64,000 nt of DNA from Eledone cirrhosa (lineage: Eukaryota). The stretch covers positions 358,236,001 to 358,300,000 of the forward strand of contig OZ024743.1 in NCBI GenBank assembly GCA_964016885.1, in the 5' to 3' direction. The notes under the pieces were generated by a model, which was given only the letters and a program-made list of their open reading frames with translations, was not told the origin of the DNA and did no database searches. This document shows, piece after piece, positions 1 through 64,000 of the stretch. The translations under genes were made by a program, and so were the position numbers. How positions within the stretch are numbered: the stretch's first letter is position 1; each line of letters starts with the position of its first letter.

Positions 1-509
1 CAGTCTATTTATATCTTTTGATGACTTCCTCACTTAGTGGGACTACTACGATACCTCTGTCTTAGCAGGAGGTAGTGGGAGAGAATAGCAGCGGTAGCGA
101 TAATGAGGCAGTGGTGGTGGTGGTGGTGATGTGATCGTAGTACTGTAGTGATGGTGTTGAAGTTGAAGTAGAAATAGAAGTTGGAGTAACTTGGCTAAAT
201 TTTTTTGGTGTGGTAGTCGTGATGATGGCGGTGGTGGTGTTGGTGGTGAACTTATTTGCCTGTCTGTCCACGTAGCCATTTTCCTCTTCTTTGACTATAA
301 CATTTCTGATCCAAAATTAAATATTAAATATTGGAGCGTATATTAAATAATGTTAAATAATGTGATGCGTTGTCGCTTGCTGAGTGTCAAAACTGTAATC
401 TTATGTTTCATTTGTAATAAGAATTATTCTATCACAGTTGTTTTAAATATGTAAAAATCAAAAACTTACGGGAGCGATTCCATAACGATATATCCACCAT
501 GTGCGTTTT

Positions 510-1391
510 TCTTTTTCTTCTTCTTATTATTATTATTATTGTTATTATTATTATTATTATTTCTGAGAGGGCCGTGGAGGCAGTCCTCAAACACTCCTTC
601 CAACGAATCCTGTTAAAAACAACTATCTCCACTTGATCTGGCTAGATCCCAAATCAAGACCATCCGGGCTCATGGATGATATCCAACCATCTTGCTCGGG
701 GTCTACCCCTGGGTCTCCTGCATGTTGGTTTTGCCCGTAAAATCTATTCAGCGATTCTTTTCTGAGACATTCTAACCACATGTCCATAGTATCGGAGCTG
801 TTATTTCTCAATTCGGAGAAGTAGCGGCTCTACCTGGGGTGACTCTCTGATCTCCGATCTTCGCACACTATCGAGTAACGCTACTCCAAAGACCCTTCGG
901 AAGAACCCCATTTCGGCTGCTTGTAGTCGCTATCGTATTCTTTCGCTCATTACCCAAGATTCATGGCCATAGGTAAGGATTAAGACGAAAACCGGGTTGA
1001 AGACAGCGAGTTTGGCTTATACGCCTACGCCCCTTCTTCCGATTACTGAATGCTGAAGCTGGCGCATTACTGTACCAGCTCCTGCAATTCTTGCACTTAA
1101 TTCAGCCTCCTGCCTTCCATCAATCTTGAACACGGCCCCGAGATACTTAACTTCTCCACCTGTTTCAGTGGAACTCAATTCCCATGTAGAGTGCACTGCG
1201 CGGACTTCCTTGAGAGGACAAGTGACTCAGTCTTTGTAGCACTGGTTTTTATTCCAACCATGTAGCACTCGGCATCAAACCTATCAAGTCCATGTCGAAG
1301 ATCCCCTTCTGACGATTTAAATAACACCATATCGTCTGCAAATTCCAACCGACTGATCCTACAGCCACCAGTCGTGATACCACTTCCAGCC
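510..1391 (-). mobile_element. RTE-clade LINE (Rex3/Expander-like), 5'-truncated decayed 3' fragment with (AAT)n/(AAG)n tail
   Basis: ORF 1175-1393 reads RISRLEFADDMVL...KTESLVLSRK (RT FADD motif and thumb). The region is homologous to 40857-41760. Trinucleotide tail at about 510-560. Confidence 0.8.
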
Positions 1392-1708
1392 AATCAATTT
1401 CAGAAGTGATATTTTGGCTAAGGTGAATAGAACATGTTTCAGTTTGAAGTGTTCTCTTCTTTATCATGTTACAGTCCTTACAGATGTCATTGTTACAGTC
1501 GATCAATTAATTAAACTGTAACTAAAATATGTATATATATGAACAAGAAGCGGTCATAGGTGGAATACCGTTGATAATATATTAGTTCAACCATGGTTAA
1601 ACAATAATAATGAGTTCTTCAACTACTACATCTCTTTAGACTCTTTGAAATTTACTTCTATTCCATCCCCATTCTTTTTCATTTGTCATTGGCTATATCT
1701 CTCTCTTC

Positions 1709-1739
<31 letters not shown>

Positions 1740-2025
1740 ACACACACACACATACATAAGCACATAAATACACATATACATACACATTAAACATCCAAAA
1801 TAATATTACATATTATACATCTGTATCTGTATCTGTATATATTTATTTTCTGGACGTAAATCTTTCATAAAATTATCCCCATTTAAACTAGTGTTAAATG
1901 CAAATGGGTTATAAACTTTTATCAAAATACAATAATAATGAGTTCTTCCACTACTACCTCTCTTTAGACTCTTTCTAATTTACTTTTATTCCATTCTTCC
2001 TTCTCTTTCATTTGTCATTGGCTAA

Positions 2026-2057
<32 letters not shown>

Positions 2058-2599
2058 CTCTCTCTCCCTCTTTCTCTCTCTCTATCTCACACACACACAC
2101 GCGCGCACACACACTATCTATTTCTCATTTTTTCCCCATCTTTCTCACTCTTACGACTTGACTAACAAATCCTCGCTTTGTCCCTCAGAAAATACTCTGC
2201 TCTTATGCTGGGAGAGAAAGAGAAAGAGAAAGAGAGGACGATTATGCATAACAGAATACGATTTTCATGAACAGAGAGAAAGGGTGAGAAAGAGAGTGTG
2301 AGAGATCAAATAAAGGCCGCAGATGGAAGAAAAACAGAGGTTTACGTCATTAGTTCTATGTAATGTCTAATATAATACGAGATAGAAAAACTGAGAGACA
2401 GGGGATTGATTAATAGAAAGAGATATTCTTCAAGAGTGAGAGAGACCAACGAGAGGTAGAGACGTAATGAATTAGAAGTTGAAGGGGTAAAAGTAGAAGA
2501 AATTGGCTCATTTAAATTTGAAACAACATTATTATGTTGTTCAAACAACAATATTACCATTAAAACAGTCATATCTTATATATTTACAGCAAATGTAAG

Positions 2600-2788
2600 T
2601 AATTGTTTCTACTTTAGGCACAAGGCCAGCAATTACCCAGTGCATTACTGGTACTTTATTTTATCGACCCCGTAAGGATGAAAGGCAAAGTCAACCTCGG
2701 CGGGATTTGAACTCAGATCGTAAAGGGACGTAACTATGCTGGAAAGCATGGCGTCCGACCCTCTACCGATACTGCCAATCCACCGCCC
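2600..2788 (-). mobile_element. tRNA-derived SINE (octopus OK-like, Meta-domain-like body), full length
   Basis: A-box-like TGGCAGTATCGG, B-box GAGTTCAAATCC, body GCCTTTCATCCTTACGGGGTCGATAAAATAAAGTACCAG. TSD TGTAAGTAAT on both sides. Confidence 0.9.
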
Positions 2789-3089
2789 TTGTAAGTAATA
2801 TACCGACATACGTTTATGTAATACTGGTCTCTAGATTCCTAACGACAACGTTGGTCTCTAGTATCTGCAGTACCTTTGTATAAAGCTGAACAGAAGTTTG
2901 ATACAACACCCGTCTTGTTTTCAAACGTAACGTATTTCCCTTTTAAGACAGTGCGGTATATGATTTGAAGAAATTCAGTTGCTATTTATAGAAGATCGAG
3001 GGACAACTTAAGGGCTCCTTCGTTAATTCGCCTTTGCTAAGCAACTTAACAGTTATAAATATCAGCAATGTTGTTTTTTGCGGCTAATT

Positions 3090-3823
3090 TTATTGTTGTT
3101 GTTGTTGTTGGTTGTGGTGGTGGTGGTGGTGGTGGTTGTTGCTGCTGCTGTTGCTGTTACTGCTGTTGTTGTTGTTGTTGTTGTTGTTGTCGTCGTCATT
3201 GTTGTTGTTGTTGGTGGTGGTGGTGGTGGTGGTGGTGGCTGCTACTGCTGCTGCTGTTACTGCTGTTGTTGTTGTTGTTGTTGTTGTTGTCGTCGTCATT
3301 GGTGGTGGTGGTGGTGGTGGTGGCTGCTACTGCTGCTGCTGTTACTGCTGTTGGTGGTGGTGGTGGTGGTGGTGGTGGTGGTGATAGTGGTGGTGGTGCT
3401 GCTGTTACTGCTGTTGTTGTTGTTGTTGTCGTCATCATTGTTGTTGTTGTTGGTGGTGGTGGTGGTGGTGGTGATAGTGGTGGTGCTGCTGCTGCTGTTA
3501 CTGCTGTTGTTGTTGTTGTCGTCGTCATTGTTGTTGTTGTTGTCGTCGTTATTGTTGTTGTTGATGGTGCTGCTGCTGCTGCTGCTGTTACTGCATTTGT
3601 TGTTGTTGTCGTCGTCGTTATTGTTGTTGTTGTTGTCGTCGTTATTGTTGTTGTTGGTGGTGCTGCTGCTGCTGTTACTGCTGTTGTTGTTGTTGTCGTC
3701 GTCGTTATTGTTGTTGTTGTTGTCGTCGTTATTGTTGTTGTTGCTGCTGCTGCTGCTGCTGTTACTGCTGTTGTTGTTGTCGTCGTCGTCGTCATTGTTG
3801 TTGTTGCTGTTGCTGTTGTTGTT
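3090..3823. repeat. Compound (GTT/GGT/GCT/GTC)n microsatellite with higher-order periodicity
   Basis: Direct reading. The anchor GCTGTTACTGC recurs about 8 times. Confidence 0.95.
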
Positions 3824-4400
3824 CCCGGGTTGATGAAAGACGTCTTACGCGATTGCTCGAATAGCTAGAAATAATAGTAAAAATCACATCGTTTTCTTAC
3901 TAGTTGTTCATTAGATATACGTAGTCTTAGATATACGATATAGTCTGCCTGTAAAAAGGTTAGAGTAGCCACAGCTATTATGTATTTGGTCGTAGGTCTT
4001 CTTCATCGGGGCTAAACAACATCACCACCATCACGCCCACATTTAATATTATCTCACATTCAAACTAATGAAAGAGCCTATACATGGTTGTTTGGCATGC
4101 TAGAAATAGCAGCAGCCAAGTCTTCTTTAAACTACGTATATGATAATGTTTTGGAAAGAGACAGAAATATTTAGAAAATGTATTTATACATATTATACAT
4201 ATTATACATACACTACATTTAGATTTCTTTTCAATAAGATGGCAACGGTCAGAACACAGATCGAAGCTGACCTGGTACTTGTGTGTTTGTGGGACACTAC
4301 AATATACTCATCTCCGTGTGAAAATATAGGTATAAATTCGATGGGATACAGAGGACATAGTGTTCTAGGATGAGTCAATAACCAACCATTCCCCATAATG

Positions 4401-4644
4401 AGAAGAAGAAGAAGAAGAAGAAGAAGAAGAAGAAGAAGAAGAAGAAGAAGAAGAAGAAGAAGAAGAAGAAGAAGAAGAAGACGACGACGACGACGACGAA
4501 GAAGAAGAAGAAGAAGAAGAAGAAGAAGAAGAAGAAGAAGAAGAAGAAGAAGAAGAAGAAGACGACGACGACGACGAAGAAGAAGAAGAAGAAGAAGAAG
4601 AAGAAGAAGAAGAAGAAGAAGAAGAAGAAGAAGAAGAAGAAGAA

Positions 4645-4688
<44 letters not shown>

Positions 4689-4837
4689 AGAAGAAGAAGA
4701 AGAAGAAGAAGAAGAAGAAGAAGAAGAAGAAGAAGAAGAAGAAGAAGAAGAAGAAGAAGAAGAAGAAGAAGAAGAAGAAGAAGAAGAAGAAGAAGAAGAA
4801 GAAGAAGAAGAAGAAGAAGAAGAAGAAGAAGAAGAAG
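4401..4837. repeat. (GAA)n microsatellite with three (GAC)n interruptions
   Basis: Direct reading. Confidence 0.98.
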
Positions 4838-5184
4838 GTAAAATTAATTTCATCTTTCAAAATGACACAGTGTTTTGTCAAGAACTGGAAATTATTTAGA
4901 AACTATAGAATGTTTGAGTTTTGGTTTTTGGTTTCTGTTGCTTTTTTTGTTTTGTTTGTTTTTTTGTTGTTTTTTGTTGTTTTTATTACATGTTTTTTAC
5001 CAGTTGTTGTTACATGAAGATTAAAACAGATTGAGTGAATGTCGCCATCGAAATTACCATTTCAGAAATATGAGGAAACTGAATCTTAGATTAAAAGCCA
5101 TTCATTATAATCAATTTTTAAGTGAGAGGAAACATTCATAAGACGAGAGAATTAAAGCATTTTATATATAAATTGAACATATAA

Positions 5185-5222
5185 TATACATATATTTGTA
5201 TGCACGCGTGTGTGTGTATGTC

Positions 5223-5316
<94 letters not shown>

Positions 5317-5558
5317 TATATATAAATATGTATGTATATATTATTATATACATACACACACATATACATATATATATATGATTTTATATATGTATAAATT
5401 CATATATATATATATGTATAACATATATATAATAGAAAATATGCATATATGTATATACATATATAAATTCATGAATAAATGCATATATGTATTTAAACAT
5501 TCTTGCATAAATCTATGTATAATATGTTCTCACGTAGTAGAAATATGTATTTGTGAAT

Positions 5559-5612
<54 letters not shown>

Positions 5613-5616
5613 GAGA

Positions 5617-5687
<71 letters not shown>

Positions 5688-6350
5688 CATATATATAGGG
5701 TGGAGATGAGTGTGTATGTGTGCATGCACGTGTTTGCTATGTATGCAAATAGTTATGCGCTTATAGTTATATGTATATATACATATGATTGCATAAAGAA
5801 TCATACACAAATACAACCATATATACATATATGAGCATACAAACATGCACACATAGATACATACATACATACAAACATACATACATACATACATACATAC
5901 ATACATACATACATACATACATACATACATACATACATACATACATACATACATACATACATACATACATGAAAGAGGTAAATAGAATTATTCATGTCTT
6001 CTAGAAAACGTTAAAACAAATCTTGTCTTCAAATTAAACTCATCGAAGAAGTAATAATGGATATATATTTGCTAGAATATCCATTTTAGACAATGACAAT
6101 GCATTCTAAACACATTATTGTTTGTCTGTGTGTGCATGGATATGCACACACAGACACACACACACACACATATATATATACGTGTGTTTGTACGTATGTT
6201 CATATATATATATATATGTATATGAACATACGTACAAACACATATATATATATACACACACACACATATATATATGTATGTGTGTGTGCGTGTGTGTGTT
6301 CGCGCACATATGTACGTATGTCTGTGTATGTATCTTCTATGTATGTATGT
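5185..6350. repeat. Cluster of (TA)n, (CATA)n and (CA)n microsatellites
   Basis: Direct reading. Confidence 0.95.
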
Positions 6351-7597
6351 ATAAATATGAATGCTATACTGGGTATAGATTGACATTGTGTATAATTATT
6401 TGGTTATTAATAAGTAATGTCTCCCGGCTATTTATTTCTATTTGTACGTCTTTGTGCCTCCTTGTGTTGGTATGTCGCCTGTGAATAATTTCAGAAAGCA
6501 GTAAATGTTAAGTTGTGGTGTTCATGTCTTTGACAAGGCCGCCAGCGGTTATGAGTAATGAAATTCCAGCCCACAACTAAAGCAGTAACCTGAATCGTGT
6601 ACCGGCGTTTATCGCTAAGTTATCTCTGGAACTGTAAGCAGCAGCCACTCAGCCATTCCTTTATACACATACACTTGTACCCTCACATTCGAACAGTTTG
6701 TGTCTTAGTGAAAGGAAAAAAGAATGTGTCTGTGTGCGTGTATGCGTGTATGTAGGGGGGTGCACCCATTCATGCGAGGTTTATAACATGTTCTAGGCCA
6801 CAATGGTTTAAATAAAGAAGCCATAGACTTTTAGACGATCGACACCTACTGTGAATCATTGACCTCTCATCGACTATCCAGAAATTACTAGTATTAATGA
6901 AGTACTGGAGTAGATTTAATCGACAACAAATTAGGATCTGGATTCCTCAAATGAGTCCAGCATATTCCTCAAACCCTGCGTTGATACTGTTGCTAATCTG
7001 GATCACTCTTGTGCTGCCCTTCGTTTGGACAACATCTGTGAAGGGAGGTTTCCTGGGCAAGTTTTTATGTAGACCATCAATCGCATGGGTCACAGCTAGT
7101 CCTGCATATAACCTTGCCCTTGCCTGCGACTTTGAGAGGACACTCTAGTATCACCACACAATATTCTACCAACATAGACTGAAGCAAGACTTACTAGGTA
7201 CTGATCTATAGTCTCATGAGACATATTGAAGTCAAAGAATCCAGGACACCTTTCATATATTTATTTAGTTATTTATTTAACTATATCTCAAGTAATTAGA
7301 GAATCAAAGAAGTATATATAGAAACAGACGCACCCGCATAGGTATACTCAAATTCACACTTAGATAAAAAATATATATTTACATGCACACAAACATACAC
7401 AATCATATACATAACAGGAAATGATGAAAATAATTCTGAGCAAGTTCTATTGAACAGACAGTAAAATCTGTGTACGTCTATGTCCCAAGAGGACACAATT
7501 CGATCCTCTCTTTGGTATCTCGACCTGCAAGAAATAGCAGTCGGAATCGCTCTCAAAATCACACATTCTTTAAAATGAAAATAGAAAAGATGCATTA

Positions 7598-7785
7598 AAT
7601 AATTGTTTCTACTTTTGGCAAAAGGTCAGCAAATACCCAGTGTATTACTGGTACTTTATTTTATCGACCCCGTAAGGATGAAAGGCAAAGTTAACCTCGG
7701 CGGGATTTGAACTCAAATCATAAAGGAAGGTAACTCCATGCTGCAAAGTATGGCGTCCGACCCTCGACCGATACTGCGAATCCAT
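7598..7785 (-). mobile_element. tRNA-derived SINE, same family as 2600-2788
   Basis: Near-identical body. TSD TAAATAAT. Confidence 0.9.
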
Positions 7786-8326
7786 CTAAATAATGTAGTC
7801 CTAGACATACAAAAAGATGGGATGATCACGGCTGGAACGATTCTGGTCATAAATCTGTTTTATTGGGTCTAAACAATATCAACATATCTAAATGCACACA
7901 CAATGAGGTTTGATGATGTTTCTCTAAATTTTACATTTATTTTATTGATGAAAAACAATTAAGTGTGATAAAATACATAATTCATGATCAAAATATTGAT
8001 TTTCTTAGTTCAATGTTACAAATACATAGAAGAAAGATTTTGAGTTAATTAATTCAACCATCAATATATTGCCGGTGCATTTTCATCTAAAATTATTTCG
8101 TAATTTAATAGTCCGAGTTTTATTAGGTTTATGGCTGTGAGTTCGTGGGTTCTACTCCTTGAGCAGCACTTTATTTCATGTAACTCTGGTCAATTCGGAT
8201 GAAAAGACAAACGAACACCAGCAGCTGGTGGAGTTTAACCTTGCGATGAACTGGCGTCATGTCCAGGAGTACAGTCTTCTACTTCCAATCGACCGTTGCT
8301 TCATGAAAGCAGGATCAAGTCTAGTT

Positions 8327-8404
8327 GGGGATTTGAACTCAGATCATAAAGGGCCGTAACTATGCTGCAAAGCATGGTGTCCGACCCTCTACCGATACTG
8401 CCAA
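8327..8404 (-). mobile_element. SINE head fragment, same family
   Basis: GGGATTTGAACTCAGATC...CCCTCTACCGATACTGCCAA matches the other copies. Confidence 0.8.
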
Positions 8405-8748
8405 CGATGAAAACGCGTTTGCTTAATCATAGTCTCTCCATTTTATATATGTATATATATATGTTTTCACATGTTCTTTCATTATACCATTTTCCTCTTG
8501 TTCTTTTCTTTCTTTTTCTTCTTCCATTCCTTCATTTCATGTTTTATCACTTTTTCTCTTTGATTTTCTGCTTAATTATATTTTCCGATGGTGCTACTTA
8601 AAAGGTATATGCTTGTTAGTATATACTTATATGAATACATGTTTGTCAGTAGTGTGTGTGCGATCATGTTTGTACATGTGTGCGTGAGTGTGCAAGCGAA
8701 TACTTTTTCCGCCGCGCGCACCCACACATACACACTCACACACAAAGA

Positions 8749-9616
<868 letters not shown>

Positions 9617-9770
9617 AAATATTATAATAACAGATTAAAGTTTAAGCAAAGAATCGCTGCTTTCACTCTTAACGGTTTTTATATATATATTTGTATATAT
9701 ATTATCCTTATCGGGCCGTCTTCGGATTTTAATCTTCACATTTATTATCATTACTATATATACATATATA

Positions 9771-11071
9771 CAGGGTGGGGCATAATTCCTGTTACAAAGT
9801 TTTAAATCAATTTAAAAATACATTATGTTGCTAATATAACCAATATATTTGTATCAAATCCATGCACTATAACCATATTAACTATTTTTCAGAACATTAC
9901 TCCATTAACAATTTGCAATGTCCATAGAATTGAAAAGAAAGTTCATAATAGAGAAGCATGAAAAGGCCTGACTCCACCCAAGATATTTAAACTGGGGAAC
10001 ATTCTTAAGATCAATAGAATGTAGATCAAAAGGACAATCGATCGATTTAAGGAAACTTCCTCGTCCAAAGACAGACCTCAATCCGGACGCCCTCACACCT
10101 CAAGAACACCAAAACTCGTTAAAAGTGTGAGGGAAAAAATAAGGCGTAATCCAAGAAGGTGCATGAGAAAAATGGCAGAATAAGCAGAAACATCGCCGAG
10201 AACTATGCGGAGGATATGTCGAGATGATCTGGGGATGTCACCTTATAAGTTCCAAAAGAGGCAGCTTCTTTCTGCAGACACAATTGAAAAGAGGCTCTCC
10301 AGAAGTAAACTGTTATTGAACCGTATCAAGGATGGCACGCTGCAAAACATCATCTTTACAGATGAAAATTTATTCACTGTGCAGCAGTCCCACAATCATC
10401 AAAATGATCGAGTACTTGCAAAAAGTCTCAAATCAATTCCTTCAAGTGTAGGAAAAGTGTTCAGAACACAGAAACCAGCATCAGTGATGGTTTGGGCAGC
10501 CATTTCTGAAAGAGGGAAGTCTCCTCTGACTTTTGTGCCTCAAGGAGTTAAAATTAACAAAGAACTTTACATAAAGGATATTTTGGAAGGAGCACTGATG
10601 CCATGGTGCACATCTGTTTATGGCGATGACATTTGGACTCTCCAACAAGATGGACCGACGAGCCACACTGGTCGGGTAACACAACAGTGGTGTAGAGACC
10701 ATAGTCCTGCATGGATCAGTAAGGAAGAGTGGCCTCCCACATCACCAGATCTCAACTCTCTCGATTTTTCTTTATGGTCAATTCTTGAGAGTGAAGCCTG
10801 CTCTACTCCTAGCCAAAATATTGAAACTCTAAAATCAAAACTGAAAAACGTATGGGAGAAAATACCCATGGAAACTGTTCGTGCAGCCATCGAAGACTTT
10901 CCTAGAAGACTTCGAGCAGTAGTGAGAGCTAGAGGAAAGCATTTCGAATAAATGTTTGTGCAGTTGTTTAATAGTATATTACTTACTATTTGTTGAAGTC
11001 AAATCTTGAAATAAATGTTTTTTTTCAAGAACTATTTGCATTTTATTTTGTAACAGTTTTTATGCCCTACC

Positions 11072-11074
<3 letters not shown>
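9771..11074 (+). mobile_element. Tc1/mariner superfamily DD37D (maT) DNA transposon, full length, inserted in TA
   Basis: About 28-bp imperfect TIRs CAGGGTGGGGCATAATTCCTGTTACAAA / CAGGGTAGGGCATAAAAACTGTTACAAA, TA on both sides, 1.3 kb. Confidence 0.92.
9918..10951 (+). pseudogene. DD37D transposase, N-terminal part disrupted
   Basis: IFTDE...QQDG-(37 aa between the Asps)-SPDLNSLDF in ORF 10205-10951. The upstream HTH region has a TAA at about 10181 and a frameshift. Confidence 0.88.
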
Positions 11075-11531
<457 letters not shown>

Positions 11532-11968
11532 TTTAGGGTACGTATAAAGGTTACCTGTCACTGGAACTGATTAGGGGAGACGAAGATAGTTGAACGAAAT
11601 GTCAAGAAAAGGGGTCTGACAAAAGACAATCATTTTGGTATGCTCGTGCAACGGTGGGGCAGATGGGTTCAACTAGTATAGTAATTTCAATGATATGATA
11701 GCACTGAGCTATATGACTGCAGATTGGAGAATGTGATGGCTTTCATATAGTCGACTGGATAAGGAAGTAGGCATTCGATAGATAAGATATCACTGTTGTC
11801 AGTTGTTCATTCGAATCCCCATGCAGGCAATATGTTGTGTGTCCCTTGGACAATGTACTAAATTCTTATTGTACTAGATTCTGGCATTTCTCCAGATAAG
11901 GTATATTTCAATATAATTTTATAAAAAATTTATTACGTATTTGTTTTTCTTTCTTTTTTGTTTTGTTT

Positions 11969-12004
<36 letters not shown>

Positions 12005-12086
12005 CATGTGAATAAATTCTATCTCTAACACAATTAGCGTTTCATTTTATACCTTATGAATATTACGGATTGTATAAGGGTTCTAA

Positions 12087-12243
12087 GGAAGCGAATTGGC
12101 AGAGTCGTTAAGACGTCGGCTAGAATCCTTACGGTATTCGTCCCGCCTCATTGCGCGCTCTGAGTTCAAATCCCACCGAGGTCAACTTTGCCTTTCATCC
12201 TTTCGAGGTCGATAAAAAAAAGTACCAGTCCAGTACTAGTGTT
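12087..12243 (+). mobile_element. tRNA-derived SINE, divergent subfamily
   Basis: TGGCAGAGTCGTTA A-box, GAGTTCAAATCC B-box, same central domain. Confidence 0.8.
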
Positions 12244-13193
12244 GATTCTTCCTCAGTAGAAAAAATCGGCTGAGTTCAGACCTGGAGAGGGTTGGACTCC
12301 GTCAGTTTTAAAAGTGCCCTAGACACGCCGTATGACGGTGCCTCTTCGACTCCACAAGGAGTTATGGGATCTTTATCCTTTATCTTATAAGGGTTCTACG
12401 ATAAGATAAATCTGGGAACCACTAGCTAATAAAACACACGTTCATTATACTTAATCCCACTCATATTTAGCAGGCGTCTAAATCTACAGTAGGTGGTTTG
12501 AAATAATAATTAAAAAAAAAAAACATACGATGGTAATGCAACAAGGGCAGCGTCAGTGATGGGATACGAACTGGCAACCCTTCAGTCGTTAATGCTACAC
12601 AGTATCGATCTATAGTAGGTTGGATGGATGGATGGATGCATGGATGCAGGGGAGATGTATAGATGGGTATACATATGCTTAAATAAATAAATTGAGATGA
12701 AGATAAATGAATGAAAAATGGAAAAAAAAAAACAATGACAGGAACAAAGAAAATGAAAATGTGGAAGAACTATTCTGTCATCCAAGAAATTTGAAGAAAT
12801 TGTCTGCTGTCCAACATAACATAAACAAATGGTGTGCCATGCAACCAGATACAAGAGAAGATCAGATGATAATATGAAAATGATTGATTAAAATATAAAG
12901 TGAGGGTGAAAAATATGTTCTTAAGTAACAATAGAAACTGGCGAAGACTTGTAAAACGAAATAATTCATAACTGAAAGAGAATAATGAGGAACATTTTGC
13001 TTGAAATAAGTTAACTGGCACTAATATCTAAAATATGATAAGATAAAAAAAAAAGAATTTCTTTTTTTTTCTGGGCTAATGGATAAGCAGAATAGTTGGA
13101 ACGCCGGTCAAAATGCCTGACTGTATTAAGATACAGACCTCTACGATCTGAGTTCAAAACCCACCAACATTAACTATGCCTTCCATTATTTCA

Positions 13194-13408
13194 GGCGGTG
13201 GATTGCCAGTATTGGTAGAGGATCGGACGCCATGCTTTGCAGCCTAGAGTTACGGCCCTTTATGTTCAAATCCCGCCGAGGTTAACTTTGCTTTTCATCC
13301 TTATGGAGTCGATAAAATAAAGTATCAGTCAATCACTGGGGTCAATTTAATCGACTTTTCCCTCCCCAAAAATTACTGGCCTTGTGCCTATATAAGAAAC
13401 CAATATTT
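13194..13408 (+). mobile_element. tRNA-derived SINE (longer 3' variant), preceded by an older SINE head at about 13073-13192
   Basis: Same head and body. Ends CCTATATAAGAAACCAATATT. Confidence 0.85.
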
Positions 13409-13497
13409 CAGACTTAATAAAATAAAATAGAGATCAAGTACTGGTATTGCTTTTCTTGAATATAAAATACCCTAAAATGTGTGGTTGTATACCAATC

Positions 13498-13959
13498 TTA
13501 TCTGAAAACGTGTGTTGAAACAGATATTGTTATACTTTGGGAGGGTCATACTGCCAATAACAACACACGCACCTGTTGGGTTTCACTTCAATTTATTATA
13601 AATTTCCGGTTGGCTGGTTGGTTGGTTGGTTGGTTGGTTGGTTGGTTGGTTGGTTGGCTGGTTGGTTGGTTGGTTGGTTGGTTGGCTGGTTGGCTGGTTG
13701 GTTGGTTGGTTGGTTGGTTGGTTGGTTGGTTGGTTGGTTGGTTGGTTGGTTGGTTGGTTGGTTGGTTGGTTGGCTGGTTGGTTGGTTGGTTGGTTCGATA
13801 ACCGGATGATTAGCGAACGTTGACAATATCGAGCTGTGACATTATATAAACAACCATCCAGTTATCCAACCAACCGGAAATTTATAATACATTGAAGTGA
13901 AAACCAACAGGTGCGTGTGTTTTTATTGGCAGAATGACCCTCCCAAACTATAACAATAT
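13498..13959. mobile_element. Fold-back element with internal (GGTT)n expansion, same family as 37138-37583
   Basis: ATATTGTTATACTTTGGGAGGGTCAT...ATGACCCTCCCAAACTATAACAATAT inverted arms. 13498-13523 matches the reverse complement of about 37558-37583. Confidence 0.8.
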
Positions 13960-14114
13960 ATACATATGAGTTCCGGATTCAATCAGAGGTAACCACAGTA
14001 AGTAAGGTACTCAATACATTAGTAAAGTGTAAACATCATGTTTAATATAGAAATGGCTTCTACAGGAAAGCCAGCTGTCCCATTTCTATATTAAACATAT
14101 TATATATATATTTA

Positions 14115-14137
14115 TGTATGTGAGTGTGTAAGTGTGT

Positions 14138-14203
<66 letters not shown>

Positions 14204-14458
14204 ATGTGTGTGTACACGCGTGTATGTGTGTATGTGTGTGCGTGTGTGTGTGTGTGCGTGTGTGTGTGTGCGTGCACGTGTGTGTGCGCGCGCGTGTATG
14301 TGTGTGTGCGTGTGTGCGTGTGCGTGCACGTGTGTGTGTGTGCGCGTGTATGTGTGTGCGCGCGTGTGTGTGTATGTGTGTGTGTGTGCGTGCACGTGTG
14401 TGTGTGCGCGTGTATGTGTATGTGCGCGTGTGTGTGTGTGTATGCGCGTGTGTGTGTA
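14115..14458. repeat. Alternating purine-pyrimidine tract (TG/CG/TA)n
   Basis: Direct reading. Confidence 0.95.
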
Positions 14459-14679
14459 CATAGTTCGATTCCCCCATGTGATACCCTCACATTTTTTATA
14501 AATTTACTTCGTATATAAATGTAACATTTAAGTTTGACGTTTATCATAAAAAAAACATATATCTATTATATTCTACATATATATATGCGTGTGTATGTGT
14601 GTGTATATATGTGTGTGTGTATGTGTTAGTGTGTGTCAAGACAAAAGTGCCCAGTCTGCGCTGTAAAGTGGTTCTGTAG

Positions 14680-14846
14680 GTGTCACGACAAAAAGCACCC
14701 AGCCCACACTGTAAATGTGGTTGGCGTTAGGAAGGGCATCCAGCTATAGAAACCAACCTAAAATCAACTCTGTGTCGTCCGACCTGATCTCTCCCAAAGT
14801 AACAGCCCGTCCTAACTATGCTAGCGTGGAAAATGGACGTTAAACA

Positions 14847-14892
<46 letters not shown>
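14680..14892 (+). mobile_element. 3' part of a second SINE family (octopus OR-like) with (ATG)n tail
   Basis: GTGGTTGGCGTTAGGAAGGGCATCCAGC...GGAAAATGGACGTTAAA followed by (TGA)n. Family assignment is from recall. Confidence 0.65.
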
Positions 14893-14893
<1 letters not shown>

Positions 14894-15410
14894 ATACATA
14901 TATATTGCAAAATTGGCAACAATTATGTTGAAAATCAGACAGAAGTACAGGGACGGACACTTAAAGGACAAGTGTGATATGCCAGAAAGATGGTAACATG
15001 AAAAGGACAAACTCTGTGGTCATCAGCTGTTATAGAACCCTGCTAGTTTATTCTAATAAGATAGTGAACCACTATCCTGGAACATTTTAAAGGACGCGAA
15101 TGTGACGAAAAACTACTGAACGCAGACGGAAACAATAACATTTTTTTTTAAACTTAACTGAAATTACATGACAATGACAAAATGAAACAAATTTGTGATA
15201 GTTAAATCGAACACAGTGTCACAAAGAACAAAAAGACACAAAAAAGAACAAAAGCCAACGCAAAAAAATAGATCTCCTTTCGACACAAAAATGTTGGCAA
15301 GTCAACGATAAACCACATCTGAATAGTGAGGTGTCAGCAGTCGGAGGATCAAGTCAATAGGACCACATGACAGAGGAAGAAAGTAGTGAAGATAAGGTAT
15401 TGTCACAGTA

Positions 15411-15599
15411 ATAATTGTTTCTACTTTTGGCACAAGGCAAGCAATTATCCCAGTGCATTACTGGGACTTTGTTTTATCGACTCCGTAAGGATGAAAGGCA
15501 AAGTTAACCTCAGCGGGATATGAACTCAGAATGGCAAGGGCCGTAACTCTATGCGTCAAAGCATGGCGTCCGACCCTCTACCGATACTGCCAATCCACC
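15411..15599 (-). mobile_element. tRNA-derived SINE, full length
   Basis: Family match. TSD ATTGTCACAGTAATAAT at about 15399 and 15600. Confidence 0.9.
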
Positions 15600-16029
15600 A
15601 TTGTCACAGTAATAATGATTTCTTGTATAGGCACAAGGCCAGTAATTGTCACAGTAATAATAGTAAGCAAGTAAACGATGTGAATGTATATATATATGTG
15701 TGTGTGTGTATGTGTGTGTGTGAAAAAGAAGTTGAAAATGCAATTGGAACCTTTAAGAAGGTTTATTTACAATGATTTATACTTTACCGGTTTCAAAAGT
15801 TTCGTGATTTTCAAATGTCAAAAGAGATTGAGAAATATATGGCTATGCCGAATTGTAACTCACATTTAATTGATGTTGGGATTTTTTTTCAGTTTTATAC
15901 AAAAAATGTGGCTCAGATTGCTATATATTTGAAGTGCAATTTGATAGGTTGAGGGAGATCACGTGATTAGGTATCGGATTTTTTTCCTATATTTTTACCC
16001 GTGTGGGACATATTAAAAACGTTACTTTC

Positions 16030-16058
<29 letters not shown>

Positions 16059-16062
<4 letters not shown>

Positions 16063-16258
16063 AACCAGTAAGACCCCGACAGCTGAGCTCAAGCCGTTTC
16101 GACGGCTAATTCTAGATTAGCCGTCGAATTAGCCGTCGAAACGGCTTGAGCTCAGCTGTCGGGGTCTTACTGGTTCCTATTACCCACTCTACTACCTCAA
16201 GTATTGAGTACTTTGGTGCGTTATGGTCCACCTGGTTCCTTACCACATTTCCTTCGTT
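16059..16258. mobile_element. (TA)n-flanked fold-back (about 54-bp perfect arms plus an 80-bp one-sided tail), probable Penelope-like relic
   Basis: 16059-16112 is the reverse complement of 16126-16179. Contains ...TTAGCCGTC-GAAAC, the 3' half of a hammerhead-like motif. Confidence 0.65.
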
Positions 16259-16867
16259 ATATATATATATATATATATTAGTAAAAGGAAGAGAAAATGC
16301 TGACAAATTTTTCCCAGTGAAAAATAGTTTAATTAGGAATAAGTATAAATTAGTAATAAGTATTGGTTAGTATTCAGTTTTAGTTTTAAGTTTTTACCGG
16401 TTGCGCATTTCTAATGCTTTTCAAAAATAATTTTGAGATAGAGCGCCCGTGATGTTTGGTCTAATCTGATCAGTTTGGGAAATTCTTCCTGTTTTATGTG
16501 AAAAAAGTGGCTCCAGAGGTATTAAGATTTGGTTGGTTGTTGAATGTCACGTGAATGAGTACTATAAATTTCGCGCCAATTCGTGTTGCAGAAATTCTTG
16601 TAGTCAAAACAATTTTGATTGGTCGGTAGAGATCACGTGAATGTTAAAAATTGATTTTGCGCCAAATGTAGGTTTGTCGAAGAGTATCCTTTTTCGCCTG
16701 ATTGAGAAGTCACTGAAAAATAAGTCTTCTAAGACAAATATGTGTGTGTGTGTAGTAAAGAGGTTCATTGTTGTGATAATGGCCAGTAGGGATGTGTGTG
16801 TGAATTGCAGTCATGTTGAAAGGTCAACAGTTCAGGTGTGTATTAAGACAAATGTGTGGGGGGGGGC

Positions 16868-17337
16868 AAGCGGTAGTAGATGACGGACGCTATAAGAATG
16901 TTCGCCACCTCCACTCGACCTTTCAAGGATAGTTTGCACTCGGCCCACTTCTGGGTGAGTGCAAACACCTTGGCCGTCACCTCGTTCCAGTTCTTCTACA
17001 CCTGGAGGTCCGGACCAAACCAGACCCCGAGCAGCTTTACCGGTCCTTCCGTCCAGCGTCCGACGACGCCATCGGAAGGCATCGGTTTGCCTCTCCACGA
17101 TCCGAGTTGCAAACCGATGGACTTGTCCCGGTTCAGCTTCGCTCCTGTGAACCTTTCGTATTCCTTCAGTAAGGTGCCGATTTCCTCGATTTGCGAGGTG
17201 CTCGACACCATTACTGTCAAGTCGTCGGCGTAGGCCGACGCCGCTTTCCGCAGTCCCGGTTCCAGGGGGATGCCCTGCAATAGCTCCAGCTTCCGCAGTA
17301 GTGGCTCGAGAGTCAGTACGTACAGAAGGGAGGAGAG
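16868..17337 (-). mobile_element. Tx1-group LINE copy A, internal RT fragment whose 5' end abuts (GATA)n
   Basis: ORF 16996-17280 AASAYADDLTVMVS...KLLGVWFGPDL is homologous to intact copy C. Confidence 0.9.
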
Positions 17338-17376
17338 ATAGATAGATAGATAAATAGATTGATAGATAGATAGATA
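17336..17376. repeat. (GATA)n between Tx1 copies A and B
   Basis: Direct reading. Confidence 0.95.
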
Positions 17377-17377
17377 A

Positions 17378-20300
17378 CTTTCTATTTATTTGCCACCAGG
17401 GCATCAAAGATTGAGACCAATACAAGGGGGGGGGGAGTTTACATACATTTCAAAGGACGTGTAAAAACATATAACAAATCAAATTCAACAATTGAAGTCC
17501 TCAATAGGGAGGGGGTGTTGACGTGGGTCGCACACACCCCCGAAAAAATGTGCAACCCTCCTTCTCAGGAGCACAAAGAGCGGGTGCTCCCTTCCTCTCC
17601 TCCTTCTTCTCCTCTCTCACCTACAGGCTGATATAGAGAGAAGGCCCATTCACTCGGGCCATTCTGGCCACTTTCACCCACCTTTCATAAAACTTGCTGG
17701 GGTACAGCACCTCTCTCTCCATTCTGATCCTTCTCCTAAAATGGTACTTTAAAAAAAGGACCAGTTGTTGGCCGGAGAGAAAAGTGTCTGACCTCAGCCC
17801 TTTCAGCCTCGTCCACCATACAACCTCTTTCGCCATAGCTATCACACAGAGGAAGACCGCCTCTCCTTCGTTTTTGAAGGGGGGAGGCGGTTTGATCGTG
17901 ACAATGTACTCGGTGGTCAACCGGATTGGTCCCACCCGCGACAGTACTTGTTCCACATAGCCCCACAGGTCAGCAACGCCCGGCCAGTGTACGAATGCGT
18001 ATGGTTTCCTCGTCACGCACGCATCTCGGACAGATCTTCTTCGAGGGGTCCCTACCCGGGCGCCCGTGTCTGTAGAGCTTGTCCCGAACAGGTTGAGCTC
18101 CTCGGTAGCACTGCGAAGCCAGGGACTTTTGGAAGTTGTCCATCGGTCCCGGGCCAAACATCCTACCGAACGGACTGGCTAGCTCATCTTCCTCTATGCT
18201 CAGAGCCTCTCCGAGAGCGTCGTCGCACTTGCTGCGCACCAACCCTCTATAGAATGTTGAGGTCGTGTCTCCACTGATTGCCGGATTCGCTTGCCAGAGG
18301 GCCGTGAGCGCCTGGGCACATTCAATATGCCAGTCGCCCACTTTTCTCGGTCTTTGCTTGACCCAGGATTGCAGCTCGGTGAGTGAGACGAGTCTCGGAA
18401 AGGCTCGCCTCACAAAAGGGGCCCACACCGGCTGACCGGTGAGGAATACCTGAATGTGCCATAGCCTTAATGCGTGTCTACGTATGGTGAGCCACGGCAT
18501 CCCCAGCCCTCCGTTCGAAGGGTGTTGACTGCAGATGGATCTTCTCACCAAAGGGGCCCACTTCTTCCAAAGGAATCGGAAGAGTGCGCGCTCCATTTTG
18601 GCGAGCGTTTTCGCTGAGCAAGGCACGACGGTCAAGTGGTAGTAGATGACGGACGCTATATAAGTGTTTGCCACCTACGCTCGACCTTTCAGGGACAGTT
18701 TGCACTCGGCCCACTTCTGGGCGTGTGCAAACACCCTGTTCGTTACCTCGTCCCAGTTTTTCTCCACCTGGAGGTCCGGTCCGAACCAGACCCCGAGCAG
18801 CTTCAACGCCGTCGGAGGGCATCGGTTTGCAACTCGGAACGTGGAGAGGCCAACCGAGTTGCAAACCGATGGACTTGTCCCGGTTCAGCTTGGCTCCTGT
18901 AAACCTTTCGTATTCCTCCAGTAAGGTGCCGATCTGCCCGATTTCCGAGGCGCACGACACCATTACTGTCACGTCATCGGTGTAGGCCGATACCGCTTTC
19001 CGCAAACCCGGTTCCAGCTTGCAACAGCTCCAACTTCCGCAGTAGTGGCTCGAGAGCCAGCACATACAAAAGGGAGGAGAGAGGGCATCCCTGTCGGATG
19101 GATCGCGCGATTTGGAACGGCTCCGAGAGGTAGCCATTCACCTTGACCCTCGAGCAGGTGTTGCTGCGGTGCATTGCAGCAATCCAGCTCCTGAAAACGG
19201 GTCCGAAGCCTGCCGCCGCGAGCACCGCATCCAGGTACCGATGGTCGACCCTATCGAACGCCTTAGATTGATCCAAGTTGATCAGGGCCCCACCTAATCC
19301 GGGTTCGTTCCCTACCCTCTCTACGACAAGCGCCAATCTCTTCGCTAACACCTTGGCCAAAATCTTTAACTCTGTGTTTAGCAGAGTTAATGGCCTGAAG
19401 TTATCTATGTTAACCCCCTTGTTCTCGTCCTTCCTCTGCAGCGTGACTACGCCATTGGTCACAGAACTGGGAATTCTCCCGTTCTGTTGCCAGTTGCAGT
19501 AGACCGCATTGGGGAGAGAGATCGGAGAACAAGTCCGGCATCGCTACATAAAGTTCGTATGGTAGACCATCGAGACAGGGAGATTTGCGTTTGCCGCATT
19601 AGCTCAGCGCTTCCCCTTTTTCAGCGGCTGAAATCGGCCTTTCGCAGGACTTAGCCTCCCCGTCCGAGAGTCGCGGCAGACCGTCGAGGTATGGACCGAA
19701 ATCCATGGCCTCAGCCGGCCTGCCGCCCCTCCCGAACAGTCGTGCAAAGCGCCGTTGAAAGGCCGCGCACATCCGCTCAGGTTCAAGGATCACGCGTCCA
19801 TCCTGGTCCTTCAAAGACCGAATTGTGGACTTGTTTCCACTTTTTGCCTCTGGCACTCGGACCCAGCTAACAGCTTTGACTCCCTCGTTACCCAGACCAC
19901 GTATTTTACTCCTGACAACGCAGCCCTCGTGCTTCGCATCAAAGAACTGGTCTAGGGCCGTTTTTGACGCCAGCACGACGGCCACGTTGCCACTCCTAAT
20001 CGCCTCTTCTATCTAACAATTCCCTTTCAGTTCTATTCCTACTGATGCTAATTCCTGACTAAAACCTATCGATTCTATTCTAATTTCTCTCTTGAGAGAG
20101 CCCCACCACCTGCTGTTGACAATTGCCCCCGTCAACCGCTGCTTAACTAGATAACTAATCCGCTTACTGTAAGCTTTGTTTGTCGGTAAGGACAAGTTTA
20201 GCTTCCAGTAACCGGGTCCTTGTCTATGGGTTCTATCAAACCATGAACATTCGTGGACAGCTTAATATGTCCCTATCCTTATTTCTAACTAGGAACCTAT

Positions 20301-22818
20301 CTAAGTACGACCTAGATGTTCCACTAAGATTAGTCCACGTCCACAGTGGCACAGTCGGAAAATCTAGTCGATATCTATCGGCCAGATCAAATCGGCCGAT
20401 TAGCCGTTTGAGGCTGTTACACCCCCCTCTATCGGGACATGCCTCTACATAGTCCCAACGTGCATCCAGGATACCATTCCAGTCCCCCACTAAAAGCAAG
20501 GAGCGAGACGTTCCCAGAAAAGTCTCTAGGCGTTGGAAGAAGTCCGGTCGCAGTGTCCTAGATGAGGCATACGCTGCCACCAGCCTGAAGGCTCCACCTT
20601 CACTACTGCCTACGTCTAAAACCACCAGTCGACCCTCCGGGTCCAGGTGTACCTTCCGTGTTGCGAGGCCCAGGTGTTTTTGCAGCAGAACGACTACCCC
20701 GCCAAGCCCCCGACTGACAGAGAGATGCATAGATCTCAAAAGTTGTCGAAGGTGGGGGCCAGTTGGTGTTCGCTGCTGATCCTGGACACAAATAGCTATC
20801 ACATCCATTCTGTGCGACCTGAGGTCATTTAAAAAGTTTGCCCTGCTTCCAGGACATCCCCAGGCCGCGCGCATTTAAACATCCAACTCTTATAACAGCC
20901 ATGTTGGTGGTGAAGAGTTTAGAGTGTAGAAAAAGGAAAATACACCTACCTGTCCTTCTCCTGGGGACCAGGCTGCACAAATTCCATGGGGGTGTCGTCG
21001 GGGTTGTTTTGTGGGGTGGGGTGGTGGTGGGGGAGGGGTGTCTGGGGGGGAACATTTCAAGAGGACGCGGTTGCTAGGTCTAGTACAGGGGTTCCCCACG
21101 TCCTCGGGAAAGTTCTGTTTGAAGATTGCGTAGGTGTCCCTTGGGATCCTAATCATTTTTAAATGCGGTTTAGTCGCCGCGTTGGTTAACATTTTCCCTT
21201 CGGTTTCCACCGGTTTGTTCTGTTTGTGCTGGTGGTTGTGTGTTTGTTGCATTTTTGTTAATGTGGTGCCTTCTTTTCTTTCTTTTTACAGGTTGAAAGG
21301 GTTCTCCCTCGTCGTCACTGGGTGACGTTGATAAAGAGTCCTCGTCCGTGTTGTTGGGGAGGGGTATATTTTGGGGTTTTGTTGTGGTTTCTTTTGTATT
21401 TGTTTTAGGTGGGGAGGGGTTGGGTGGGACAGTGTCTTGTGTTGTTATTTGTTCGTGTTGTTGTGGTTGTTGTGGTGGTGGTGGTGGTGGTGGTGGTGGT
21501 GGTGGTGGTGGTGGTGGTGGTGGTCGTCGTCGTCGTCGTCGTCGTCGTGTTGTTGTGTGTGGGGTGGGCAGAAGCGTCTTTGGGGGGCATTTAAAAGGGG
21601 ACAGGAAGCCCTCAGGTGACCACTTCTTGAACAGTGGTAGAATGAAGGCCGCCTGCCCTCAACAGAAATGTTTATGAAGGCGACTCCATCCAGGGACACA
21701 CGCTGCGGTATTCTTGCTATCCATTCTGGTCTCATTTGGACCAGAACTTCAAGGCTATTGCCGCCGAATACGCCCCTGGCGGATTCGCCTATCGAAAGGA
21801 TTGTGTCCTCATCTTCTAAGAATCCTGTTAGCACCCACCAAATGCTCGCATTTGGCCTGATGCTCGAGATTCTTATCTTTTGAGTTCTTTTCCCCTAATA
21901 TGTGGGGGGAAAGGTGTATGCTTTGGATACAATTGGCGACACAGAATATTTTCGTGCCGCCAATTCATCTTGCATTAAAACAGATATGCTTCCATACAGT
22001 TTCCCTTTCTGTATGAAGGCGATATCCTTCCAGGCACTACTTAGGACCAGCTCAATTTCGCTTTGGGACAATTGAGCCGGTTTCCTAGTCGTGTTCGAAA
22101 CTGTCCTAAAGATTACGGTCCTGAGGACTGTGTTCCTTCTAATTTCTTCGGGGGAGGTAATTGTGGATTCAACACCTTCCCCGAAAGTTACACAATTCCT
22201 TGCTTCTTTCAGCAATTTCTTGGCATTCGAGATGTCCAGTGCCTTGTATGTCTGCGTTTTTCGGACCGCCTGTGCGAAGGAGACTGCAGCTGTGGGTCCG
22301 TTTTCTTTCGTGTTGTTATCATTGTTGTTGTTGTTATTCGTGTTGGATTGCTTTTTTCCTTTGTTGGTGTTGTCATTATTTCTGTTGTTGGTTGTTATTG
22401 TCATTGTTGCTGTTGTTGGTTGTGTTGTTATTGTCATTGTTGTTCTTGTTTGTGTAATTGTTACTTTTGAGGTTTTCACCCATTTCCACAATTTTCTCTT
22501 TTTATTCCGTGGTGTCTTTTGCGGGAGTGAGGAGGCAAGGCTTACAGCGTTGTTCTGCTACCTTCTCTCTATCACTTTCCTTGGGGGGGGCATGCGTCGT
22601 ATTAATGGCGTCCATTGTCACTAAACGACTTTTTATCGACAACTTATAACTATTAAATTTCGCCCCAAAAAGGGGCGAAATTTATTTTACCCAACGTCTG
22701 CAGGCCCAGGCGAGGGGTTAAACACAACAAATAACAAATTACTTAAACAAACCTACCGCTTCTCGTAATAAATTCAGACAAAATGCAGGAGCGAAACAAA
22801 AACACGTCTATCTTCTCC

Positions 22819-22819
<1 letters not shown>
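17378..22819 (-). mobile_element. Tx1-group LINE copy B, near full length, multiply frameshifted (ORF1 about 22615-20946, ORF2 20902-17621)
   Basis: APE (GDWNG, RSYLDRFL), RT (NFRPLTLLN, DQSKAFDRV, RQGCPLS) and C-terminal fragments in shifting frames. Decayed knuckle in ORF1. AATAAA at the 3' end. (GATA)n on both sides. Confidence 0.93.

Positions 22820-22859
<40 letters not shown>
22819..22859. repeat. (GATA)n at the 5' junction of copy B
   Basis: Direct reading. Confidence 0.95.
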
Positions 22860-24132
22860 TATTTTTCTTGTCTATGATTTGTTTCAGCTATATAATCAAT
22901 GAAGCTCTTTTAGAGCATTTAATCTTTCTCCGAACGTCTGTCATAATGTTTATGGAAAGAGAGATGTGTGTGCAATGCTCTGCTCGCTTTAGGTACCGTT
23001 CAAAATGGCGTCGACAATGTGGTGTGTCTATGGTTATAATATCATTAATAAAATTTCTACTTCCTTGTACTATCTGAGCCATTTGACATTCCAGCGATTT
23101 CTGTCACATACAAAAGTTTATATAAAAATATAATATAAACATATCATTCATTGTTAAAAGGCTTTTTCAATATCGTATTCTTAAGCAAACAAGCTGAACT
23201 CATTAAATTTTAAAGAAATCGTTGTTAGAGAAATACAAGCTTCAAACGCCTATCATTTATCAAGATGAACACTGTATTTTCAACAAACTAATAACTTTTC
23301 CAATATTTGCACATATGTACATAAGCACACATTAAAAATCAAAAACAAAAGAAAACATGAGCGCAAATGTTATATAAAACGTACATACAGGCATAAATAT
23401 ATGCATAAATACAAATCGCATTCAAATTCATACAAATCGATACACGTACTTTCAAATGCGCACAAAATCAAATATCCAAGCAAATTCATTTTGAGACAAA
23501 CGTGATAAAAAAAGACATGACAATACTGTAATTTAGTATATTCACAAACGCGAGCGCTCGAAGACATCTGGAAATTACACCAGTCGAAAGGGTGGGTAAT
23601 GCGAATACTGTAGAGTGAATAAAAACATTGACCTCAAACAAAAATAACAAGAATAAAAAGAGTGATAATGATAATACTTTTTGTATTAACCACCAATGAT
23701 CTGTTAATACATAGAATAGAAAAAACATTGACATAAGGGTTACAAAGCGTTAGAGGAATGACGAAATAGTCATATAAGAATGTGGAGGGATAAGGAAGAA
23801 CGTTATACAATATGCATATGTTAAAAAATTGAGACAGACTAAATAAAAAATTATATAAAAACATGCTATAATTTATAAGATATAATTTTTAAAAAAACAT
23901 AAACAGATAGGATAACCCATTCACACACGGGTGATAACCCACCAGCTAGGTTTTGCTGAGAACCCTACGGTATTTTTCTCCAGCCGTTTTCATTAGCAGT
24001 CTAATCATTTTGTGGTTCGACAAAATCGCAACACATCTCATTCTCAATTACCACATTGTAATTTTTCTTCCTTCAGTTTGTTTGGTGAGAGAGAAGGACT
24101 CTTCGCACTTTTTCATTACCTAATCTCGGCTC

Positions 24133-25311
24133 AAAACGTTCCTGTGCAGAGCAGAAATTTACGCTACGCCGCATCATTTAGAGGTACAACGAATTCCAGA
24201 GGCCCCTCGCCATCAGCTTCATCAATTTCTCCAAAGCATTCGATAGCATTCATCGACCGTCGCTCTGGAGCATCATGCATGAGTATGGTCTGCCCCAGAA
24301 AGTCATTTCGGCAATCAAACAGATTTACGCAAACTCCAAGTGCTGCATACGGACAGAGGATGGTTACAGTGTCTGGTTTGAGGTGGTCACTGGCGTGCGT
24401 CGAGGTTGCTCGCTCTCTCCAATTCTCTTTGTCATAGCCATTGACTGGGTACTAAGAAGAGCGTCTAAAGACCAGGGTATATCTTGGGTGGGAGAGCAAA
24501 AGTTGTCTGACCTGGACTTTGCGGACGATATTGCTGCACTTGCAGAGAGCACAGCTGACCTGCAAATCATTGTGAACAATATCAATGTCGAAGCAGGAAG
24601 CTTAGGTCTCAATATCAGTGCCAAGAAGACCAAAAGCATGTTATATGGGACACATCCACCACCAACCAGTGTCTTCATTGAACAGGGGGAGGTGGAGATA
24701 GTGGACAACTTCACCTACCTAGGAAGCTCCATTAACAATGAGGGCACCATAGACAGTGAACTGCAATGTAGAATGGGAAAGGCTTCAGCAGCATTTAACC
24801 AGCTTGACAAGATCTGGAAGAGCAGGAAGTTCACCCTCAAAACAAAGATGAGATTCTACAACAGCAACGTGCTGTCCACGCTCTTGTACGGAAGTGAAAC
24901 ATGGCACCTTAAGACCAGCCAAGAGAAGAAGTTGGACGCATTCGATTCCAGATGTCTGCGAAATATCCTGGGGATTAAATGGAGTGACCATGTAACAAAC
25001 CAGGAAGTCAGGAACCGCATCAACCAGCAGCTAGTCTCTTCTACCATCTGCAAGCGACGCCTGGGCTGGTTTGGACACGCTTTGAGACTTCCCCCGGAGA
25101 GACTGACGAACCAAGTACTTAAATGGGGCTCGCAGGGAAGCAGACGGAGAGGGCGACCCAAAATGAACTGGCGCCAGACAGTTGAGAGGGACCTGCGAGC
25201 GACAAACAGACAATGGCGGGACACTGTGCAACTGGCTGCTGACCGAACGCGATGGAACACTATGATTGCCTCATTCGTCGCAAGACGCGGGAGCTTCAGA
25301 GTCTGAGTCTG
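24133..25311 (+). mobile_element. RTE-clade LINE, 5'-truncated, with 11-bp TSD and (CTGAGT)-type tail
   Basis: TSD AATCTCGGCTC at 24122-24132 and 25312-25322. RT motifs FSKAFDSI, GVRRGCSLSP, FADD, YLGS. RTE-type C-terminus LGWFGHALR...RRRGRPK. Confidence 0.92.
24275..25306 (+). pseudogene. Open 343-codon remnant of the RTE reverse transcriptase C-terminal half
   Basis: ORF track. Lacks the endonuclease and RT N-terminus. Confidence 0.85.
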
Positions 25312-26997
25312 AATCTCGGCTCGCTTTTTCACCGTTCATATTGAAACATTGATTTTCCAAAGAGGCCCTTGATCCTTTTGGGAATTGAACGAGGCACTTC
25401 TAGTTATGCTGATTCTAGGTTATCGTACTTAACTGGTGTGTATCTTTCAAATGTCTCTTGAATTCTTCTGGATTTCTTTCTACTTCAACACATCATTTCG
25501 GTTGATATCTCTCCTTAGTTCCACGAGAAAAGCTTTAGTACTTTGTTCCTCTTTTACTTGCTTTCACTTCCCGAAACATCAATGCCACTACGAAAGCTTC
25601 TTACACCTTGTAGATGTCAATAAGGTGTTCGAGTGTGCGCACGCAGGAAGGCTTGGTTTCATTAAAGGCTGCCGCAACTAAATCTCGTGACCTGGGATCG
25701 TTAAACTAGCGGCTTTGCTACTAAGCCAACTCCAGATTAAGCGCATGTATGCAACCAATTAACAGTAGCAACATGTTCGTGGAGTTCACGTGAAATATAT
25801 CATTTAATTTCCACAAGAATCAGCTAATACGGCTTTCAGGGACCTCAAAGGTCGGCTGCAGATTTGTATAACCTGTCTCCAAGTCGTGTAAGAATGGGCA
25901 CTGAAAGTGTTTGTAGACTTTTGATGTGGTACTCGCCAAAGTTTTGTCAACTTCCACCTTTGAGATGAGTTAGCAGATGCCCTTGCTTTTGTTTGTATTT
26001 CTTTCTTTTGCGTTCTCCATCAATTTATCGTTCTTTCTTTTGGAGAATTGTTTAGTTGAATAACGTCTGTGGATTTTTTGTCATCGTTGTTGTTGATAAT
26101 ATCGTTGGTACTGTTGTTTTGCTAACTTGTTATTTCTTTAATCATGAGGTGCGATCTATAAATCCAACTTCCTATTCACACCGACATACTGTGGGGAAGT
26201 GTATCAAGCGCAACATGGCAGTTTTGGCATATTGCATTTTCTCCCCTATTCAGTCGTTTTTTTTTTGTATATTCGCAAATTCGGTGTAGTAGACACATCT
26301 AAGGCGTGCAAGTAGAACTCGCTCAAGCGTGACAGTTGCTGTTCGTCAGCACATATTGTTGGGGATCTTCATACTAGCACAATATTTAAGTCTAGTAAGG
26401 CTATTGGTGTTCCACGCATTTCTATGTGTATATTCGGTATGTGTATCTGAAGAGAGATGTATTTTTTAAGATGTAGTAGTATTCTAAGGTGTTAAAATTG
26501 TTTGGGTCTTTTCTTTTTCATTTAGAAACAGGGACTGTAGGTATTGATACGGCAACAAACAGCACCCTTGTATACCTAGATGATTTCTCAGCTTTAGAAT
26601 TTTTGTTTTATTTTCTAGATGGTCTATTGATGTGGTTTATATAAAACCTGTTATGGCGTGTAGTATGCTAGATTGTGATTATTGTAGATAATTGGGCTTT
26701 CTGGTCAGAAAAATTGCGGATCCAAGAGAGGCTGGTATATTGTTTTTTACACCATTATTGCTGTTTCTTTCTCTTGGTTAAATGCAGTGAGTATAATTTT
26801 TTTAAGTACGTACTCTGTTTTCTACCTGTTCTACCTTCTTCAATGTGTGTTGTTGAATATTGTGGGGGAAGTTGGATATAACTTCTACGTTTGTCTTTTG
26901 TGTGTGTGATGTTTATGTTGTTGTTTGTGAGAGTTGATTGTATTTGGTGTTCTTTGACGTTGTTGGTAAGAAAGGAGACAGTAGATATGGTATATGC

Positions 26998-27168
26998 TAG
27001 GCATGTCAAACTCAGGGTCTCCCGACATATTTGTTGTCTGAGGGCCACACACGGCAACTAATTGCGCATATTGCAACTAATTTTACGAAGCTAAAAATGC
27101 TCGCGTTGTAGAAACCTTTGTGCGGGCCGCAGGAGTAATTGTAAAGGGCCGCATGTTTGACATGCCTG
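26998..27168. mobile_element. hAT (Charlie-like) MITE
   Basis: TIRs TAGGCATGTCAAAC / GTTTGACATGCCTG. 8-bp TSD GTATATGC at 26990-26997 and 27169-27176. Confidence 0.9.
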
Positions 27169-27613
27169 GTATATGCTACTTTAACTCTGTTATTGTGGTG
27201 CTATATTTCTAGGTGATTTAAATAAGGTAGTTGTATAGCAGTAACAGGAAAGTTATGGGAAAAGTGAGTGTGAGGTTATCTGCGTATAAGTTAGTCTGTA
27301 AGTGTTGTGGTGGTGTAGGAAGATTATGTATGAATAGTTTGAAAAGAGTGAGTACCAAGACGGATCTTTGTGGTATTCCATACGGGAAATTGAGAGTGTT
27401 GTAAGTGTCGTTCTTGTACAATACAAACGTTTAGCGATCTGATAATTTACTTGCTAGTTAGCGTTTAATGTGGTTTCTTATGGTGGTGTTGAGCACCTTT
27501 TGTGTGCGTGGATTGTGTGGAATGGAGTAAAGGGCTTTACTGATGTCGATAGAAGTGGAACTGGTACGCGTGGAATTTTTGTTTTAATAATTAGAGCCAT
27601 GAAATATGTTCTA

Positions 27614-27780
27614 CAGTGAACTTCCGTTATAACGAAATTTACGGGGCATAAAAAATATTCGTTGTAACGAAAAATTCTTTATAACGAAATCGACCTCGAG
27701 CGTGTGGCCTGGGATTGAAAAAATTTGGTTATACTGAAAAATTCGTTATAATGGTATTTGTTATAACGTAATTTTACCTG
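27614..27780. mobile_element. Tc1/mariner-superfamily (pogo/Tigger-like) MITE
   Basis: TA-CAGTGAACTTCCGTTATAACG ... GTTATAACGTAATTTTACCTG-TA, with internal TTCGTTATAAC repeats. Confidence 0.75.
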
Positions 27781-28335
27781 TATTAGTTTCGTAATTAGTG
27801 TATTGGTTGTGGTCGAGGTCTAAATCTGTGCTGTGATTTGGAGATGAGAATCGAGAGATAGCAATGTCTAACCTCTCTATAATTTCTGAAAGATAGGTTT
27901 ATATCTTTTTGTTTGTTTTTGTTTTTATTATATTTTAGATTCTGAGAATGTTATGGTTTTTGGTGTGAATAGTTGGAGACGTTGAAGAATGCACTGATTC
28001 CTTGAGGCTATAGAGGTTTTAGGTATATGTTTGTAATTGTGTCTGACGCCGATATTTTGTAGGGGTGGTGAGGTGGATAATTACACTATATTGTATGTTA
28101 TTGTTACTATTGTAGTATATACAGATGAATGCCAGTTTTATGTTTTTGTAATGTTTATTTATTTATTATATTTTGTTGTTTTCTTTTTTATTTGATGCTG
28201 GGTATTTTTTTAATAGTATGAAAATGTTATATTAATAGTATGAAATTATATTATTTAGTTCAATAATTAATCATATATAATATAAAAATAATATTTTAAA
28301 ATAGTTCAATATACAGGGTAAACTGTTGCTGTTGT

Positions 28336-28367
<32 letters not shown>

Positions 28368-28549
28368 CTGCTCCTACGGTGTCTAGTCTATGTTCTCCAG
28401 AAGAAGAATGGGTGGGTGGTTAGTGCTACTGTGTGCAATTGAGATCTTGTTATTGAGATCAGTTTATCTAGCTCTCTCTGGATCAAAACTTCCACCACTG
28501 CCCTTGAACAGCTTTGTTGGATGGATCTCTTCACATCCTGGATTGTATC

Positions 28550-28685
<136 letters not shown>

Positions 28686-29989
28686 TTCTAGCTATCTATT
28701 AGATATCTAGATATCTATCTTGATTTTTATCAAGATTTAGTGGAAAATAAAACAGAAACCAACGTAACCCAAACAGCAAGAGAAGTAGAATGATTTTGGT
28801 GGAGCAAAATGGACAAAGAAGGAATCCCTGTGGTCGAGATTCATCGAAGCTTAAAGAAACGTAGGAGGCCATAATAACAGAAGAAGTAGCAAGCAATTGG
28901 AAGGCACCATGAAATGATATGAATAAATAAATATCTTGAAAACAAAGCAACCTGTTTCTGGAGAAGCAGAAAGGATGCTGCTATGTTTCGTATGTGTGTA
29001 AAGAGAAATTACTAATCCACAAATGCATAAGCGAATACTGTAGAAGCAGAAAGTAGAATCTAAGCATGACATGGATTGACTACCCGGGGTATTTGAACAG
29101 TGCTCTCACATTTGGAACATAGCAGTATGAGCCATGTGTAAGGGAAGATCAATAATAAGTACATATTTTAAACGCGTCATGAGTAAATTGCAAACAATTC
29201 TTCAAAAAGTTAATTGAGATATATTACCAGGATATTCCTTCTCTACAGTCCTTTTGTGAATGGCGTCAACACCTTTAAACAAGATCTTTAAACCTGACTG
29301 AACTCGGATTCAAATATTATGAAATGACAATAAACCATCATTTCTATATGTACGACTTTAAATGGCATGTTGCAGATGATAACAACTAGGAACACTGCTG
29401 CAGACAGTACACGGATTTACCAGAGTATTTGTTATAAGATTCGGATTAGAAACACGATTCAAGGCTTCCTTGAAGAGAGGAAATTATGTAATGCCATGTT
29501 AGATAAAGAAGCACTGATACGAGAATTAAACCAAACACAAACTTATAAATTCTAAGGAATCAAGTAACTAGGCAGATTACAACACACACACAACACACAT
29601 AATTACAGACACACGCACACATACACACACGCGCGTGCACGCGTAAGAGAAAGTTTCCAAAATGAATGGAAGCATTTTAAAACATTTGTTTTCACCATCT
29701 ATTTTGTTTCTTTTTGGCATATTTTTAATTGAATTCTATTAATGCTAAATACAAAATTCTAGAAACTCTTTCATAGATAGTAACATTTGTTTATGACAGA
29801 CATATAAAATTCTGTACACATATATCATAATTATTTCATTACATGTAAGCCCTATGGCCAAACTTAAATCATTCAAACAATCGGTTTAACATTGACCAGC
29901 AGTCTTATGTGTAATGAATATCTGCACTTTACTTTCATTACAATATTAAATAACAAGTTGAATAGTTGTTTTACTTATCATGTAACTAG

Positions 29990-30096
29990 TAACACACACA
30001 CTCACGCACACACACATACTCTCACACACACACACATACACATATATATATATATGCATATATACGCCTATATATGTACATGCATATATATGTAAA

Positions 30097-30195
<99 letters not shown>

Positions 30196-30285
30196 ATAGA
30201 TATAGATATAGATATATGTACATATATCTGCGTTTGTATATACATATATACACATGTATATGCACACACAGAGAGAGATATACAA
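29990..30285. repeat. (CA)n/(TA)n/(TG)n microsatellite cluster
   Basis: Direct reading. Confidence 0.95.
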
Positions 30286-31885
30286 AGGGGGGAAAAGATA
30301 TATAGTTGTGTCCATACCATCTATTTGTCACTTTTATTATTAAACGTTATGAAAGATTCATTCGTTTCCAAATCCTAATTTTGTATGAGACAACTAACTT
30401 GACTACGCGTTTAGGTAGACGTTTAAAGATTTGTGGTTTCATGTTGATATTTGCAAATGACGTGGAATAAGGAAACAAACTAAGAATTAAAAACATAAAA
30501 AAAAAGATATATCAAAAATAAAGTTAATAAAAGAGCAAATGACATAACAAATAAAGAAAACGAGATGGCAAATGATTTATATATCTTACGCTTTTTTCTG
30601 CACCTGCACAGTATTTCTCAAGAAATAATTTGCTCTGGGGATGTTAATCCTGACATTTATACAATACAATCTTCATACTACCTCTTCTATCTATTTCTGT
30701 TGATATCGAAAACAAAAGTAAAACTAGTTTTAGCATGCAGGTGTATTTGATAATACCTGTTACGTCTCTTATATGATGTCTTCTGTCATTGAAAGATACG
30801 AAGTTATTTGTAAAATATATTTTCGCTGTCAACACATATTGGTCTTTGATCGATGTTTTCAGTAATGTTCTTAGCACTCTACATGTCTGTTTTGAAGCAT
30901 CTTTAACGTTGGTTCGGCAGGTGCTGTGTTTTAAGAACTGACTGTCTTTTATGACACCTGCATGCTTTGTTATGGAAATATTAACAGCATGGCAGATCTA
31001 TCAATTAGTTGCTATAAAGTAAGATTTATTTCCTAAGTATTCTGCGATTAAACAGTACACACATTTACACATATCAATACACGTACACATACACACATAC
31101 GCGCGCGTGTGCTCACACACATGCACACATACGGACATGTTTGCATGCACTATACCACATATATGTACGACTATAGAAAATACATTTCGTAATGAGAAAA
31201 GGACATCACAATTTTTAATAACAAGTAAATTAATGTTTTGTGTATATTCTTTCTTCTCATTGTCGTTGATAATAAATAACATGACGAGTAATGGGTAGGC
31301 GGAAAGGGTGGTGCTATGTTTTACAGGTTCGTCTCTCTATATTTCGGGTTCAAATCCCAAAGCAGATTGTCGCCTGATGAATTTAGTCCCCTTAGTGCCG
31401 GTATAATAGATGAGTTTTAATTTTAATTTTATGTAATGAAGTAACTGTATTTTGTGCTTTTTTGTGGGAGGTTGGGTGTTAGTTTAGATTTGTTTTATTT
31501 AGTTGTTGGGTAAGGTTGTGTAACGGGAATATATATATATATTGCACACAGTTACATAAGGCAAAGGACAGCTGCATCTCTACCTCGTCAGCCACCTTGC
31601 TGGCAGTGTAGTTTGGTACATTAAGGCAATACTGCACATGTGATGGCAGTTTACATAACAGACAAGATGACCAGTCTGTTGGAGAGATGCATGTGATACA
31701 ACAACAAACAAAGAAAGGACTGGAAAATCCACGGTTGACTTTCGACAAAAGGAGAAATAAATACATTAACAAAATTATGAGTAGAAATGAATGGACAACA
31801 GACAGTGCAACAAGAGAAATTAAAACAGGAGAAAATTGACGTATTTATCTGTCCTTTTGTAACTGTGTGCATTTTCTGCTAATAT

Positions 31886-32277
31886 TCGGTGAATTAGCAG
31901 TATCGGTAGAGGGTTGGACGCCATGCTTTCTAGCATAGTTACGTCCCTTTACAGTCTCAGTTCAAATCCCGCCGAGGTTAACTTTGCCTTTCATCCTTAC
32001 GGCGTCGATAAAATAAAGTACCAGTAATGTACTGGGTAATTTGCTGGCCTTGTGCCTAAAGTAGAAACAATTATATTTATATCTAGCGGTGGATTGGCAG
32101 TATCGGTAGATGGTCGGACGCCATGCTTTGACGCATAGAGTTACGGCTCTTGCCATTCTGAGTTCAAATCCCTCTGAGGTTAACTTTGCCTTTCATCCTT
32201 ACGGGGTCGATAAAATAAAGTACCAGTAATGCACTGGATAATTGCTGGCCTTGTGCCTAAAAGTAGAAACAATTATA
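31886..32277 (+). mobile_element. Two tandem tRNA-derived SINE copies (about 31886-32075 and 32086-32277)
   Basis: Both match the family. ATTATATTTATATCTA follows each copy. Confidence 0.9.
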
Positions 32278-32356
32278 TTTATATCTACGCCAACACACAT
32301 TTACTTTGATAAACCTACATTTGTTTGTATTCGAGTGATCCCTTCCTTTATTTCTC

Positions 32357-32409
<53 letters not shown>

Positions 32410-32733
32410 GCGTCGTGTGTGTATGTTCCTTTCTCCTCCACTCCTTCCTTATTTCTCACACTATCTCTCGCCTGACTCTCTTCCCTACCTCGAGGTCATT
32501 CATTTGGCCTTTTAGCCTGGAACTCTGGTAAGCGACGGCCATACTTTTTTCCTTCTCATCGACGAAAGTCAATTTTCCCCTACTCCTAGCGTCTCGTATT
32601 GCACATATACATGCACTGTCTGTTGTCCATTTATTTTTAGTCATAATTTTTTACATATTTATCTCTCCTTGTCAAAAGACAACCGTAAATTCTCCTGTCC
32701 TTTGTTTGTTTGTTATTATTATTACTATATATT

Positions 32734-32819
32734 TTCATCCTTACGGGGTCGATAAAATAAAGTACCAGTAATGTACTGGGTAATTGCTGGCCTTGTGCCT
32801 AAAGTAGAAACAATTATTA
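32734..32819 (+). mobile_element. 5'-truncated SINE
   Basis: 3' half of the family. TSD ATTATTATTACTATATAT. Confidence 0.85.
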
Positions 32820-33987
32820 TTACTATATATACATTACGATATATATGTATATATCGTGAGTGATATTTAATACTGTTTCTTTTATAAGTGTATCGATTGT
32901 CTCCTTATACTGTTGAAATTATATTTACGTAGTCTCTGTATTTGGGCACAATGCAAGTCCTGCTTGGGGTGTATAGGTTGCGGATCAAAGAGGGGCTAAA
33001 GGTAGTATTATCAAGTGTGTGTTAATAGAAGTAACGACAAGTATTGTTGTTACTGCGTTTAATGTAGAGTTTAAGAGTCATAATGAACCAGAGTTGACAG
33101 AAGTAATTGATATGACACTATAGACGTCACTGGTGACCACTGAGGTGGCGAGGCTACTAAAGGGGATTTTTTAAATCCTGAAAATTAATGCGATAGGTCA
33201 ATAGATGTCAGAATCAGATGGTTTATCCTTCTTGAGAACACTGGACTAGATCTTTGTAGAGAGAAGAAGATTATAGAGTCTGGAGAGACATTTTTGGCGA
33301 TGTTGCAGGAACCTTCAGAGGTACTATGGTTTGTGTGTAGTGGGATGGATGATTCACGAAGTTTGTAAACACCCATCTGGCAAAAGATTCAGAATGTTCA
33401 GCTGTAATAGGAATAACTACACAATTTGCTTTTCTGATCGTAGCCATGCAGCTGGTGGTATGTAAAATTCTCTCTAATGGCGGTAGTTTGTAATACCCTC
33501 TTGGTATTGTAGTCAGAGTTCTTCAATGCAGCTGTGTATGAACCACTTAGAGTTTTAAGATACATGGACTTTAGTTGTGGTGAAATATGTGAACAGATTC
33601 ATTAAGTGGGGTGGTTATTAACTGATGTTTTGGAAGTAAAGTACATTAGATTCCAGAGATAGTGGGCATAAATTCTACAGATACCGTAAAGGCTTATTTC
33701 CTCGATATAGCAAACTTCATACCACTTCCACACAGATTTACCTGATGTATCTGTGCATCCCACATTTGTTATCCCTACTTTATACAACTATTTTCAAACT
33801 CCGCACTAAACATTTTCCCAAGTCTTCCTTAAAATAGCAGCCTTTTGCAACTCATCTCCACCCATATTATTCAAGAGAATCAACTTACAGAAGCTCAAAC
33901 TGAACCCCAATCCCTTCGATATTATCAATCTGAGAGACTATGCAAAGATCATTGGCACCACCTTCGATCATATAATAGTATTATCAA

Positions 33988-34124
33988 GGCACCATTTTTT
34001 GCAGCATAGAGTTATGGCCCTTTGCGTTCTGACTTCAAATCCCGCCGAGGTTAACTTTGCCTTTCATCCTTACGGGGTCGATAAGATAATTGCTGGCCTT
34101 GCGCCAATAGTAGAAACAATTATT
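33988..34124 (+). mobile_element. Truncated, internally deleted SINE
   Basis: Family match. Confidence 0.8.
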
Positions 34125-34799
34125 AAGGCACTCTAAAACTCATTTCTCAATACTCCTAACATTTTTCTCAAAAAGAAAAAAAAAGCGTTTTAAACTAAAC
34201 TGTGGTGAGTATTGTAGAATAGGAACTTCCCAGTGAACCCTGTTCTCGACAAGGTTTCGATTTCAATGGTAATCACTTCACTTTACTTCAACCATTTCAC
34301 TTTACTTGTGACACTTAGCTTATTTCTTATTTTTTGTTTCTCCTAAAATATAAAGCCTTTTGTATGTTAGTAGCAAACTAATATGTTACGAAACCAATAA
34401 AACATATTGCTACTTTATGAATCTGTCAGTTGTAAATTATTTGAGAAATATCTTTATACAATGTTAGATAATTAATTATCTTACGAAAATAATGATAAAA
34501 TAAAAAGTTTAAATAATTATGTTTTTTGTTACGTAAATAATATTTCATTCCTTTGTGTTTGCGTCATTTGAAAATAGACAATAAAATAAGTGAAGATAAC
34601 TTTGTTTTTATTATGTTACAAAACAGAAGTATTGTGTAAATTACAAAGAAATTTATCAAAAGCTTGTTATACAAAGCTGAGACTGCCAAGTATCATGTCT
34701 ACGAACTACTTAAATATGAACTACAAACACTGAAAATCTTCGACAAAATTCTTTAAAGAAAAGAAATCAAGAGAAAATAATTTATCTAAAGACAAATAA

Positions 34800-36250
34800 A
34801 CTACTAACAGGTAAACCTCTCCAAATTCGTTGTATTCTATCATTGAAAACAAAATAGGTATACATCTTGGAATAAATATTGGTACAATCATGTTGCCGTT
34901 GTAACTCCAGCTCGGAATATAGGTTTATAAAGCAAAATGTTCCAGCCTTGAAAACCAAGCCTTTTCTTCAAACATAGGATCACATTCTCTAGTAATATGT
35001 AATTTCTAGCAAATTGAGAGGCCGCGTGGATGTTCCCTCATTATTTTGTGTTTCTATAATGTAAAATATGGTTGTATCGTAATATCCCTGGATAGTTGTG
35101 CAGACATCTAATTTTAGGGAACAAATCTGTCATCAGAGAAATACGTGTGTCTTTCTTACATGGTTACTTTAGCCATTAGGTCATGTAAAGATTCCATCTA
35201 CTATATACGATATCATAAAAAGAGACTTCAACATAGTCGACACAGATATCAAGGAAATAAAGGAACTACAACAACCACAAAGGGTATAGGCTATTGACAG
35301 GTACATACCGGGATAACAGCTTGTCTGTAATAATTGTTTCTACTTTTGGCACAAGGCCAGAAATACCCAGTACATTACTGGTACTTTATTTTATCGAGCC
35401 CCGTAGGGATGAAAGGCAAAGTTAACCTCGGCGGGATTTGAACTCAGATCGTAAAGGGACGTAACTCTATGCTAGAAAGCATGTCCAACCCTCTACCGAT
35501 ACTGCCAATTCACCGCCCTGTCTGTAATAATGCTGTTCATTTTGTCAGTGAACCTCTTTTCAGACCTTTTGAGGAAAAGCCAAAGCTACATGCTAGGATC
35601 TGTGGAGGAGAGAAAAACTAAATTCACCCACATCATTATTTTGTCAATGACCTTAAACTGTATTGGGCTAAGATTCATGACATCATGAAACAGAGTCGGT
35701 CACAACATTCTCACACGATATAAGAATAGAGTTTGGTTAGGATAAGAATTCATATTTGTTAATCACTCGAGGAAGAATTATTGACCAGATGAGGAAAATG
35801 TATATCAATGGCATGTCGCTCTACCCTGTTTCTAATCACTAATGCTACAAATATCTCAAAATTGATGAGAATACTGCATACATTGAAACTACGAATAAAG
35901 CTAGAGTAACAAAGGAATGCTTCAACAGACTTCGAAAGGTATGGAAGTCAGATCTGGCCACATTTAATAAGACCATAATCTATAACGCTTTTGCAATGTC
36001 GGTGGTAGTACCAACATTTGCAATAATATAATAAACAGTTAAAGAGACCCGAAACTTAGATATTAAGACTAGGATGGTACTAGCAACAACTGGTAAACGT
36101 CACTTCCAAAGTAACAGGATCTATGGAGGCAGAAGCACGTGGTTGATCTCAACGGCATTTCAATGCCGCAATGTATGACTTAAACAACACCTACTGAACA
36201 GTAACAGGAGAAATAAGTACATCACATATGTACTTAAATAGTGAAAGGAA
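34800..36250 (+). mobile_element. Decayed R4/Dong-like (RLE-type) non-LTR RT remnant, interrupted by a SINE
   Basis: Hand translation gives SLSVIMLFILSVNL, HYFVNDLKLY (FVDDLKLY-like) and KYLKIDE...RVTKECFNRLRKVWKSDL...NK...NAFA...LDIKTR. The left boundary is approximate. Confidence 0.65.
35330..35518 (-). mobile_element. tRNA-derived SINE, full length
   Basis: Family match. TSD TGTCTGTAATAAT. Confidence 0.9.
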
Positions 36251-36833
36251 TAACATCTGGTGTACTGCATTGCAAGGGGGTATTTATGCAGTCGCAAGGA
36301 AACCTCTACGTAGTCACAAGGGAACTATTGCGTAATAACCAGAGTGGTTCTACTTAGTAATCAGGTAGACTCTACTGGATTATTAGGTTGTATTTATGTG
36401 AAGACCCTACCAGGAAACCCCTGTCTAATTAGCAGGGAGCTCTCACAAGGTATTAGTTAACCCACGAAGACACATGTTCGAGGTACCAAGTAGTGGGAAG
36501 AAACCTGAAACCACGTAGTTGCGAAGTAAGCTCATTAAACACACTGCAATATCTGTTCAGTGATCAAGCTTATGGGCCATCCGGAACGGAGAGGACACTC
36601 AGTAGAGATTTTACCGAATATCTATACCAACTCCGGATCTAACATAATCTGCTGTACGGTCTTCCTTGTGTCTGTAACACTTTACATATATGTATTATTT
36701 ATAGTAACGAGGTTATAGGAAGTATATTCAATATATTCTCGGTTGTTCCCATAACTCACTCAAATGAAATGCGGCTGGGCATGGCCTGAATGACTCTGAT
36801 CAAAGACATCCCATATATATATATGGGGGGGGG

Positions 36834-37646
<813 letters not shown>

Positions 37647-38361
37647 AATGAGTTATATGGTTTGTTGATTATTCAACAAAGTTAATTTTATAACAGAATA
37701 GAAGCACTCTACAGATTTTATCTGGAGTATTATTAATATTAATAATATTAATAAATGGAAAATATCTTTATAAAACCATATTTATTTTATTATACGTATT
37801 TCAAGGGTACTGATATTTAAGTACGCTTTCGTCAAATAAAATATAATAATTGATGTTAAGATAGTGACATATCTTCACGTGAACTTAATGGTATAAGTCC
37901 AGTGAGGATAGTGAATAGAAAGGTTCATCACTCAAGGGATATATGCTAATGAGGATAACGTTAAAACTGAAAAAAGCCGTTAAGTTTAGACGCTAGATAA
38001 TTTTAAATACTTATTTAAATTTTTTAAGGGTTTGTTATTATAGGTTGAAAAATTATTGTAGAGTTATTTTAGAGTTAGTTATAGAAATATACATATATAC
38101 ACCCAAAGATATATACATTGGTTTAGAAAGAATGACATAATTATACTTATTTATTTATTTAATTTTTTAATATATATTTTAAGGATATGGATGTGTTTAT
38201 AATATTTAGATGAGAATTATAAGGTATTGTATTAAATTATAAACTATTAATTCATTAAAGCAATTACAACAATATATGTGAATGAAATATACACTGCATT
38301 TGCATATACGAGTGTATTTATTTTTTTGCATATATTTTAATATTATGAATGTAGTTATACA

Positions 38362-38960
38362 GGGCGGTGGATTGGCAGTATCGGTGGAGGGTCGGACGCC
38401 ATGCTTTCCAGCATAGTTACGTCCATTTACGATCTGAGTTCAAATCCCGCCGAGGTTGACTTTGCCTTTCATCCTTACGGGGTCGATTAAATAAAGTACC
38501 AGTAATGCACTGGGTAATTGCTGGCCTTGTGCCTAAAGTAGAAACAATTATGAATGTAGTTATAAATATAATGTATTGTAGTATATTATAAAACATTATT
38601 ATAAATGAGTGGTCAGCATAGAGTTGCGGCCCTTTATGATCTGAGTTCAAATCCCGCCGTGGTTAACTTTGCCTTTCATCCTTATGGGGTCGATAAAATA
38701 AAGTACCAGTAATGTACTGGTTAATTGCTGGCCTTGTGCCAAAAGTAGAAACAATTATTATAAATGAGCGTGGATTGGCAGTATCGGTAGATGGTCGGAC
38801 GCCATGCTTTGACGCATAGAGTTACGGCCCTTGCCATTTTGAGTTCAAATCCCGCCGAGGTTAACTTTGCCTTTCAGCCTTACGGGGTCGATAAAATAAA
38901 GTACCAGTAATGCACTGGGTAATTGGTGGCCTTGTGCCAAAAAGTAAAAACAATTATTAT
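38362..38960 (+). mobile_element. Three tandem SINE copies (about 38362-38550, 38615-38760, 38768-38960)
   Basis: Family matches. TSD ATTATGAATGTAGTTATA flanks the first copy, and ATTATTATAAATGAG occurs three times around the second and third. Confidence 0.9.
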
Positions 38961-39248
38961 AAATGAGCGTAGGATAGATCAAGTAATAATATATATGTAT
39001 TTTATACATATACTTTAAGAATGTGAAAGTAATTATATTTTTTAAGTAAAAATGTATCGTATTATGGTATAATCTATTATTGCATATGGTTAGTAATATA
39101 ATATTTAAACATTTATGCAAGTTGAAATGTCTCGTATATGTGAATTATTAGCAAAGAAATTTGGGGGGAGATAACTCTGTTTAGTAACTTAAAGAGTATT
39201 TACGATAGATATTTAATAATATATTGTTTCATCTAATGTTTAACCTAA

Positions 39249-39357
39249 TAATTGTTTCTACTTTTGGCACAAGGCCAGCAATTACCCAGTGTATTACTGG
39301 TACTTTATTTTATCGACCCTGTAAGGATGAAAGGCAAAGTTAACCTCGGCGGGATTT
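39249..39357 (-). mobile_element. 5'-truncated SINE
   Basis: Family match. TSD TAACCTAATAAT. Confidence 0.85.
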
Positions 39358-40122
39358 AACCTAATAATGAATTATAATTTATATTATAATATAAGTAAAT
39401 AGTTCATATAAGATTTCAGAGCACCATATAGTAAATATGGTTTTGATAATATTTGTTTACATTGTATAAGAAATATTTCTATGTATAAATTTAAAAACAT
39501 TTAAAAACAATTAAAAATAATTAAAAATATATTGTAAATAGGCAACTTATATAGACCATAGTGTAGTAGGTTCTATAAATTATAAATATTGTGAAATGTT
39601 CTGGAGAATCGATGCAAACAAGAATTAAATATTTCCTTTTTTTTTTTAATATTACCAGGATTGGTAATTATATGAAAGATTTCTTCAATACAGAGATGAC
39701 AAATTCTTGAGAGTGCCATATTTTGGTAAACCGGCGCATTCGATATTTTTCTCCAAGAGATTGAGTAGTCAGTGTTATTATCATTTAAAGACCAAATTAA
39801 TTGTGATAGTGAGGTTGAGACATATGAGTTCCTGAAAGGGTCTCCAAGCCATCGTGTTTACTGGAGTAAGGTGCTGGATTTCATCTGAGGATACTGTTCT
39901 CATAACAACAACAAATGCATGAAAGACTTCTTGATTGCATGGGAGAACCGTTGAAATAATAATAATTATTAAATGATTTATATAACACCAGCATTTTTAT
40001 TTTTGTTACTTTTATACTAATCTCCATCGTAACTACAAACTACTAATGTTGAGAGCTTTCTCCTACTTGCTCCCCTTTTTATCAGAACAATCTCTTTGGA
40101 ACATATATATATATATATATAT

Positions 40123-40492
40123 AAAGAGTTAGTATATCTACCAACATATGTATACAGATGCATACCCATGCTAGCAAATATATATGTTTTGTCTTAGTAA
40201 CTTTGTGGTTCTATGCAAGGGGATGCAGAACAATTATATGAAAGACGTAAATAAGAAAGTTATGAAAATTGACTTACGTACTAAAATTTCACTCCAACTA
40301 ATTAGTTTCTGTAAGGGGATAAATATGGTTACGGAGCGTTTCCATAGAGAAGCCTTATGTCATCAGGGAGTCTATGACGTAAGGCTTCTCTATGGATACG
40401 CTCCGTAACCATATTTATCCCCTTACAGAAACTAATTAGTTGGAGTGAAATTTTAGTAAGTAAGTCAATTTTCATAACTTTCTTATTTACTC

Positions 40493-40500
<8 letters not shown>
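40123..40500. mobile_element. (TA)n-flanked fold-back (about 127-bp arms plus a one-sided tail), probable Penelope-like relic
   Basis: About 40235-40363 is the reverse complement of about 40374-40500. The minus strand at the apex reads CTGATGA-CATAAGGCTTCTCTATG-GAAAC, giving both hammerhead core boxes, but stem I is not evident. Confidence 0.7.
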
Positions 40501-40554
<54 letters not shown>

Positions 40555-40856
40555 CCATATAGATATTATGCTAATTGCTGCAGCCATTGGGGTGCAATGC
40601 AAATTTTCACCAAAGAAATACCCCCACTTACGTAGTTTAATCACCTCCGGGGATATTGTATAGGCGGGAGCAGTCACAGTTTCCCGGTCACCTGTCCTGT
40701 GTTGGAATGTTATCAGTGCCAGTGGGTGAGGTTTTGGTCTTGCCTTTCGTTGCTGGATTAAAAAGTCACACCCGTGTACATGAAACTTTGAGGTAACGTT
40801 GAGAGGCTATCATCTGAAAGAATGAAAAAATCATCACGTATATATATATATATGTA

Positions 40857-41760
40857 TTCTTCTTCTTCTTCTTCTTCTTCTTCTTCTTCTTCTTCTTCTT
40901 CTTCTTCTTCTTCTTCTTCTTCGCCCACTTATTCCTGAAAGTATCGTGAGGCCAGAGACAGCCAAGCTCATGGATGTTATCCAGCCATCTTGCGCGGTGT
41001 CTACCCCTGAGTCTCTTGACCTTAAAATCCGTCCAAAGATTATTTCCTGAGACGTTCTAAACATGCCTATAGTATCAGAGCTGTGATCTCTCAATTTGGA
41101 GAAGTAGCGGCTCTATTTGAAGTGATTTTCTGATATCCAGGCTATGCACTCTATCGAGTAGCGTTACACCAAATACACTTCAGAGAAACCCCATTTTAGC
41201 CGCTTATAATCGCGATCGTCTTCTTTCGGTCATTACCCAAGATTCATGACCACAGGTAAGTATTGACCCGAATACCGAATTGAAGATAGTGATTTTGGCT
41301 TTTAGACCTACCTCCATTCTTCTGATTACCGAATGTTGAAGCTGGCACATTACTGTACAAGCTCCAGCAAATCTTGCACTTAATTCAGCTTCCTGTCTTC
41401 CATCACTCGTGAACACGGCCCCCAGGTACTTGAACTTCTCCACCTGCTTCAGTGGAACTCCATTCATATGTAGAGTGCACTGCGTAGGTTCCTTGAGAGG
41501 ATGAGTGTCTGTTTTCGCAGCCCTGATTTTCATCCCAGCTATGCATCACTCGGCATCAAACCTATCAAGTGCAAGTTGGAGATCACCTTCTGTCGAAATA
41601 AGTAACACCATGCCGTCTGCAAATTCCAGCCGATTGATTTTAAACCCGCCAGTCGTGATACTACTTCCAACCCGACTGTGCATGTCAATCCTGTTCCTGA
41701 AAATAATGAACAGGAGAGGTGACGGTACGCACTCTTGGCGGTGTCCGACTCCCACTTTCA
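40857..41760 (-). mobile_element. RTE-clade LINE (Rex3/Expander-like), 5'-truncated, (GAA)n tail
   Basis: GHRQECVPSPLLF, LEFADG, QVEKFKYLGAVFTSDG, GHESWVMTER. Homologous to 510-1391. Confidence 0.85.
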
Positions 41761-41889
41761 ATGTATGTATGTATGTATGTATGTATGTATGTATGTATGT
41801 ATGTATGTATGTATGTATGTATGCATGCATGTATGTATGTATGTATCTATGTATGTATGTATGTATCTATGTATGTATGTATATATATT

Positions 41890-42583
41890 TTGGAAAGCTC
41901 TATGTGTGACAGTATAGAAGCTCTTGTGCTTAAGCAGCGACTCCGTTGGAGTGGTCACCTTGCCAGGATGAAGGATTCTAGAATACCAAAACAACTCTTC
42001 TATGGAGAGTTGGTTAAAGGAAAACGACCGCCACATAAACCAAAAAAGAGGTATAAGGATTCCTTGAAGGCCTCTCTGAAAGACGCTAACATCTCTGCTG
42101 ATACATGGGAAAATATTGCTGCTGATCGTAATAAATGGAGAAAGACTGTATATGAGGGAAAAGTTGCCTTTGAGGCATCTCGAATCGCACACGAGAAAGT
42201 AAAGCGGGACGTGAGGAAGGGTATTGCTGTTGCACTTCCAGACGGCGAGGGTCCTCCTATGTTTCTGACATGCAGCGTCTGTGCGAGACTCTGCCTAAGC
42301 AAAGCTGGACTCGAAAGTCATCTTCGCAGTCATAAAGTAAGACCAGTGGTTGACTACCAGGCTGCTGTTGGAGATGCTACTCATCATGCTTGCCAAACAT
42401 GTGGTAGAGAATGTAAATCAGCAGGAGGACTCAAGCGACATGCAAAAGTACACGAACTCCAACCACAGCCGACTATTCCCAGTAAATGTTTTGGTTGCCG
42501 ACTCTGTGCAAGACATTTTAGATCATTGGCTGGGCTAAAAAGCCACATTCGATCGCAGCACTGTTAGTTGCTATCGTGTGTTT

Positions 42584-42621
<38 letters not shown>

Positions 42622-42700
42622 GCTTATGTGCGTGCGTGTGTGTGTATATATATATGAATATGTATATTATTATTGTTGTTGTCGTTATTATTATTATTGC

Positions 42701-42737
<37 letters not shown>

Positions 42738-42859
42738 GTTATTAATGTATGTGTGTATATATGTGTGAGTGTATGTGTATGTATGTGTGTGTGTATATAT
42801 GTATGTATGTGTATGTATGTGTGTGTGTATATATATGTGTATATATATATATATGTATA

Positions 42860-42902
<43 letters not shown>

Positions 42903-42942
42903 TTTCCCTTTTTTTTTTTTTTTTTTTTTTATTTTATTTATT

Positions 42943-42990
<48 letters not shown>

Positions 42991-43056
42991 TTTTTTTTTT
43001 TTTTTTTTTTTTATTGTGCAATGGCCATACTCGATAACGAGGGGGCAGCCATCATG
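41890..43056 (+). mobile_element. RTE-clade LINE 3' fragment with three C-terminal C2H2 zinc fingers; 3' UTR interrupted by microsatellites; (TATG)n on both sides
   Basis: SIEA...RLRWSGHLARM...PKQLFYGEL..GKR....PKKRYKDSLK, then three CX2CX12HX3-4H units, stop at 42567. Probable terminus GGCCATACTCGATAACGAGGGGGCAGCCATCATG at about 43023-43056. Confidence 0.8.
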
Positions 43057-43097
43057 TATGTATGTATGCATGTGTGTATGTATGCATGTATGTATGT

Positions 43098-43637
43098 ATG
43101 TATGTATGTATATATGTCAGATCGCTCTCGAGTGCTACTGGTAACATGTAACCCAGTAACCTGTTTCATGGTCGGGACGTCGGCGACTAAACCGGCAACC
43201 CCACCAAGCTTGCTTGGTGAGGAGGGTGATATTTGGACACCCTGTGGGATGAAATACAAGACTCAGCAACAGCGGAGGAACTTGGCAGAGTCAACGGCCA
43301 TCCAAATAGTACTTTTTTTTTCCCCTTTGAGTGAAAGGCCCCCAGTTGTTGTCACACCACCTTTCTTCGAGAGGGAAACTCTGAATAAAAAACCAGCGGC
43401 TTCGGAAGCATCCGATGATGTTGACCAGTTCTCCTTTTCGGGTAGTGTTTTCGATGCTCAGAGAGTGAGATTGGTCAAGTGCAAGGCCTTTCCCCACTTA
43501 AAAAAACCTTGAAAGCTCAGGCATTGCTTGTTCACGATACTCTACAGGTTCGTGTGGCTGGCCATAGCCTAAAAGTGCACCAAACTCTGACAAGCGATTG
43601 CAGTACACTTAGCAGAGTTTGCAGCCATCATGTATGT
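43098..43637 (+). mobile_element. Probable non-autonomous or internally deleted RTE-related element
   Basis: About 540 bp of unique sequence starting right after (TATG)n and ending in GCAGCCATCATGTATGT, identical to the end of the preceding RTE fragment. Confidence 0.5.
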
Positions 43638-43750
43638 CTCTGCTATATCAAGCGTTAACCTAATATATACCTTCCATATACTGTATCGATTGTGTTGTTA
43701 TTTCTGTTTACGTTTTACATACATATATATATGTATGTATGTATAAATAA

Positions 43751-43778
43751 ATAGATAGATAGATATATAGATAGATAC
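43751..43778. repeat. Imperfect (GATA)n at the 3' junction of Tx1 copy C
   Basis: ATAGATAGATAGATATATAGATAGATAC. Confidence 0.9.
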
Positions 43779-43994
43779 ATTTCTTTATTTACCATAAAGG
43801 CATAAAAAGAAGGGACAAATACAAAGGGGGAGTTTACATATAATCGAGTAAAAAGGGTGTAACGTGAAAATAATCGAAAATAACCTCAAAAGGGAGGGGA
43901 CGTGATGGGGGTTGCACACACCCCCGAAAAAGTGTGCAATCCTTTGCCCGGGGAGCACATGGAGAAGGTGCTCCCCTCTCCTTTACTTCTTTAC

Positions 43995-46900
43995 CTACAG
44001 GATGGTATACAGAGAAGGCCCATTTACACGAGCCATTCTCGCCACTATCACCCACCTTTCATAAAACTGCCTGTGGCCAAGCACCTCTCTCTCCATTCTT
44101 ATCCTTCTTCCGAAGTGATATCGGAAGAAGTAGACCAGACTATGGCCAGAGAGGAAGTTGCCTGACCTCAGACCTTTCAATCGTGTCCACCAAACAACCT
44201 CTTTCAACATGGCTATTACGCACAGAAAAACCGCCTTTGCTTCCTTTGTGAAGAGGGGAGGCGGTTTGATTGTCATCACAGACTCGGCGGTCAATTTAAT
44301 CGGCGCCACCCGCGACAGCAGTTGTTCGGCGTAGCCCCACAGATCAGCCACGCCCGGACATTGCACCAATGCGTGCGCTACGGTTTCTTCGTGACGCACG
44401 CATCTAGGGCAAATCTTTTTTGAGGGATCCCTGCCCGGGCGCCCGTGTCTGTAGAGCCTCTCTCGAACGGGTAGAGCCCCCCGGTAGCACTGCCAGGCCA
44501 GTGACTTCTGGAAGTTGTCCATTGGTCCTGGGCCGAAAGTCCTACCGAACAGGCTGGCCAGTTCGTCTTCTTCCATGTCCAGCGACTCTCCAAGGGTGTC
44601 ATCGCCCCTGCTAGCCACCAGCCCTCTATAGAATGATGAGGTGGATTCTCCACCGATGGCCCGGCCCGCTTGCCAGAGAGCCCTGAGCGCCTGAGCACAC
44701 TCAGTGTGCCAGTCTCCCAGTTTTCCGGATCTTTGCTTGACCCAGGACTGTAGCTCGGTGAGTGAGACGAGTCTCGGAAAGGCTCGTTTCACGAACGGAG
44801 CCCACACCGGTTGACCAGTGAGGAATACCTGTAGGTGCCGTAGCCTTAATGCGTGCCTACGCATCATCAACCACGGCATCCCCAGCCCTCCTTTCGAAGG
44901 TTGTTGGCAGCAGATGGATCTTCTCACCATAGGAGGACGCTTCTTCCAAAGAAATTGGAAGAGCATGCGTTCCATGGTGGTGAGTGTTTCCTTAGGGCAA
45001 GGCACGACAGTCAGGCGGTAGTAAGTGACGGACGCTATGTAAATGTTCGCCACCTCCGCCCGGCCTTTTAGGGACAGCTTACACTTGGCCCATTTCTGGG
45101 TTAGTGCAAACACCTTGTTCGTAACCTCGTTCCAGTTCTTTTCCACCTGGAGGTCCGGTCCAAACCAGACCCCAAGCAACTTTACCGGGCCCTCCGTCCA
45201 GTGTCCGACGACACCATCGGGAGGCATAGGTCTGCCTCTCCACGTTCCGAGTTGCAGCCCGATGGATTTTTCCCGGTTCAGTTTCGCTCCTGACAACCTT
45301 TCGTACTCCTCCAGTAAGGTACCGATCGCCTCGATCTCCGAGTCGGTTGATACCATTACTGTTACGTCATCGGCGTAGGCCGACACCGCTTTGCTCAATC
45401 CTGGTTCCAGGGGGATACCCTGCAACAACTCCAACTTCCTCAGTAAAGGCTCGAGAGTCAATACGTACAGAAGGGAGGAGAGAGGGCACCCCTGTCGAAT
45501 GGATCGTGTGATTTCGAACGGCTTCGAAAGGTAGCCGTTCACCTTGATCCTAGAACAGATGTGGTTGCTATGTAGGGCAGTGATCCAGCCTCTGAAAACA
45601 GGACCGAACCCAGCCGCCGCTAGCACCGCATCCAGGTAACCATGGTCGACCCTATCGAAGGCCTTAGACTGATCCAAGTTGATCAGGGCCCCACCGAAGC
45701 CGGGTTTGTTGCCAACCCTCTCTATGATGTATCGCATGAGGTGGAGGTTATCGTGAATGGACCTGGATGGGATAGCACATGTCTGCGCATCTCCCACCAG
45801 GCCACCCACGACAAGCGCCAACCTCTTTGCTAACACCTTGGCCAAAATCTTTAACTCTGTGTTTAGCAGGGTTATGGGCCGAAAATTATTTATACTATCC
45901 CCCTTGTTCTCGTCCTTCCTCACCAGCGTGACTACGCCCTTGGCTACAGAACAAGGAATTCTCCCGTTCTGCTGCCAATTGCAGTAGACCGCTTCGAGGA
46001 GTTCGGAGAAGAAGACCGGCATTGCTAAATAAAGTTCGTAAGGTATACCATCGAGACCTGGAGATTTGCGTCTGCTGCATTGGCTCAGCGCATCTCCGAT
46101 CTCATCAGCCGAGATTGGTCCCTCGCAGGACTCCGCCTCTTTGTTCGAGAGACGCGGCAGGCCGTCGAGGTATGGACCGAAATCCACGCCCCGGCCCGGA
46201 CCCTCGCCTCCCCCGAACAATCGGGCAAAGTGCTTTTGAAAGGCCTCGCACATCTGCTTAGGCTCCCGGATCACTCGTCCATCTTCGTCTTGCAACGACC
46301 GGATGGTGGATCGATTTCCACTTTTAGCTTCTGTCACGCGGGCCCATCCAACGGCTTTGGCCCCCTCATTACCTAGAGCACGTATTTTACTTCGAATGAC
46401 GCAGCCTTCATGCTTTGCATCGAAAAACTGGTTCAAGGCCGTCCTCGATGCCAGCACTCTGGCCACATCTTCGCTCTTGATTGCCTCTTCTAATTTACCT
46501 GTTAATTCTTTCTCGTTTCTATTCCTATTGGCAGCTAACATCTTGCTATAACTTATTGATTCTGTTCTAATCTCTCTTTTGAGAGATGCCCACCATCGGT
46601 TGTTGACGATTGCACCCGTCAACCTCTCCTTAACTAATCTGCTAATCCGGTTTCTGTAAGTCTCTTTTGCCGGTAAAGACAAATTAAGTTTCCAGTAACC
46701 GGGACCCTGTCTATGTGTTTTCTCGAGATTGACCACGCAGGTCACTAATTTGTGATCCGTGTAGCCAACCGTGCGCATTTCTGGACAGCTTAATATGTCC
46801 CTATCCTTACTTCTAACTAAGAATCTATCTAAGTACGATCTAGATTGACCACTGTGGTTTCTCCAAGTCCAGGTAGGCACAGTTGGAAAATCTAGTCGAT

Positions 46901-47432
46901 ATCTATCGACCAAGTTAAAACGGTCGAGTAACCCCTTGAGGCTGTTACACCCCCCTCTATTAGGACATGCTCCTGCATAGTCCCAACGTGCATCTAGGAT
47001 GTCATTCCAATCCCCCGCTAGAAGCAGGGAACGCGACGTTCCCAGAAAAGTCTCCAAACGCTGGAAGAAGTCGGGCCGTTCAGCTCCGAAAGGGGAGTAG
47101 ACGGCGACCAGTCTCAAGGCCGCACTTTCACTACTGCCAACGTCTAGCACCAACAAACGACCCTCCGGGTCCGAGTGCACAACCTGTACGGCAAGACCCA
47201 GGTGTTTTTGCAGCAGCACGACAACCCCACCCCCACCTCCAGGTTGACAGAGAGATGCATGCACCTCAAAGTCATCGAAGGTGGGGGCCAGCTGCCGCAT
47301 GACGCTGATTCGAGTCTCACAGATAACCATTACATTTATACTACATGACCTGAGGTCATTTAGAAGCTTTGCTTGCTTCCAAGTTGAGCCCAGGCCACGT
47401 GCATTCAAACATCCTACTCTTAACACATCCAT
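43995..47432 (-). CDS. ORF2p: APE endonuclease, reverse transcriptase and C-terminal CCHC (zf-RVT-like), Tx1/L1 clade, 1145 aa
   Basis: APE: LNARGL, CETR, VYSP, GDWN, RSYLDRFL, TDH. Linker GPGYWKLN. RT: SPGLDG, NFRPITLLN, DQSKAFDRV, RQGCPLS, YADD, LLGV. GGLG. CPRCVRHEETVAHALVQC. Confidence 0.96.
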   Translation of the reverse strand: MDVLRVGCLNARGLGSTWKQAKLLNDLRSCSINVMVICETRISVMRQLAPTFDDFEVHASLCQPGGGGGVVVLLQKHLGLAVQVVHSDPEGRLLVLDVGSSESAALRLVAVYSPFGAERPDFFQRLETFLGTSRSLLLAGDWNDILDARWDYAGACPNRGGCNSLKGLLDRFNLVDRYRLDFPTVPTWTWRNHSGQSRSYLDRFLVRSKDRDILSCPEMRTVGYTDHKLVTCVVNLEKTHRQGPGYWKLNLSLPAKETYRNRISRLVKERLTGAIVNNRWWASLKREIRTESISYSKMLAANRNRNEKELTGKLEEAIKSEDVARVLASRTALNQFFDAKHEGCVIRSKIRALGNEGAKAVGWARVTEAKSGNRSTIRSLQDEDGRVIREPKQMCEAFQKHFARLFGGGEGPGRGVDFGPYLDGLPRLSNKEAESCEGPISADEIGDALSQCSRRKSPGLDGIPYELYLAMPVFFSELLEAVYCNWQQNGRIPCSVAKGVVTLVRKDENKGDSINNFRPITLLNTELKILAKVLAKRLALVVGGLVGDAQTCAIPSRSIHDNLHLMRYIIERVGNKPGFGGALINLDQSKAFDRVDHGYLDAVLAAAGFGPVFRGWITALHSNHICSRIKVNGYLSKPFEITRSIRQGCPLSSLLYVLTLEPLLRKLELLQGIPLEPGLSKAVSAYADDVTVMVSTDSEIEAIGTLLEEYERLSGAKLNREKSIGLQLGTWRGRPMPPDGVVGHWTEGPVKLLGVWFGPDLQVEKNWNEVTNKVFALTQKWAKCKLSLKGRAEVANIYIASVTYYRLTVVPCPKETLTTMERMLFQFLWKKRPPMVRRSICCQQPSKGGLGMPWLMMRRHALRLRHLQVFLTGQPVWAPFVKRAFPRLVSLTELQSWVKQRSGKLGDWHTECAQALRALWQAGRAIGGESTSSFYRGLVASRGDDTLGESLDMEEDELASLFGRTFGPGPMDNFQKSLAWQCYRGALPVRERLYRHGRPGRDPSKKICPRCVRHEETVAHALVQCPGVADLWGYAEQLLSRVAPIKLTAESVMTIKPPPLFTKEAKAVFLCVIAMLKEVVWWTRLKGLRSGNFLSGHSLVYFFRYHFGRRIRMEREVLGHRQFYERWVIVARMARVNGPSLYTIL

Positions 47433-47465
47433 GTGGGCGGCAGAGCCAAAGGAGAGTGTAGAGAC

Positions 47466-49343
47466 CTACCTTTCCGCTTCCCGGGGTTCGGGTTGCACGA
47501 CTTCCATGGGGTCGGGGGTGTTGGGTGAAGGGGTGTCTTGTGGTGGTGTGGGGTCGTCGGTGTGTGGTGGGGTTGGGGTGTTTGGAGTTGTGTTGGGGAG
47601 GGGAAGGGGAGGGGGAAAGCTTTTTAGTAGGACGCGGTTTATGGGTTTGACAGAGGGTGGTCCTACGTCCTCCTTAAAATCCTTTTTTAGTTTTTGGTAG
47701 AGGTTCATTGGGATTTTTATTAGTTTTAAATGTGGGTGGTTTTCTGATGAAACAAAGTTTACACCTTCGGTTTGTACCGAAGGATTATTGTATATGAGTT
47801 CATTTAATTTATTATTGTTTCTGTTGATGTAAGTATAGTGTAATGTCTTTTTTTCCGATGGTGTGAGTGTTTCGAAGAGGGGAGGGGCAGGTTTGGTTTT
47901 GTTTGTTGCTGGAGGGGTGTTTTCTGTTTTGTTAGATTGTGTTGCGATTTGGGTGGGGGTTGTTTGTCCTTGTGTGTTTTGCACATGTTTTCTTTTTTTC
48001 CTTTTAATCTGTCTGAAGGACTCCGTTTCTTCCTCCGAATTCGTTGGGTTATCTTCAGTGTTGGAGGGAAGAGGTATGTTTGCTGGTAATGTTTCCGTGT
48101 TGGTTTTCTTTGTGGGGGAGATGGATGTCACTATGTTAGACTGTGTTGTGTGTTGTGTCTGCGGTGGTTGTGTTGTTTTATTGAGTGAGAGGTTGGGTGG
48201 GCCTGTATTTTGTTTTGGGGTAATGTGTTGTGACTGTTTGTGTTGTGGTGGTGTTGTGGTGTTACTGAGGGACGGGTTGGGTGGGACTGAGTTTTGTTGT
48301 TTGTTTATCTGTTGTGGTGGTGGTGGTGGAGCTGGTGTTGGTAGCAGGGTTTTCTTTTTGTTGAGTTGGGGACAAGCGGCCTTCAGGTGCCCTCTGCCTG
48401 CACAGATATGGCAGGACGGCCTTCTCCCCTCCACGCTAATGTTTATATACCCGTGGTCCTCTAATAGGATTCTGTCGGGTATTTGGGCGATGCGTTCAGG
48501 CTTCATTTGTACTACCAGCTCTATACCTGTTCCACTGAACGCATTGCCTGTGGTTTTCCCAATGGAAATCACGTTGTCATTCACTGGATCGATGAAGCCA
48601 GCTATGAGCCAGCAGTAGTCCACATCTGGCATCATTGCATCCAGCCATATGCGTTGAGTTTTTTTCCCCATATAAGATGGATAAAAGGTGAAATTTTTCG
48701 AACGAATCGGTGACAAAGCACATTTTTTTGCCGCCGATTCGTTCTTCATGATAATTGCTAGGCTTCCATACAGTCTGTCTTTTCTTATGAAAGTTGTTTC
48801 ATTCAGTACTTCTGCGAGTACTGTTTTGATATCTGCTTGAGAAGGCTGTTCAGGTTTTTTTGTACTGTTGTTGATGGTCCGAAACTTGACCGTTCGGCTT
48901 TCAATGTCTTTCGTGAATTCTTGAGGCATTTTTACCAATAAAATACCATTCTCACCTTCACTTATGTATTGTTTTGCGTCCGTGATCCTTCGTACCACAT
49001 CTGAAATGTTTTCCGCTATATAAGTCAAAGATTTCTTTGTTTTCTGTGCAAATGAAATCTTGTCGTCTGCTTTGTTTTCTGATATTATGTTATTTTCAAC
49101 TGTTATTTTTTTGTTTGTTGTGTCTTTGTTTGTGTTATTAGTATTGTCATGCAATTTTTCAAATTTTTTTTTTTCGTTGTTTTCGTCATTTAATTTTTTC
49201 TCCGCAGATTCGTCCGTTTTTATTTTCATTTTTCCTTCCTTCTCTATGACGTTAGTTGGGAAGGAAGGGAGGACTAAAGCGTGCGAGCTTACAACTCTTA
49301 CCGCTGTCCCCCCACCACTATTTTCGTTCGCTGCGTTTAACAT
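47466..49343 (-). CDS. ORF1p: gag-like nucleic-acid chaperone with one CCHC zinc knuckle and a Pro/Thr/Gln-rich disordered region, 625 aa
   Basis: CHICAGRGHLKAAC (CX2CX4HX4C). Homologous frames occur in copies B, D and F. Confidence 0.9.
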   Translation of the reverse strand: MLNAANENSGGGTAVRVVSSHALVLPSFPTNVIEKEGKMKIKTDESAEKKLNDENNEKKKFEKLHDNTNNTNKDTTNKKITVENNIISENKADDKISFAQKTKKSLTYIAENISDVVRRITDAKQYISEGENGILLVKMPQEFTKDIESRTVKFRTINNSTKKPEQPSQADIKTVLAEVLNETTFIRKDRLYGSLAIIMKNESAAKKCALSPIRSKNFTFYPSYMGKKTQRIWLDAMMPDVDYCWLIAGFIDPVNDNVISIGKTTGNAFSGTGIELVVQMKPERIAQIPDRILLEDHGYINISVEGRRPSCHICAGRGHLKAACPQLNKKKTLLPTPAPPPPPQQINKQQNSVPPNPSLSNTTTPPQHKQSQHITPKQNTGPPNLSLNKTTQPPQTQHTTQSNIVTSISPTKKTNTETLPANIPLPSNTEDNPTNSEEETESFRQIKRKKRKHVQNTQGQTTPTQIATQSNKTENTPPATNKTKPAPPLFETLTPSEKKTLHYTYINRNNNKLNELIYNNPSVQTEGVNFVSSENHPHLKLIKIPMNLYQKLKKDFKEDVGPPSVKPINRVLLKSFPPPLPLPNTTPNTPTPPHTDDPTPPQDTPSPNTPDPMEVVQPEPREAER

Positions 49344-49577
49344 TTCTGTTAGACGATTGAAATTTTTTACACAAAATTTTTTTTTAAAACAGGTTTTTCA
49401 CCTCTAGGAGGGGTAAAGATGAGCTGACCCACCGCCTGACAGTTCAGACGGAGGGTCAAGCTACACAATTGTATCAAAATTAAGTTTGAACTCACAAAAT
49501 TTCCTCAATAAATTTGAACAAAACTTCTGTGCGAAGTGAATGACATCCACACTGTAGAACAGACGACAGCTAGATTT

Positions 49578-49627
<50 letters not shown>
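49578..49627. repeat. (GATA)n spacer between copies C and D
   Basis: Direct reading. Confidence 0.97.
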
Positions 49628-49648
<21 letters not shown>

Positions 49649-52600
49649 TTCTTTATTTGCCACAAGGGCACACAAGAAAAGGGGACAATACAAAGACATG
49701 CCGGGGAATTTACATACAGTCGTGTAAAAAATATAAAACAAACAATTATAACAATCGAAATCCCCAATAGAGGGGGGGGCACAAATGGGTTGTCTAATAC
49801 CCCGTAGATAGAACAACCCTCAACTTCAGGAGCGTGTTGTGCAAGTGCACCTTTCTTCCTTTTGTTCTCTTCTTTAACCTACAGGCTTATAAACAGAGAC
49901 GGCCCAATCACTCGGGCCATTTTCGCTTCATTCACCCACCTTTCAGTAAATTTACTGGGGTGCAGTGCCTCTCTCTCCACTCTGATTCCCCTTCTAAAGT
50001 GATACTTAAAGAAGGGAATCAATTGTTGTCCGGAGAGAAAGGCATCTGTCCTCAGTCCTCTCAATCTCGTCCACCATATAACCTCTTTCGCCATAGCCAC
50101 TGTGCAGAAGAAAACCGCCCCTCTTTCGTTTTTCAAAGAGGCTGGTGGTTTGATCCTTACTATGGACTCGGCAGTCAACTGGATTTGTCCCATACGCGAC
50201 AGCAGTTGTTCTGCATAGTTCCACAGGTCGGTTACGCCCGGGCAGTGTACAATTGCCTGCAGGACGGTTTCAATGTCCTGCGCGCATCTTGGACACTTCC
50301 TCTTGGAAGGATCCCTGCCGGGGCGTCCGTGCCTGTAGATCTTGTCACGAACTGGAAGAGCTCCTCGGTAGCACTGCCGGGCCAGGGACCTCTGGAAGTT
50401 GTCCATAGGTCCCGGGCGGAAAGTCCTACCAAACAGACTGGTGAGCTCATCGTCTTCGACGCCCAGAGTCTCTCCGAGCACGTCGTCGCCCTTGTAACGT
50501 ACAATCCCTCTATAGAATGTCGAAATGAAGACTCCACTGATTGCTGTGCCCGCTTGCCAGAGGACTGTGAGCGCCTGAGCGCATTCAATGTGCCAGGCGC
50601 CCATCGTTTTCGGTCTTTTCTTGACCCAGGACTGCAGCTCCGTCAGCGAGATGAGCTGCTGAAAGTCTGTCTCACAAACGGTGCCCACACCGGTTGGGGG
50701 TCGGTGAGGAATACCTGGAGATGCCGCAACCTCAGCGCATGTTTGCGCATCGCATCATCAACCACGGCATTCCCAGCCCTCCGTTGGAAGGGTGCTGACA
50801 GCAGACGGATCTCCTCACCAGCGGAGTCTGCTTCTTCCACATAAACTGGAAGAGCATGCGTTCCATCTTGGCGAGCTGTTCACGGGGACAAGACACGACA
50901 GTCAAGCAGTAGTAGATGACGAACGCTATGAATGTGTTCGCCACCTCCGCTCGACCTTTCAAGGAGAGTTTGCAATCAGCCCAATTCTGGGTGAGTGCAA
51001 ACACCTTCGCCGTGACCTCGTTCCAGTTCTTGTCCACCTGGAGGTCTGGACCAAACCAGACCCAGAGCAATTTCCCCGGTCCTTCCGTCCAGCGTCCAAC
51101 GACACTGAAGGAAGACATGGGTTTGCCTCTCCATGTGCCGAGTTGCAAATCGACAAATTTGGCCGGGTTTAGTTTTGCTCCCGTCAGCGTTTCGTATTCT
51201 TTCAGTAAGTTGCCGATCACCCCGATTTCCGAGGTGCTCGACACCATTACCGTCACGTCGTCGGCATAAGCTGACGCCGCTTTGCGCAGTCCCGATTTTA
51301 GAGGGATGCCCTGCAACAGCTCCAATTTCCGCAGTAGTAGCTCTAGAGTCAATACATACAGAATTGAGGAGAGAGGGCATCCCTGTCGAACGGAAGGCGT
51401 GATTGCGAACGGCTCCGATAGGTAGCCGTTCACCTTGACCCTTGAGCAGATGCTGGTGTGCATCGCCTCGATCCAGCCTCTGAAAACAGGACCGAAAAAG
51501 TCGCCTTGAGAACCGCTTCCAAGTATCGATGGTCGACCCTATCGAATGCCTTAGACTGATCCAAATTGATCAGAGCCCCACTGAAGCCGGGTTTACTACC
51601 CACCCTCTCTATGATTTATCGCATGAGGTGGAGGTTGTCGTGTATGGACCTGGTCGGGATTGCACACGTTTGCGCTTTCCCTACCAGGTTCTCGACGACA
51701 AGCGCCAACCTCGTCGCTAGCACCTTGGCCAAAATATTTAACTCTGTGTGGAGCAGAGTTATGGGCCTGAAATTGTGAATTTCGTCCCCCTTGTTTTTGT
51801 CTTTCCTGATCAGCGTTACTACGCCCTTGCCTGCAGAACTGGGAATTCTCTCGTTCTGCTGCCAATTGCAGTAGACGGCTTCAAGGATGCCAGAGAACAA
51901 GTCCGGCATGCCTATGTAAAACTCATAGGGTAGACCATCGAGACCGGGTGATTTGTGTTTACCGCAGCGGCCCAGAGTGTCCCATATCTCAGTGTCCGTG
52001 ATCGGTCTTTCGCATAACTCGGCGTCCGTGTTCGAGAGACGCGGCAGGCCGTCGAGGTATGAACTAAAGTCCATTGCCCGTTTAGGTCACTGTCGTTCTG
52101 CTCAAACAGTCGCGCAAAGTGCTGCTGAAAAGCCGCGCACATTTGCTTGGGGTCAAGTAGCACGCGTCCGTTTAGGTCTTTCAAAGACCGAATCATAGAC
52201 TTGTTGCCACTTTTTGCCTCTGCCACTCGGGCCCAGCTGACAGCTTTCGCTCCTTCGTTTCCTAGAGCACATGTTTTGCTTCTGACTACGCAACCTTCGT
52301 GTTTCGCATCGAAGAACTGGTCCAGTGCCGTTCTCGACGCTAACACTCTAGCCGCGTTGCCACTTCTAAGTGCCTCCTCTACCTTGGCTACTAGTTCTCT
52401 TTCTATTTTGTTTTTCTCTAAGGTTAACTCTCTGCTAAACCCTATCGATTCTACTCTAATTGCTTTCTTGAGAGAGTACCACCATCTATTGTTGACAATG
52501 GCTCTCGTTAACTGTTGCTTGACTAGTCTACTTATCTGTTCACCGTAAGCTTTACGTGCCGGCAACGATACGCTCAGCTTCCAGTATCCGGGTCCCTGTC

Positions 52601-54160
52601 TATGTGTTCTATCACGATTGACTATGCAGACGACTAATTTGTGATCTGAATAGGCAACCATGTGCATTCGTGGACAACTTAACATCTCCTTGTCCCTTTC
52701 TCTAATGAAGAACCTATCTAAATACGATCTAGATGTCCCGCTGCGGTTTGCCCACATCCACTGGTGCAGTCGGGAAATCCAGTCATACCTATCGGCCAGT
52801 TGGAATTGGCCGATTAAAGTTTTGAGGCTGTTGCACCCCCACCCCCTCTACTGGGACATGCTCCCACATAGCCCCATCGTGCATCTAGGATACCATTCCA
52901 GTCCCCCACTATAAGTAAGGCGCGAGACGTTCCCAAAAAAGACTCTAGACGCAGTCTGCCCGGTCGGGGCATAAACGGCCACTAGTCTGAAGGCTCCACC
53001 TCCAATACTGTTCACGTCTAGGACTACCAGTCTACCCTCCGGGTCCAAGTGTACTTGCTGTACTTCGACGTCCAGGTTCTTCCGAAACATGACAGCCACT
53101 CCCCCTCCACCTCCTGGCTGACAGAGAGATGCGTAGATCTCAAAGTCGTCGAAGATTGGCGTTAGTTGCTGCCTGTTGTGGATCCTGGGCATCCCGAGGC
53201 CACGCACATTCACGCTTCCAACTCGTAAACTAGCCATGTTGGTGAAGAAGAGTTGGAGAAAAAGGACGAAAAGGTGCACTTACCTTTTCGTTTCCTGGAG
53301 ATCGGGTTGTTCAATCTCCATTTGGGTGCTGGAGGAGGTGTTGGGTGGGGTGGGGAAACATTTTAACAGGACGCGGTTGATGGGTTTCTGGCAGGGGTTG
53401 CCCACGTCCTGCGAAAATTTATTTTTCAGGTCACTATAGGTCTCCATAGAAACCCTTATAAGTTTAAGGTGTGGAAACGATTCTGCCTTGACGAAAGTTT
53501 TGCCCTCCGTCTCTTGGGGTTTGGGGAGATGACCTCCACCGAAATATTTATTTTGTTGTTGTCGTCGATGACGACTTTTTCGGGTATTTTGGAGATTCCC
53601 TTTGGCCTCATCTGCATCAGAATCTCCAAATCAGTACCCGCCCACCTTTGTCTCATAGACTTCCGTATCGAAAAAATAGCATCAGTCTCTGGCTCCACGA
53701 AGCCAGCCAAGATCCACCAGATGTTAATGTTTGGTGGTATATTTTTTATTTTTATTTTTTGTGTCCTTTTTCCCATGTACGTAGGGGAAAAGGTGAATTC
53801 TTTTGACACCATTGGTGTCACAGAATGTTTTTGGGCGAGTGTCTCGCTTTTATACAGTACGGAAATACTTCCGTACTGTCTTCCTCGTTGAAGAAAGTCA
53901 ATATTTTCTAAAATCTTCTTCAAGGTGGCTTCTATGTCTCCTTGACTCACAAATACTGGCTTTCTCGTTGTGTTTGAGACAGTCCTGAAGGTCACTGTCC
54001 TTTGAACCGTCTCTTCTTTTATTTCGAGGCGTGAGTTGATTCTAAACCCACCCTTGTCTTCGAAAGTTACAAATTTTCTCCCTTGCTGGAGCATACCCCT
54101 TGCATTGGAGATGTCAAGATTTATAAAATCTTGTTTTTTGTTCACTGTTTCAGCGAAAGA

Positions 54161-54212
<52 letters not shown>

Positions 54213-54238
54213 GCTGTTGCTGCTGCTGCTGCTGCTGC

Positions 54239-54319
<81 letters not shown>

Positions 54320-54855
54320 CAGCCTCGGTGTTAGAAATCGCAATTTCTTGACGAGGTGAAATTTTATCTCTAGGTGTATCTATAGAGTTGGTGTTGTTGG
54401 ATTTTTCATGTGTATGTATATTAATAGGTTTAATTCCTCTGTTTTCCTGTGTATGCTGTGTGTTATTTTTCTCCGCTTCGACGGTAGAAATTTTAAAATG
54501 TTCAATTGGCAATATTTTTTTTTCTTTGTTGACAGTCGTATCCATGACGACGTCCATAGTGGCAGAAGTAGATATAACGTTAATATCTGCCTTTCTACCT
54601 CTCTTCCCTCTGTCGACGTTCTCCGGCGTTCTTTCCGAGTTATTCATGTTTTATAGTCGGCAAAATTTGATTTTTTTTTAACAATTTTTAAATTAAATTT
54701 TCGCCCCTAAAGGGGCGAAAAATGGGATTACCACCCAGCTGACAATTCAGCTTGGGGGTTAATCTACAAAATGATATGTTTTTTCAAACAATTAGTTCAG
54801 TTTTTTGTATAGAAATTTACAAAAAAGCTTACCAGCGATGTTCCACGCGTCAGGC
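49628..54855 (-). mobile_element. Tx1-group LINE copy D, both ends present, frameshifted; ORF1 (54647-53280) lacks the knuckle by deletion and has an (AAC)n expansion; ORF2 53237-49879
   Basis: ORF fragments 49879-50688, 50732-51463, 51616-52074, 51912-52757, 52848-53279, 53456-54343 and 54150-54647 are all homologous to copy C. Confidence 0.93.

Positions 54856-54928
<73 letters not shown>
54856..54928. repeat. (GATA)n spacer between copies D and E
   Basis: Direct reading. Confidence 0.97.
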
Positions 54929-55163
54929 TGTTGCTTTATTAGCCACAGGGCCAAATACAAAGGGGGAAGTTTACATACAATAAAACGTGTAAAATGTTAT
55001 CACAAATGCAATTTAAAAAATTAGTCGATTTTCCCCAATAGGGGGAGACAGTTCATATGGGTAACACATACCCCCGAAAAAATGTGCAACCCTCATCTCC
55101 AGGAGTACGAAGAGTTTGTACTCCTTTCCTCTCCTCCTCCTTTTCCTCAACCTACAGGCTGAT
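54929..55163 (-). mobile_element. Tx1-group LINE copy E, extremely 5'-truncated (3' UTR plus the last few ORF2 codons)
   Basis: 3' UTR homology. CTACAGGCTGATATAGA (reverse of ...YISL*) runs directly into (GATA)n at about 55165-55177. Confidence 0.88.
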
Positions 55164-55177
55164 ATAGATAGATAGAT

Positions 55178-58100
55178 TTCTATTTATTGCCACTAGGGCG
55201 CAAAAGAAGGGAACAAATACAAGGGGGAGTTTACACAAAAAGGCGAGTAAAGAAAACAAATAACAAATATAAAATTAACAATAAAGACCTCAATAGGGAA
55301 AAAAGTGTGCAACCCCTTCTCCTCAGGAGCACAGAGAGGGGGTGCTCCCTCGTTCCTTCCTCTTTTCCACCTACAGGCTGATGTAGAGAGAAGGCCCATT
55401 CACACGGGCCATTCTCGCCACTTTCACCCACCTTTCATAAAAACGACTGGGGTTGAGCATCTCTCTCTCCATCCTGATCCTTCTTCCGAAATGATATCGG
55501 AAGAAACGGATCAGTTGTTGGCCAGAGAGAAAGGTACCTGACCTGAGTCCTTTCTGACGCGTCCACCATACAACCTCTTTCACCATGGCTATTACGCACA
55601 GAAACACCGCCTCTCCTTCATTTCTTGTCAACCGGATCGGTCCCACCCGTGATAGCAGTCGTTCGGCATAGCCCCACAGATCGGCTACGCCCGAGCAGTG
55701 TACCAATGCGTGTACAACGGTTTCCTCGTCGCACACGCCGCATCTGGGACAGATCTTTTTGGCGGAGTCCCTACTCGGGCGCCCGTGTCTGTAGAGCTTT
55801 TCTCGAACGGGTAGAGCCCCTCGGTAGCACTGCCAGGCCAGGGACTTCTGGAAGTTGTCCATAGGTCCCGGGCTGAATGTCCTACCGAACAGGCTGGCCA
55901 GTTCGTCTTCCTCCATGTCTAGGGCTTCTCCGAGGGCGTCGTCGCACCTGCTGCGTACCAGCCCTCTATAGAATGTCGCGGTGGAGTCTCCACTGAAAAC
56001 CGGGTCTTCCTGCCAGAAGGCCGTGGGCGCCTGGGCACACTCAGTGTGCCAGGCGCCCAATTTTCTCGGTCTTTGCTTGACCTAGGATTGCAGCTCGGTG
56101 AGTGAGACGAGTCTGGAAAAGGTTCGTCTCACAAACGGGGCCCACACCGGTTGACCGGTGAGGAATACGTGGAGGTGTCGTAGCCTTAATGCGTGTTTAC
56201 GCATCATTAGCCACGGCATCCCCAGCCCTCCTTTCGAAGGGTGTTGACAGCAGATGGATCTCCTCACCAAAGGAGCCCGCTTCTTCCAAAGGAATTGGAA
56301 GAGTGCGCGCTCCATCTTGGCGAGGGTTTCCCTTGGGCAAGGCACGACGGTCAGGCGGCAGTAGATGACGGACGCTATATAGGTGTTCGCCACCTCCGCC
56401 CGACCTTTCAGGGATAGTTTGCAACTGGACCACTTCTGGGTCAGTGCAAACACCCTGTTCGTAACCTCACCCCAGTTCTTCTCCACCTGGAGGTCTGGTC
56501 CGAACCAGACCCCGAGCAACTTCACCGAGCCCTCCGTCCAGCGTCCGACGACGCCATCGGAGGGCATCGGTTTGCCCCTCTACGTGCCGAGTTGCAAACC
56601 GATCGACTTGTCCCGGTTCAGCTTAGCCCCTGTGAACCTTTCGTACTCCTCCAGTAAGGTGCCGATCGCCCCGATTTCGGAGGCCGTCGACACCATTACT
56701 GTCACGTCATCGGCGTAGGCCGACACCGCTTTCCGCAATCCCGGTTCCAAAGGGATGCCCTGCAACAACTCCAACTTCCGTAGTAGTGGCTCGAGAGTCA
56801 ATACATACAGAATGGAGGAGAGAGGGCACCCTTGTCGGATGGACCGCGCGATTTCGAACGGCTCAGAGAGGTAGCCGTTCACCTTGACTCTAGAGCAGAT
56901 GCGGCTGCTGTGCATAGCAGTGATCCAGCCCCTGAAAACAGGTCTGAAGCCTGCCGCCGCTAGCACCGCATCCAGGTAACCATGGTCGACCCTATCGAAC
57001 GCCTTAGATTGATCCAAGTTGATCAGGGCCCCACCAAAGCCGGGTTCGTTCCCAACCCTCTCTATGATGAATCGCATGAGGTGGAGGTTGTCGTGGATGG
57101 ACCTGGACGGGATAGCACATGTCTGCGCATCTCCCACCAGGTTGCCCACGACAAACGCCAACTTCTTTGCTAGCACCTTGGCCAAAATATGTAACTCTGT
57201 ATTTAGCAGAGTTATGGGCCTGAAGTTACTTATTTCGTCTCCCTTGTTCTCGTCCTTCCTCACTAGCGTGACTACGCCCTTGGTCACAGAACAGGGAATT
57301 CTCCCGTTCTGTTGCCTGTTGCAGTAGACGGCCTCGAGGAGATCGGGGAACAAGTCCGGCATAGCTAGATATAGTTCGTATGGAAGACCATCGAGACCCG
57401 GGGATTTGCGTTTGCCGCATTGGCTCAGCACGTCCTCTATCTCAGCGGCTGAAATCGGCTCCTCGCAGGACTTCGCCTCCTCGTCCGAAAGACACGGCAA
57501 GCCGTCGAGGTATGGACCGAAGTCCACTCCCCCAACCGGCTCCCCGCCCCTTCCGAACAATCGGGCAAAGTGCCTTTGAAAGGCCTCACACACCTGCTTA
57601 GGTTCAAGGATCGTCCGTCCATCCTGGTCTCGCAAAGACTGGATGGTGGATTTAATTCCACTCTTGGCTTCTGTCACGCGGGCCCAGCTAACAGCTTTGG
57701 TCCCTTCGTTCCCTATAGCACGTATTTTACTTCGAACAACGCAGCCTTCGTGCTTCGCGTCGAAAAACTGGCTCAAAGCCGTTCTCGACGCTAGCACTCT
57801 GGCCACGTCGCCGCTTCTAATTGCCTCTTCTACTCTATCTATCAGCTCCCTTTCCTTCCTATTCCTATCCGCAGCTAGAACCTTACTAAATTCTATCGAG
57901 ACTAATCTAATCTCTCTCTTTAGAGATACCCACCACCTGATGTTGACGATCGCTCCAGTCAACCGCTCCTTAACTAACGTACTAATCCGGTCTCTGTAAG
58001 CTTTACTTGCCGGTAAGGACAAGTTCAGCTTCCAGTAACCGGGACCCTGTCTATGCATTCTATCAAGGTTGACCATGCAGGTCACCAACTTGTGGTCTGA

Positions 58101-60812
58101 ATAGCCAACCATGAACATTTCTGGACAACTTAAAAAGTCCCTGTCCTTATTTCTAACTAAGAACCTATCTAGGTACGATCTAGATTGACCGCTACGATTT
58201 GTCCAAGACCAGGTTGGCACCGTCGGAAAATCTAGTCGAAATCTATCGGCCAGGTCAAATCGGCCGAGTAACCCCTTGAGGCTTTTACACCCCTCTATAT
58301 CGGTACATGCCACTGCATAGTCCCAACGTGCATCAAGGATACCATTCCAGTCCCCCACTAAAAGCAGGGAACGGGACGTCCCTAGAAAAGACTCCAGACG
58401 TTGGAAGAAGTCGGACCGCTCTGTCCCAAAAGGGGCATATGCGGCTACCAGCCTAAAGGCTCCACCTTCACCACTGCCAAGATCCAACACCACCAGTCGA
58501 CCCCCTGGGTCCAAGTGAACTATCTGTGTGGCGAGACCCAGATGTTTTTGCAGCAGAACGACAACCCCACCCCCACCTCCGGGCTGACAGAGAGATGCGT
58601 GCATCTCAAAGTCATCAAAGGTCGGGGCTAGCTGTCGCACGCTGCTGATCCGGGCCTCGCAGATAACCATCACATTTATAGATCGTGACCTGAGGTCATT
58701 TAGAAGCATTGCTTGCTTCCAAGGTGAGCCCAGGCCACGCGCATTTAGACACCCTACTCTCAGCACAGCCATGTTGGTGGTAAGGAGAAAAGGCACTTAC
58801 CTCTCTGCGTCCCGGGGAGCGGGCCGCTCAATTTCCATGAGGGTTGGGGATGGGTTGTTGGGTGGGGTGGTGGTTTGTGGAAATGTAGGGGCATCAGTGT
58901 GTTGTGGAGTTGGGTGTTTGTAGTTGAGTGGGTGTCTGAGTAGGGGGTGGGGACATTTTTTAGGAGGACGCGGTTGATTGGCTTGATGCAGGGGGGGGGG
59001 GGCACGTCGTCAGTGAAATTTATTTTCAACGTTTTGTATAAGTTCATTGGGACTTTAATCATTTGTAAATGAGGTAGTCCCACAGCAGTTAGAAAGTTAG
59101 GCCCTTCAGTTTGGACCGAAGGGTTTGACGAAATTGTGTTCATTAGTTCTTTGTTGTTTGTGTTCATGAATGTATATTGTAAAGTCTTTTTTTGCGTTGC
59201 AGTTAGTGTTGTGTGACGGGGAGGGGTGGTTTGTATATAGTTTGTTTTCTCTTGGGGAGGGTTTATGTTAATAAGTGTGTCTGTGGTGCGCCTCCTCTTC
59301 TTTCTTTTTACTATTTGGAAGGGATCTTTTTCGTCTTGCGACGAAAGGGGTTCGTCTTCCTTGTTGGGTGGGAGGGGTATATTTTCTAGTAGTGTTTGCG
59401 GTGTGTGTGTTTTTGTATTTGTTTTGGGTGGGGAGGGGTTGGGTGGGACAGTGTTCTGTGTTGTTTTTTCACGTGTTTGTTGTTGTTGTTGTGGTGGTGG
59501 TGTTGTTGGTTTTGTTGTTGTTGTTGTGGTTGTTTTTGTTGTTGTTGTTGGGGTGGTGGTGGTGTTGGTTGTTTTTGATGTTGTTGTTGGGGTGTTGGTA
59601 GCAATGGTTTTTTCGGTGTGAGCTGGGGACAGGCAGCCCTCAGGTGACCTCTGTTGCCACAGAGGTAACAGGAGGGACGCCTACCCTCCACAATAATGTT
59701 GAGGTGGGTACGGTCATCCAGCATGACGCGTTCAGGGATTTGGGCGATACGTTCTGGCCTTATTTGGGTCAGAACTTCAATGCTCGTTCCACTGAATGCG
59801 TCGCCGGATGCCTTCCCTATTGATATAAGGTTGTCCTCGTCCAAGTTGAGGAAACCGGTTGGTAACCACCAGTAGTTTATGTTTGGGGTGATAGTGGTTA
59901 TCCTAATTCTTTGGGGTTTTTTACCCATGTAGGTTGGAAAAAAGGTGTAATGTGTGGAACGAATTGGCGACACAGAGTATTTTTTCGCCGCCAATTCGTC
60001 TTTCATCAATATGGATAAACTCCCATAGAGTTTATCCTTTTGTATGAAAATTGTCTTTCATAGCCTCTTTCAGGACCAACTGAATTTCAGCTTGAGATGG
60101 TTGCGCTGGTTTTCTTGTTTTGTTGGCAATTGTACGGAATACAACAGTTCGTAATTCCGTCTGTTTTTTTAGTTCTGGGGGCGAATTGATGGGAAAAGAT
60201 CCATTTTCGCCAAAAGATACATATTTTTTTGCTTTTTCAAGCATTTCTTTTGCATTTGTTATATCCTCAAGCACATAGGTGACTGATATTTTAGCAGTCT
60301 GTGCAAAAGATATTTTGTTTTCGTTGTTGGTGTTTGAGTTGTTCTGTTTCTCGTAGTTTGAGTTATTTTCATTTTTGTTGTTGTTGTCTTTCTCATTTGG
60401 TGCGTTGGTTTTGTCATTGTTAGTGTTTTCGTTGTAATTAATTGGGTTTGCACCCGTATTTACTTGTTTGCCCGGCATATCGCCTTTTACAAAGTCTTTT
60501 AAAACGTTGACGCGGGAAAGCAAAACGCTTTGTAACGCTTGCTTCTTTCTCACTTCTTCCTTAGTGAACGTGGTGTTTTCGTTCACACGTGCTACAGACA
60601 TGGCGTCAATTTTTTACCATGTGAGTCAGCAAAAATTTTTTGGAGTAGTTTTTACCCCCAAAAGGGGTAAAAATACGATGACCACCCGTCTACAGACCTA
60701 GCCGGCTGGTTAAAAGACACGAAGACAACACAATAAAGAGACAAAGACTTACTGTCAATAGGTAAAAATTCAAAAAGGCAGGAGCCGATGTTGTACGCGT
60801 CTATACTATGCG
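55178..60812 (-). mobile_element. Tx1-group LINE copy F, full length, lightly damaged (ORF1 60601-58797 frameshifted; ORF2 58772-55371 with two TGG>TAG stops and a short deletion)
   Basis: ORFs 56580-58796, 56082-56567 and 55371-56060 are in one frame. Knuckle CYLCGNRGHLRAAC. (GATA)n on both sides. Confidence 0.95.
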
Positions 60813-60833
60813 AGATAGATAGATAGATAGATA
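60813..60833. repeat. (GATA)n spacer between copies F and G
   Basis: Direct reading. Confidence 0.95.
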
Positions 60834-63800
60834 TCTTTCTTTATTTGCCACAGGGGCGTACAAAAATGGGACATTACAAAACGTGACGGCGGGGGTTTTA
60901 CATAAAATATTTAACAATGATAAATAACAATAAACTATATAAAAATAAAACAATTGAAATCCCCATAGGGGGGGGGGGGTAACGCTACTGCGGAGTTGTT
61001 TTACATCCCGTGGATAGAACAACCCTCAACACCAGGAACACGTTTTGTAGGTGTTCCCGTCTTCCCTCTGTTTATCTTCCTCAACCTACAGGTTTATATA
61101 CAGAGAAGGCCCATTCACCCGGGCCATTTTCGCCACATTCACCCACCGTTCAGCGAATTTACTGGGGTATAGCACCTCTCTCTCCACTCTCACCTCCCTT
61201 CTGAAGTGGTACTTAAAGAAGGGGATGAGTTGGTGCTTGCCCTCAGTCCTTTTAACCTCGTCCACCATATTACCTCTTTCGCCATAGCCACCAGAAAACC
61301 GCCTCTCCTTCATCCTTAAATGAAGGCGGCGGGTGATCCTCACGATGGACTCAGCTGACAACTGGATGCGTCCTACACGTGACAGTAGCTGTTCGACATA
61401 ATTCCACAGGTCGGTCACCCCTGAGCACTGAACAATTGCATGCAGAACGGTTTCGATGTCCTGGAAGTTATCCATAGGCGCTGAACGGAAAGTCCTCCCG
61501 AACAGACTGGTCAGTTCGTCTTCCTCGATGCCTAGAGTTTCCCCGAGAACATCGTCGCACTTATCCTCCACTAATCCCCTATAGAATGTCGAAGTGGAGT
61601 CTCCGCTGATTGCCGTTTCCGCTTGGTAGAGGGCTGTGAGCGCCTGAAAGCACTCGAGGTGCCAGGCGCCCATTTTCGGTCTTCGCTTGACCCAGGACTG
61701 CAGCTCTGTTAGTGAGACGAGTTGTGGAAGAGCTCGTCTCACAAACGACAGCCACACCGGTTCGCCGGTCAGGAACACCTGGAGATGGCGTAGCCTCAGC
61801 GCGTGTTTGCGCATCATCAGCCACGGCATGCCCAGCCCTCCGTTAGAAGGGTGTTGATAGCAGATGGATCTCCTCACCAATGGAGCCTGTTTCTTCCAAA
61901 GGAACTTGAAGAGTAGGCGTTCCATTTTGGTGAGGTATTCTCGAGGACAAGGCACGACTGTCAAGCGGTAATAGATGACGGACGCTATGTAGGTGTTCGC
62001 CACCTCCGCTCGACCTTTCAAGGAGAGTTTGCACTCAGTCCACTTCTGGGTGAGTGCAAACACCTTCGCCGTGACCTCGTTCCAGTTCTTGTCCACCTGG
62101 AGGTCTGGACCAAACCAGACCCAGAGCAATTTCCCCGGTCCTTCCGTCCAGCGTCCAGCGTCCAACGACACTGAAGGAAGGCATGGGTTTGCTTCTCCAT
62201 GTGCCGAGTTGCAAACCGACAGACTTGTTTGGGTTTAGTCTTTCTCCTGTAAACCTTTCGTATTCCTGTAATAGGTTGCCGATTACCCCGATTTCCGAGG
62301 CTTTCGACACCATTGTGGTTATGTCGTTGGCATAGGCCGACGCTGCTTTCCGCAGTCCTTGTTCGATCGGGATCTCCTGCAACAGCTCCAACTTCCGCAG
62401 TAATGGCTCGAGAGTCAGTACATACAGAATGGAGGAGAGAGGGCACCCCTGACGGATGGAACGCATGATTTGGAATGGCTCCGATAGGTAGCCATTCACC
62501 TTAACTGCCGAGCAGATGCTGGTATGCATAGCAGCGATCCAGCCTCTGAAGACAGGACCGAAGCCGGCCGCCTTGAGAACCGCTTCCAAGTATTGATGGC
62601 CGACCCTATCAAATGCTTTAGACTGATCTAAATTGATCAGAGCCCCACCGAAGCCAGGTTTACACCCTACCCTCTCTATGATGTATCGCATGAGGTGGAG
62701 GTTGTCGTGTATGGACCTGGTCAGGATTGCACACGTTTGCGCTTCCCCTACCAGATTCTCGAGGACAAGCGCCTCACTGCTAACACCTTGGCCAAAATAT
62801 TTAACTCTGTGTTGAGCAGAGTTATGGGCCTGAAATTGCTTATCTCATCCCCCTTGTTCTCATGTTTCCTTAACAGCGTAACTACGCCTCTGCCTACAGA
62901 ACTGGGAATTCTCTCGTTCTGCTGCCAGTTGCAGTAGACCGCTTCGAGGACGCCAGAAAACAAGTCTGGCATAACTATGTAAAACTCATAGGGTGATTTG
63001 CGTTTCCCACAGCTGTCCGCATCCGTGTTCGAAAGACGTGGTACGCCGTCGAGGTAGGAGCTGAAGCCCATCACCTCCCTTGACGTACCGCTTTGCCCAA
63101 ACAGTTGTGCAAAATGCTGCTGGAAGGCCGTGCACATCTGCTTGGATTCAAGTAGAATGCGTCCATCTTTGTCTTGCAAGGACCGAATTGTGGATTTGTT
63201 GCCACTTTTCACCTCTGCCACTCGGGCCCAGCTAACAGATTTGGCTCCCTCGTTTCTTAGAGCACGTGTTTTACTTCTGACAATACAACCTTCGTGTTTC
63301 ACGTTGAAGAACTGGTCTAGTGCCGTTCTCGCCGCTAGCACGTCAGCTGTACTGCCATTCCTAAGGGCCTCTTCTACTTTAGCTACCAGTTCCTTTTCGG
63401 TTTTGTGTTTTTCTAAAGCTACTTCCTTGCTAAATGCTATCGATTCTATTCTAATTGCTCACTTGAGAGATCTCCACCACCTGTTGTTGACGATCGCCCC
63501 CGTCAACTGGCATTTAACTAAGGTGCTAATCCGTTTACTGTAGGCCTTACGCGCCGGAAGCGACATGTTTAGCTTCCAGTATCCGGGTCCCTTCTGTGTG
63601 TTCTATCAAGGTTGACTACGCAGGTGACTAATTTGTGGTCTGAATAGGCAACCATGTGCATTTGTGGACAGCTTAATGTTTCCTTATCTTTCTGTCTAAT
63701 TAAAAATCTATCTAAATACGATCTAGAAGACCCAGTGCGGTTGCTCAACGTCCACAGTGGTACACTTGGGAAGTCTAGTCGATATCTATCAGCCAGTTGG

Positions 63801-64000
63801 AATTGGCTGACGAGGTTTTTGAGGCTATTACATCCACCTCTATTATCACAAGCTCCTACATAATCCCAACGTGCATCTAAGATGCCATTCCAGTCCCCCG
63901 CTAACACTAAGGAGCGAGACGTTCCCAGGAATGGCTCCAGGCGCTTGAAGAACTCTGGTCGCGATGTCCCAGTCGGGGCATATACGGCCACCAGTCTGAA
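60834..64000 (-). mobile_element. Tx1-group LINE copy G, frameshifted ORF2, continues beyond the window
   Basis: ORF fragments 61086-62171, 62035-62691, 62748-63341 and 63569-63991 are homologous to ORF2 of copy C. Confidence 0.93.

Follow-up and report, generated by a model that had tools for sequence, protein, structure and literature searches.

The question raised by this locus is how several LINE copies came to lie head to tail, in a single orientation, with nothing but short (GATA)n tracts between them. Five such units (C, D, E, F and G) form a train that begins within the window, the whole 64,000-nt stretch of DNA that was analysed. We consider it probable that the train represents independent insertions, stacked one after another, of a young and abundant family that lands in (TATC)n one way and duplicates ~19 bp, the GATA strand being nicked likely by the APE endonuclease.

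Layout of the train and anatomy of its units

All five units are APE-RT LINEs on the minus strand, joined solely by (GATA)n (Table 1). The train covers 43,754-66,562 (22.8 kb), its end lying 2.5 kb beyond the window. Unit lengths are 5.2-5.8 kb and tblastn matches are colinear, with no unit holding another; unit E meets its tract at a few bases that also match the repeat. Every 3' end reads GTGG-N-AATAAA-(N)GAAA, followed by a dinucleotide and then TATC, with no poly(A). The earlier description of five consecutive, co-oriented units that are parted only by GATA tracts, never nested and devoid of poly(A) was thus accurate. A second stack of two units, A and B, also lies within the window and was absent from that description. 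The window sits at 358.24-358.30 Mb on a 378.8-Mb contig (C4) of the 3.0-Gb genome. The train is therefore interstitial, as had been proposed, being 20 Mb short of the contig end.

Table 1. Features of the window and its surroundings, in window numbering unless a locus is named
Feature	Position	Strand	Description
Short inverted element	16060-16260		similar to the palindromes below
Unit A	16832-17336	-	same lineage; fragment covering the RT region, with 5' truncation at a GATA tract and no 3' part
GATA tracts	17337-17376 and 22821-22856		border unit B
Unit B	17377-22818	-	decayed full-length copy, another subfamily
Unit B hairpins	22650-22730		paired, 5' UTR
Other-LINE fragment	24182-25306	+	RT with DUF6451
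SINE-like repeat	31887-32287, 38367-38975, L325-L345		~200 bp, tandem copies
Palindromes	37141-37513, 40248-40488		long, perfect or near-perfect, between (TA)n
Other-LINE fragment	41710-42567	+	C-terminus with several C2H2 zinc fingers
(GATA)n	43754-43777	.	interrupted; at unit C 3' end (3' target copy)
Unit C	43780-49575	-	young full-length LINE, 5,796 bp, both ORFs open
C ORF2	43995-47465	-	1,156 aa between stops; residue 12 is the first Met
C ORF1	47466-49397	-	643 aa between stops; 49343 is the first ATG
Unit C hairpins	49395-49480	-	two adjacent, 5' UTR
(GATA)17	49578-49645	.	links the 3' end of D to the 5' end of C
Unit D	49649-54855	-	older subfamily, full 5' end, frameshifts, ORF1 deletion
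Unit D hairpins	54685-54770		paired, 5' UTR
(GATA)18	54857-54928	.	links the 3' end of E to the 5' end of D
Unit E	54929-55162	-	234-bp 5'-truncated piece
(GATA)n, 3-4 units	~55163-55178	.	short; between F 3' end and E
Unit F	55179-60812	-	full length, in-frame stops in ORF2
Unit F hairpins	60640-60720		paired, 5' UTR
(GATA)5	60814-60833	.	links the 3' end of G to the 5' end of F
Unit G	60834-64000, on to ~66458	-	continues beyond the window
(GATA)26	66459-66562	.	closes the train beyond unit G
ATT-lineage copies	71.6-76.8, 79.8-80.8, 83.4-89.4, 90.4-92.9 kb		four copies, all on the same strand (L031-L033)
ATT-lineage hairpins	L031:3285-3370, L033:6240-6345		paired, 5' UTR
ATT-lineage ORF2	L033:686-4300		open

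Could the train have arisen by tandem duplication, or be an assembly error? Elsewhere in the genome, same-family neighbours exist (L082/L083, L096/L097), and three copies of the sister lineage described below share identical flanks. Over ORF2, however, the train units are only 75-80% identical; their first ~700 nt gave no blastn match between units, and the ORF1s of the other units are 35-60% identical to that of C. This divergence argues against tandem duplication. Moreover, the train mixes distinct subfamilies, whose dispersed relatives number in the hundreds; local duplication cannot explain such a mixture, and mixed joints of the same kinds recur at 35/79 other loci. The units also differ in age: the nearest genomic copy of C differs from it by 8 substitutions, whereas those of D, F and G are 96% (over the 5' 356 nt), 97% (343 nt) and 97% (349 nt) identical, respectively, showing that C arrived last. 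Duplication or misassembly is thus extremely improbable, and the proposal of independent insertions by different subfamilies stands.

Unit C has the L1/Tx1-type layout of an ORF1 ahead of an ORF2 with APE endonuclease (catalytic motifs intact), RT (YADD) and a C-terminal zinc finger. Pfam recognised Exo_endo_phos, RVT_1 and, just below the cut-off, zf-RVT. A CCHC zinc knuckle in ORF1 is a feature of the Tx1 clade, and the ORF1 of C, which has no match in Pfam, carries one such knuckle (CX2CX4HX4C) at residue 329. The best solved relative of ORF2 is human L1 ORF2p (E 3e-51; R2 only 1e-20), and the nearest named proteins are hypothetical proteins of Argonauta hians (63-67%), which makes an octopod host probable. 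Target-site duplications (TSDs) of 15-23 bp and 5' truncation, both found here, are likewise of the L1/Tx1 type. By domain layout and the L1 ORF2p match, we class the units as L1/Tx1-like APE non-LTR retrotransposons, membership of the Tx1 clade itself being putative. A scan of metagenomes for DNA surrounding a 39% relative found nothing. Both frames are kept in 32/60 full-length C relatives, and among 150 copies identical over the last 201 aa, 89 lie in a 1,156-aa frame (hand count). Judged from these sequences, the C family is young and appears to be still spreading in the genome.

A pair of hairpins lies ~110-170 nt into the 5' UTR, with z of -3.0 to -5.8 across the six subfamilies examined. 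B, D, F and G as well as the ATT lineage share its fold but not its sequence, and the UTRs hardly align. Rfam had no match on the hairpins and gave only microRNA matches under the threshold, located on a simple repeat; a promoter, translation or packaging signal is possible. The remaining repeats of the window include fragments of other LINEs on the plus strand and three palindromic elements, which are fold-back or MITE-like insertions in TA repeats.

The (TATC)n tract as insertion target

We asked how tightly the elements are tied to the repeat. The exact 22-nt 3' end of the C type occurs 1,571 times in the genome and is followed by T-N-TAT(C/A)TAT in 1,385 cases, leaving 186 without the exact motif. 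Reversed-pattern controls for 3' end plus target motif gave 0, and the background rates per position are 1.4% for TAT(C/A)TAT and 0.02% for TATCTAT. Seventy-nine young copies, taken from two lists (39 + 40), were read at both ends. Positions 3-9 past the 3' end were TAT(C/A)TAT in 78/79, and the opposite polarity, with the GATA strand at a joint, occurred in 0/79. At least two TATC units lay within 30 nt of the 5' junction in 59/60 full-length copies and in 12 of the 19 that are 5'-truncated or internally deleted. Among these 19, CTAT(C/A) stands at the 5' junction in 16, and the target is absent in three (L091, L099 and L100); L100 is an internal deletion whose own 5' end was unread, and it was excluded from neighbour counts. 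TATC also precedes the 5' ends of D (20/20), F (20/20), G (19/20) and C (28/30), each set holding the copy from the window. PMC4494074 calls an element target-specific when more than 20% of its flanks are of one type, a share exceeded here at both the 3' (1,385/1,571) and the 5' (59/60) side.

Supply of the repeat does not account for this association. Across 40 samples of 10 kb taken at even spacing, (AGAT)n made up just 13 of ~1,030 perfect microsatellites of at least 12 bp, against 559 (AT)n and 36 (AG)n tracts, so the association seen in the train exceeds chance. The near-uniform TAT(C/A)TAT flank, although (AG)n outnumbers (AGAT)n 36 to 13, also sets the target apart from (TC)n, (TTC)n, (TTCC)n and (TTTC)n. 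Neither a majority of unique 5' flanks nor random orientation, two outcomes named beforehand as counting against a GATA target, was found, and the strand-specific GATA/TATC target put forward by the sequence-only reading is upheld.

TSDs were informative, in that they share non-repeat bases, in 20/79 copies. They measure 15-23 bp with a mode of 19 (exactly 19 bp in 9/20), and three are ambiguous in low-complexity DNA. The element end consists of AATAAAGAAA plus a lineage-linked dinucleotide, and the TSD begins right after it, at TAT(C/A)TAT. The four bases preceding the TSD are TATC in 16/20, and the last of them is C in 19/20. As a sign of read-through from the RNA, the two TSD copies point both ways: the 3' TSD copy is nearer to perfect TATC in L073 and L088, and the reverse is true of L234 and L245 (low-complexity). 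Contigs of three sequencing runs over 43200-50200 gave no usable empty-site joint, the left flank being repetitive and the reads cut at the tracts.

These duplications bear on whether GATA might instead be a 3' tail written by the element, akin to the RTE-type microsatellite tails described in part of PMC6007223, with the 5' tracts being the tails of earlier copies. The tracts at young copies (median 6 units 5' and 4 units 3') do exceed typical ones, as 2/13 sampled tracts reach 20 bp, and one third of the 5' tracts come after an older 3' end. However, the TSDs take in unique flanking bases on both sides, showing that the repeat is target and not tail. Furthermore, 3' tracts are as short as 0-1 unit, the 5' tract is if anything longer than the 3' one (Wilcoxon p=0.014), and no older element lies upstream of 51/79 5' tracts. 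The RTE-type arrangement, a repeat at the 3' side only and a unique 5' joint, is not what these copies display, and we regard a written tail as very improbable. The insertion leaves target on both sides, as had been claimed, in the form of the two TSD copies.

How would such an insertion proceed? The endonuclease is likely selective for the repeat and would nick the GATA strand. The TATC-preceded TAT(C/A)TAT at the TSD start points to a first nick after GATA, at 5'-GATA/GATA-3'. This nick would prime target-primed reverse transcription, and a second would fall ~19 nt further on. Because the poly(A) signal lies just ~6 nt from the element end, transcription probably reads through and leaves a few UAUC units on the RNA, which would aid priming; such units would also explain the absence of poly(A). 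As both TSD copies are target again, trains could grow from any joint: later subfamilies would reuse any tract, whether before, behind or between older copies, and a few same-family neighbours would come from local duplication instead. The sequence-only reading had the APE nicking (GATA)n strand-specifically. The strand specificity of the target was confirmed, whereas the endonuclease as its sole determinant is something we infer.

One observation was set aside in this context. A TG variant of the dinucleotide after AATAAAGAAA is tied to an internal SNP (4/4 vs 0/76). It was considered as proof of read-through and rejected, since ATT copies share the same TC end; the link marks the two terminal bases as the element's own.

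A sister lineage in (ATT)n and the choice of target

Relatives that share this 3' end but have (ATT)n after it were found past the train and in random samples. Past the train, each of the four copies ends in (ATT)n and lies within or next to copies of an unrelated repeat that bears an RT. One ATT family is as young as C (100% matches) and strictly ATT, at 25/25 5' ends and 20/20 3' ends. In an older family, ATTATT follows 18/25 ends and ATTAT 21/25 (counted by eye). A reading of a third lineage as (TAG)n-targeting, from the single copy L139, was rejected, as these same counts (18/25 and 21/25) make it ATT-type. The SINE-like repeat of Table 1 often lies directly after the (ATT)n of this lineage.

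An endonuclease tree, built without pieces shorter than 170 aa and with just two of the near-identical C copies retained, placed the GATA types in one clade apart from the ATT types (support 0.96) and resolved at least seven GATA subfamilies. GATA and ATT endonucleases are ~60% alike, with fixed differences in several loops. The hairpin loop, which part of PMC1950540 links to target choice, differs little between the two.

The pair of lineages raises the alternative that the RNA chooses the target: a loosely A/T-selective endonuclease would make nicks that are extended only when paired to repeat units at the transcript end, and the target would be inherited from the parent site. Several features are compatible with this. 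GATA and ATT lineages both end in AATAAAGAAATC yet their targets differ. A poly(A) signal very close to the 3' end is expected to direct cleavage beyond it, in the flank, as RNA choice would have it. The 5' joints are mostly seamless and in phase in D, F, G and the ATT copies, while 56 C copies show 33 different joints. In 3/20 ATT copies, the repeat breaks off 6-9 nt into the 3' flank, and this departure is unduplicated at the 5' joint. Annealing is also reported to assist SART1 and R1Bm, according to part of PMC7265360.

Other joints argue against RNA choice. Five C copies (L080, L094, L098, L244 and L251) sit at C-TATATAT, where the sixth base is target-duplicated and leaves ~3 nt of UAUC pairing. 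The base upstream of the TSD, which the RNA cannot read, is the near-invariant C noted above. A swapped long copy (a C-type body in ATT, or an ATT-type body in TATC) was not seen among the 13 cross-pattern loci read (5/10 and 8/19 matches), which comprised 7 D-type copies in TATC, 3 ATT-type copies in ATT and 3 that were too short for assignment. Finally, 5' leader variants that D copies hold in common did not track relatedness. We therefore see choice by the RNA as possible but on the unlikely side. A wider form of the idea is that the sister lineages keep to GATA and ATT since transcripts carry the parent's repeat, that the target is partly inherited from the site and that a large part of the genome's long GATA tracts is both used and rebuilt by the family; this we hold to be doubtful. 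Selection of the (TATC)n target by the endonuclease is the reading that we retain.

Trains across the genome and in other systems

We also examined how common trains are. A co-oriented neighbour across a tract accompanies 44/79 young copies (28 upstream, 30 downstream, 14 both); the neighbour is of a different subfamily in 35/79 and antisense in 1. When the first 100 listed C-type ends of contig 1 are taken in order, 9 adjacent pairs are no more than 12 kb apart, against 0.6 expected; all 9 are co-oriented, whereas distant pairs are co-oriented in 46/90. Landing beside older copies is enriched relative to all TATC tracts (35/79 vs 4/38, p=3e-4), but not significantly so against longer tracts (35/79 vs 3/13, p=0.23). 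At L244, the 5' end of an older G-type unit contributes 8 nt to the 19-bp TSD and another 3' end lies upstream, which proves insertion between two older units.

Train sizes were read in the second set of 40, where the 23 copies showing signs of a neighbour were followed for another 10 kb; sizes are lower bounds by eye. Trains of at least 5 units hold 4/40 copies (L239, L244, L249 and L264), and 2/40 (L244 and L258) are in trains >20 kb. A simple geometric model predicts 6-7% for such trains. Extrapolated from 4/40 to the 1,571 ends, there are probably about a hundred trains of this size genome-wide.

HeT-A and TART form telomeric head-to-tail trains, and the sequence-only reading had likewise seen here a polarised, self-extending, telomere-like array. 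This did not hold, as copies land upstream, downstream and between units, and such trains recur. Neither a site at a chromosome end nor terminal addition was observed. The train is a common by-product, neither exceptional nor telomere-like, and needs no special function.

Some further structures were noted at or near trains. Same-family tandems (L082/L083, L096/L097, L230-L232 and L218/L219), often of three copies, have the same joints and are separated by 0-5 substitutions: none in 5.8 kb for L082/L083, against 43 to the next copy, and 5 for L096/L097. They reflect local duplication by unequal exchange or an assembly artefact. Upstream of L281/L258 (G000:C1 ~212.38 Mb), a ~970-bp unit is repeated four times before a train and contains (TATC)10-19 and a 106-bp piece of the lineage; it is a minisatellite born at a train end. 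In the train of L244 (L293, ~13.8-14.1 kb downstream), the last unit holds a 300-bp inverted piece resembling a twin-priming 5' inversion. At three sites (L128, L137), the end of an unrelated repeat adjoins (TA)n with 3-4 units of TATC, a possible further source of short TATC tracts.

Sequence-specific insertion is familiar from Tx1 families, among which Mutsu targets 5S and Dewa tRNA spacers. For microsatellite-targeting APE elements, the accessible parts of PMC4494074 and PMC3812793 give ACAY, AC, TC, TTC and TTCC/TTTC, with TAA listed for Dong. Our literature search, which left Repbase, Dfam and subscription papers outside its scope, found no GATA/TATC-targeting LINE. That (TATC)n is a new target is strongly supported, the Kibi/Koshi-like habit of targeting microsatellites being already known. 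Like Kibi in (TC)n, Koshi in (TTC)n and crocodilian Tx1 in (TTCC)n/(TTTC)n, as described in parts of PMC4494074 and PMC3812793, the present elements are two-ORF APE-RT LINEs specific to the pyrimidine-rich strand of a microsatellite. They differ in targeting (TATC)n and in having an (ATT)n sister, the comparison being one of targets.

In Octopus vulgaris, the accessible text of PMC13282606 reports 13 recently active L1-Tx1 families (421 insertions) among 80 families that occupy 56 Mb in all, and these may include relatives of the GATA lineage; that text and its supplement hold no target analysis of L1-Tx1, with 0 matches to 'GATA' and 'target'. PMC8967140, in its accessible part, counts octopus L1-Tx1 elements, with targets absent. 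Recognition of microsatellites by APE-type LINEs is described as poorly understood in part of PMC3812793. The GATA/ATT pair, young, intact and in one genome, with a readable cut position and TSD length, offers a natural test of repeat choice by the endonuclease. As relatives span 24 of the 400 kb in the 40 samples, the habit shapes the repeats of this genome. It can confound GATA microsatellite markers, and co-oriented stacks of 15-22 kb are substrates for unequal exchange.

The elements resemble human L1 ORF2p in the APE-RT-zinc finger layout, the catalytic motifs and the duplications of 15-23 bp, and differ from human L1 in having no poly(A), a strict repeat target and a zinc knuckle in ORF1. 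Tandems formed by repeated insertion at a duplicated target are known for SINEU-3/Tx1-Mar and for R1 and P elements (parts of PMC4494074 and PMC5932611). As in those tandems, the copies lie head to tail with duplicated target between them, through repeated insertion and later expansion by unequal exchange; unlike them, the present trains consist of full-length LINEs of at least seven subfamilies in a dispersed microsatellite target, with a neighbour at 44/79 copies. Oriented insertion into a simple repeat and co-oriented arrays are shared with SART1/TRAS1 in (TTAGG)n and with HeT-A/TART, as far as parts of PMC7265360 and PMC5932611 describe them. In contrast to these telomeric systems, the copies described here are dispersed along contigs, carry no poly(A) at the joint and form trains that can grow at any joint.

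Follow-up and report, generated by a model that had tools for sequence, protein, structure and literature searches.

A recent, intact L1/Tx1-type LINE at GATA microsatellites of Eledone cirrhosa, with candidate splice sites bracketing ORF2

The DNA analysed here is a 64-kb stretch of the Eledone cirrhosa genome (contig OZ024743.1, positions 358,236,001 to 358,300,000), hereafter the window, in which seven related LINE copies lie on one strand. Only one of the seven is intact: a full-length L1/Tx1-type element on the minus strand at 43779-49577, designated B. On its 5' side, B abuts a perfect (GATA)17.8 tract (49578-49648) that is at the same time the 3' flank of copy C. The 5' UTR (49344-49577), about 18 nt longer than the sibling 5' ends, is presumed to act as an internal promoter, and is followed by ORF1 (49343-47466; 625 aa), a pyrimidine-rich spacer of 33 nt (47433-47465) whose length varies from copy to copy, and ORF2 (47432-43995; 1145 aa), with the layout APE-RT-CCHC. 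The 3' UTR (43779-43994) holds covarying stems and an AATAAA motif at 43784-43789 and ends without a poly(A) tail; beyond it lie a degenerate (GATA)n tract (43742-43778) and then non-element sequence. Both reading frames are open from ATG to stop, as the first-pass annotation of this locus had reported, and the catalytic residues that it listed are all found, namely N10, E39, Y112, D141-x-N143, D202 and D226-H227 in the endonuclease and Y686-A-D-D689 in the reverse transcriptase. In line with membership of the L1 group, the element has two ORFs, the second with an N-terminal APE domain, RT and a C-terminal CCHC motif; LTRs are absent, two copies (D' and A0) are 5'-truncated, and the 3' ends align at a fixed point.

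ORF1 begins with an RNA-binding-like region, continues with one CCHC knuckle (residues 311-324, 48372-48413, minus strand) and ends in a low-complexity P/T/Q/N tail. RNA-binding domains together with a CCHC knuckle are a feature of Tx1-clade ORF1 proteins, and the knuckle motif is present here. The zf-CCHC profile is recovered in 4/4 aligned ORF1s, but the match in B lies below the cut-off (E 0.1), and the full-length protein has no match in Pfam. A search of 7994 candidates returned no ORF1 homolog at E 0.001; the structure-atlas look-alikes, at 0.89-0.92, are CCHC and ZCCHC3-type RNA-binding proteins. In ORF2, the endonuclease occupies about 46713-47432, the Pfam RT domain 45168-45899 (YADD at 45366-45377) and the C-terminal CCHC motif residues 1008-1025 (44358-44411), all on the minus strand. 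The protein is full length with respect to its relatives (1148-1161 aa) and has no B-specific deletion, and the APE hairpin loop is similar across five subfamilies. Three substitutions found in B only, I463, I629 and T803, fall at sites invariant among distant homologs and count against competence. The AlphaFold model of ORF2 was modest (pLDDT 60.8, pTM 0.42) and served for fold search only.

The UTR structures have likewise been retained in B, as previously stated: two hairpins in the 5' UTR and five stems in the 3' UTR. The hairpins (49398-49461, minus strand) are common to copies A, C and D, the second being in a shifted register in B, and the 5' UTR of B folds far better than its shuffles (z -5.15, 0/200). 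The five 3' UTR stems (43950-43976, 43910-43942 and three more, minus strand) covary over six copies, with 96% of cells paired and five pairs showing two-sided changes; folded by itself, the 3' UTR of B is unremarkable (z -1.72, 13/200). An A-C mismatch at 43940 in stem 2, seen in B alone, is another point against competence. An Rfam scan of 43500-64000 gave 0 matches at E up to 1, so that no known ribozyme is present in the UTRs. Pairing of the G-rich stem 2 loop with a downstream C run into a pseudoknot was considered; it would compete with covarying stem 3.

The remaining copies are on the same strand and fall into two clusters. Next to B stand C (49649-54855), full length and decayed; D' (54929-55160), a 5'-truncated copy of 232 nt with 5-nt microhomology to the tract; D (55177-60812), full length, with a broken ORF1 and an ORF2 bearing 2 stops and a 39-nt deletion; and E (60833-64000), decayed and extending past the window. 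Separately, copy A (17377-22818), full length and decayed, has (GATA)n at both sides and non-element sequence past its 5' tract (22819-22858), and A0 (16867-17335) is an RT fragment whose 5' end sits on a tract with 3-nt microhomology and whose 3' part is lost. Five copies thus stand head to tail, an arrangement that could also be produced by tandem duplication or by a single concatemer-forming reverse transcription; alternatively, B might be kept intact by the host. Such explanations are hardly credible, given that ORF2 divergence between copies is 13-26%, that 5' UTRs differ, that lesion loads are very unequal, and that omega is the same on the B branch as on the inner branches, which is the pattern that selection during transposition should leave.

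The coding sequence of B bears on its age. Codon models indicate purifying selection on the B branch (omega 0.195), with omega=1 rejected (2dlnL 143). Post-insertion divergence is best estimated at 0 and at about 1.9% at most, and the count of 0 lesions in 5.3 kb gives a bound of 0.3-1.6%. Purifying selection and the lack of measurable decay therefore point to a recent origin of B, by insertion from an active lineage of its own. In this regard, the first-pass view of B as an intact, GATA-specific and, judging from its sequence, potentially competent element is borne out, whereas its designation as a master copy is not. B is the parent of no copy in the window: ORF2 identity to its neighbours is 74-85%, the 5' UTR is its own, and its terminal branch has a dS of 0.31. 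The look for near-identical copies that had been proposed yielded, within the 64-kb window, 84.7% in ORF2 at best. That B is nonetheless a true source element generating new copies now appears unlikely; it is full length with both ORFs open, UTR structures kept and no measurable decay, but any recent daughter would look as intact, and both the distance to the closest window copy and B's own branch speak against it. For O. vulgaris, the number of recent L1-Tx1 insertions of near-full length is given as 421, belonging to 13 families (PMC13282606), so young intact copies would be common in an octopus host. A recent conversion event involving B and one of its siblings was rejected, as no 300-column window exceeds 91%. 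Within the RT region the informative-site pattern shifts, which makes old mosaicism possible and leaves the tree approximate.

Copy ends adjoin an (ATCT)n/AGAT tract in 12 of 13 cases, always in a single orientation, across two independent clusters of one window. Seen from the tracts, 7/8 AGAT tracts sit at a copy end compared with 0/103 other microsatellites, and AGAT tracts amount to 0.75% of non-element DNA. Since 12/13 ends lie on (ATCT)n and 0/103 other tracts do so, targeting of GATA is well supported. The (GATA)n target assigned to B in the first-pass annotation is accordingly confirmed, with the correction that its 3'-end tract is degenerate, not perfect. Both truncated 5' ends, those of A0 and D', share microhomology with the tract; target-site duplications are unreadable inside microsatellite flanks. 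It could be argued that the element itself generates the tracts as 3' tails and inserts without sequence specificity, as (ATCT)n follows every retained 3' end in the place of poly(A) and the inner array tracts double as 3' and 5' flanks. We regard this as very improbable, because all 6/6 visible 5' ends are on a tract, including those of the two truncated copies, because the 5' tract of copy A has no element behind it, and because an empty tract is found at 2038-2057. Tail synthesis may still lengthen tracts. The GATA tract, for which the neutrality suggested in the first-pass annotation is a presumed one, matches the site of GATA factors, and in one study GATA repeats reportedly acted as enhancer blockers.

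Together, our findings favor, with a probability of about 0.8 that includes the mechanism, a reading of B as a recent, intact L1/Tx1-type LINE that inserts into (GATA)n by target-primed reverse transcription. From the anatomy, the tract association, the fixed orientation and the selection on ORF2 observed here, we infer a cycle in which ORF1p and ORF2p would bind the RNA via its structured 3' UTR, the APE domain would nick the AGAT strand, probably at a T-A step, RT would copy the RNA starting from the nick, and the 5' end would join the tract through short microhomology. A tract would remain at both sides after each insertion, so that later insertions from other subfamilies could stack head to tail. 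An intact predicted (GATA)n endonuclease offers a natural specificity for the study of APE target choice. The earlier proposal of a site-specific tool would apply to the repeat and not to a single locus, since (GATA)n is a multi-copy target; with an activity that is still a candidate one and a target dispersed over many copies, the tool value of B would be modest.

Kibi, Koshi and crocodilian Tx1 families have (TC)n, (TTC)n, (TTCC)n and (TTTC)n targets, according to the available text of the reports (PMC4494074; PMC3812793). Like B, they are two-ORF APE-type LINEs residing in microsatellites, theirs being pyrimidine-rich; compared by description only, (ATCT)n/(GATA)n is absent from the target lists in that text. 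Copies in the window occupy 0/3 AG and 0/5 AAG tracts, unlike the (TC)n or (TTC)n targeting of Kibi and Koshi, and their 12/13 ends, in one window, exceed the value of >20% of flanks of one type that the available text of PMC4494074 sets for a Tx1 target preference. As far as we found in print, the GATA target is undescribed, and microsatellite-specific Tx1 elements were already known. Tx1L, Keno and other Tx1 elements targeting snRNA genes or transposons share a target-specific APE with B, which differs in its microsatellite target, its lack of a poly(A) tail and an endonuclease hairpin of L1 length. Waldo, Mino and Dong belong to other clades, R1 and R4. They are microsatellite-specific non-LTR elements as well, with targets, ACAY, AC and TAA, respectively, in the available text, that differ from that of B (PMC3812793). 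The best sequence match of ORF2 is human LINE-1 ORF2p (E 1e-50; fold match E 3e-40), with the same APE and RT catalytic residues; B differs from LINE-1 in the ORF1 CCHC knuckle, the strict repeat target and the missing poly(A), and the C-terminal part of its ORF2 has no sequence alignment to LINE-1. In an RT tree of 14 rows, none of them a named animal Tx1, the plant L1 proteins stand apart from B, which groups with relatives and with an element associated with U1, and the next clade contains L039, an element located between U1 snRNA sequences.

LINEs produce far more ORF1 than ORF2 protein from one RNA by a mechanism that is partly understood, and splicing is usually deemed harmful to them. 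In B, a candidate 5' splice donor, AG|GTAGGT (47464-47471, minus strand), overlaps the ORF1 stop and would start an intron at 47469, and a candidate 3' acceptor, CCTGTAG|GT (43993-44001, minus strand), preceded by a pyrimidine run, overlaps the ORF2 stop and would end it at 43995. These signals went unnoticed in the first-pass annotation. The donor is the best-scoring U1 donor in 4/4 copies (rank 1 of 269-298 GT sites), and the acceptor-like motif occurs in 6/6 copies (ranks 2, 2, 11, 3 and 6 of 236-370 AG sites), so that a consensus donor and acceptor stand at conserved positions. In a distant family with 40% ORF2 identity to B, a perfect donor follows closely on the ORF1 stop at each of the 54 distinct ORF2 starts, and all 48 ends carry a similar acceptor within the 3' UTR. 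The ORF1-end donor is missing from L034 (40% identity), and L039 (27%) has neither donor nor acceptor. By eye, no clear branch point motif is seen in the 60 nt upstream of the acceptor, and across the window the donor motif shows no enrichment (7 observed vs 4.2 expected). The spliced frame meets a stop at once in two of the six copies only, B and A.

These observations suggest, tentatively and at slightly less than even odds, that in this target-specific lineage, whose GATA target is undescribed as far as we found, the whole of ORF2 may be a retained spliceosomal intron, and that an ORF1-only mRNA would set the ORF1p:ORF2p ratio, like copia Gag. Alternative splicing between the ORF1-stop donor and the ORF2-stop acceptor would, at roughly even odds, yield an RNA for ORF1p only, and the unspliced RNA would provide ORF2p and the insertion template. 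Because the junction falls at the stop codon, the spliced RNA should escape nonsense-mediated decay. If true, such an intron, conserved and spanning ORF2, would represent another way of setting the protein ratio. A related arrangement is known from the Ty1/copia element EVD of Arabidopsis, whose spliced subgenomic RNA gives an excess of structural protein over enzyme (PMC5580714); as far as its available text goes, EVD, an LTR element, couples splicing to premature termination, and the comparison with B, where the putative intron is the whole of ORF2, is a working analogy. By contrast, splicing of L1 is presented as an inhibitory dead end in the available text of PMC5860796.

We hold it just as probable that these sites are unused for ORF2 removal, being by-products of conserved terminal codons or serving for U1 binding only, which would prevent premature polyadenylation or aid termination-reinitiation on ORF2. 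In line with this notion, the last 13 ORF1 codons and the ORF2 end are conserved as protein, donor-like motifs without a conserved acceptor occur in the 5' UTRs as well, and neither pattern search nor unit mapping found an ORF2-less spliced retrocopy in the window and the fetched loci, the latter having been fetched by ORF2 and hence biased against such a finding. On the other side, the non-coding GT past each stop never varies, ORF2 ends with TAG in 6/6 copies, as the acceptor requires, and the ORF1 stop is TAG or TAA, both donor-compatible. Moreover, all six free acceptor positions would be kept by chance with a probability of about 0.6% (invariance rates 0.376 and 0.473; computed after the fact), and the donor of the 40%-identity family lies outside the ORF1 codons. 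Protein constraint accounts for part of both motifs. Readthrough of the stop codon from ORF1 into ORF2, which are in frame in B, was considered and set aside, as spacer length differs among copies. In standard cell assays, the candidate sites could cause excision of ORF2 or of a reporter, which gives the intron reading practical weight. Being intact, B is suited to probing both the intron and (GATA)n targeting.

The 40%-identity family (assembly CAXXMW01, loci L001-L043) has the same ORF1 type as B and forms head-to-tail arrays, in contrast with B without a microsatellite between units. Its donor at the ORF1 stop is as in B and its acceptor ends in TGTAG in most units, and an extra donor past the ORF2 stop, unlike in B, defines a 3' UTR intron of 237-263 nt.

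The LINE copy at 43779-49577 on the minus strand, hereafter copy B, carries an ORF1 of 625 aa (49343-47466) and an ORF2 of 1145 aa (47432-43995), both on the minus strand and running from ATG to stop without interruption, as described in the first-pass annotation, whose listed catalytic residues are all found as well. ORF2 contains the Pfam domains Exo_endo_phos, RVT_1 and zf-RVT, is complete in length with respect to its relatives, with no private deletion, and has LINE-1 ORF2p as its top solved relative in both sequence and fold searches; a CCHC motif is present in each ORF. The 5' UTR shows a strong fold (z -5.15), and two of its hairpins are common to three siblings. In the 3' UTR, five stems display compensatory changes among six copies, with the structure derived from the same alignment and the covariation therefore biased in its favour, while the 3' UTR of B folded alone is no better than shuffles. 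The proposed retention of UTR structures accordingly holds for the 5' hairpins and the five 3' stems, save for one pair of stem 2 that is broken in B only. Overall, the earlier observation on B is confirmed.

Seven copies lie in the window, every one on the minus strand: A0 (16867-17335), A (17377-22818), B, C (49649-54855), D' (54929-55160), D (55177-60812) and E (60833 to the window end). B alone is intact. ORF2 carries 2 stops and 11 frameshifting indels in A, 1 stop and 11 frameshifting indels (one at the alignment edge) in C, 2 stops and no frameshifting indel in D, and 1 stop and 6 frameshifting indels in E; ORF1 is disrupted in A, C and D.

The ORF2 of B is 74.0-84.7% identical to those of its neighbours, and its ORF1 and 5' UTR are far less so. 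In a codon model of five copies (A0 and D' being too short), after masking of gap-adjacent codons and of the initial 70 codons in A and C, the B branch has an omega of 0.195 and a dS of 0.31-0.32, omega 1 being rejected (2dlnL 143). Using a single active-phase omega of 0.208, the estimate of neutral divergence since insertion is 0 in B, with a 95% limit near 1.9%, and amounts to 0.8% in both D and E, 1.8% in A and 2.9% in C, where alone the difference from zero is significant. The lack of lesions in 5.3 kb of B bounds its divergence at 1.3-1.6% from stops alone, and at about 0.3% if the siblings' frameshift rate is applied. The repeat landscape and a SINE-like repeat point to a host that is probably an octopus. 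With the octopus rate given in the accessible part of PMC13282606, 0.0036 per million years, the insertion would be younger than about 1-4.5 million years. Together, the identities, the codon model and the lesion bounds indicate that B inserted recently, out of a separate lineage long kept under selection, and that it is not the parent of its window neighbours. The label of master copy is thus not supported; what stands of the intact, potentially active element is an intact, recently inserted copy with no measurable decay, a candidate for activity and for possible use as an insertion tool. Intact anatomy, selection on ORF2 and covarying UTR stems are directly shown.

Regarding the insertion target, the window contains 13 copy ends, of which 11 are no more than 4 nt away from an AGAT tract. 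The 3' end of B borders on a degenerate tract whose perfect core is 17 nt away, and the lost 3' end of A0 is the only one distant from any. Conversely, seven of the eight AGAT tracts, which make up 285 of the 38,047 non-element bases, are located at a copy end (six by a 12-nt rule, with the tract of B added as seventh), whereas none of the 103 tracts built from other units is so placed. The tracts could be regarded as mere tails of the element; this is contradicted by copy A, flanked by a tract on each side with non-element DNA beyond, and by the truncated 5' ends, both of which lie on a tract with microhomologies of 3 and 5 nt. Insertion specific for GATA, as first proposed, is therefore supported, on evidence from two clusters in one window, and the association is strictly with one (GATA)n strand, several subfamilies having inserted independently. 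At 2038-2057, CT repeats enclose an empty (TCTA)5 tract that runs in the opposite orientation and has no element attached.

All six 3' junctions read T followed by (ATCT)n, with no poly(A), and would fit nicking of the AGAT strand at a T-A step, which can be likened to the TTTTT/AA nick of L1 (PMC12503042, in part). The hairpin of the endonuclease, which the portion consulted of PMC1950540 links to the choice of target, is similar in all five long copies. By analogy with L1 and Tx1 biology, the element would be transcribed from its 5' UTR, ORF1p, ORF2p and RNA would assemble into a ribonucleoprotein, APE would nick inside the tract for target-primed reverse transcription, and microhomology would aid the joining of the 5' end. 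The persistence of the target on each side of an insertion explains the stacked array. Tx1-clade elements targeting (TC)n, (TTC)n, (TTCC)n and (TTTC)n are described in the accessible parts of PMC4494074 and PMC3812793; B works alike, yet on a different target, (GATA)n. Its ORF1 type and the U1-associated element in the next clade make membership of Tx1 likely, in a tree built without named Tx1 references. No GATA-specific LINE was found in the literature, mainly open-access and exclusive of Repbase reports, so that a deposited family may exist. The parts consulted of PMC8967140 and PMC9004415 mention L1-Tx1 without giving targets, and PMC13282606 reports 13 L1-Tx1 families, which account for 421 recent near-full-length insertions in O. 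vulgaris, with no targets stated in the portion consulted.

The point most worth following is a possible intron spanning ORF2, a splice to which we give about one chance in two. The ORF1 stop lies within the donor-type sequence AGGTARGT, of AG/GT(A/G) type, in 4/4 copies, and this donor ranks first among 285, 298, 269 and 298 GT sites in A, B, C and D when scored by its match to the U1 5' end taken from locus L039. The ORF2 stop is inside an invariant CCTGTAG/GT after a pyrimidine run in 6/6 copies, an acceptor that a crude ad hoc score ranks 2 (tied top), 2 (tied top), 11, 3 and 6 among 236-370 AG sites. The predicted splice would excise 47469-43995, that is, exactly ORF2 plus the spacer. In B and A, a stop codon comes right after the junction, so ORF1p would stay unchanged, whereas the putative spliced frame of C, D, D' and E would extend it by 28-58 residues. 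Several results speak against the intron: protein constraint accounts in part for both motifs, the donor motif shows no excess across the window (7 vs 4.2 expected), no clear branch point was identified, and neither the window nor the fetched loci hold a spliced retrocopy. Such alternative splicing would yield surplus ORF1p, leaving unspliced RNA as template. For human L1, splicing is considered a dead end (PMC5860796, in part), and the closest working parallel comes from Ty1/copia, whose Gag RNA is spliced (PMC5580714, in part); no LINE with ORF2 as an intron was found in search listings of the mainly open-access literature. Donor-like GTRAG motifs are also present in the 5' UTRs of A, B, C and D (22756, 49495, 54832 and 60752, minus strand), with no conserved acceptor before ORF1 in these copies.

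A scan of genome contigs yielded 45 loci, 39 of which belong to one tandem-array family (40% ORF2 identity, assembly CAXXMW01) whose units, 86-100% identical to one another, were counted as a single lineage. This family has a perfect donor one or two bases past the ORF1 stop at 54/54 distinct ORF2 starts, and a second donor at the ORF2 end, with an acceptor ~240-260 nt further, at 48/48 distinct ORF2 ends. L034, L039, L040, L042, L044 and L045 fall outside these counts; splice scoring beyond the family covered L034 and L039. In L034 the top-ranked donor and acceptor are in the 3' UTR and the ORF1-end donor is absent; in L039 neither an ORF1-end donor nor an acceptor signal was found.

CAXXMW01, filed as a bacterial MAG, holds long head-to-tail arrays of intact eukaryotic LINEs (L001-L038, L041, L043; contigs 2-18), evidently a contamination of eukaryotic origin. 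One family shows at least 54 distinct ORF2 starts, and L034 represents a second one. The array units abut without a microsatellite in between. Both families have an apparent 3' UTR intron (L006:9478-9726 and L034:5497-5640), with a donor soon after the ORF2 stop, a pyrimidine run and an acceptor, retained in the genomic copies. At L035:6362-11842, an identical internal deletion that removes ORF1 and the beginning of ORF2 recurs in two successive units, which suggests amplification of a non-autonomous unit. The L039 element, a distant relative (27% ORF2 identity) with a short poly(A) tail, is flanked by a complete U1 snRNA gene and by a copy of U1 clipped at its 5' end (3036-3199 and 9961-10160), with ~160 nt repeated on either side, an arrangement that marks it as a U1-targeting element.

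Other repeats in the window comprise a Tc1/mariner-like transposase fragment at 10205-10951 (plus strand; DDE_3, E 7e-4, below cut-off), an RT C-terminal fragment of a different LINE at 24275-25306 (plus strand; DUF6451), which we presume to be RTE-like, and, at 41761-42567 (plus strand), a C-terminal LINE-like fragment with three C2H2 zinc fingers at its end. A SINE-like repeat of roughly 190-200 nt occurs at 31887-32287, 38365-38957 and ten other places (15 matches, 73-100% identity), partly as tandem copies.

What the first reader, a model, noticed from the sequence alone, without database searches (positions are those of the whole stretch)
49394..49468. Conserved double-hairpin RNA element with compensatory changes in the 5' UTR of all four full-length Tx1 copies
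Seen (element sense): a long bulged hairpin followed immediately by a U-rich/CCCC...GGGG/A-rich hairpin, about 40-50 nt before the ORF1 ATG. C: TGACCC-T-CCGTCTGA(ACTG)TCAGGCGG-T-GGGTCA then TTTACCCCT(CCT)AGAGGTGAA. D (about 54696-54768): CCC-A-AGCTGA(ATTG)TCAGCT-GGG then TTTTCGCCCC(TTTA)GGGGCGAAAA. B (about 22654-22722): ACCC..CGCCTG(..)CAGACG..GGGT then AAATTTCGCCCC(TTTTT)GGGGCGAAATTT. F (about 60649-60715): ACCA-G-CCG-G-CTA(..)TAG-A-CGG-G-TGGT then TTTTTACCCC(TTTTG)GGGGTAAAAA. Sequence differs but pairing is kept (CG/CG versus TA/TA swap), and the G-U wobbles in C fit the sense RNA. Inference: an unassigned cis-acting RNA for translation initiation, packaging, or processing of read-through transcripts in the array. 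It does not match the hammerhead or HDV consensus by eye.
Basis: partly seen in the sequence, partly recalled or inferred. Interest (0 to 1): 0.72.

Follow-up and report, generated by a model that had tools for sequence, protein, structure and literature searches.

The report
Conserved leader hairpins in Tx1 retrotransposons
A large family of jumping genes in this animal genome keeps two hairpin-forming stretches just before its first gene even where the letters have changed, which likely marks a folded RNA signal, most plausibly a loading site for the element's own RNA-binding protein, though no RNA or bench data test this yet.

Summary
The double hairpin is real: all four window copies fold far better than shuffles (z -3.2 to -6.2). 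It belongs to a genome-wide lineage of microsatellite-targeting L1/Tx1-type LINEs. Hairpin 2's pattern has 1349 hits against 11 for the control. Across 25 representatives with three target types (ORF2 64-95% identical to copy C where measured), 19 keep the fold (control window 3 of 25), some with entirely different letters. One hairpin-2 pair covaries beyond a tree-based null (p about 0.001-0.003, picked post hoc). Hairpin 1 covariation is not significant, strand preference is unresolved (13 of 25), and family S nearly lacks the structure. It is not a ribozyme and has no Rfam match; it lies 118-180 nt inside a sharp 5' end. The leader order is DPE-like motif, splice-donor-like GTRAG, hairpins, AU-rich spacer, AUG of a CCHC-knuckle ORF1, which resembles retroviral packaging signals. 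Best reading: a selected cis RNA structure (about 0.7), likely an ORF1p loading site (0.35). Earlier scan notes on other DNA covered this lineage's GATA targeting and ORF1-stop donor, not these hairpins.

The parts
49425..49458 (-). Hairpin 1 of copy C (long bulged stem, apical CTG-N6-CAG, basal ACC/GGT); element positions +118 to +151
   Evidence: -27.9 kcal/mol for the 48-nt window
49396..49417 (-). Hairpin 2 of copy C (U-run/C4, loop, G4/A-run); weakened in this family; +159 to +180
49490..49495 (-). 5' splice-donor-like GTGAGT upstream of hairpin 1 (use not shown)
   Evidence: no spliced copy among 409
49544..49548 (-). DPE-like GGATG at +28 to +32 from the family C 5' end (promoter role inferred)
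   Evidence: position per PMC4748587 passages
49344..49575 (-). 5' UTR of copy C, 232 nt; sharp 5' end at about 49575
47466..49343 (-). ORF1 of copy C, 625 aa, one C-X2-C-X4-H-X4-C knuckle at residue 311; central part resembles RNA-binding-domain plus CCHC proteins (lead only)
47464..47471 (-). Second donor consensus AG|GTAGGT containing the ORF1 stop codon
43995..47432 (-). ORF2 of copy C, 1145 aa: AP endonuclease, reverse transcriptase, zf-RVT-like end
49578..49645 (.). (GATA)17 target tract between copies D and C
54699..54761 (-). Hairpins 1 and 2 of copy D
22658..22720 (-). Hairpins 1 and 2 of copy B (hairpin 1 weak, hairpin 2 perfect 13 bp)
60650..60712 (-). Hairpins 1 and 2 of copy F (A-U closing pair in hairpin 1; U-A for C-G in hairpin 2)

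Best explanation
The two hairpins are a conserved part of the 5' leader of a Tx1-type LINE lineage, likely selected as a folded RNA structure, and they likely act as the site where the element's own CCHC-knuckle ORF1 protein would load onto the full-length RNA. Shown: position between a donor-like motif and the ORF1 AUG, persistence of the fold across families, one covarying pair. Inferred: the element is transcribed from an internal DPE-type promoter at +1; the hairpins form on that RNA; ORF1p binds them, which would mark unspliced full-length RNA for particle assembly and damp further ORF1 translation, as retroviral packaging signals do. Odds: selected RNA structure about 0.7; this particular function about 0.35.
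For: Fold kept in 19 of 25 family representatives (z < -2) against 3 of 25 for the adjacent upstream leader window. In a fixed window before the ORF1 AUG: 11 of 18 own representatives against 1 of 12 distant L1/Tx1-type loci. Families E, P, Q and R keep a long plus a short hairpin with other letters; R flips the core to GGGCC/GGCCC; P closes with C(UUCG)G (15 of 16 copies) and two fixed G-U pairs (16 of 16). Hairpin-2 purine-pyrimidine pair: G-C 9, A-U 8, G-U 2, A-C 0 of 19; independent evolution on the ORF2 tree gives this in 0.05-0.3% of matched simulations. Loop length varies from 3 to 6 nt, unlike a fixed-spacing DNA site. Donor-like GTRRG lies upstream in 24 of 25 representatives, at one of two positions (22 found; H and I4 were mis-trimmed there and show it). 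ORF1 has a CCHC knuckle. [quoted passage not shown]
Against: No binding, probing or expression data. Hairpin 1 covariation is not above shuffles (score 0.170 vs 0.147, 48 of 500), nor is hairpin 2 on a MAFFT alignment that misregisters 7 of 16 rows (51 of 500). The significant pair was chosen after seeing the data, out of about 24 pairs. Sense folds better than antisense in only 13 of 25; G-U 18 vs A-C 11, p 0.26. Family S has almost no structure (z -0.5, -0.4), T has lost hairpin 1, and the very young family C has a weak hairpin 2. Retroviral packaging loops are purine-rich while hairpin-2 loops here are U/C-rich. No spliced copy at the leader donor among 409 family C copies, so use of the donor is unproven.
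Confidence: 0.35

Rival explanations
1. The hairpins are RNA but work only on ribosomes: they slow or redirect scanning, or with the AU-rich spacer form an entry site, and so set ORF1 (and coupled ORF2) output without a specific protein partner.
For: Near-constant distance of 42-80 nt from the hairpin-2 loop to the AUG with a spacer of 6-38% GC. Fold kept while letters change. Families with the weakest hairpin 2 (C, E) have among the strongest hairpin 1.
Against: The trade-off between the two hairpins is not significant (Spearman -0.18, p 0.39; -0.40, p 0.057 without S). Within the GATA group hairpin 2 keeps its sequence (70% pairwise identity against 49-56% in the flanks), more than a mere barrier needs. 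The spacer is not predicted clearly unpaired (0.37-0.78).
Confidence: 0.22
2. The inverted repeats act as DNA: palindromic binding sites for dimeric transcription factors in the internal promoter, or cruciforms; paired changes arise by template-switch correction of quasi-palindromes (mechanism recalled, not from a call).
For: No strand preference. Half-sites GGGGYGAAA and CTG-N6-CAG are conserved in sequence in the GATA group. They sit downstream of a DPE-like motif.
Against: Sister families replace the half-site sequences yet keep stems. Spacer length varies 3-6 nt. A site that accepted G or A independently on each side should give A-C states; 0 of 19. UUCG loop and fixed G-U pairs in family P read well only as sense RNA.
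Confidence: 0.2
3. The hairpins control RNA processing: they keep the leader donor from being spliced, or help the unspliced RNA leave the nucleus, while U1 bound at the two donor motifs protects the A-rich RNA from early polyadenylation.
For: Donor-like motif upstream in 24 of 25 representatives; a second donor consensus holds the ORF1 stop in 86 of 91 own-genome copies against 1 of 34 distant loci.
Against: No conserved acceptor before the ORF1 AUG. No spliced retrocopies at either donor in family C. Family Q keeps strong hairpins without a donor motif.
Confidence: 0.15
4. The structure is a self-cleaving ribozyme that frees the element from read-through transcripts of the tandem array.
For: Elements stand head to tail; R2 and L1Tc use HDV-like ribozymes this way (PMC3383444 abstract; PMC3774820 start of abstract in listing).
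Against: Those ribozymes cut at the element's +1; here the hairpins begin at +118 and the upstream leader is kept in the 30 family C loci examined (one with an internal deletion). No Rfam hit. Recalled core motifs of hammerhead, HDV, twister, pistol and hatchet occur in at most 3 of 25 representatives, never across families. The catalytic-C-like position in GGGGYGAAA is T in 10 of 19.
Confidence: 0.03

Closest known systems
Retroviral packaging signals (HIV-1 and MLV psi; spleen necrosis virus double hairpin; GACG hairpin pair of type C retroviruses). PMC5086612: passages and two reference titles seen; the primary papers were not read.
   Same: Stem-loops in the 5' leader between a splice donor and the start of a CCHC-knuckle protein gene.
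   Different: Host element is a non-LTR LINE without particles or dimers; no GACG tetraloops (1 chance motif match in 25); hairpin-2 loops are pyrimidine-rich; binding untested.
SART1 (R1 clade) ORF1p-dependent specific RNA packaging. Seen as one passage in PMC4120745; the primary paper was not held.
   Same: Two-ORF, repeat-targeting LINE whose ORF1 has gag-like CCHC knuckles.
   Different: Different clade; three knuckles against one here; no conserved leader hairpin is named in the passage seen.
5' HDV-like ribozymes of R2 and L1Tc (Pr77/L1TcRz; PMC3383444 abstract and opening read)
   Same: Structured RNA in the 5' end of a LINE found in tandem arrays; internal DPE-type promoter (PMC4748587 passages).
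   Different: No pseudoknot or catalytic core found; structure starts at +118, not +1.
Microsatellite-targeting Tx1 elements Kibi (TC)n, Koshi (TTC)n and crocodilian (TTCC/TTTC)n families (PMC4494074 passages)
   Same: L1/Tx1-type two-ORF element that inserts into simple repeats.
   Different: Targets here are (TATC)n, (ATT)n and satellite-like repeats; the passages seen mention no leader structure.

Membership tests
L1/Tx1-type non-LTR retrotransposon | ORF2 with AP endonuclease, RT and C-terminal zinc-binding region; separate ORF1 | tested here: met
   Pfam PF03372, PF00078, PF13966 (below cut-off); best solved relative human L1 ORF2p, E 1e-50
Tx1 clade | RT phylogeny with named Tx1 elements | not tested
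   No reference Tx1 sequences were held; the only named hit is a fungal 'Transposon TX1' protein at 26%. The label rests on architecture and target preference.
Tx1 clade | Target preference for repeats | tested here: met
   Copies are flanked by (TATC)n, (ATT)n or satellite units
Known Rfam family | Match at gathering score | tested here: not met
   0 hits in the window; only sub-threshold hits in leaders of C, P, Q and six loci
HDV-like ribozyme | Cleavage site at the element's 5' end; nested pseudoknot; invariant catalytic C | tested here: not met
   Structure at +118 to +180; L3-like motif in 2 of 25; candidate C is T in 10 of 19. Motif patterns were recalled.
Hammerhead, twister, pistol, hatchet ribozymes | Conserved catalytic core motifs | tested here: not met
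   Recalled patterns match 0-3 of 25 representatives, scattered; no Rfam hit
Retroviral psi-type signal | Lies downstream of a splice donor and upstream of the CCHC protein's start | tested here: met
   Position met in 24 of 25 representatives; donor function not shown
Retroviral psi-type signal | Purine-rich or GACG terminal loops | tested here: not met
   Hairpin-2 loops U/C-rich; hairpin-1 loop RRNYKK only partly purine
Retroviral psi-type signal | Specific binding by the zinc-knuckle protein and need for packaging | not testable with these tools
   Needs CLIP, binding and retrotransposition assays
Conserved RNA secondary structure | Significant covariation | tested here: inconclusive
   One pair significant on a tree null; whole-helix measures not significant; R-scape not available
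Conserved RNA secondary structure | Strand asymmetry favouring the transcribed strand | tested here: inconclusive
   13 of 25 by energy; G-U 18, A-C 11; family P favours sense

The most novel reading that the evidence does not exclude
This LINE lineage has independently evolved a retrovirus-like leader: a U1-bound splice donor followed by a psi-like double hairpin that ORF1p recognises, working with the second donor on the ORF1 stop codon to sort spliced, translated RNAs from the unspliced RNA that is copied. It would be a defined 5' packaging signal in a non-LTR retrotransposon.
Probability: 0.15. Interest if true: 0.8.

Novelty: new variant of a known kind. Interest (0 to 1): 0.5.

Why it matters
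How LINE ORF1 proteins pick their own RNA is poorly defined, and the known RNA signals of two-ORF LINEs are mostly 3' stem-loops or 5' ribozymes. A compact 65-nt leader module, with natural variants on a resolved tree and a very young family (406 leader copies; at least 129 copies with an identical ORF1 segment), makes the question testable by stem disruption and rescue. Even if the function is translational, it adds an unlisted structured RNA motif carried by over a thousand genomic copies.

Tried and rejected
Rfam scans: nothing at threshold. Covariance model R1 from 20 GATA-group leaders: finds the four window copies at 75-84 bits, nothing in 80 distant metagenome L1/Tx1-type loci (best E 0.29), and only weak hits (13-18 bits) on sister-lineage leaders, so it is a sequence-led model. 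Expression: no RNA holder listed. Laying contigs of four runs of unknown kind gave no joint at either donor; run X1 had no cover over 49400-49572, which is not evidence. Spliced retrocopies: none at the leader donor (3 non-G hits: 2 point changes, 1 short deletion) or at the ORF1-stop donor of family C (2 hits: 1 short deletion, 1 point change). A conserved acceptor before the ORF1 AUG was looked for and not found. Energy trade-off between hairpins: not significant. The Fisher test misregistered F, O and K and is replaced; the automatic anchoring dropped 8 of 71 leaders and misplaced hairpin 1 in families N and O. Kissing-loop dimerisation was considered: hairpin-1 loops hold a palindrome in D and B but not in C, F, G or K. 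Literature: searches found no description of this leader structure; the library lacks most subscription journals and Repbase reports, and no supplements were read, where family-level notes could sit.

Full report
Setting. The window holds several copies of a two-ORF LINE on the minus strand, each between (GATA)n tracts. Copy C is intact: ORF1 of 625 aa with one CCHC knuckle and ORF2 of 1145 aa with AP endonuclease, RT and a zf-RVT-like end. Its closest solved relative is human L1 ORF2p. The Tx1 label rests on architecture and target preference; no tree with named Tx1 elements was made. The genome has 3.0 Gb in 1796 contigs. That it is an octopod is an inference, also made in earlier scan notes, and was not tested.

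Observation. Both hairpins are present in B, C, D and F as described. Sense-strand z-scores are -4.75, -6.21, -4.59 and -3.15 for C, D, B and F. Antisense scores are similar, and D and B fold slightly better antisense. In C, hairpin 2 carries two A-C mismatches and is missing from the centroid.

Genome-wide extent. A pattern for hairpin 2 has 1349 matches against 11 for the reversed control. The first 15 of 15 loci lie in an element leader just downstream of a TATC/TGTC tract, one with most of hairpin 1 deleted. 71 distinct leaders fell into 12 clusters, with related ORF2 sequence downstream in the long loci. This sample was selected largely by the hairpin pattern, so I sought relatives without it: a distant ORF2 query, array neighbours and a 3'-end motif with 20,021 matches. 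These gave families on (ATT)n (P, Q, R, S), a satellite-targeting family T and the window's own element E. An ORF2 tree of 23 representatives plus four outside proteins (K and R left out for lack of ORF2 sequence) separates the ATT families from the GATA group; identities to C run from 64 to 95%.

Is the fold conserved? In a 100-nt window around the hairpins, 19 of 25 representatives fold at z < -2, against 3 of 25 for the adjacent upstream window. In a fixed window 135-35 nt before the ORF1 AUG, 11 of 18 do so against 1 of 12 distant L1/Tx1-type loci from metagenomes (7 representatives left out because the AUG was not fixed, 68 of 80 loci because no ORF1 leader was held). E, P, Q and R keep a long and a short hairpin with other letters. 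P has a C(UUCG)G loop in 15 of 16 copies and two G-U pairs in 16 of 16; R reverses the G/C order of the core. Exceptions: S is nearly unstructured, T lacks hairpin 1, and P scores only z about -1 in the wide window.

Covariation. For hairpin 1, 80.4% of cells pair, six pairs show double changes, and the score (0.170) is reached by 48 of 500 shuffles. For hairpin 2 the tool result is also not significant, on an alignment that misregisters 7 of 16 rows. With the register anchored on the C4/G4 core, the purine-pyrimidine pair is G-C in 9, A-U in 8, G-U in 2 and A-C in 0 of 19. Independent evolution of the two sides on the tree (18 tips) matches this in 2 of 760, 2 of 3813 and 14 of 8851 qualifying simulations. 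The pair was chosen after inspection among about 24, so the corrected value is roughly 0.01-0.06. Strand tests are neutral overall: 13 of 25 by energy; G-U 18, A-C 11.

Anatomy of the leader. Family C is very young (129 of 150 scored matches tie at the top score, 100% identical over 194 aa; 406 leader copies). Its 5' end is sharp, with variable A/T-rich letters between the tract and the element in the 30 loci examined. Counting from that end, a DPE-like GGATG falls at +28 to +32, the position given for DPEs in insect LINE promoters (PMC4748587, passages). A donor-like GTRRG follows in 24 of 25 representatives, at about -87 or -120 from the hairpin-2 loop (chance per shuffled leader 0.14-0.39). 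Then come hairpin 1 (+118 to +151), hairpin 2 (+159 to +180), an AU-rich spacer and the AUG (+233). A second donor consensus contains the ORF1 stop in 86 of 91 copies; I saw this before reading earlier notes that report it. No spliced retrocopy was found at either donor in family C.

Mechanism. A ribozyme is unlikely: the structure is far inside a retained 5' end, with no Rfam match or conserved core. A DNA palindrome reading stays possible because strand tests are neutral, but it fits poorly with sequence turnover, variable spacing and the missing A-C state. Among RNA functions I favour an ORF1p loading site. The order donor, hairpin pair, AUG of a CCHC protein is that of retroviral packaging signals (PMC5086612, passages), SART1 knuckles package their RNA specifically (PMC4120745, passage), and ORF1 residues 90-335 resemble RNA-binding-domain plus CCHC clusters (scores 0.89-0.92, a lead). 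This is analogy only: loops are not purine-rich, binding is untested, and translation control or splicing control explain the position nearly as well.

Novelty. Ten paper searches showed no description of this leader structure. An Octopus vulgaris repeat annotation lists 13 recently active L1-Tx1 families and has no occurrence of 'UTR' (PMC13282606, passages). A survey of vertebrate L1 5' UTRs reports conserved 5' motifs, and no leader hairpin in the passages seen (PMC5381506, 12 of 26 places). Scan look-ups near this place and by sequence returned nothing. Verdict: a real, lineage-wide structured leader motif with modest covariation support and an unproven function; a new variant of a known kind (structured retroelement leaders); interest 0.5.

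Noticed in passing
window 47464-47471 and 58795-58802 (minus); 86 of 91 own-genome copies: The ORF1 stop codon (TAA, TAG or TGA) sits inside a 5' splice-site consensus, followed by a pyrimidine tract and the ORF2 AUG 25-46 nt on; 1 of 34 distant loci have such a motif. Already noted elsewhere in the scan.
   Followed up: partly
window 49544-49548; RGACG at 22805-22809 and 60798-60802: DPE-like motif near the 5' end. In most GATA families it lies only about 10 nt from the TATC tract, so +1 would fall inside the microsatellite; in family C it is at +28 of element sequence.
   Followed up: partly
L316-L319, L322 (G000:C1): Family T inserts into a satellite-like repeat instead of a microsatellite and nests within the GATA group on the ORF2 tree.
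   Followed up: partly
L246-L265, L296-L311: Sister families P, Q, R, S target (ATT)n; P looks young and stands in tandem arrays, and has a third small hairpin before the AUG.
   Followed up: partly
3' ends, e.g. window 49657 and 43789 (minus): A shared 3' motif (small hairpin followed by AATAAA) has 20,021 matches genome-wide against 0 for the control.
   Followed up: no
L297, L299, L302 (family S leader): CCCAAAA occurs on both sides of TTGGGG, allowing two mutually exclusive short hairpins.
   Followed up: no
window 41719-42567 (+): C2H2 zinc-finger array ORF next to copy C.
   Followed up: no
window 24275-25306 (+) and 10205-10951 (+): An unrelated RT fragment with DUF6451, and a weak DDE_3 transposase-like ORF.
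   Followed up: no
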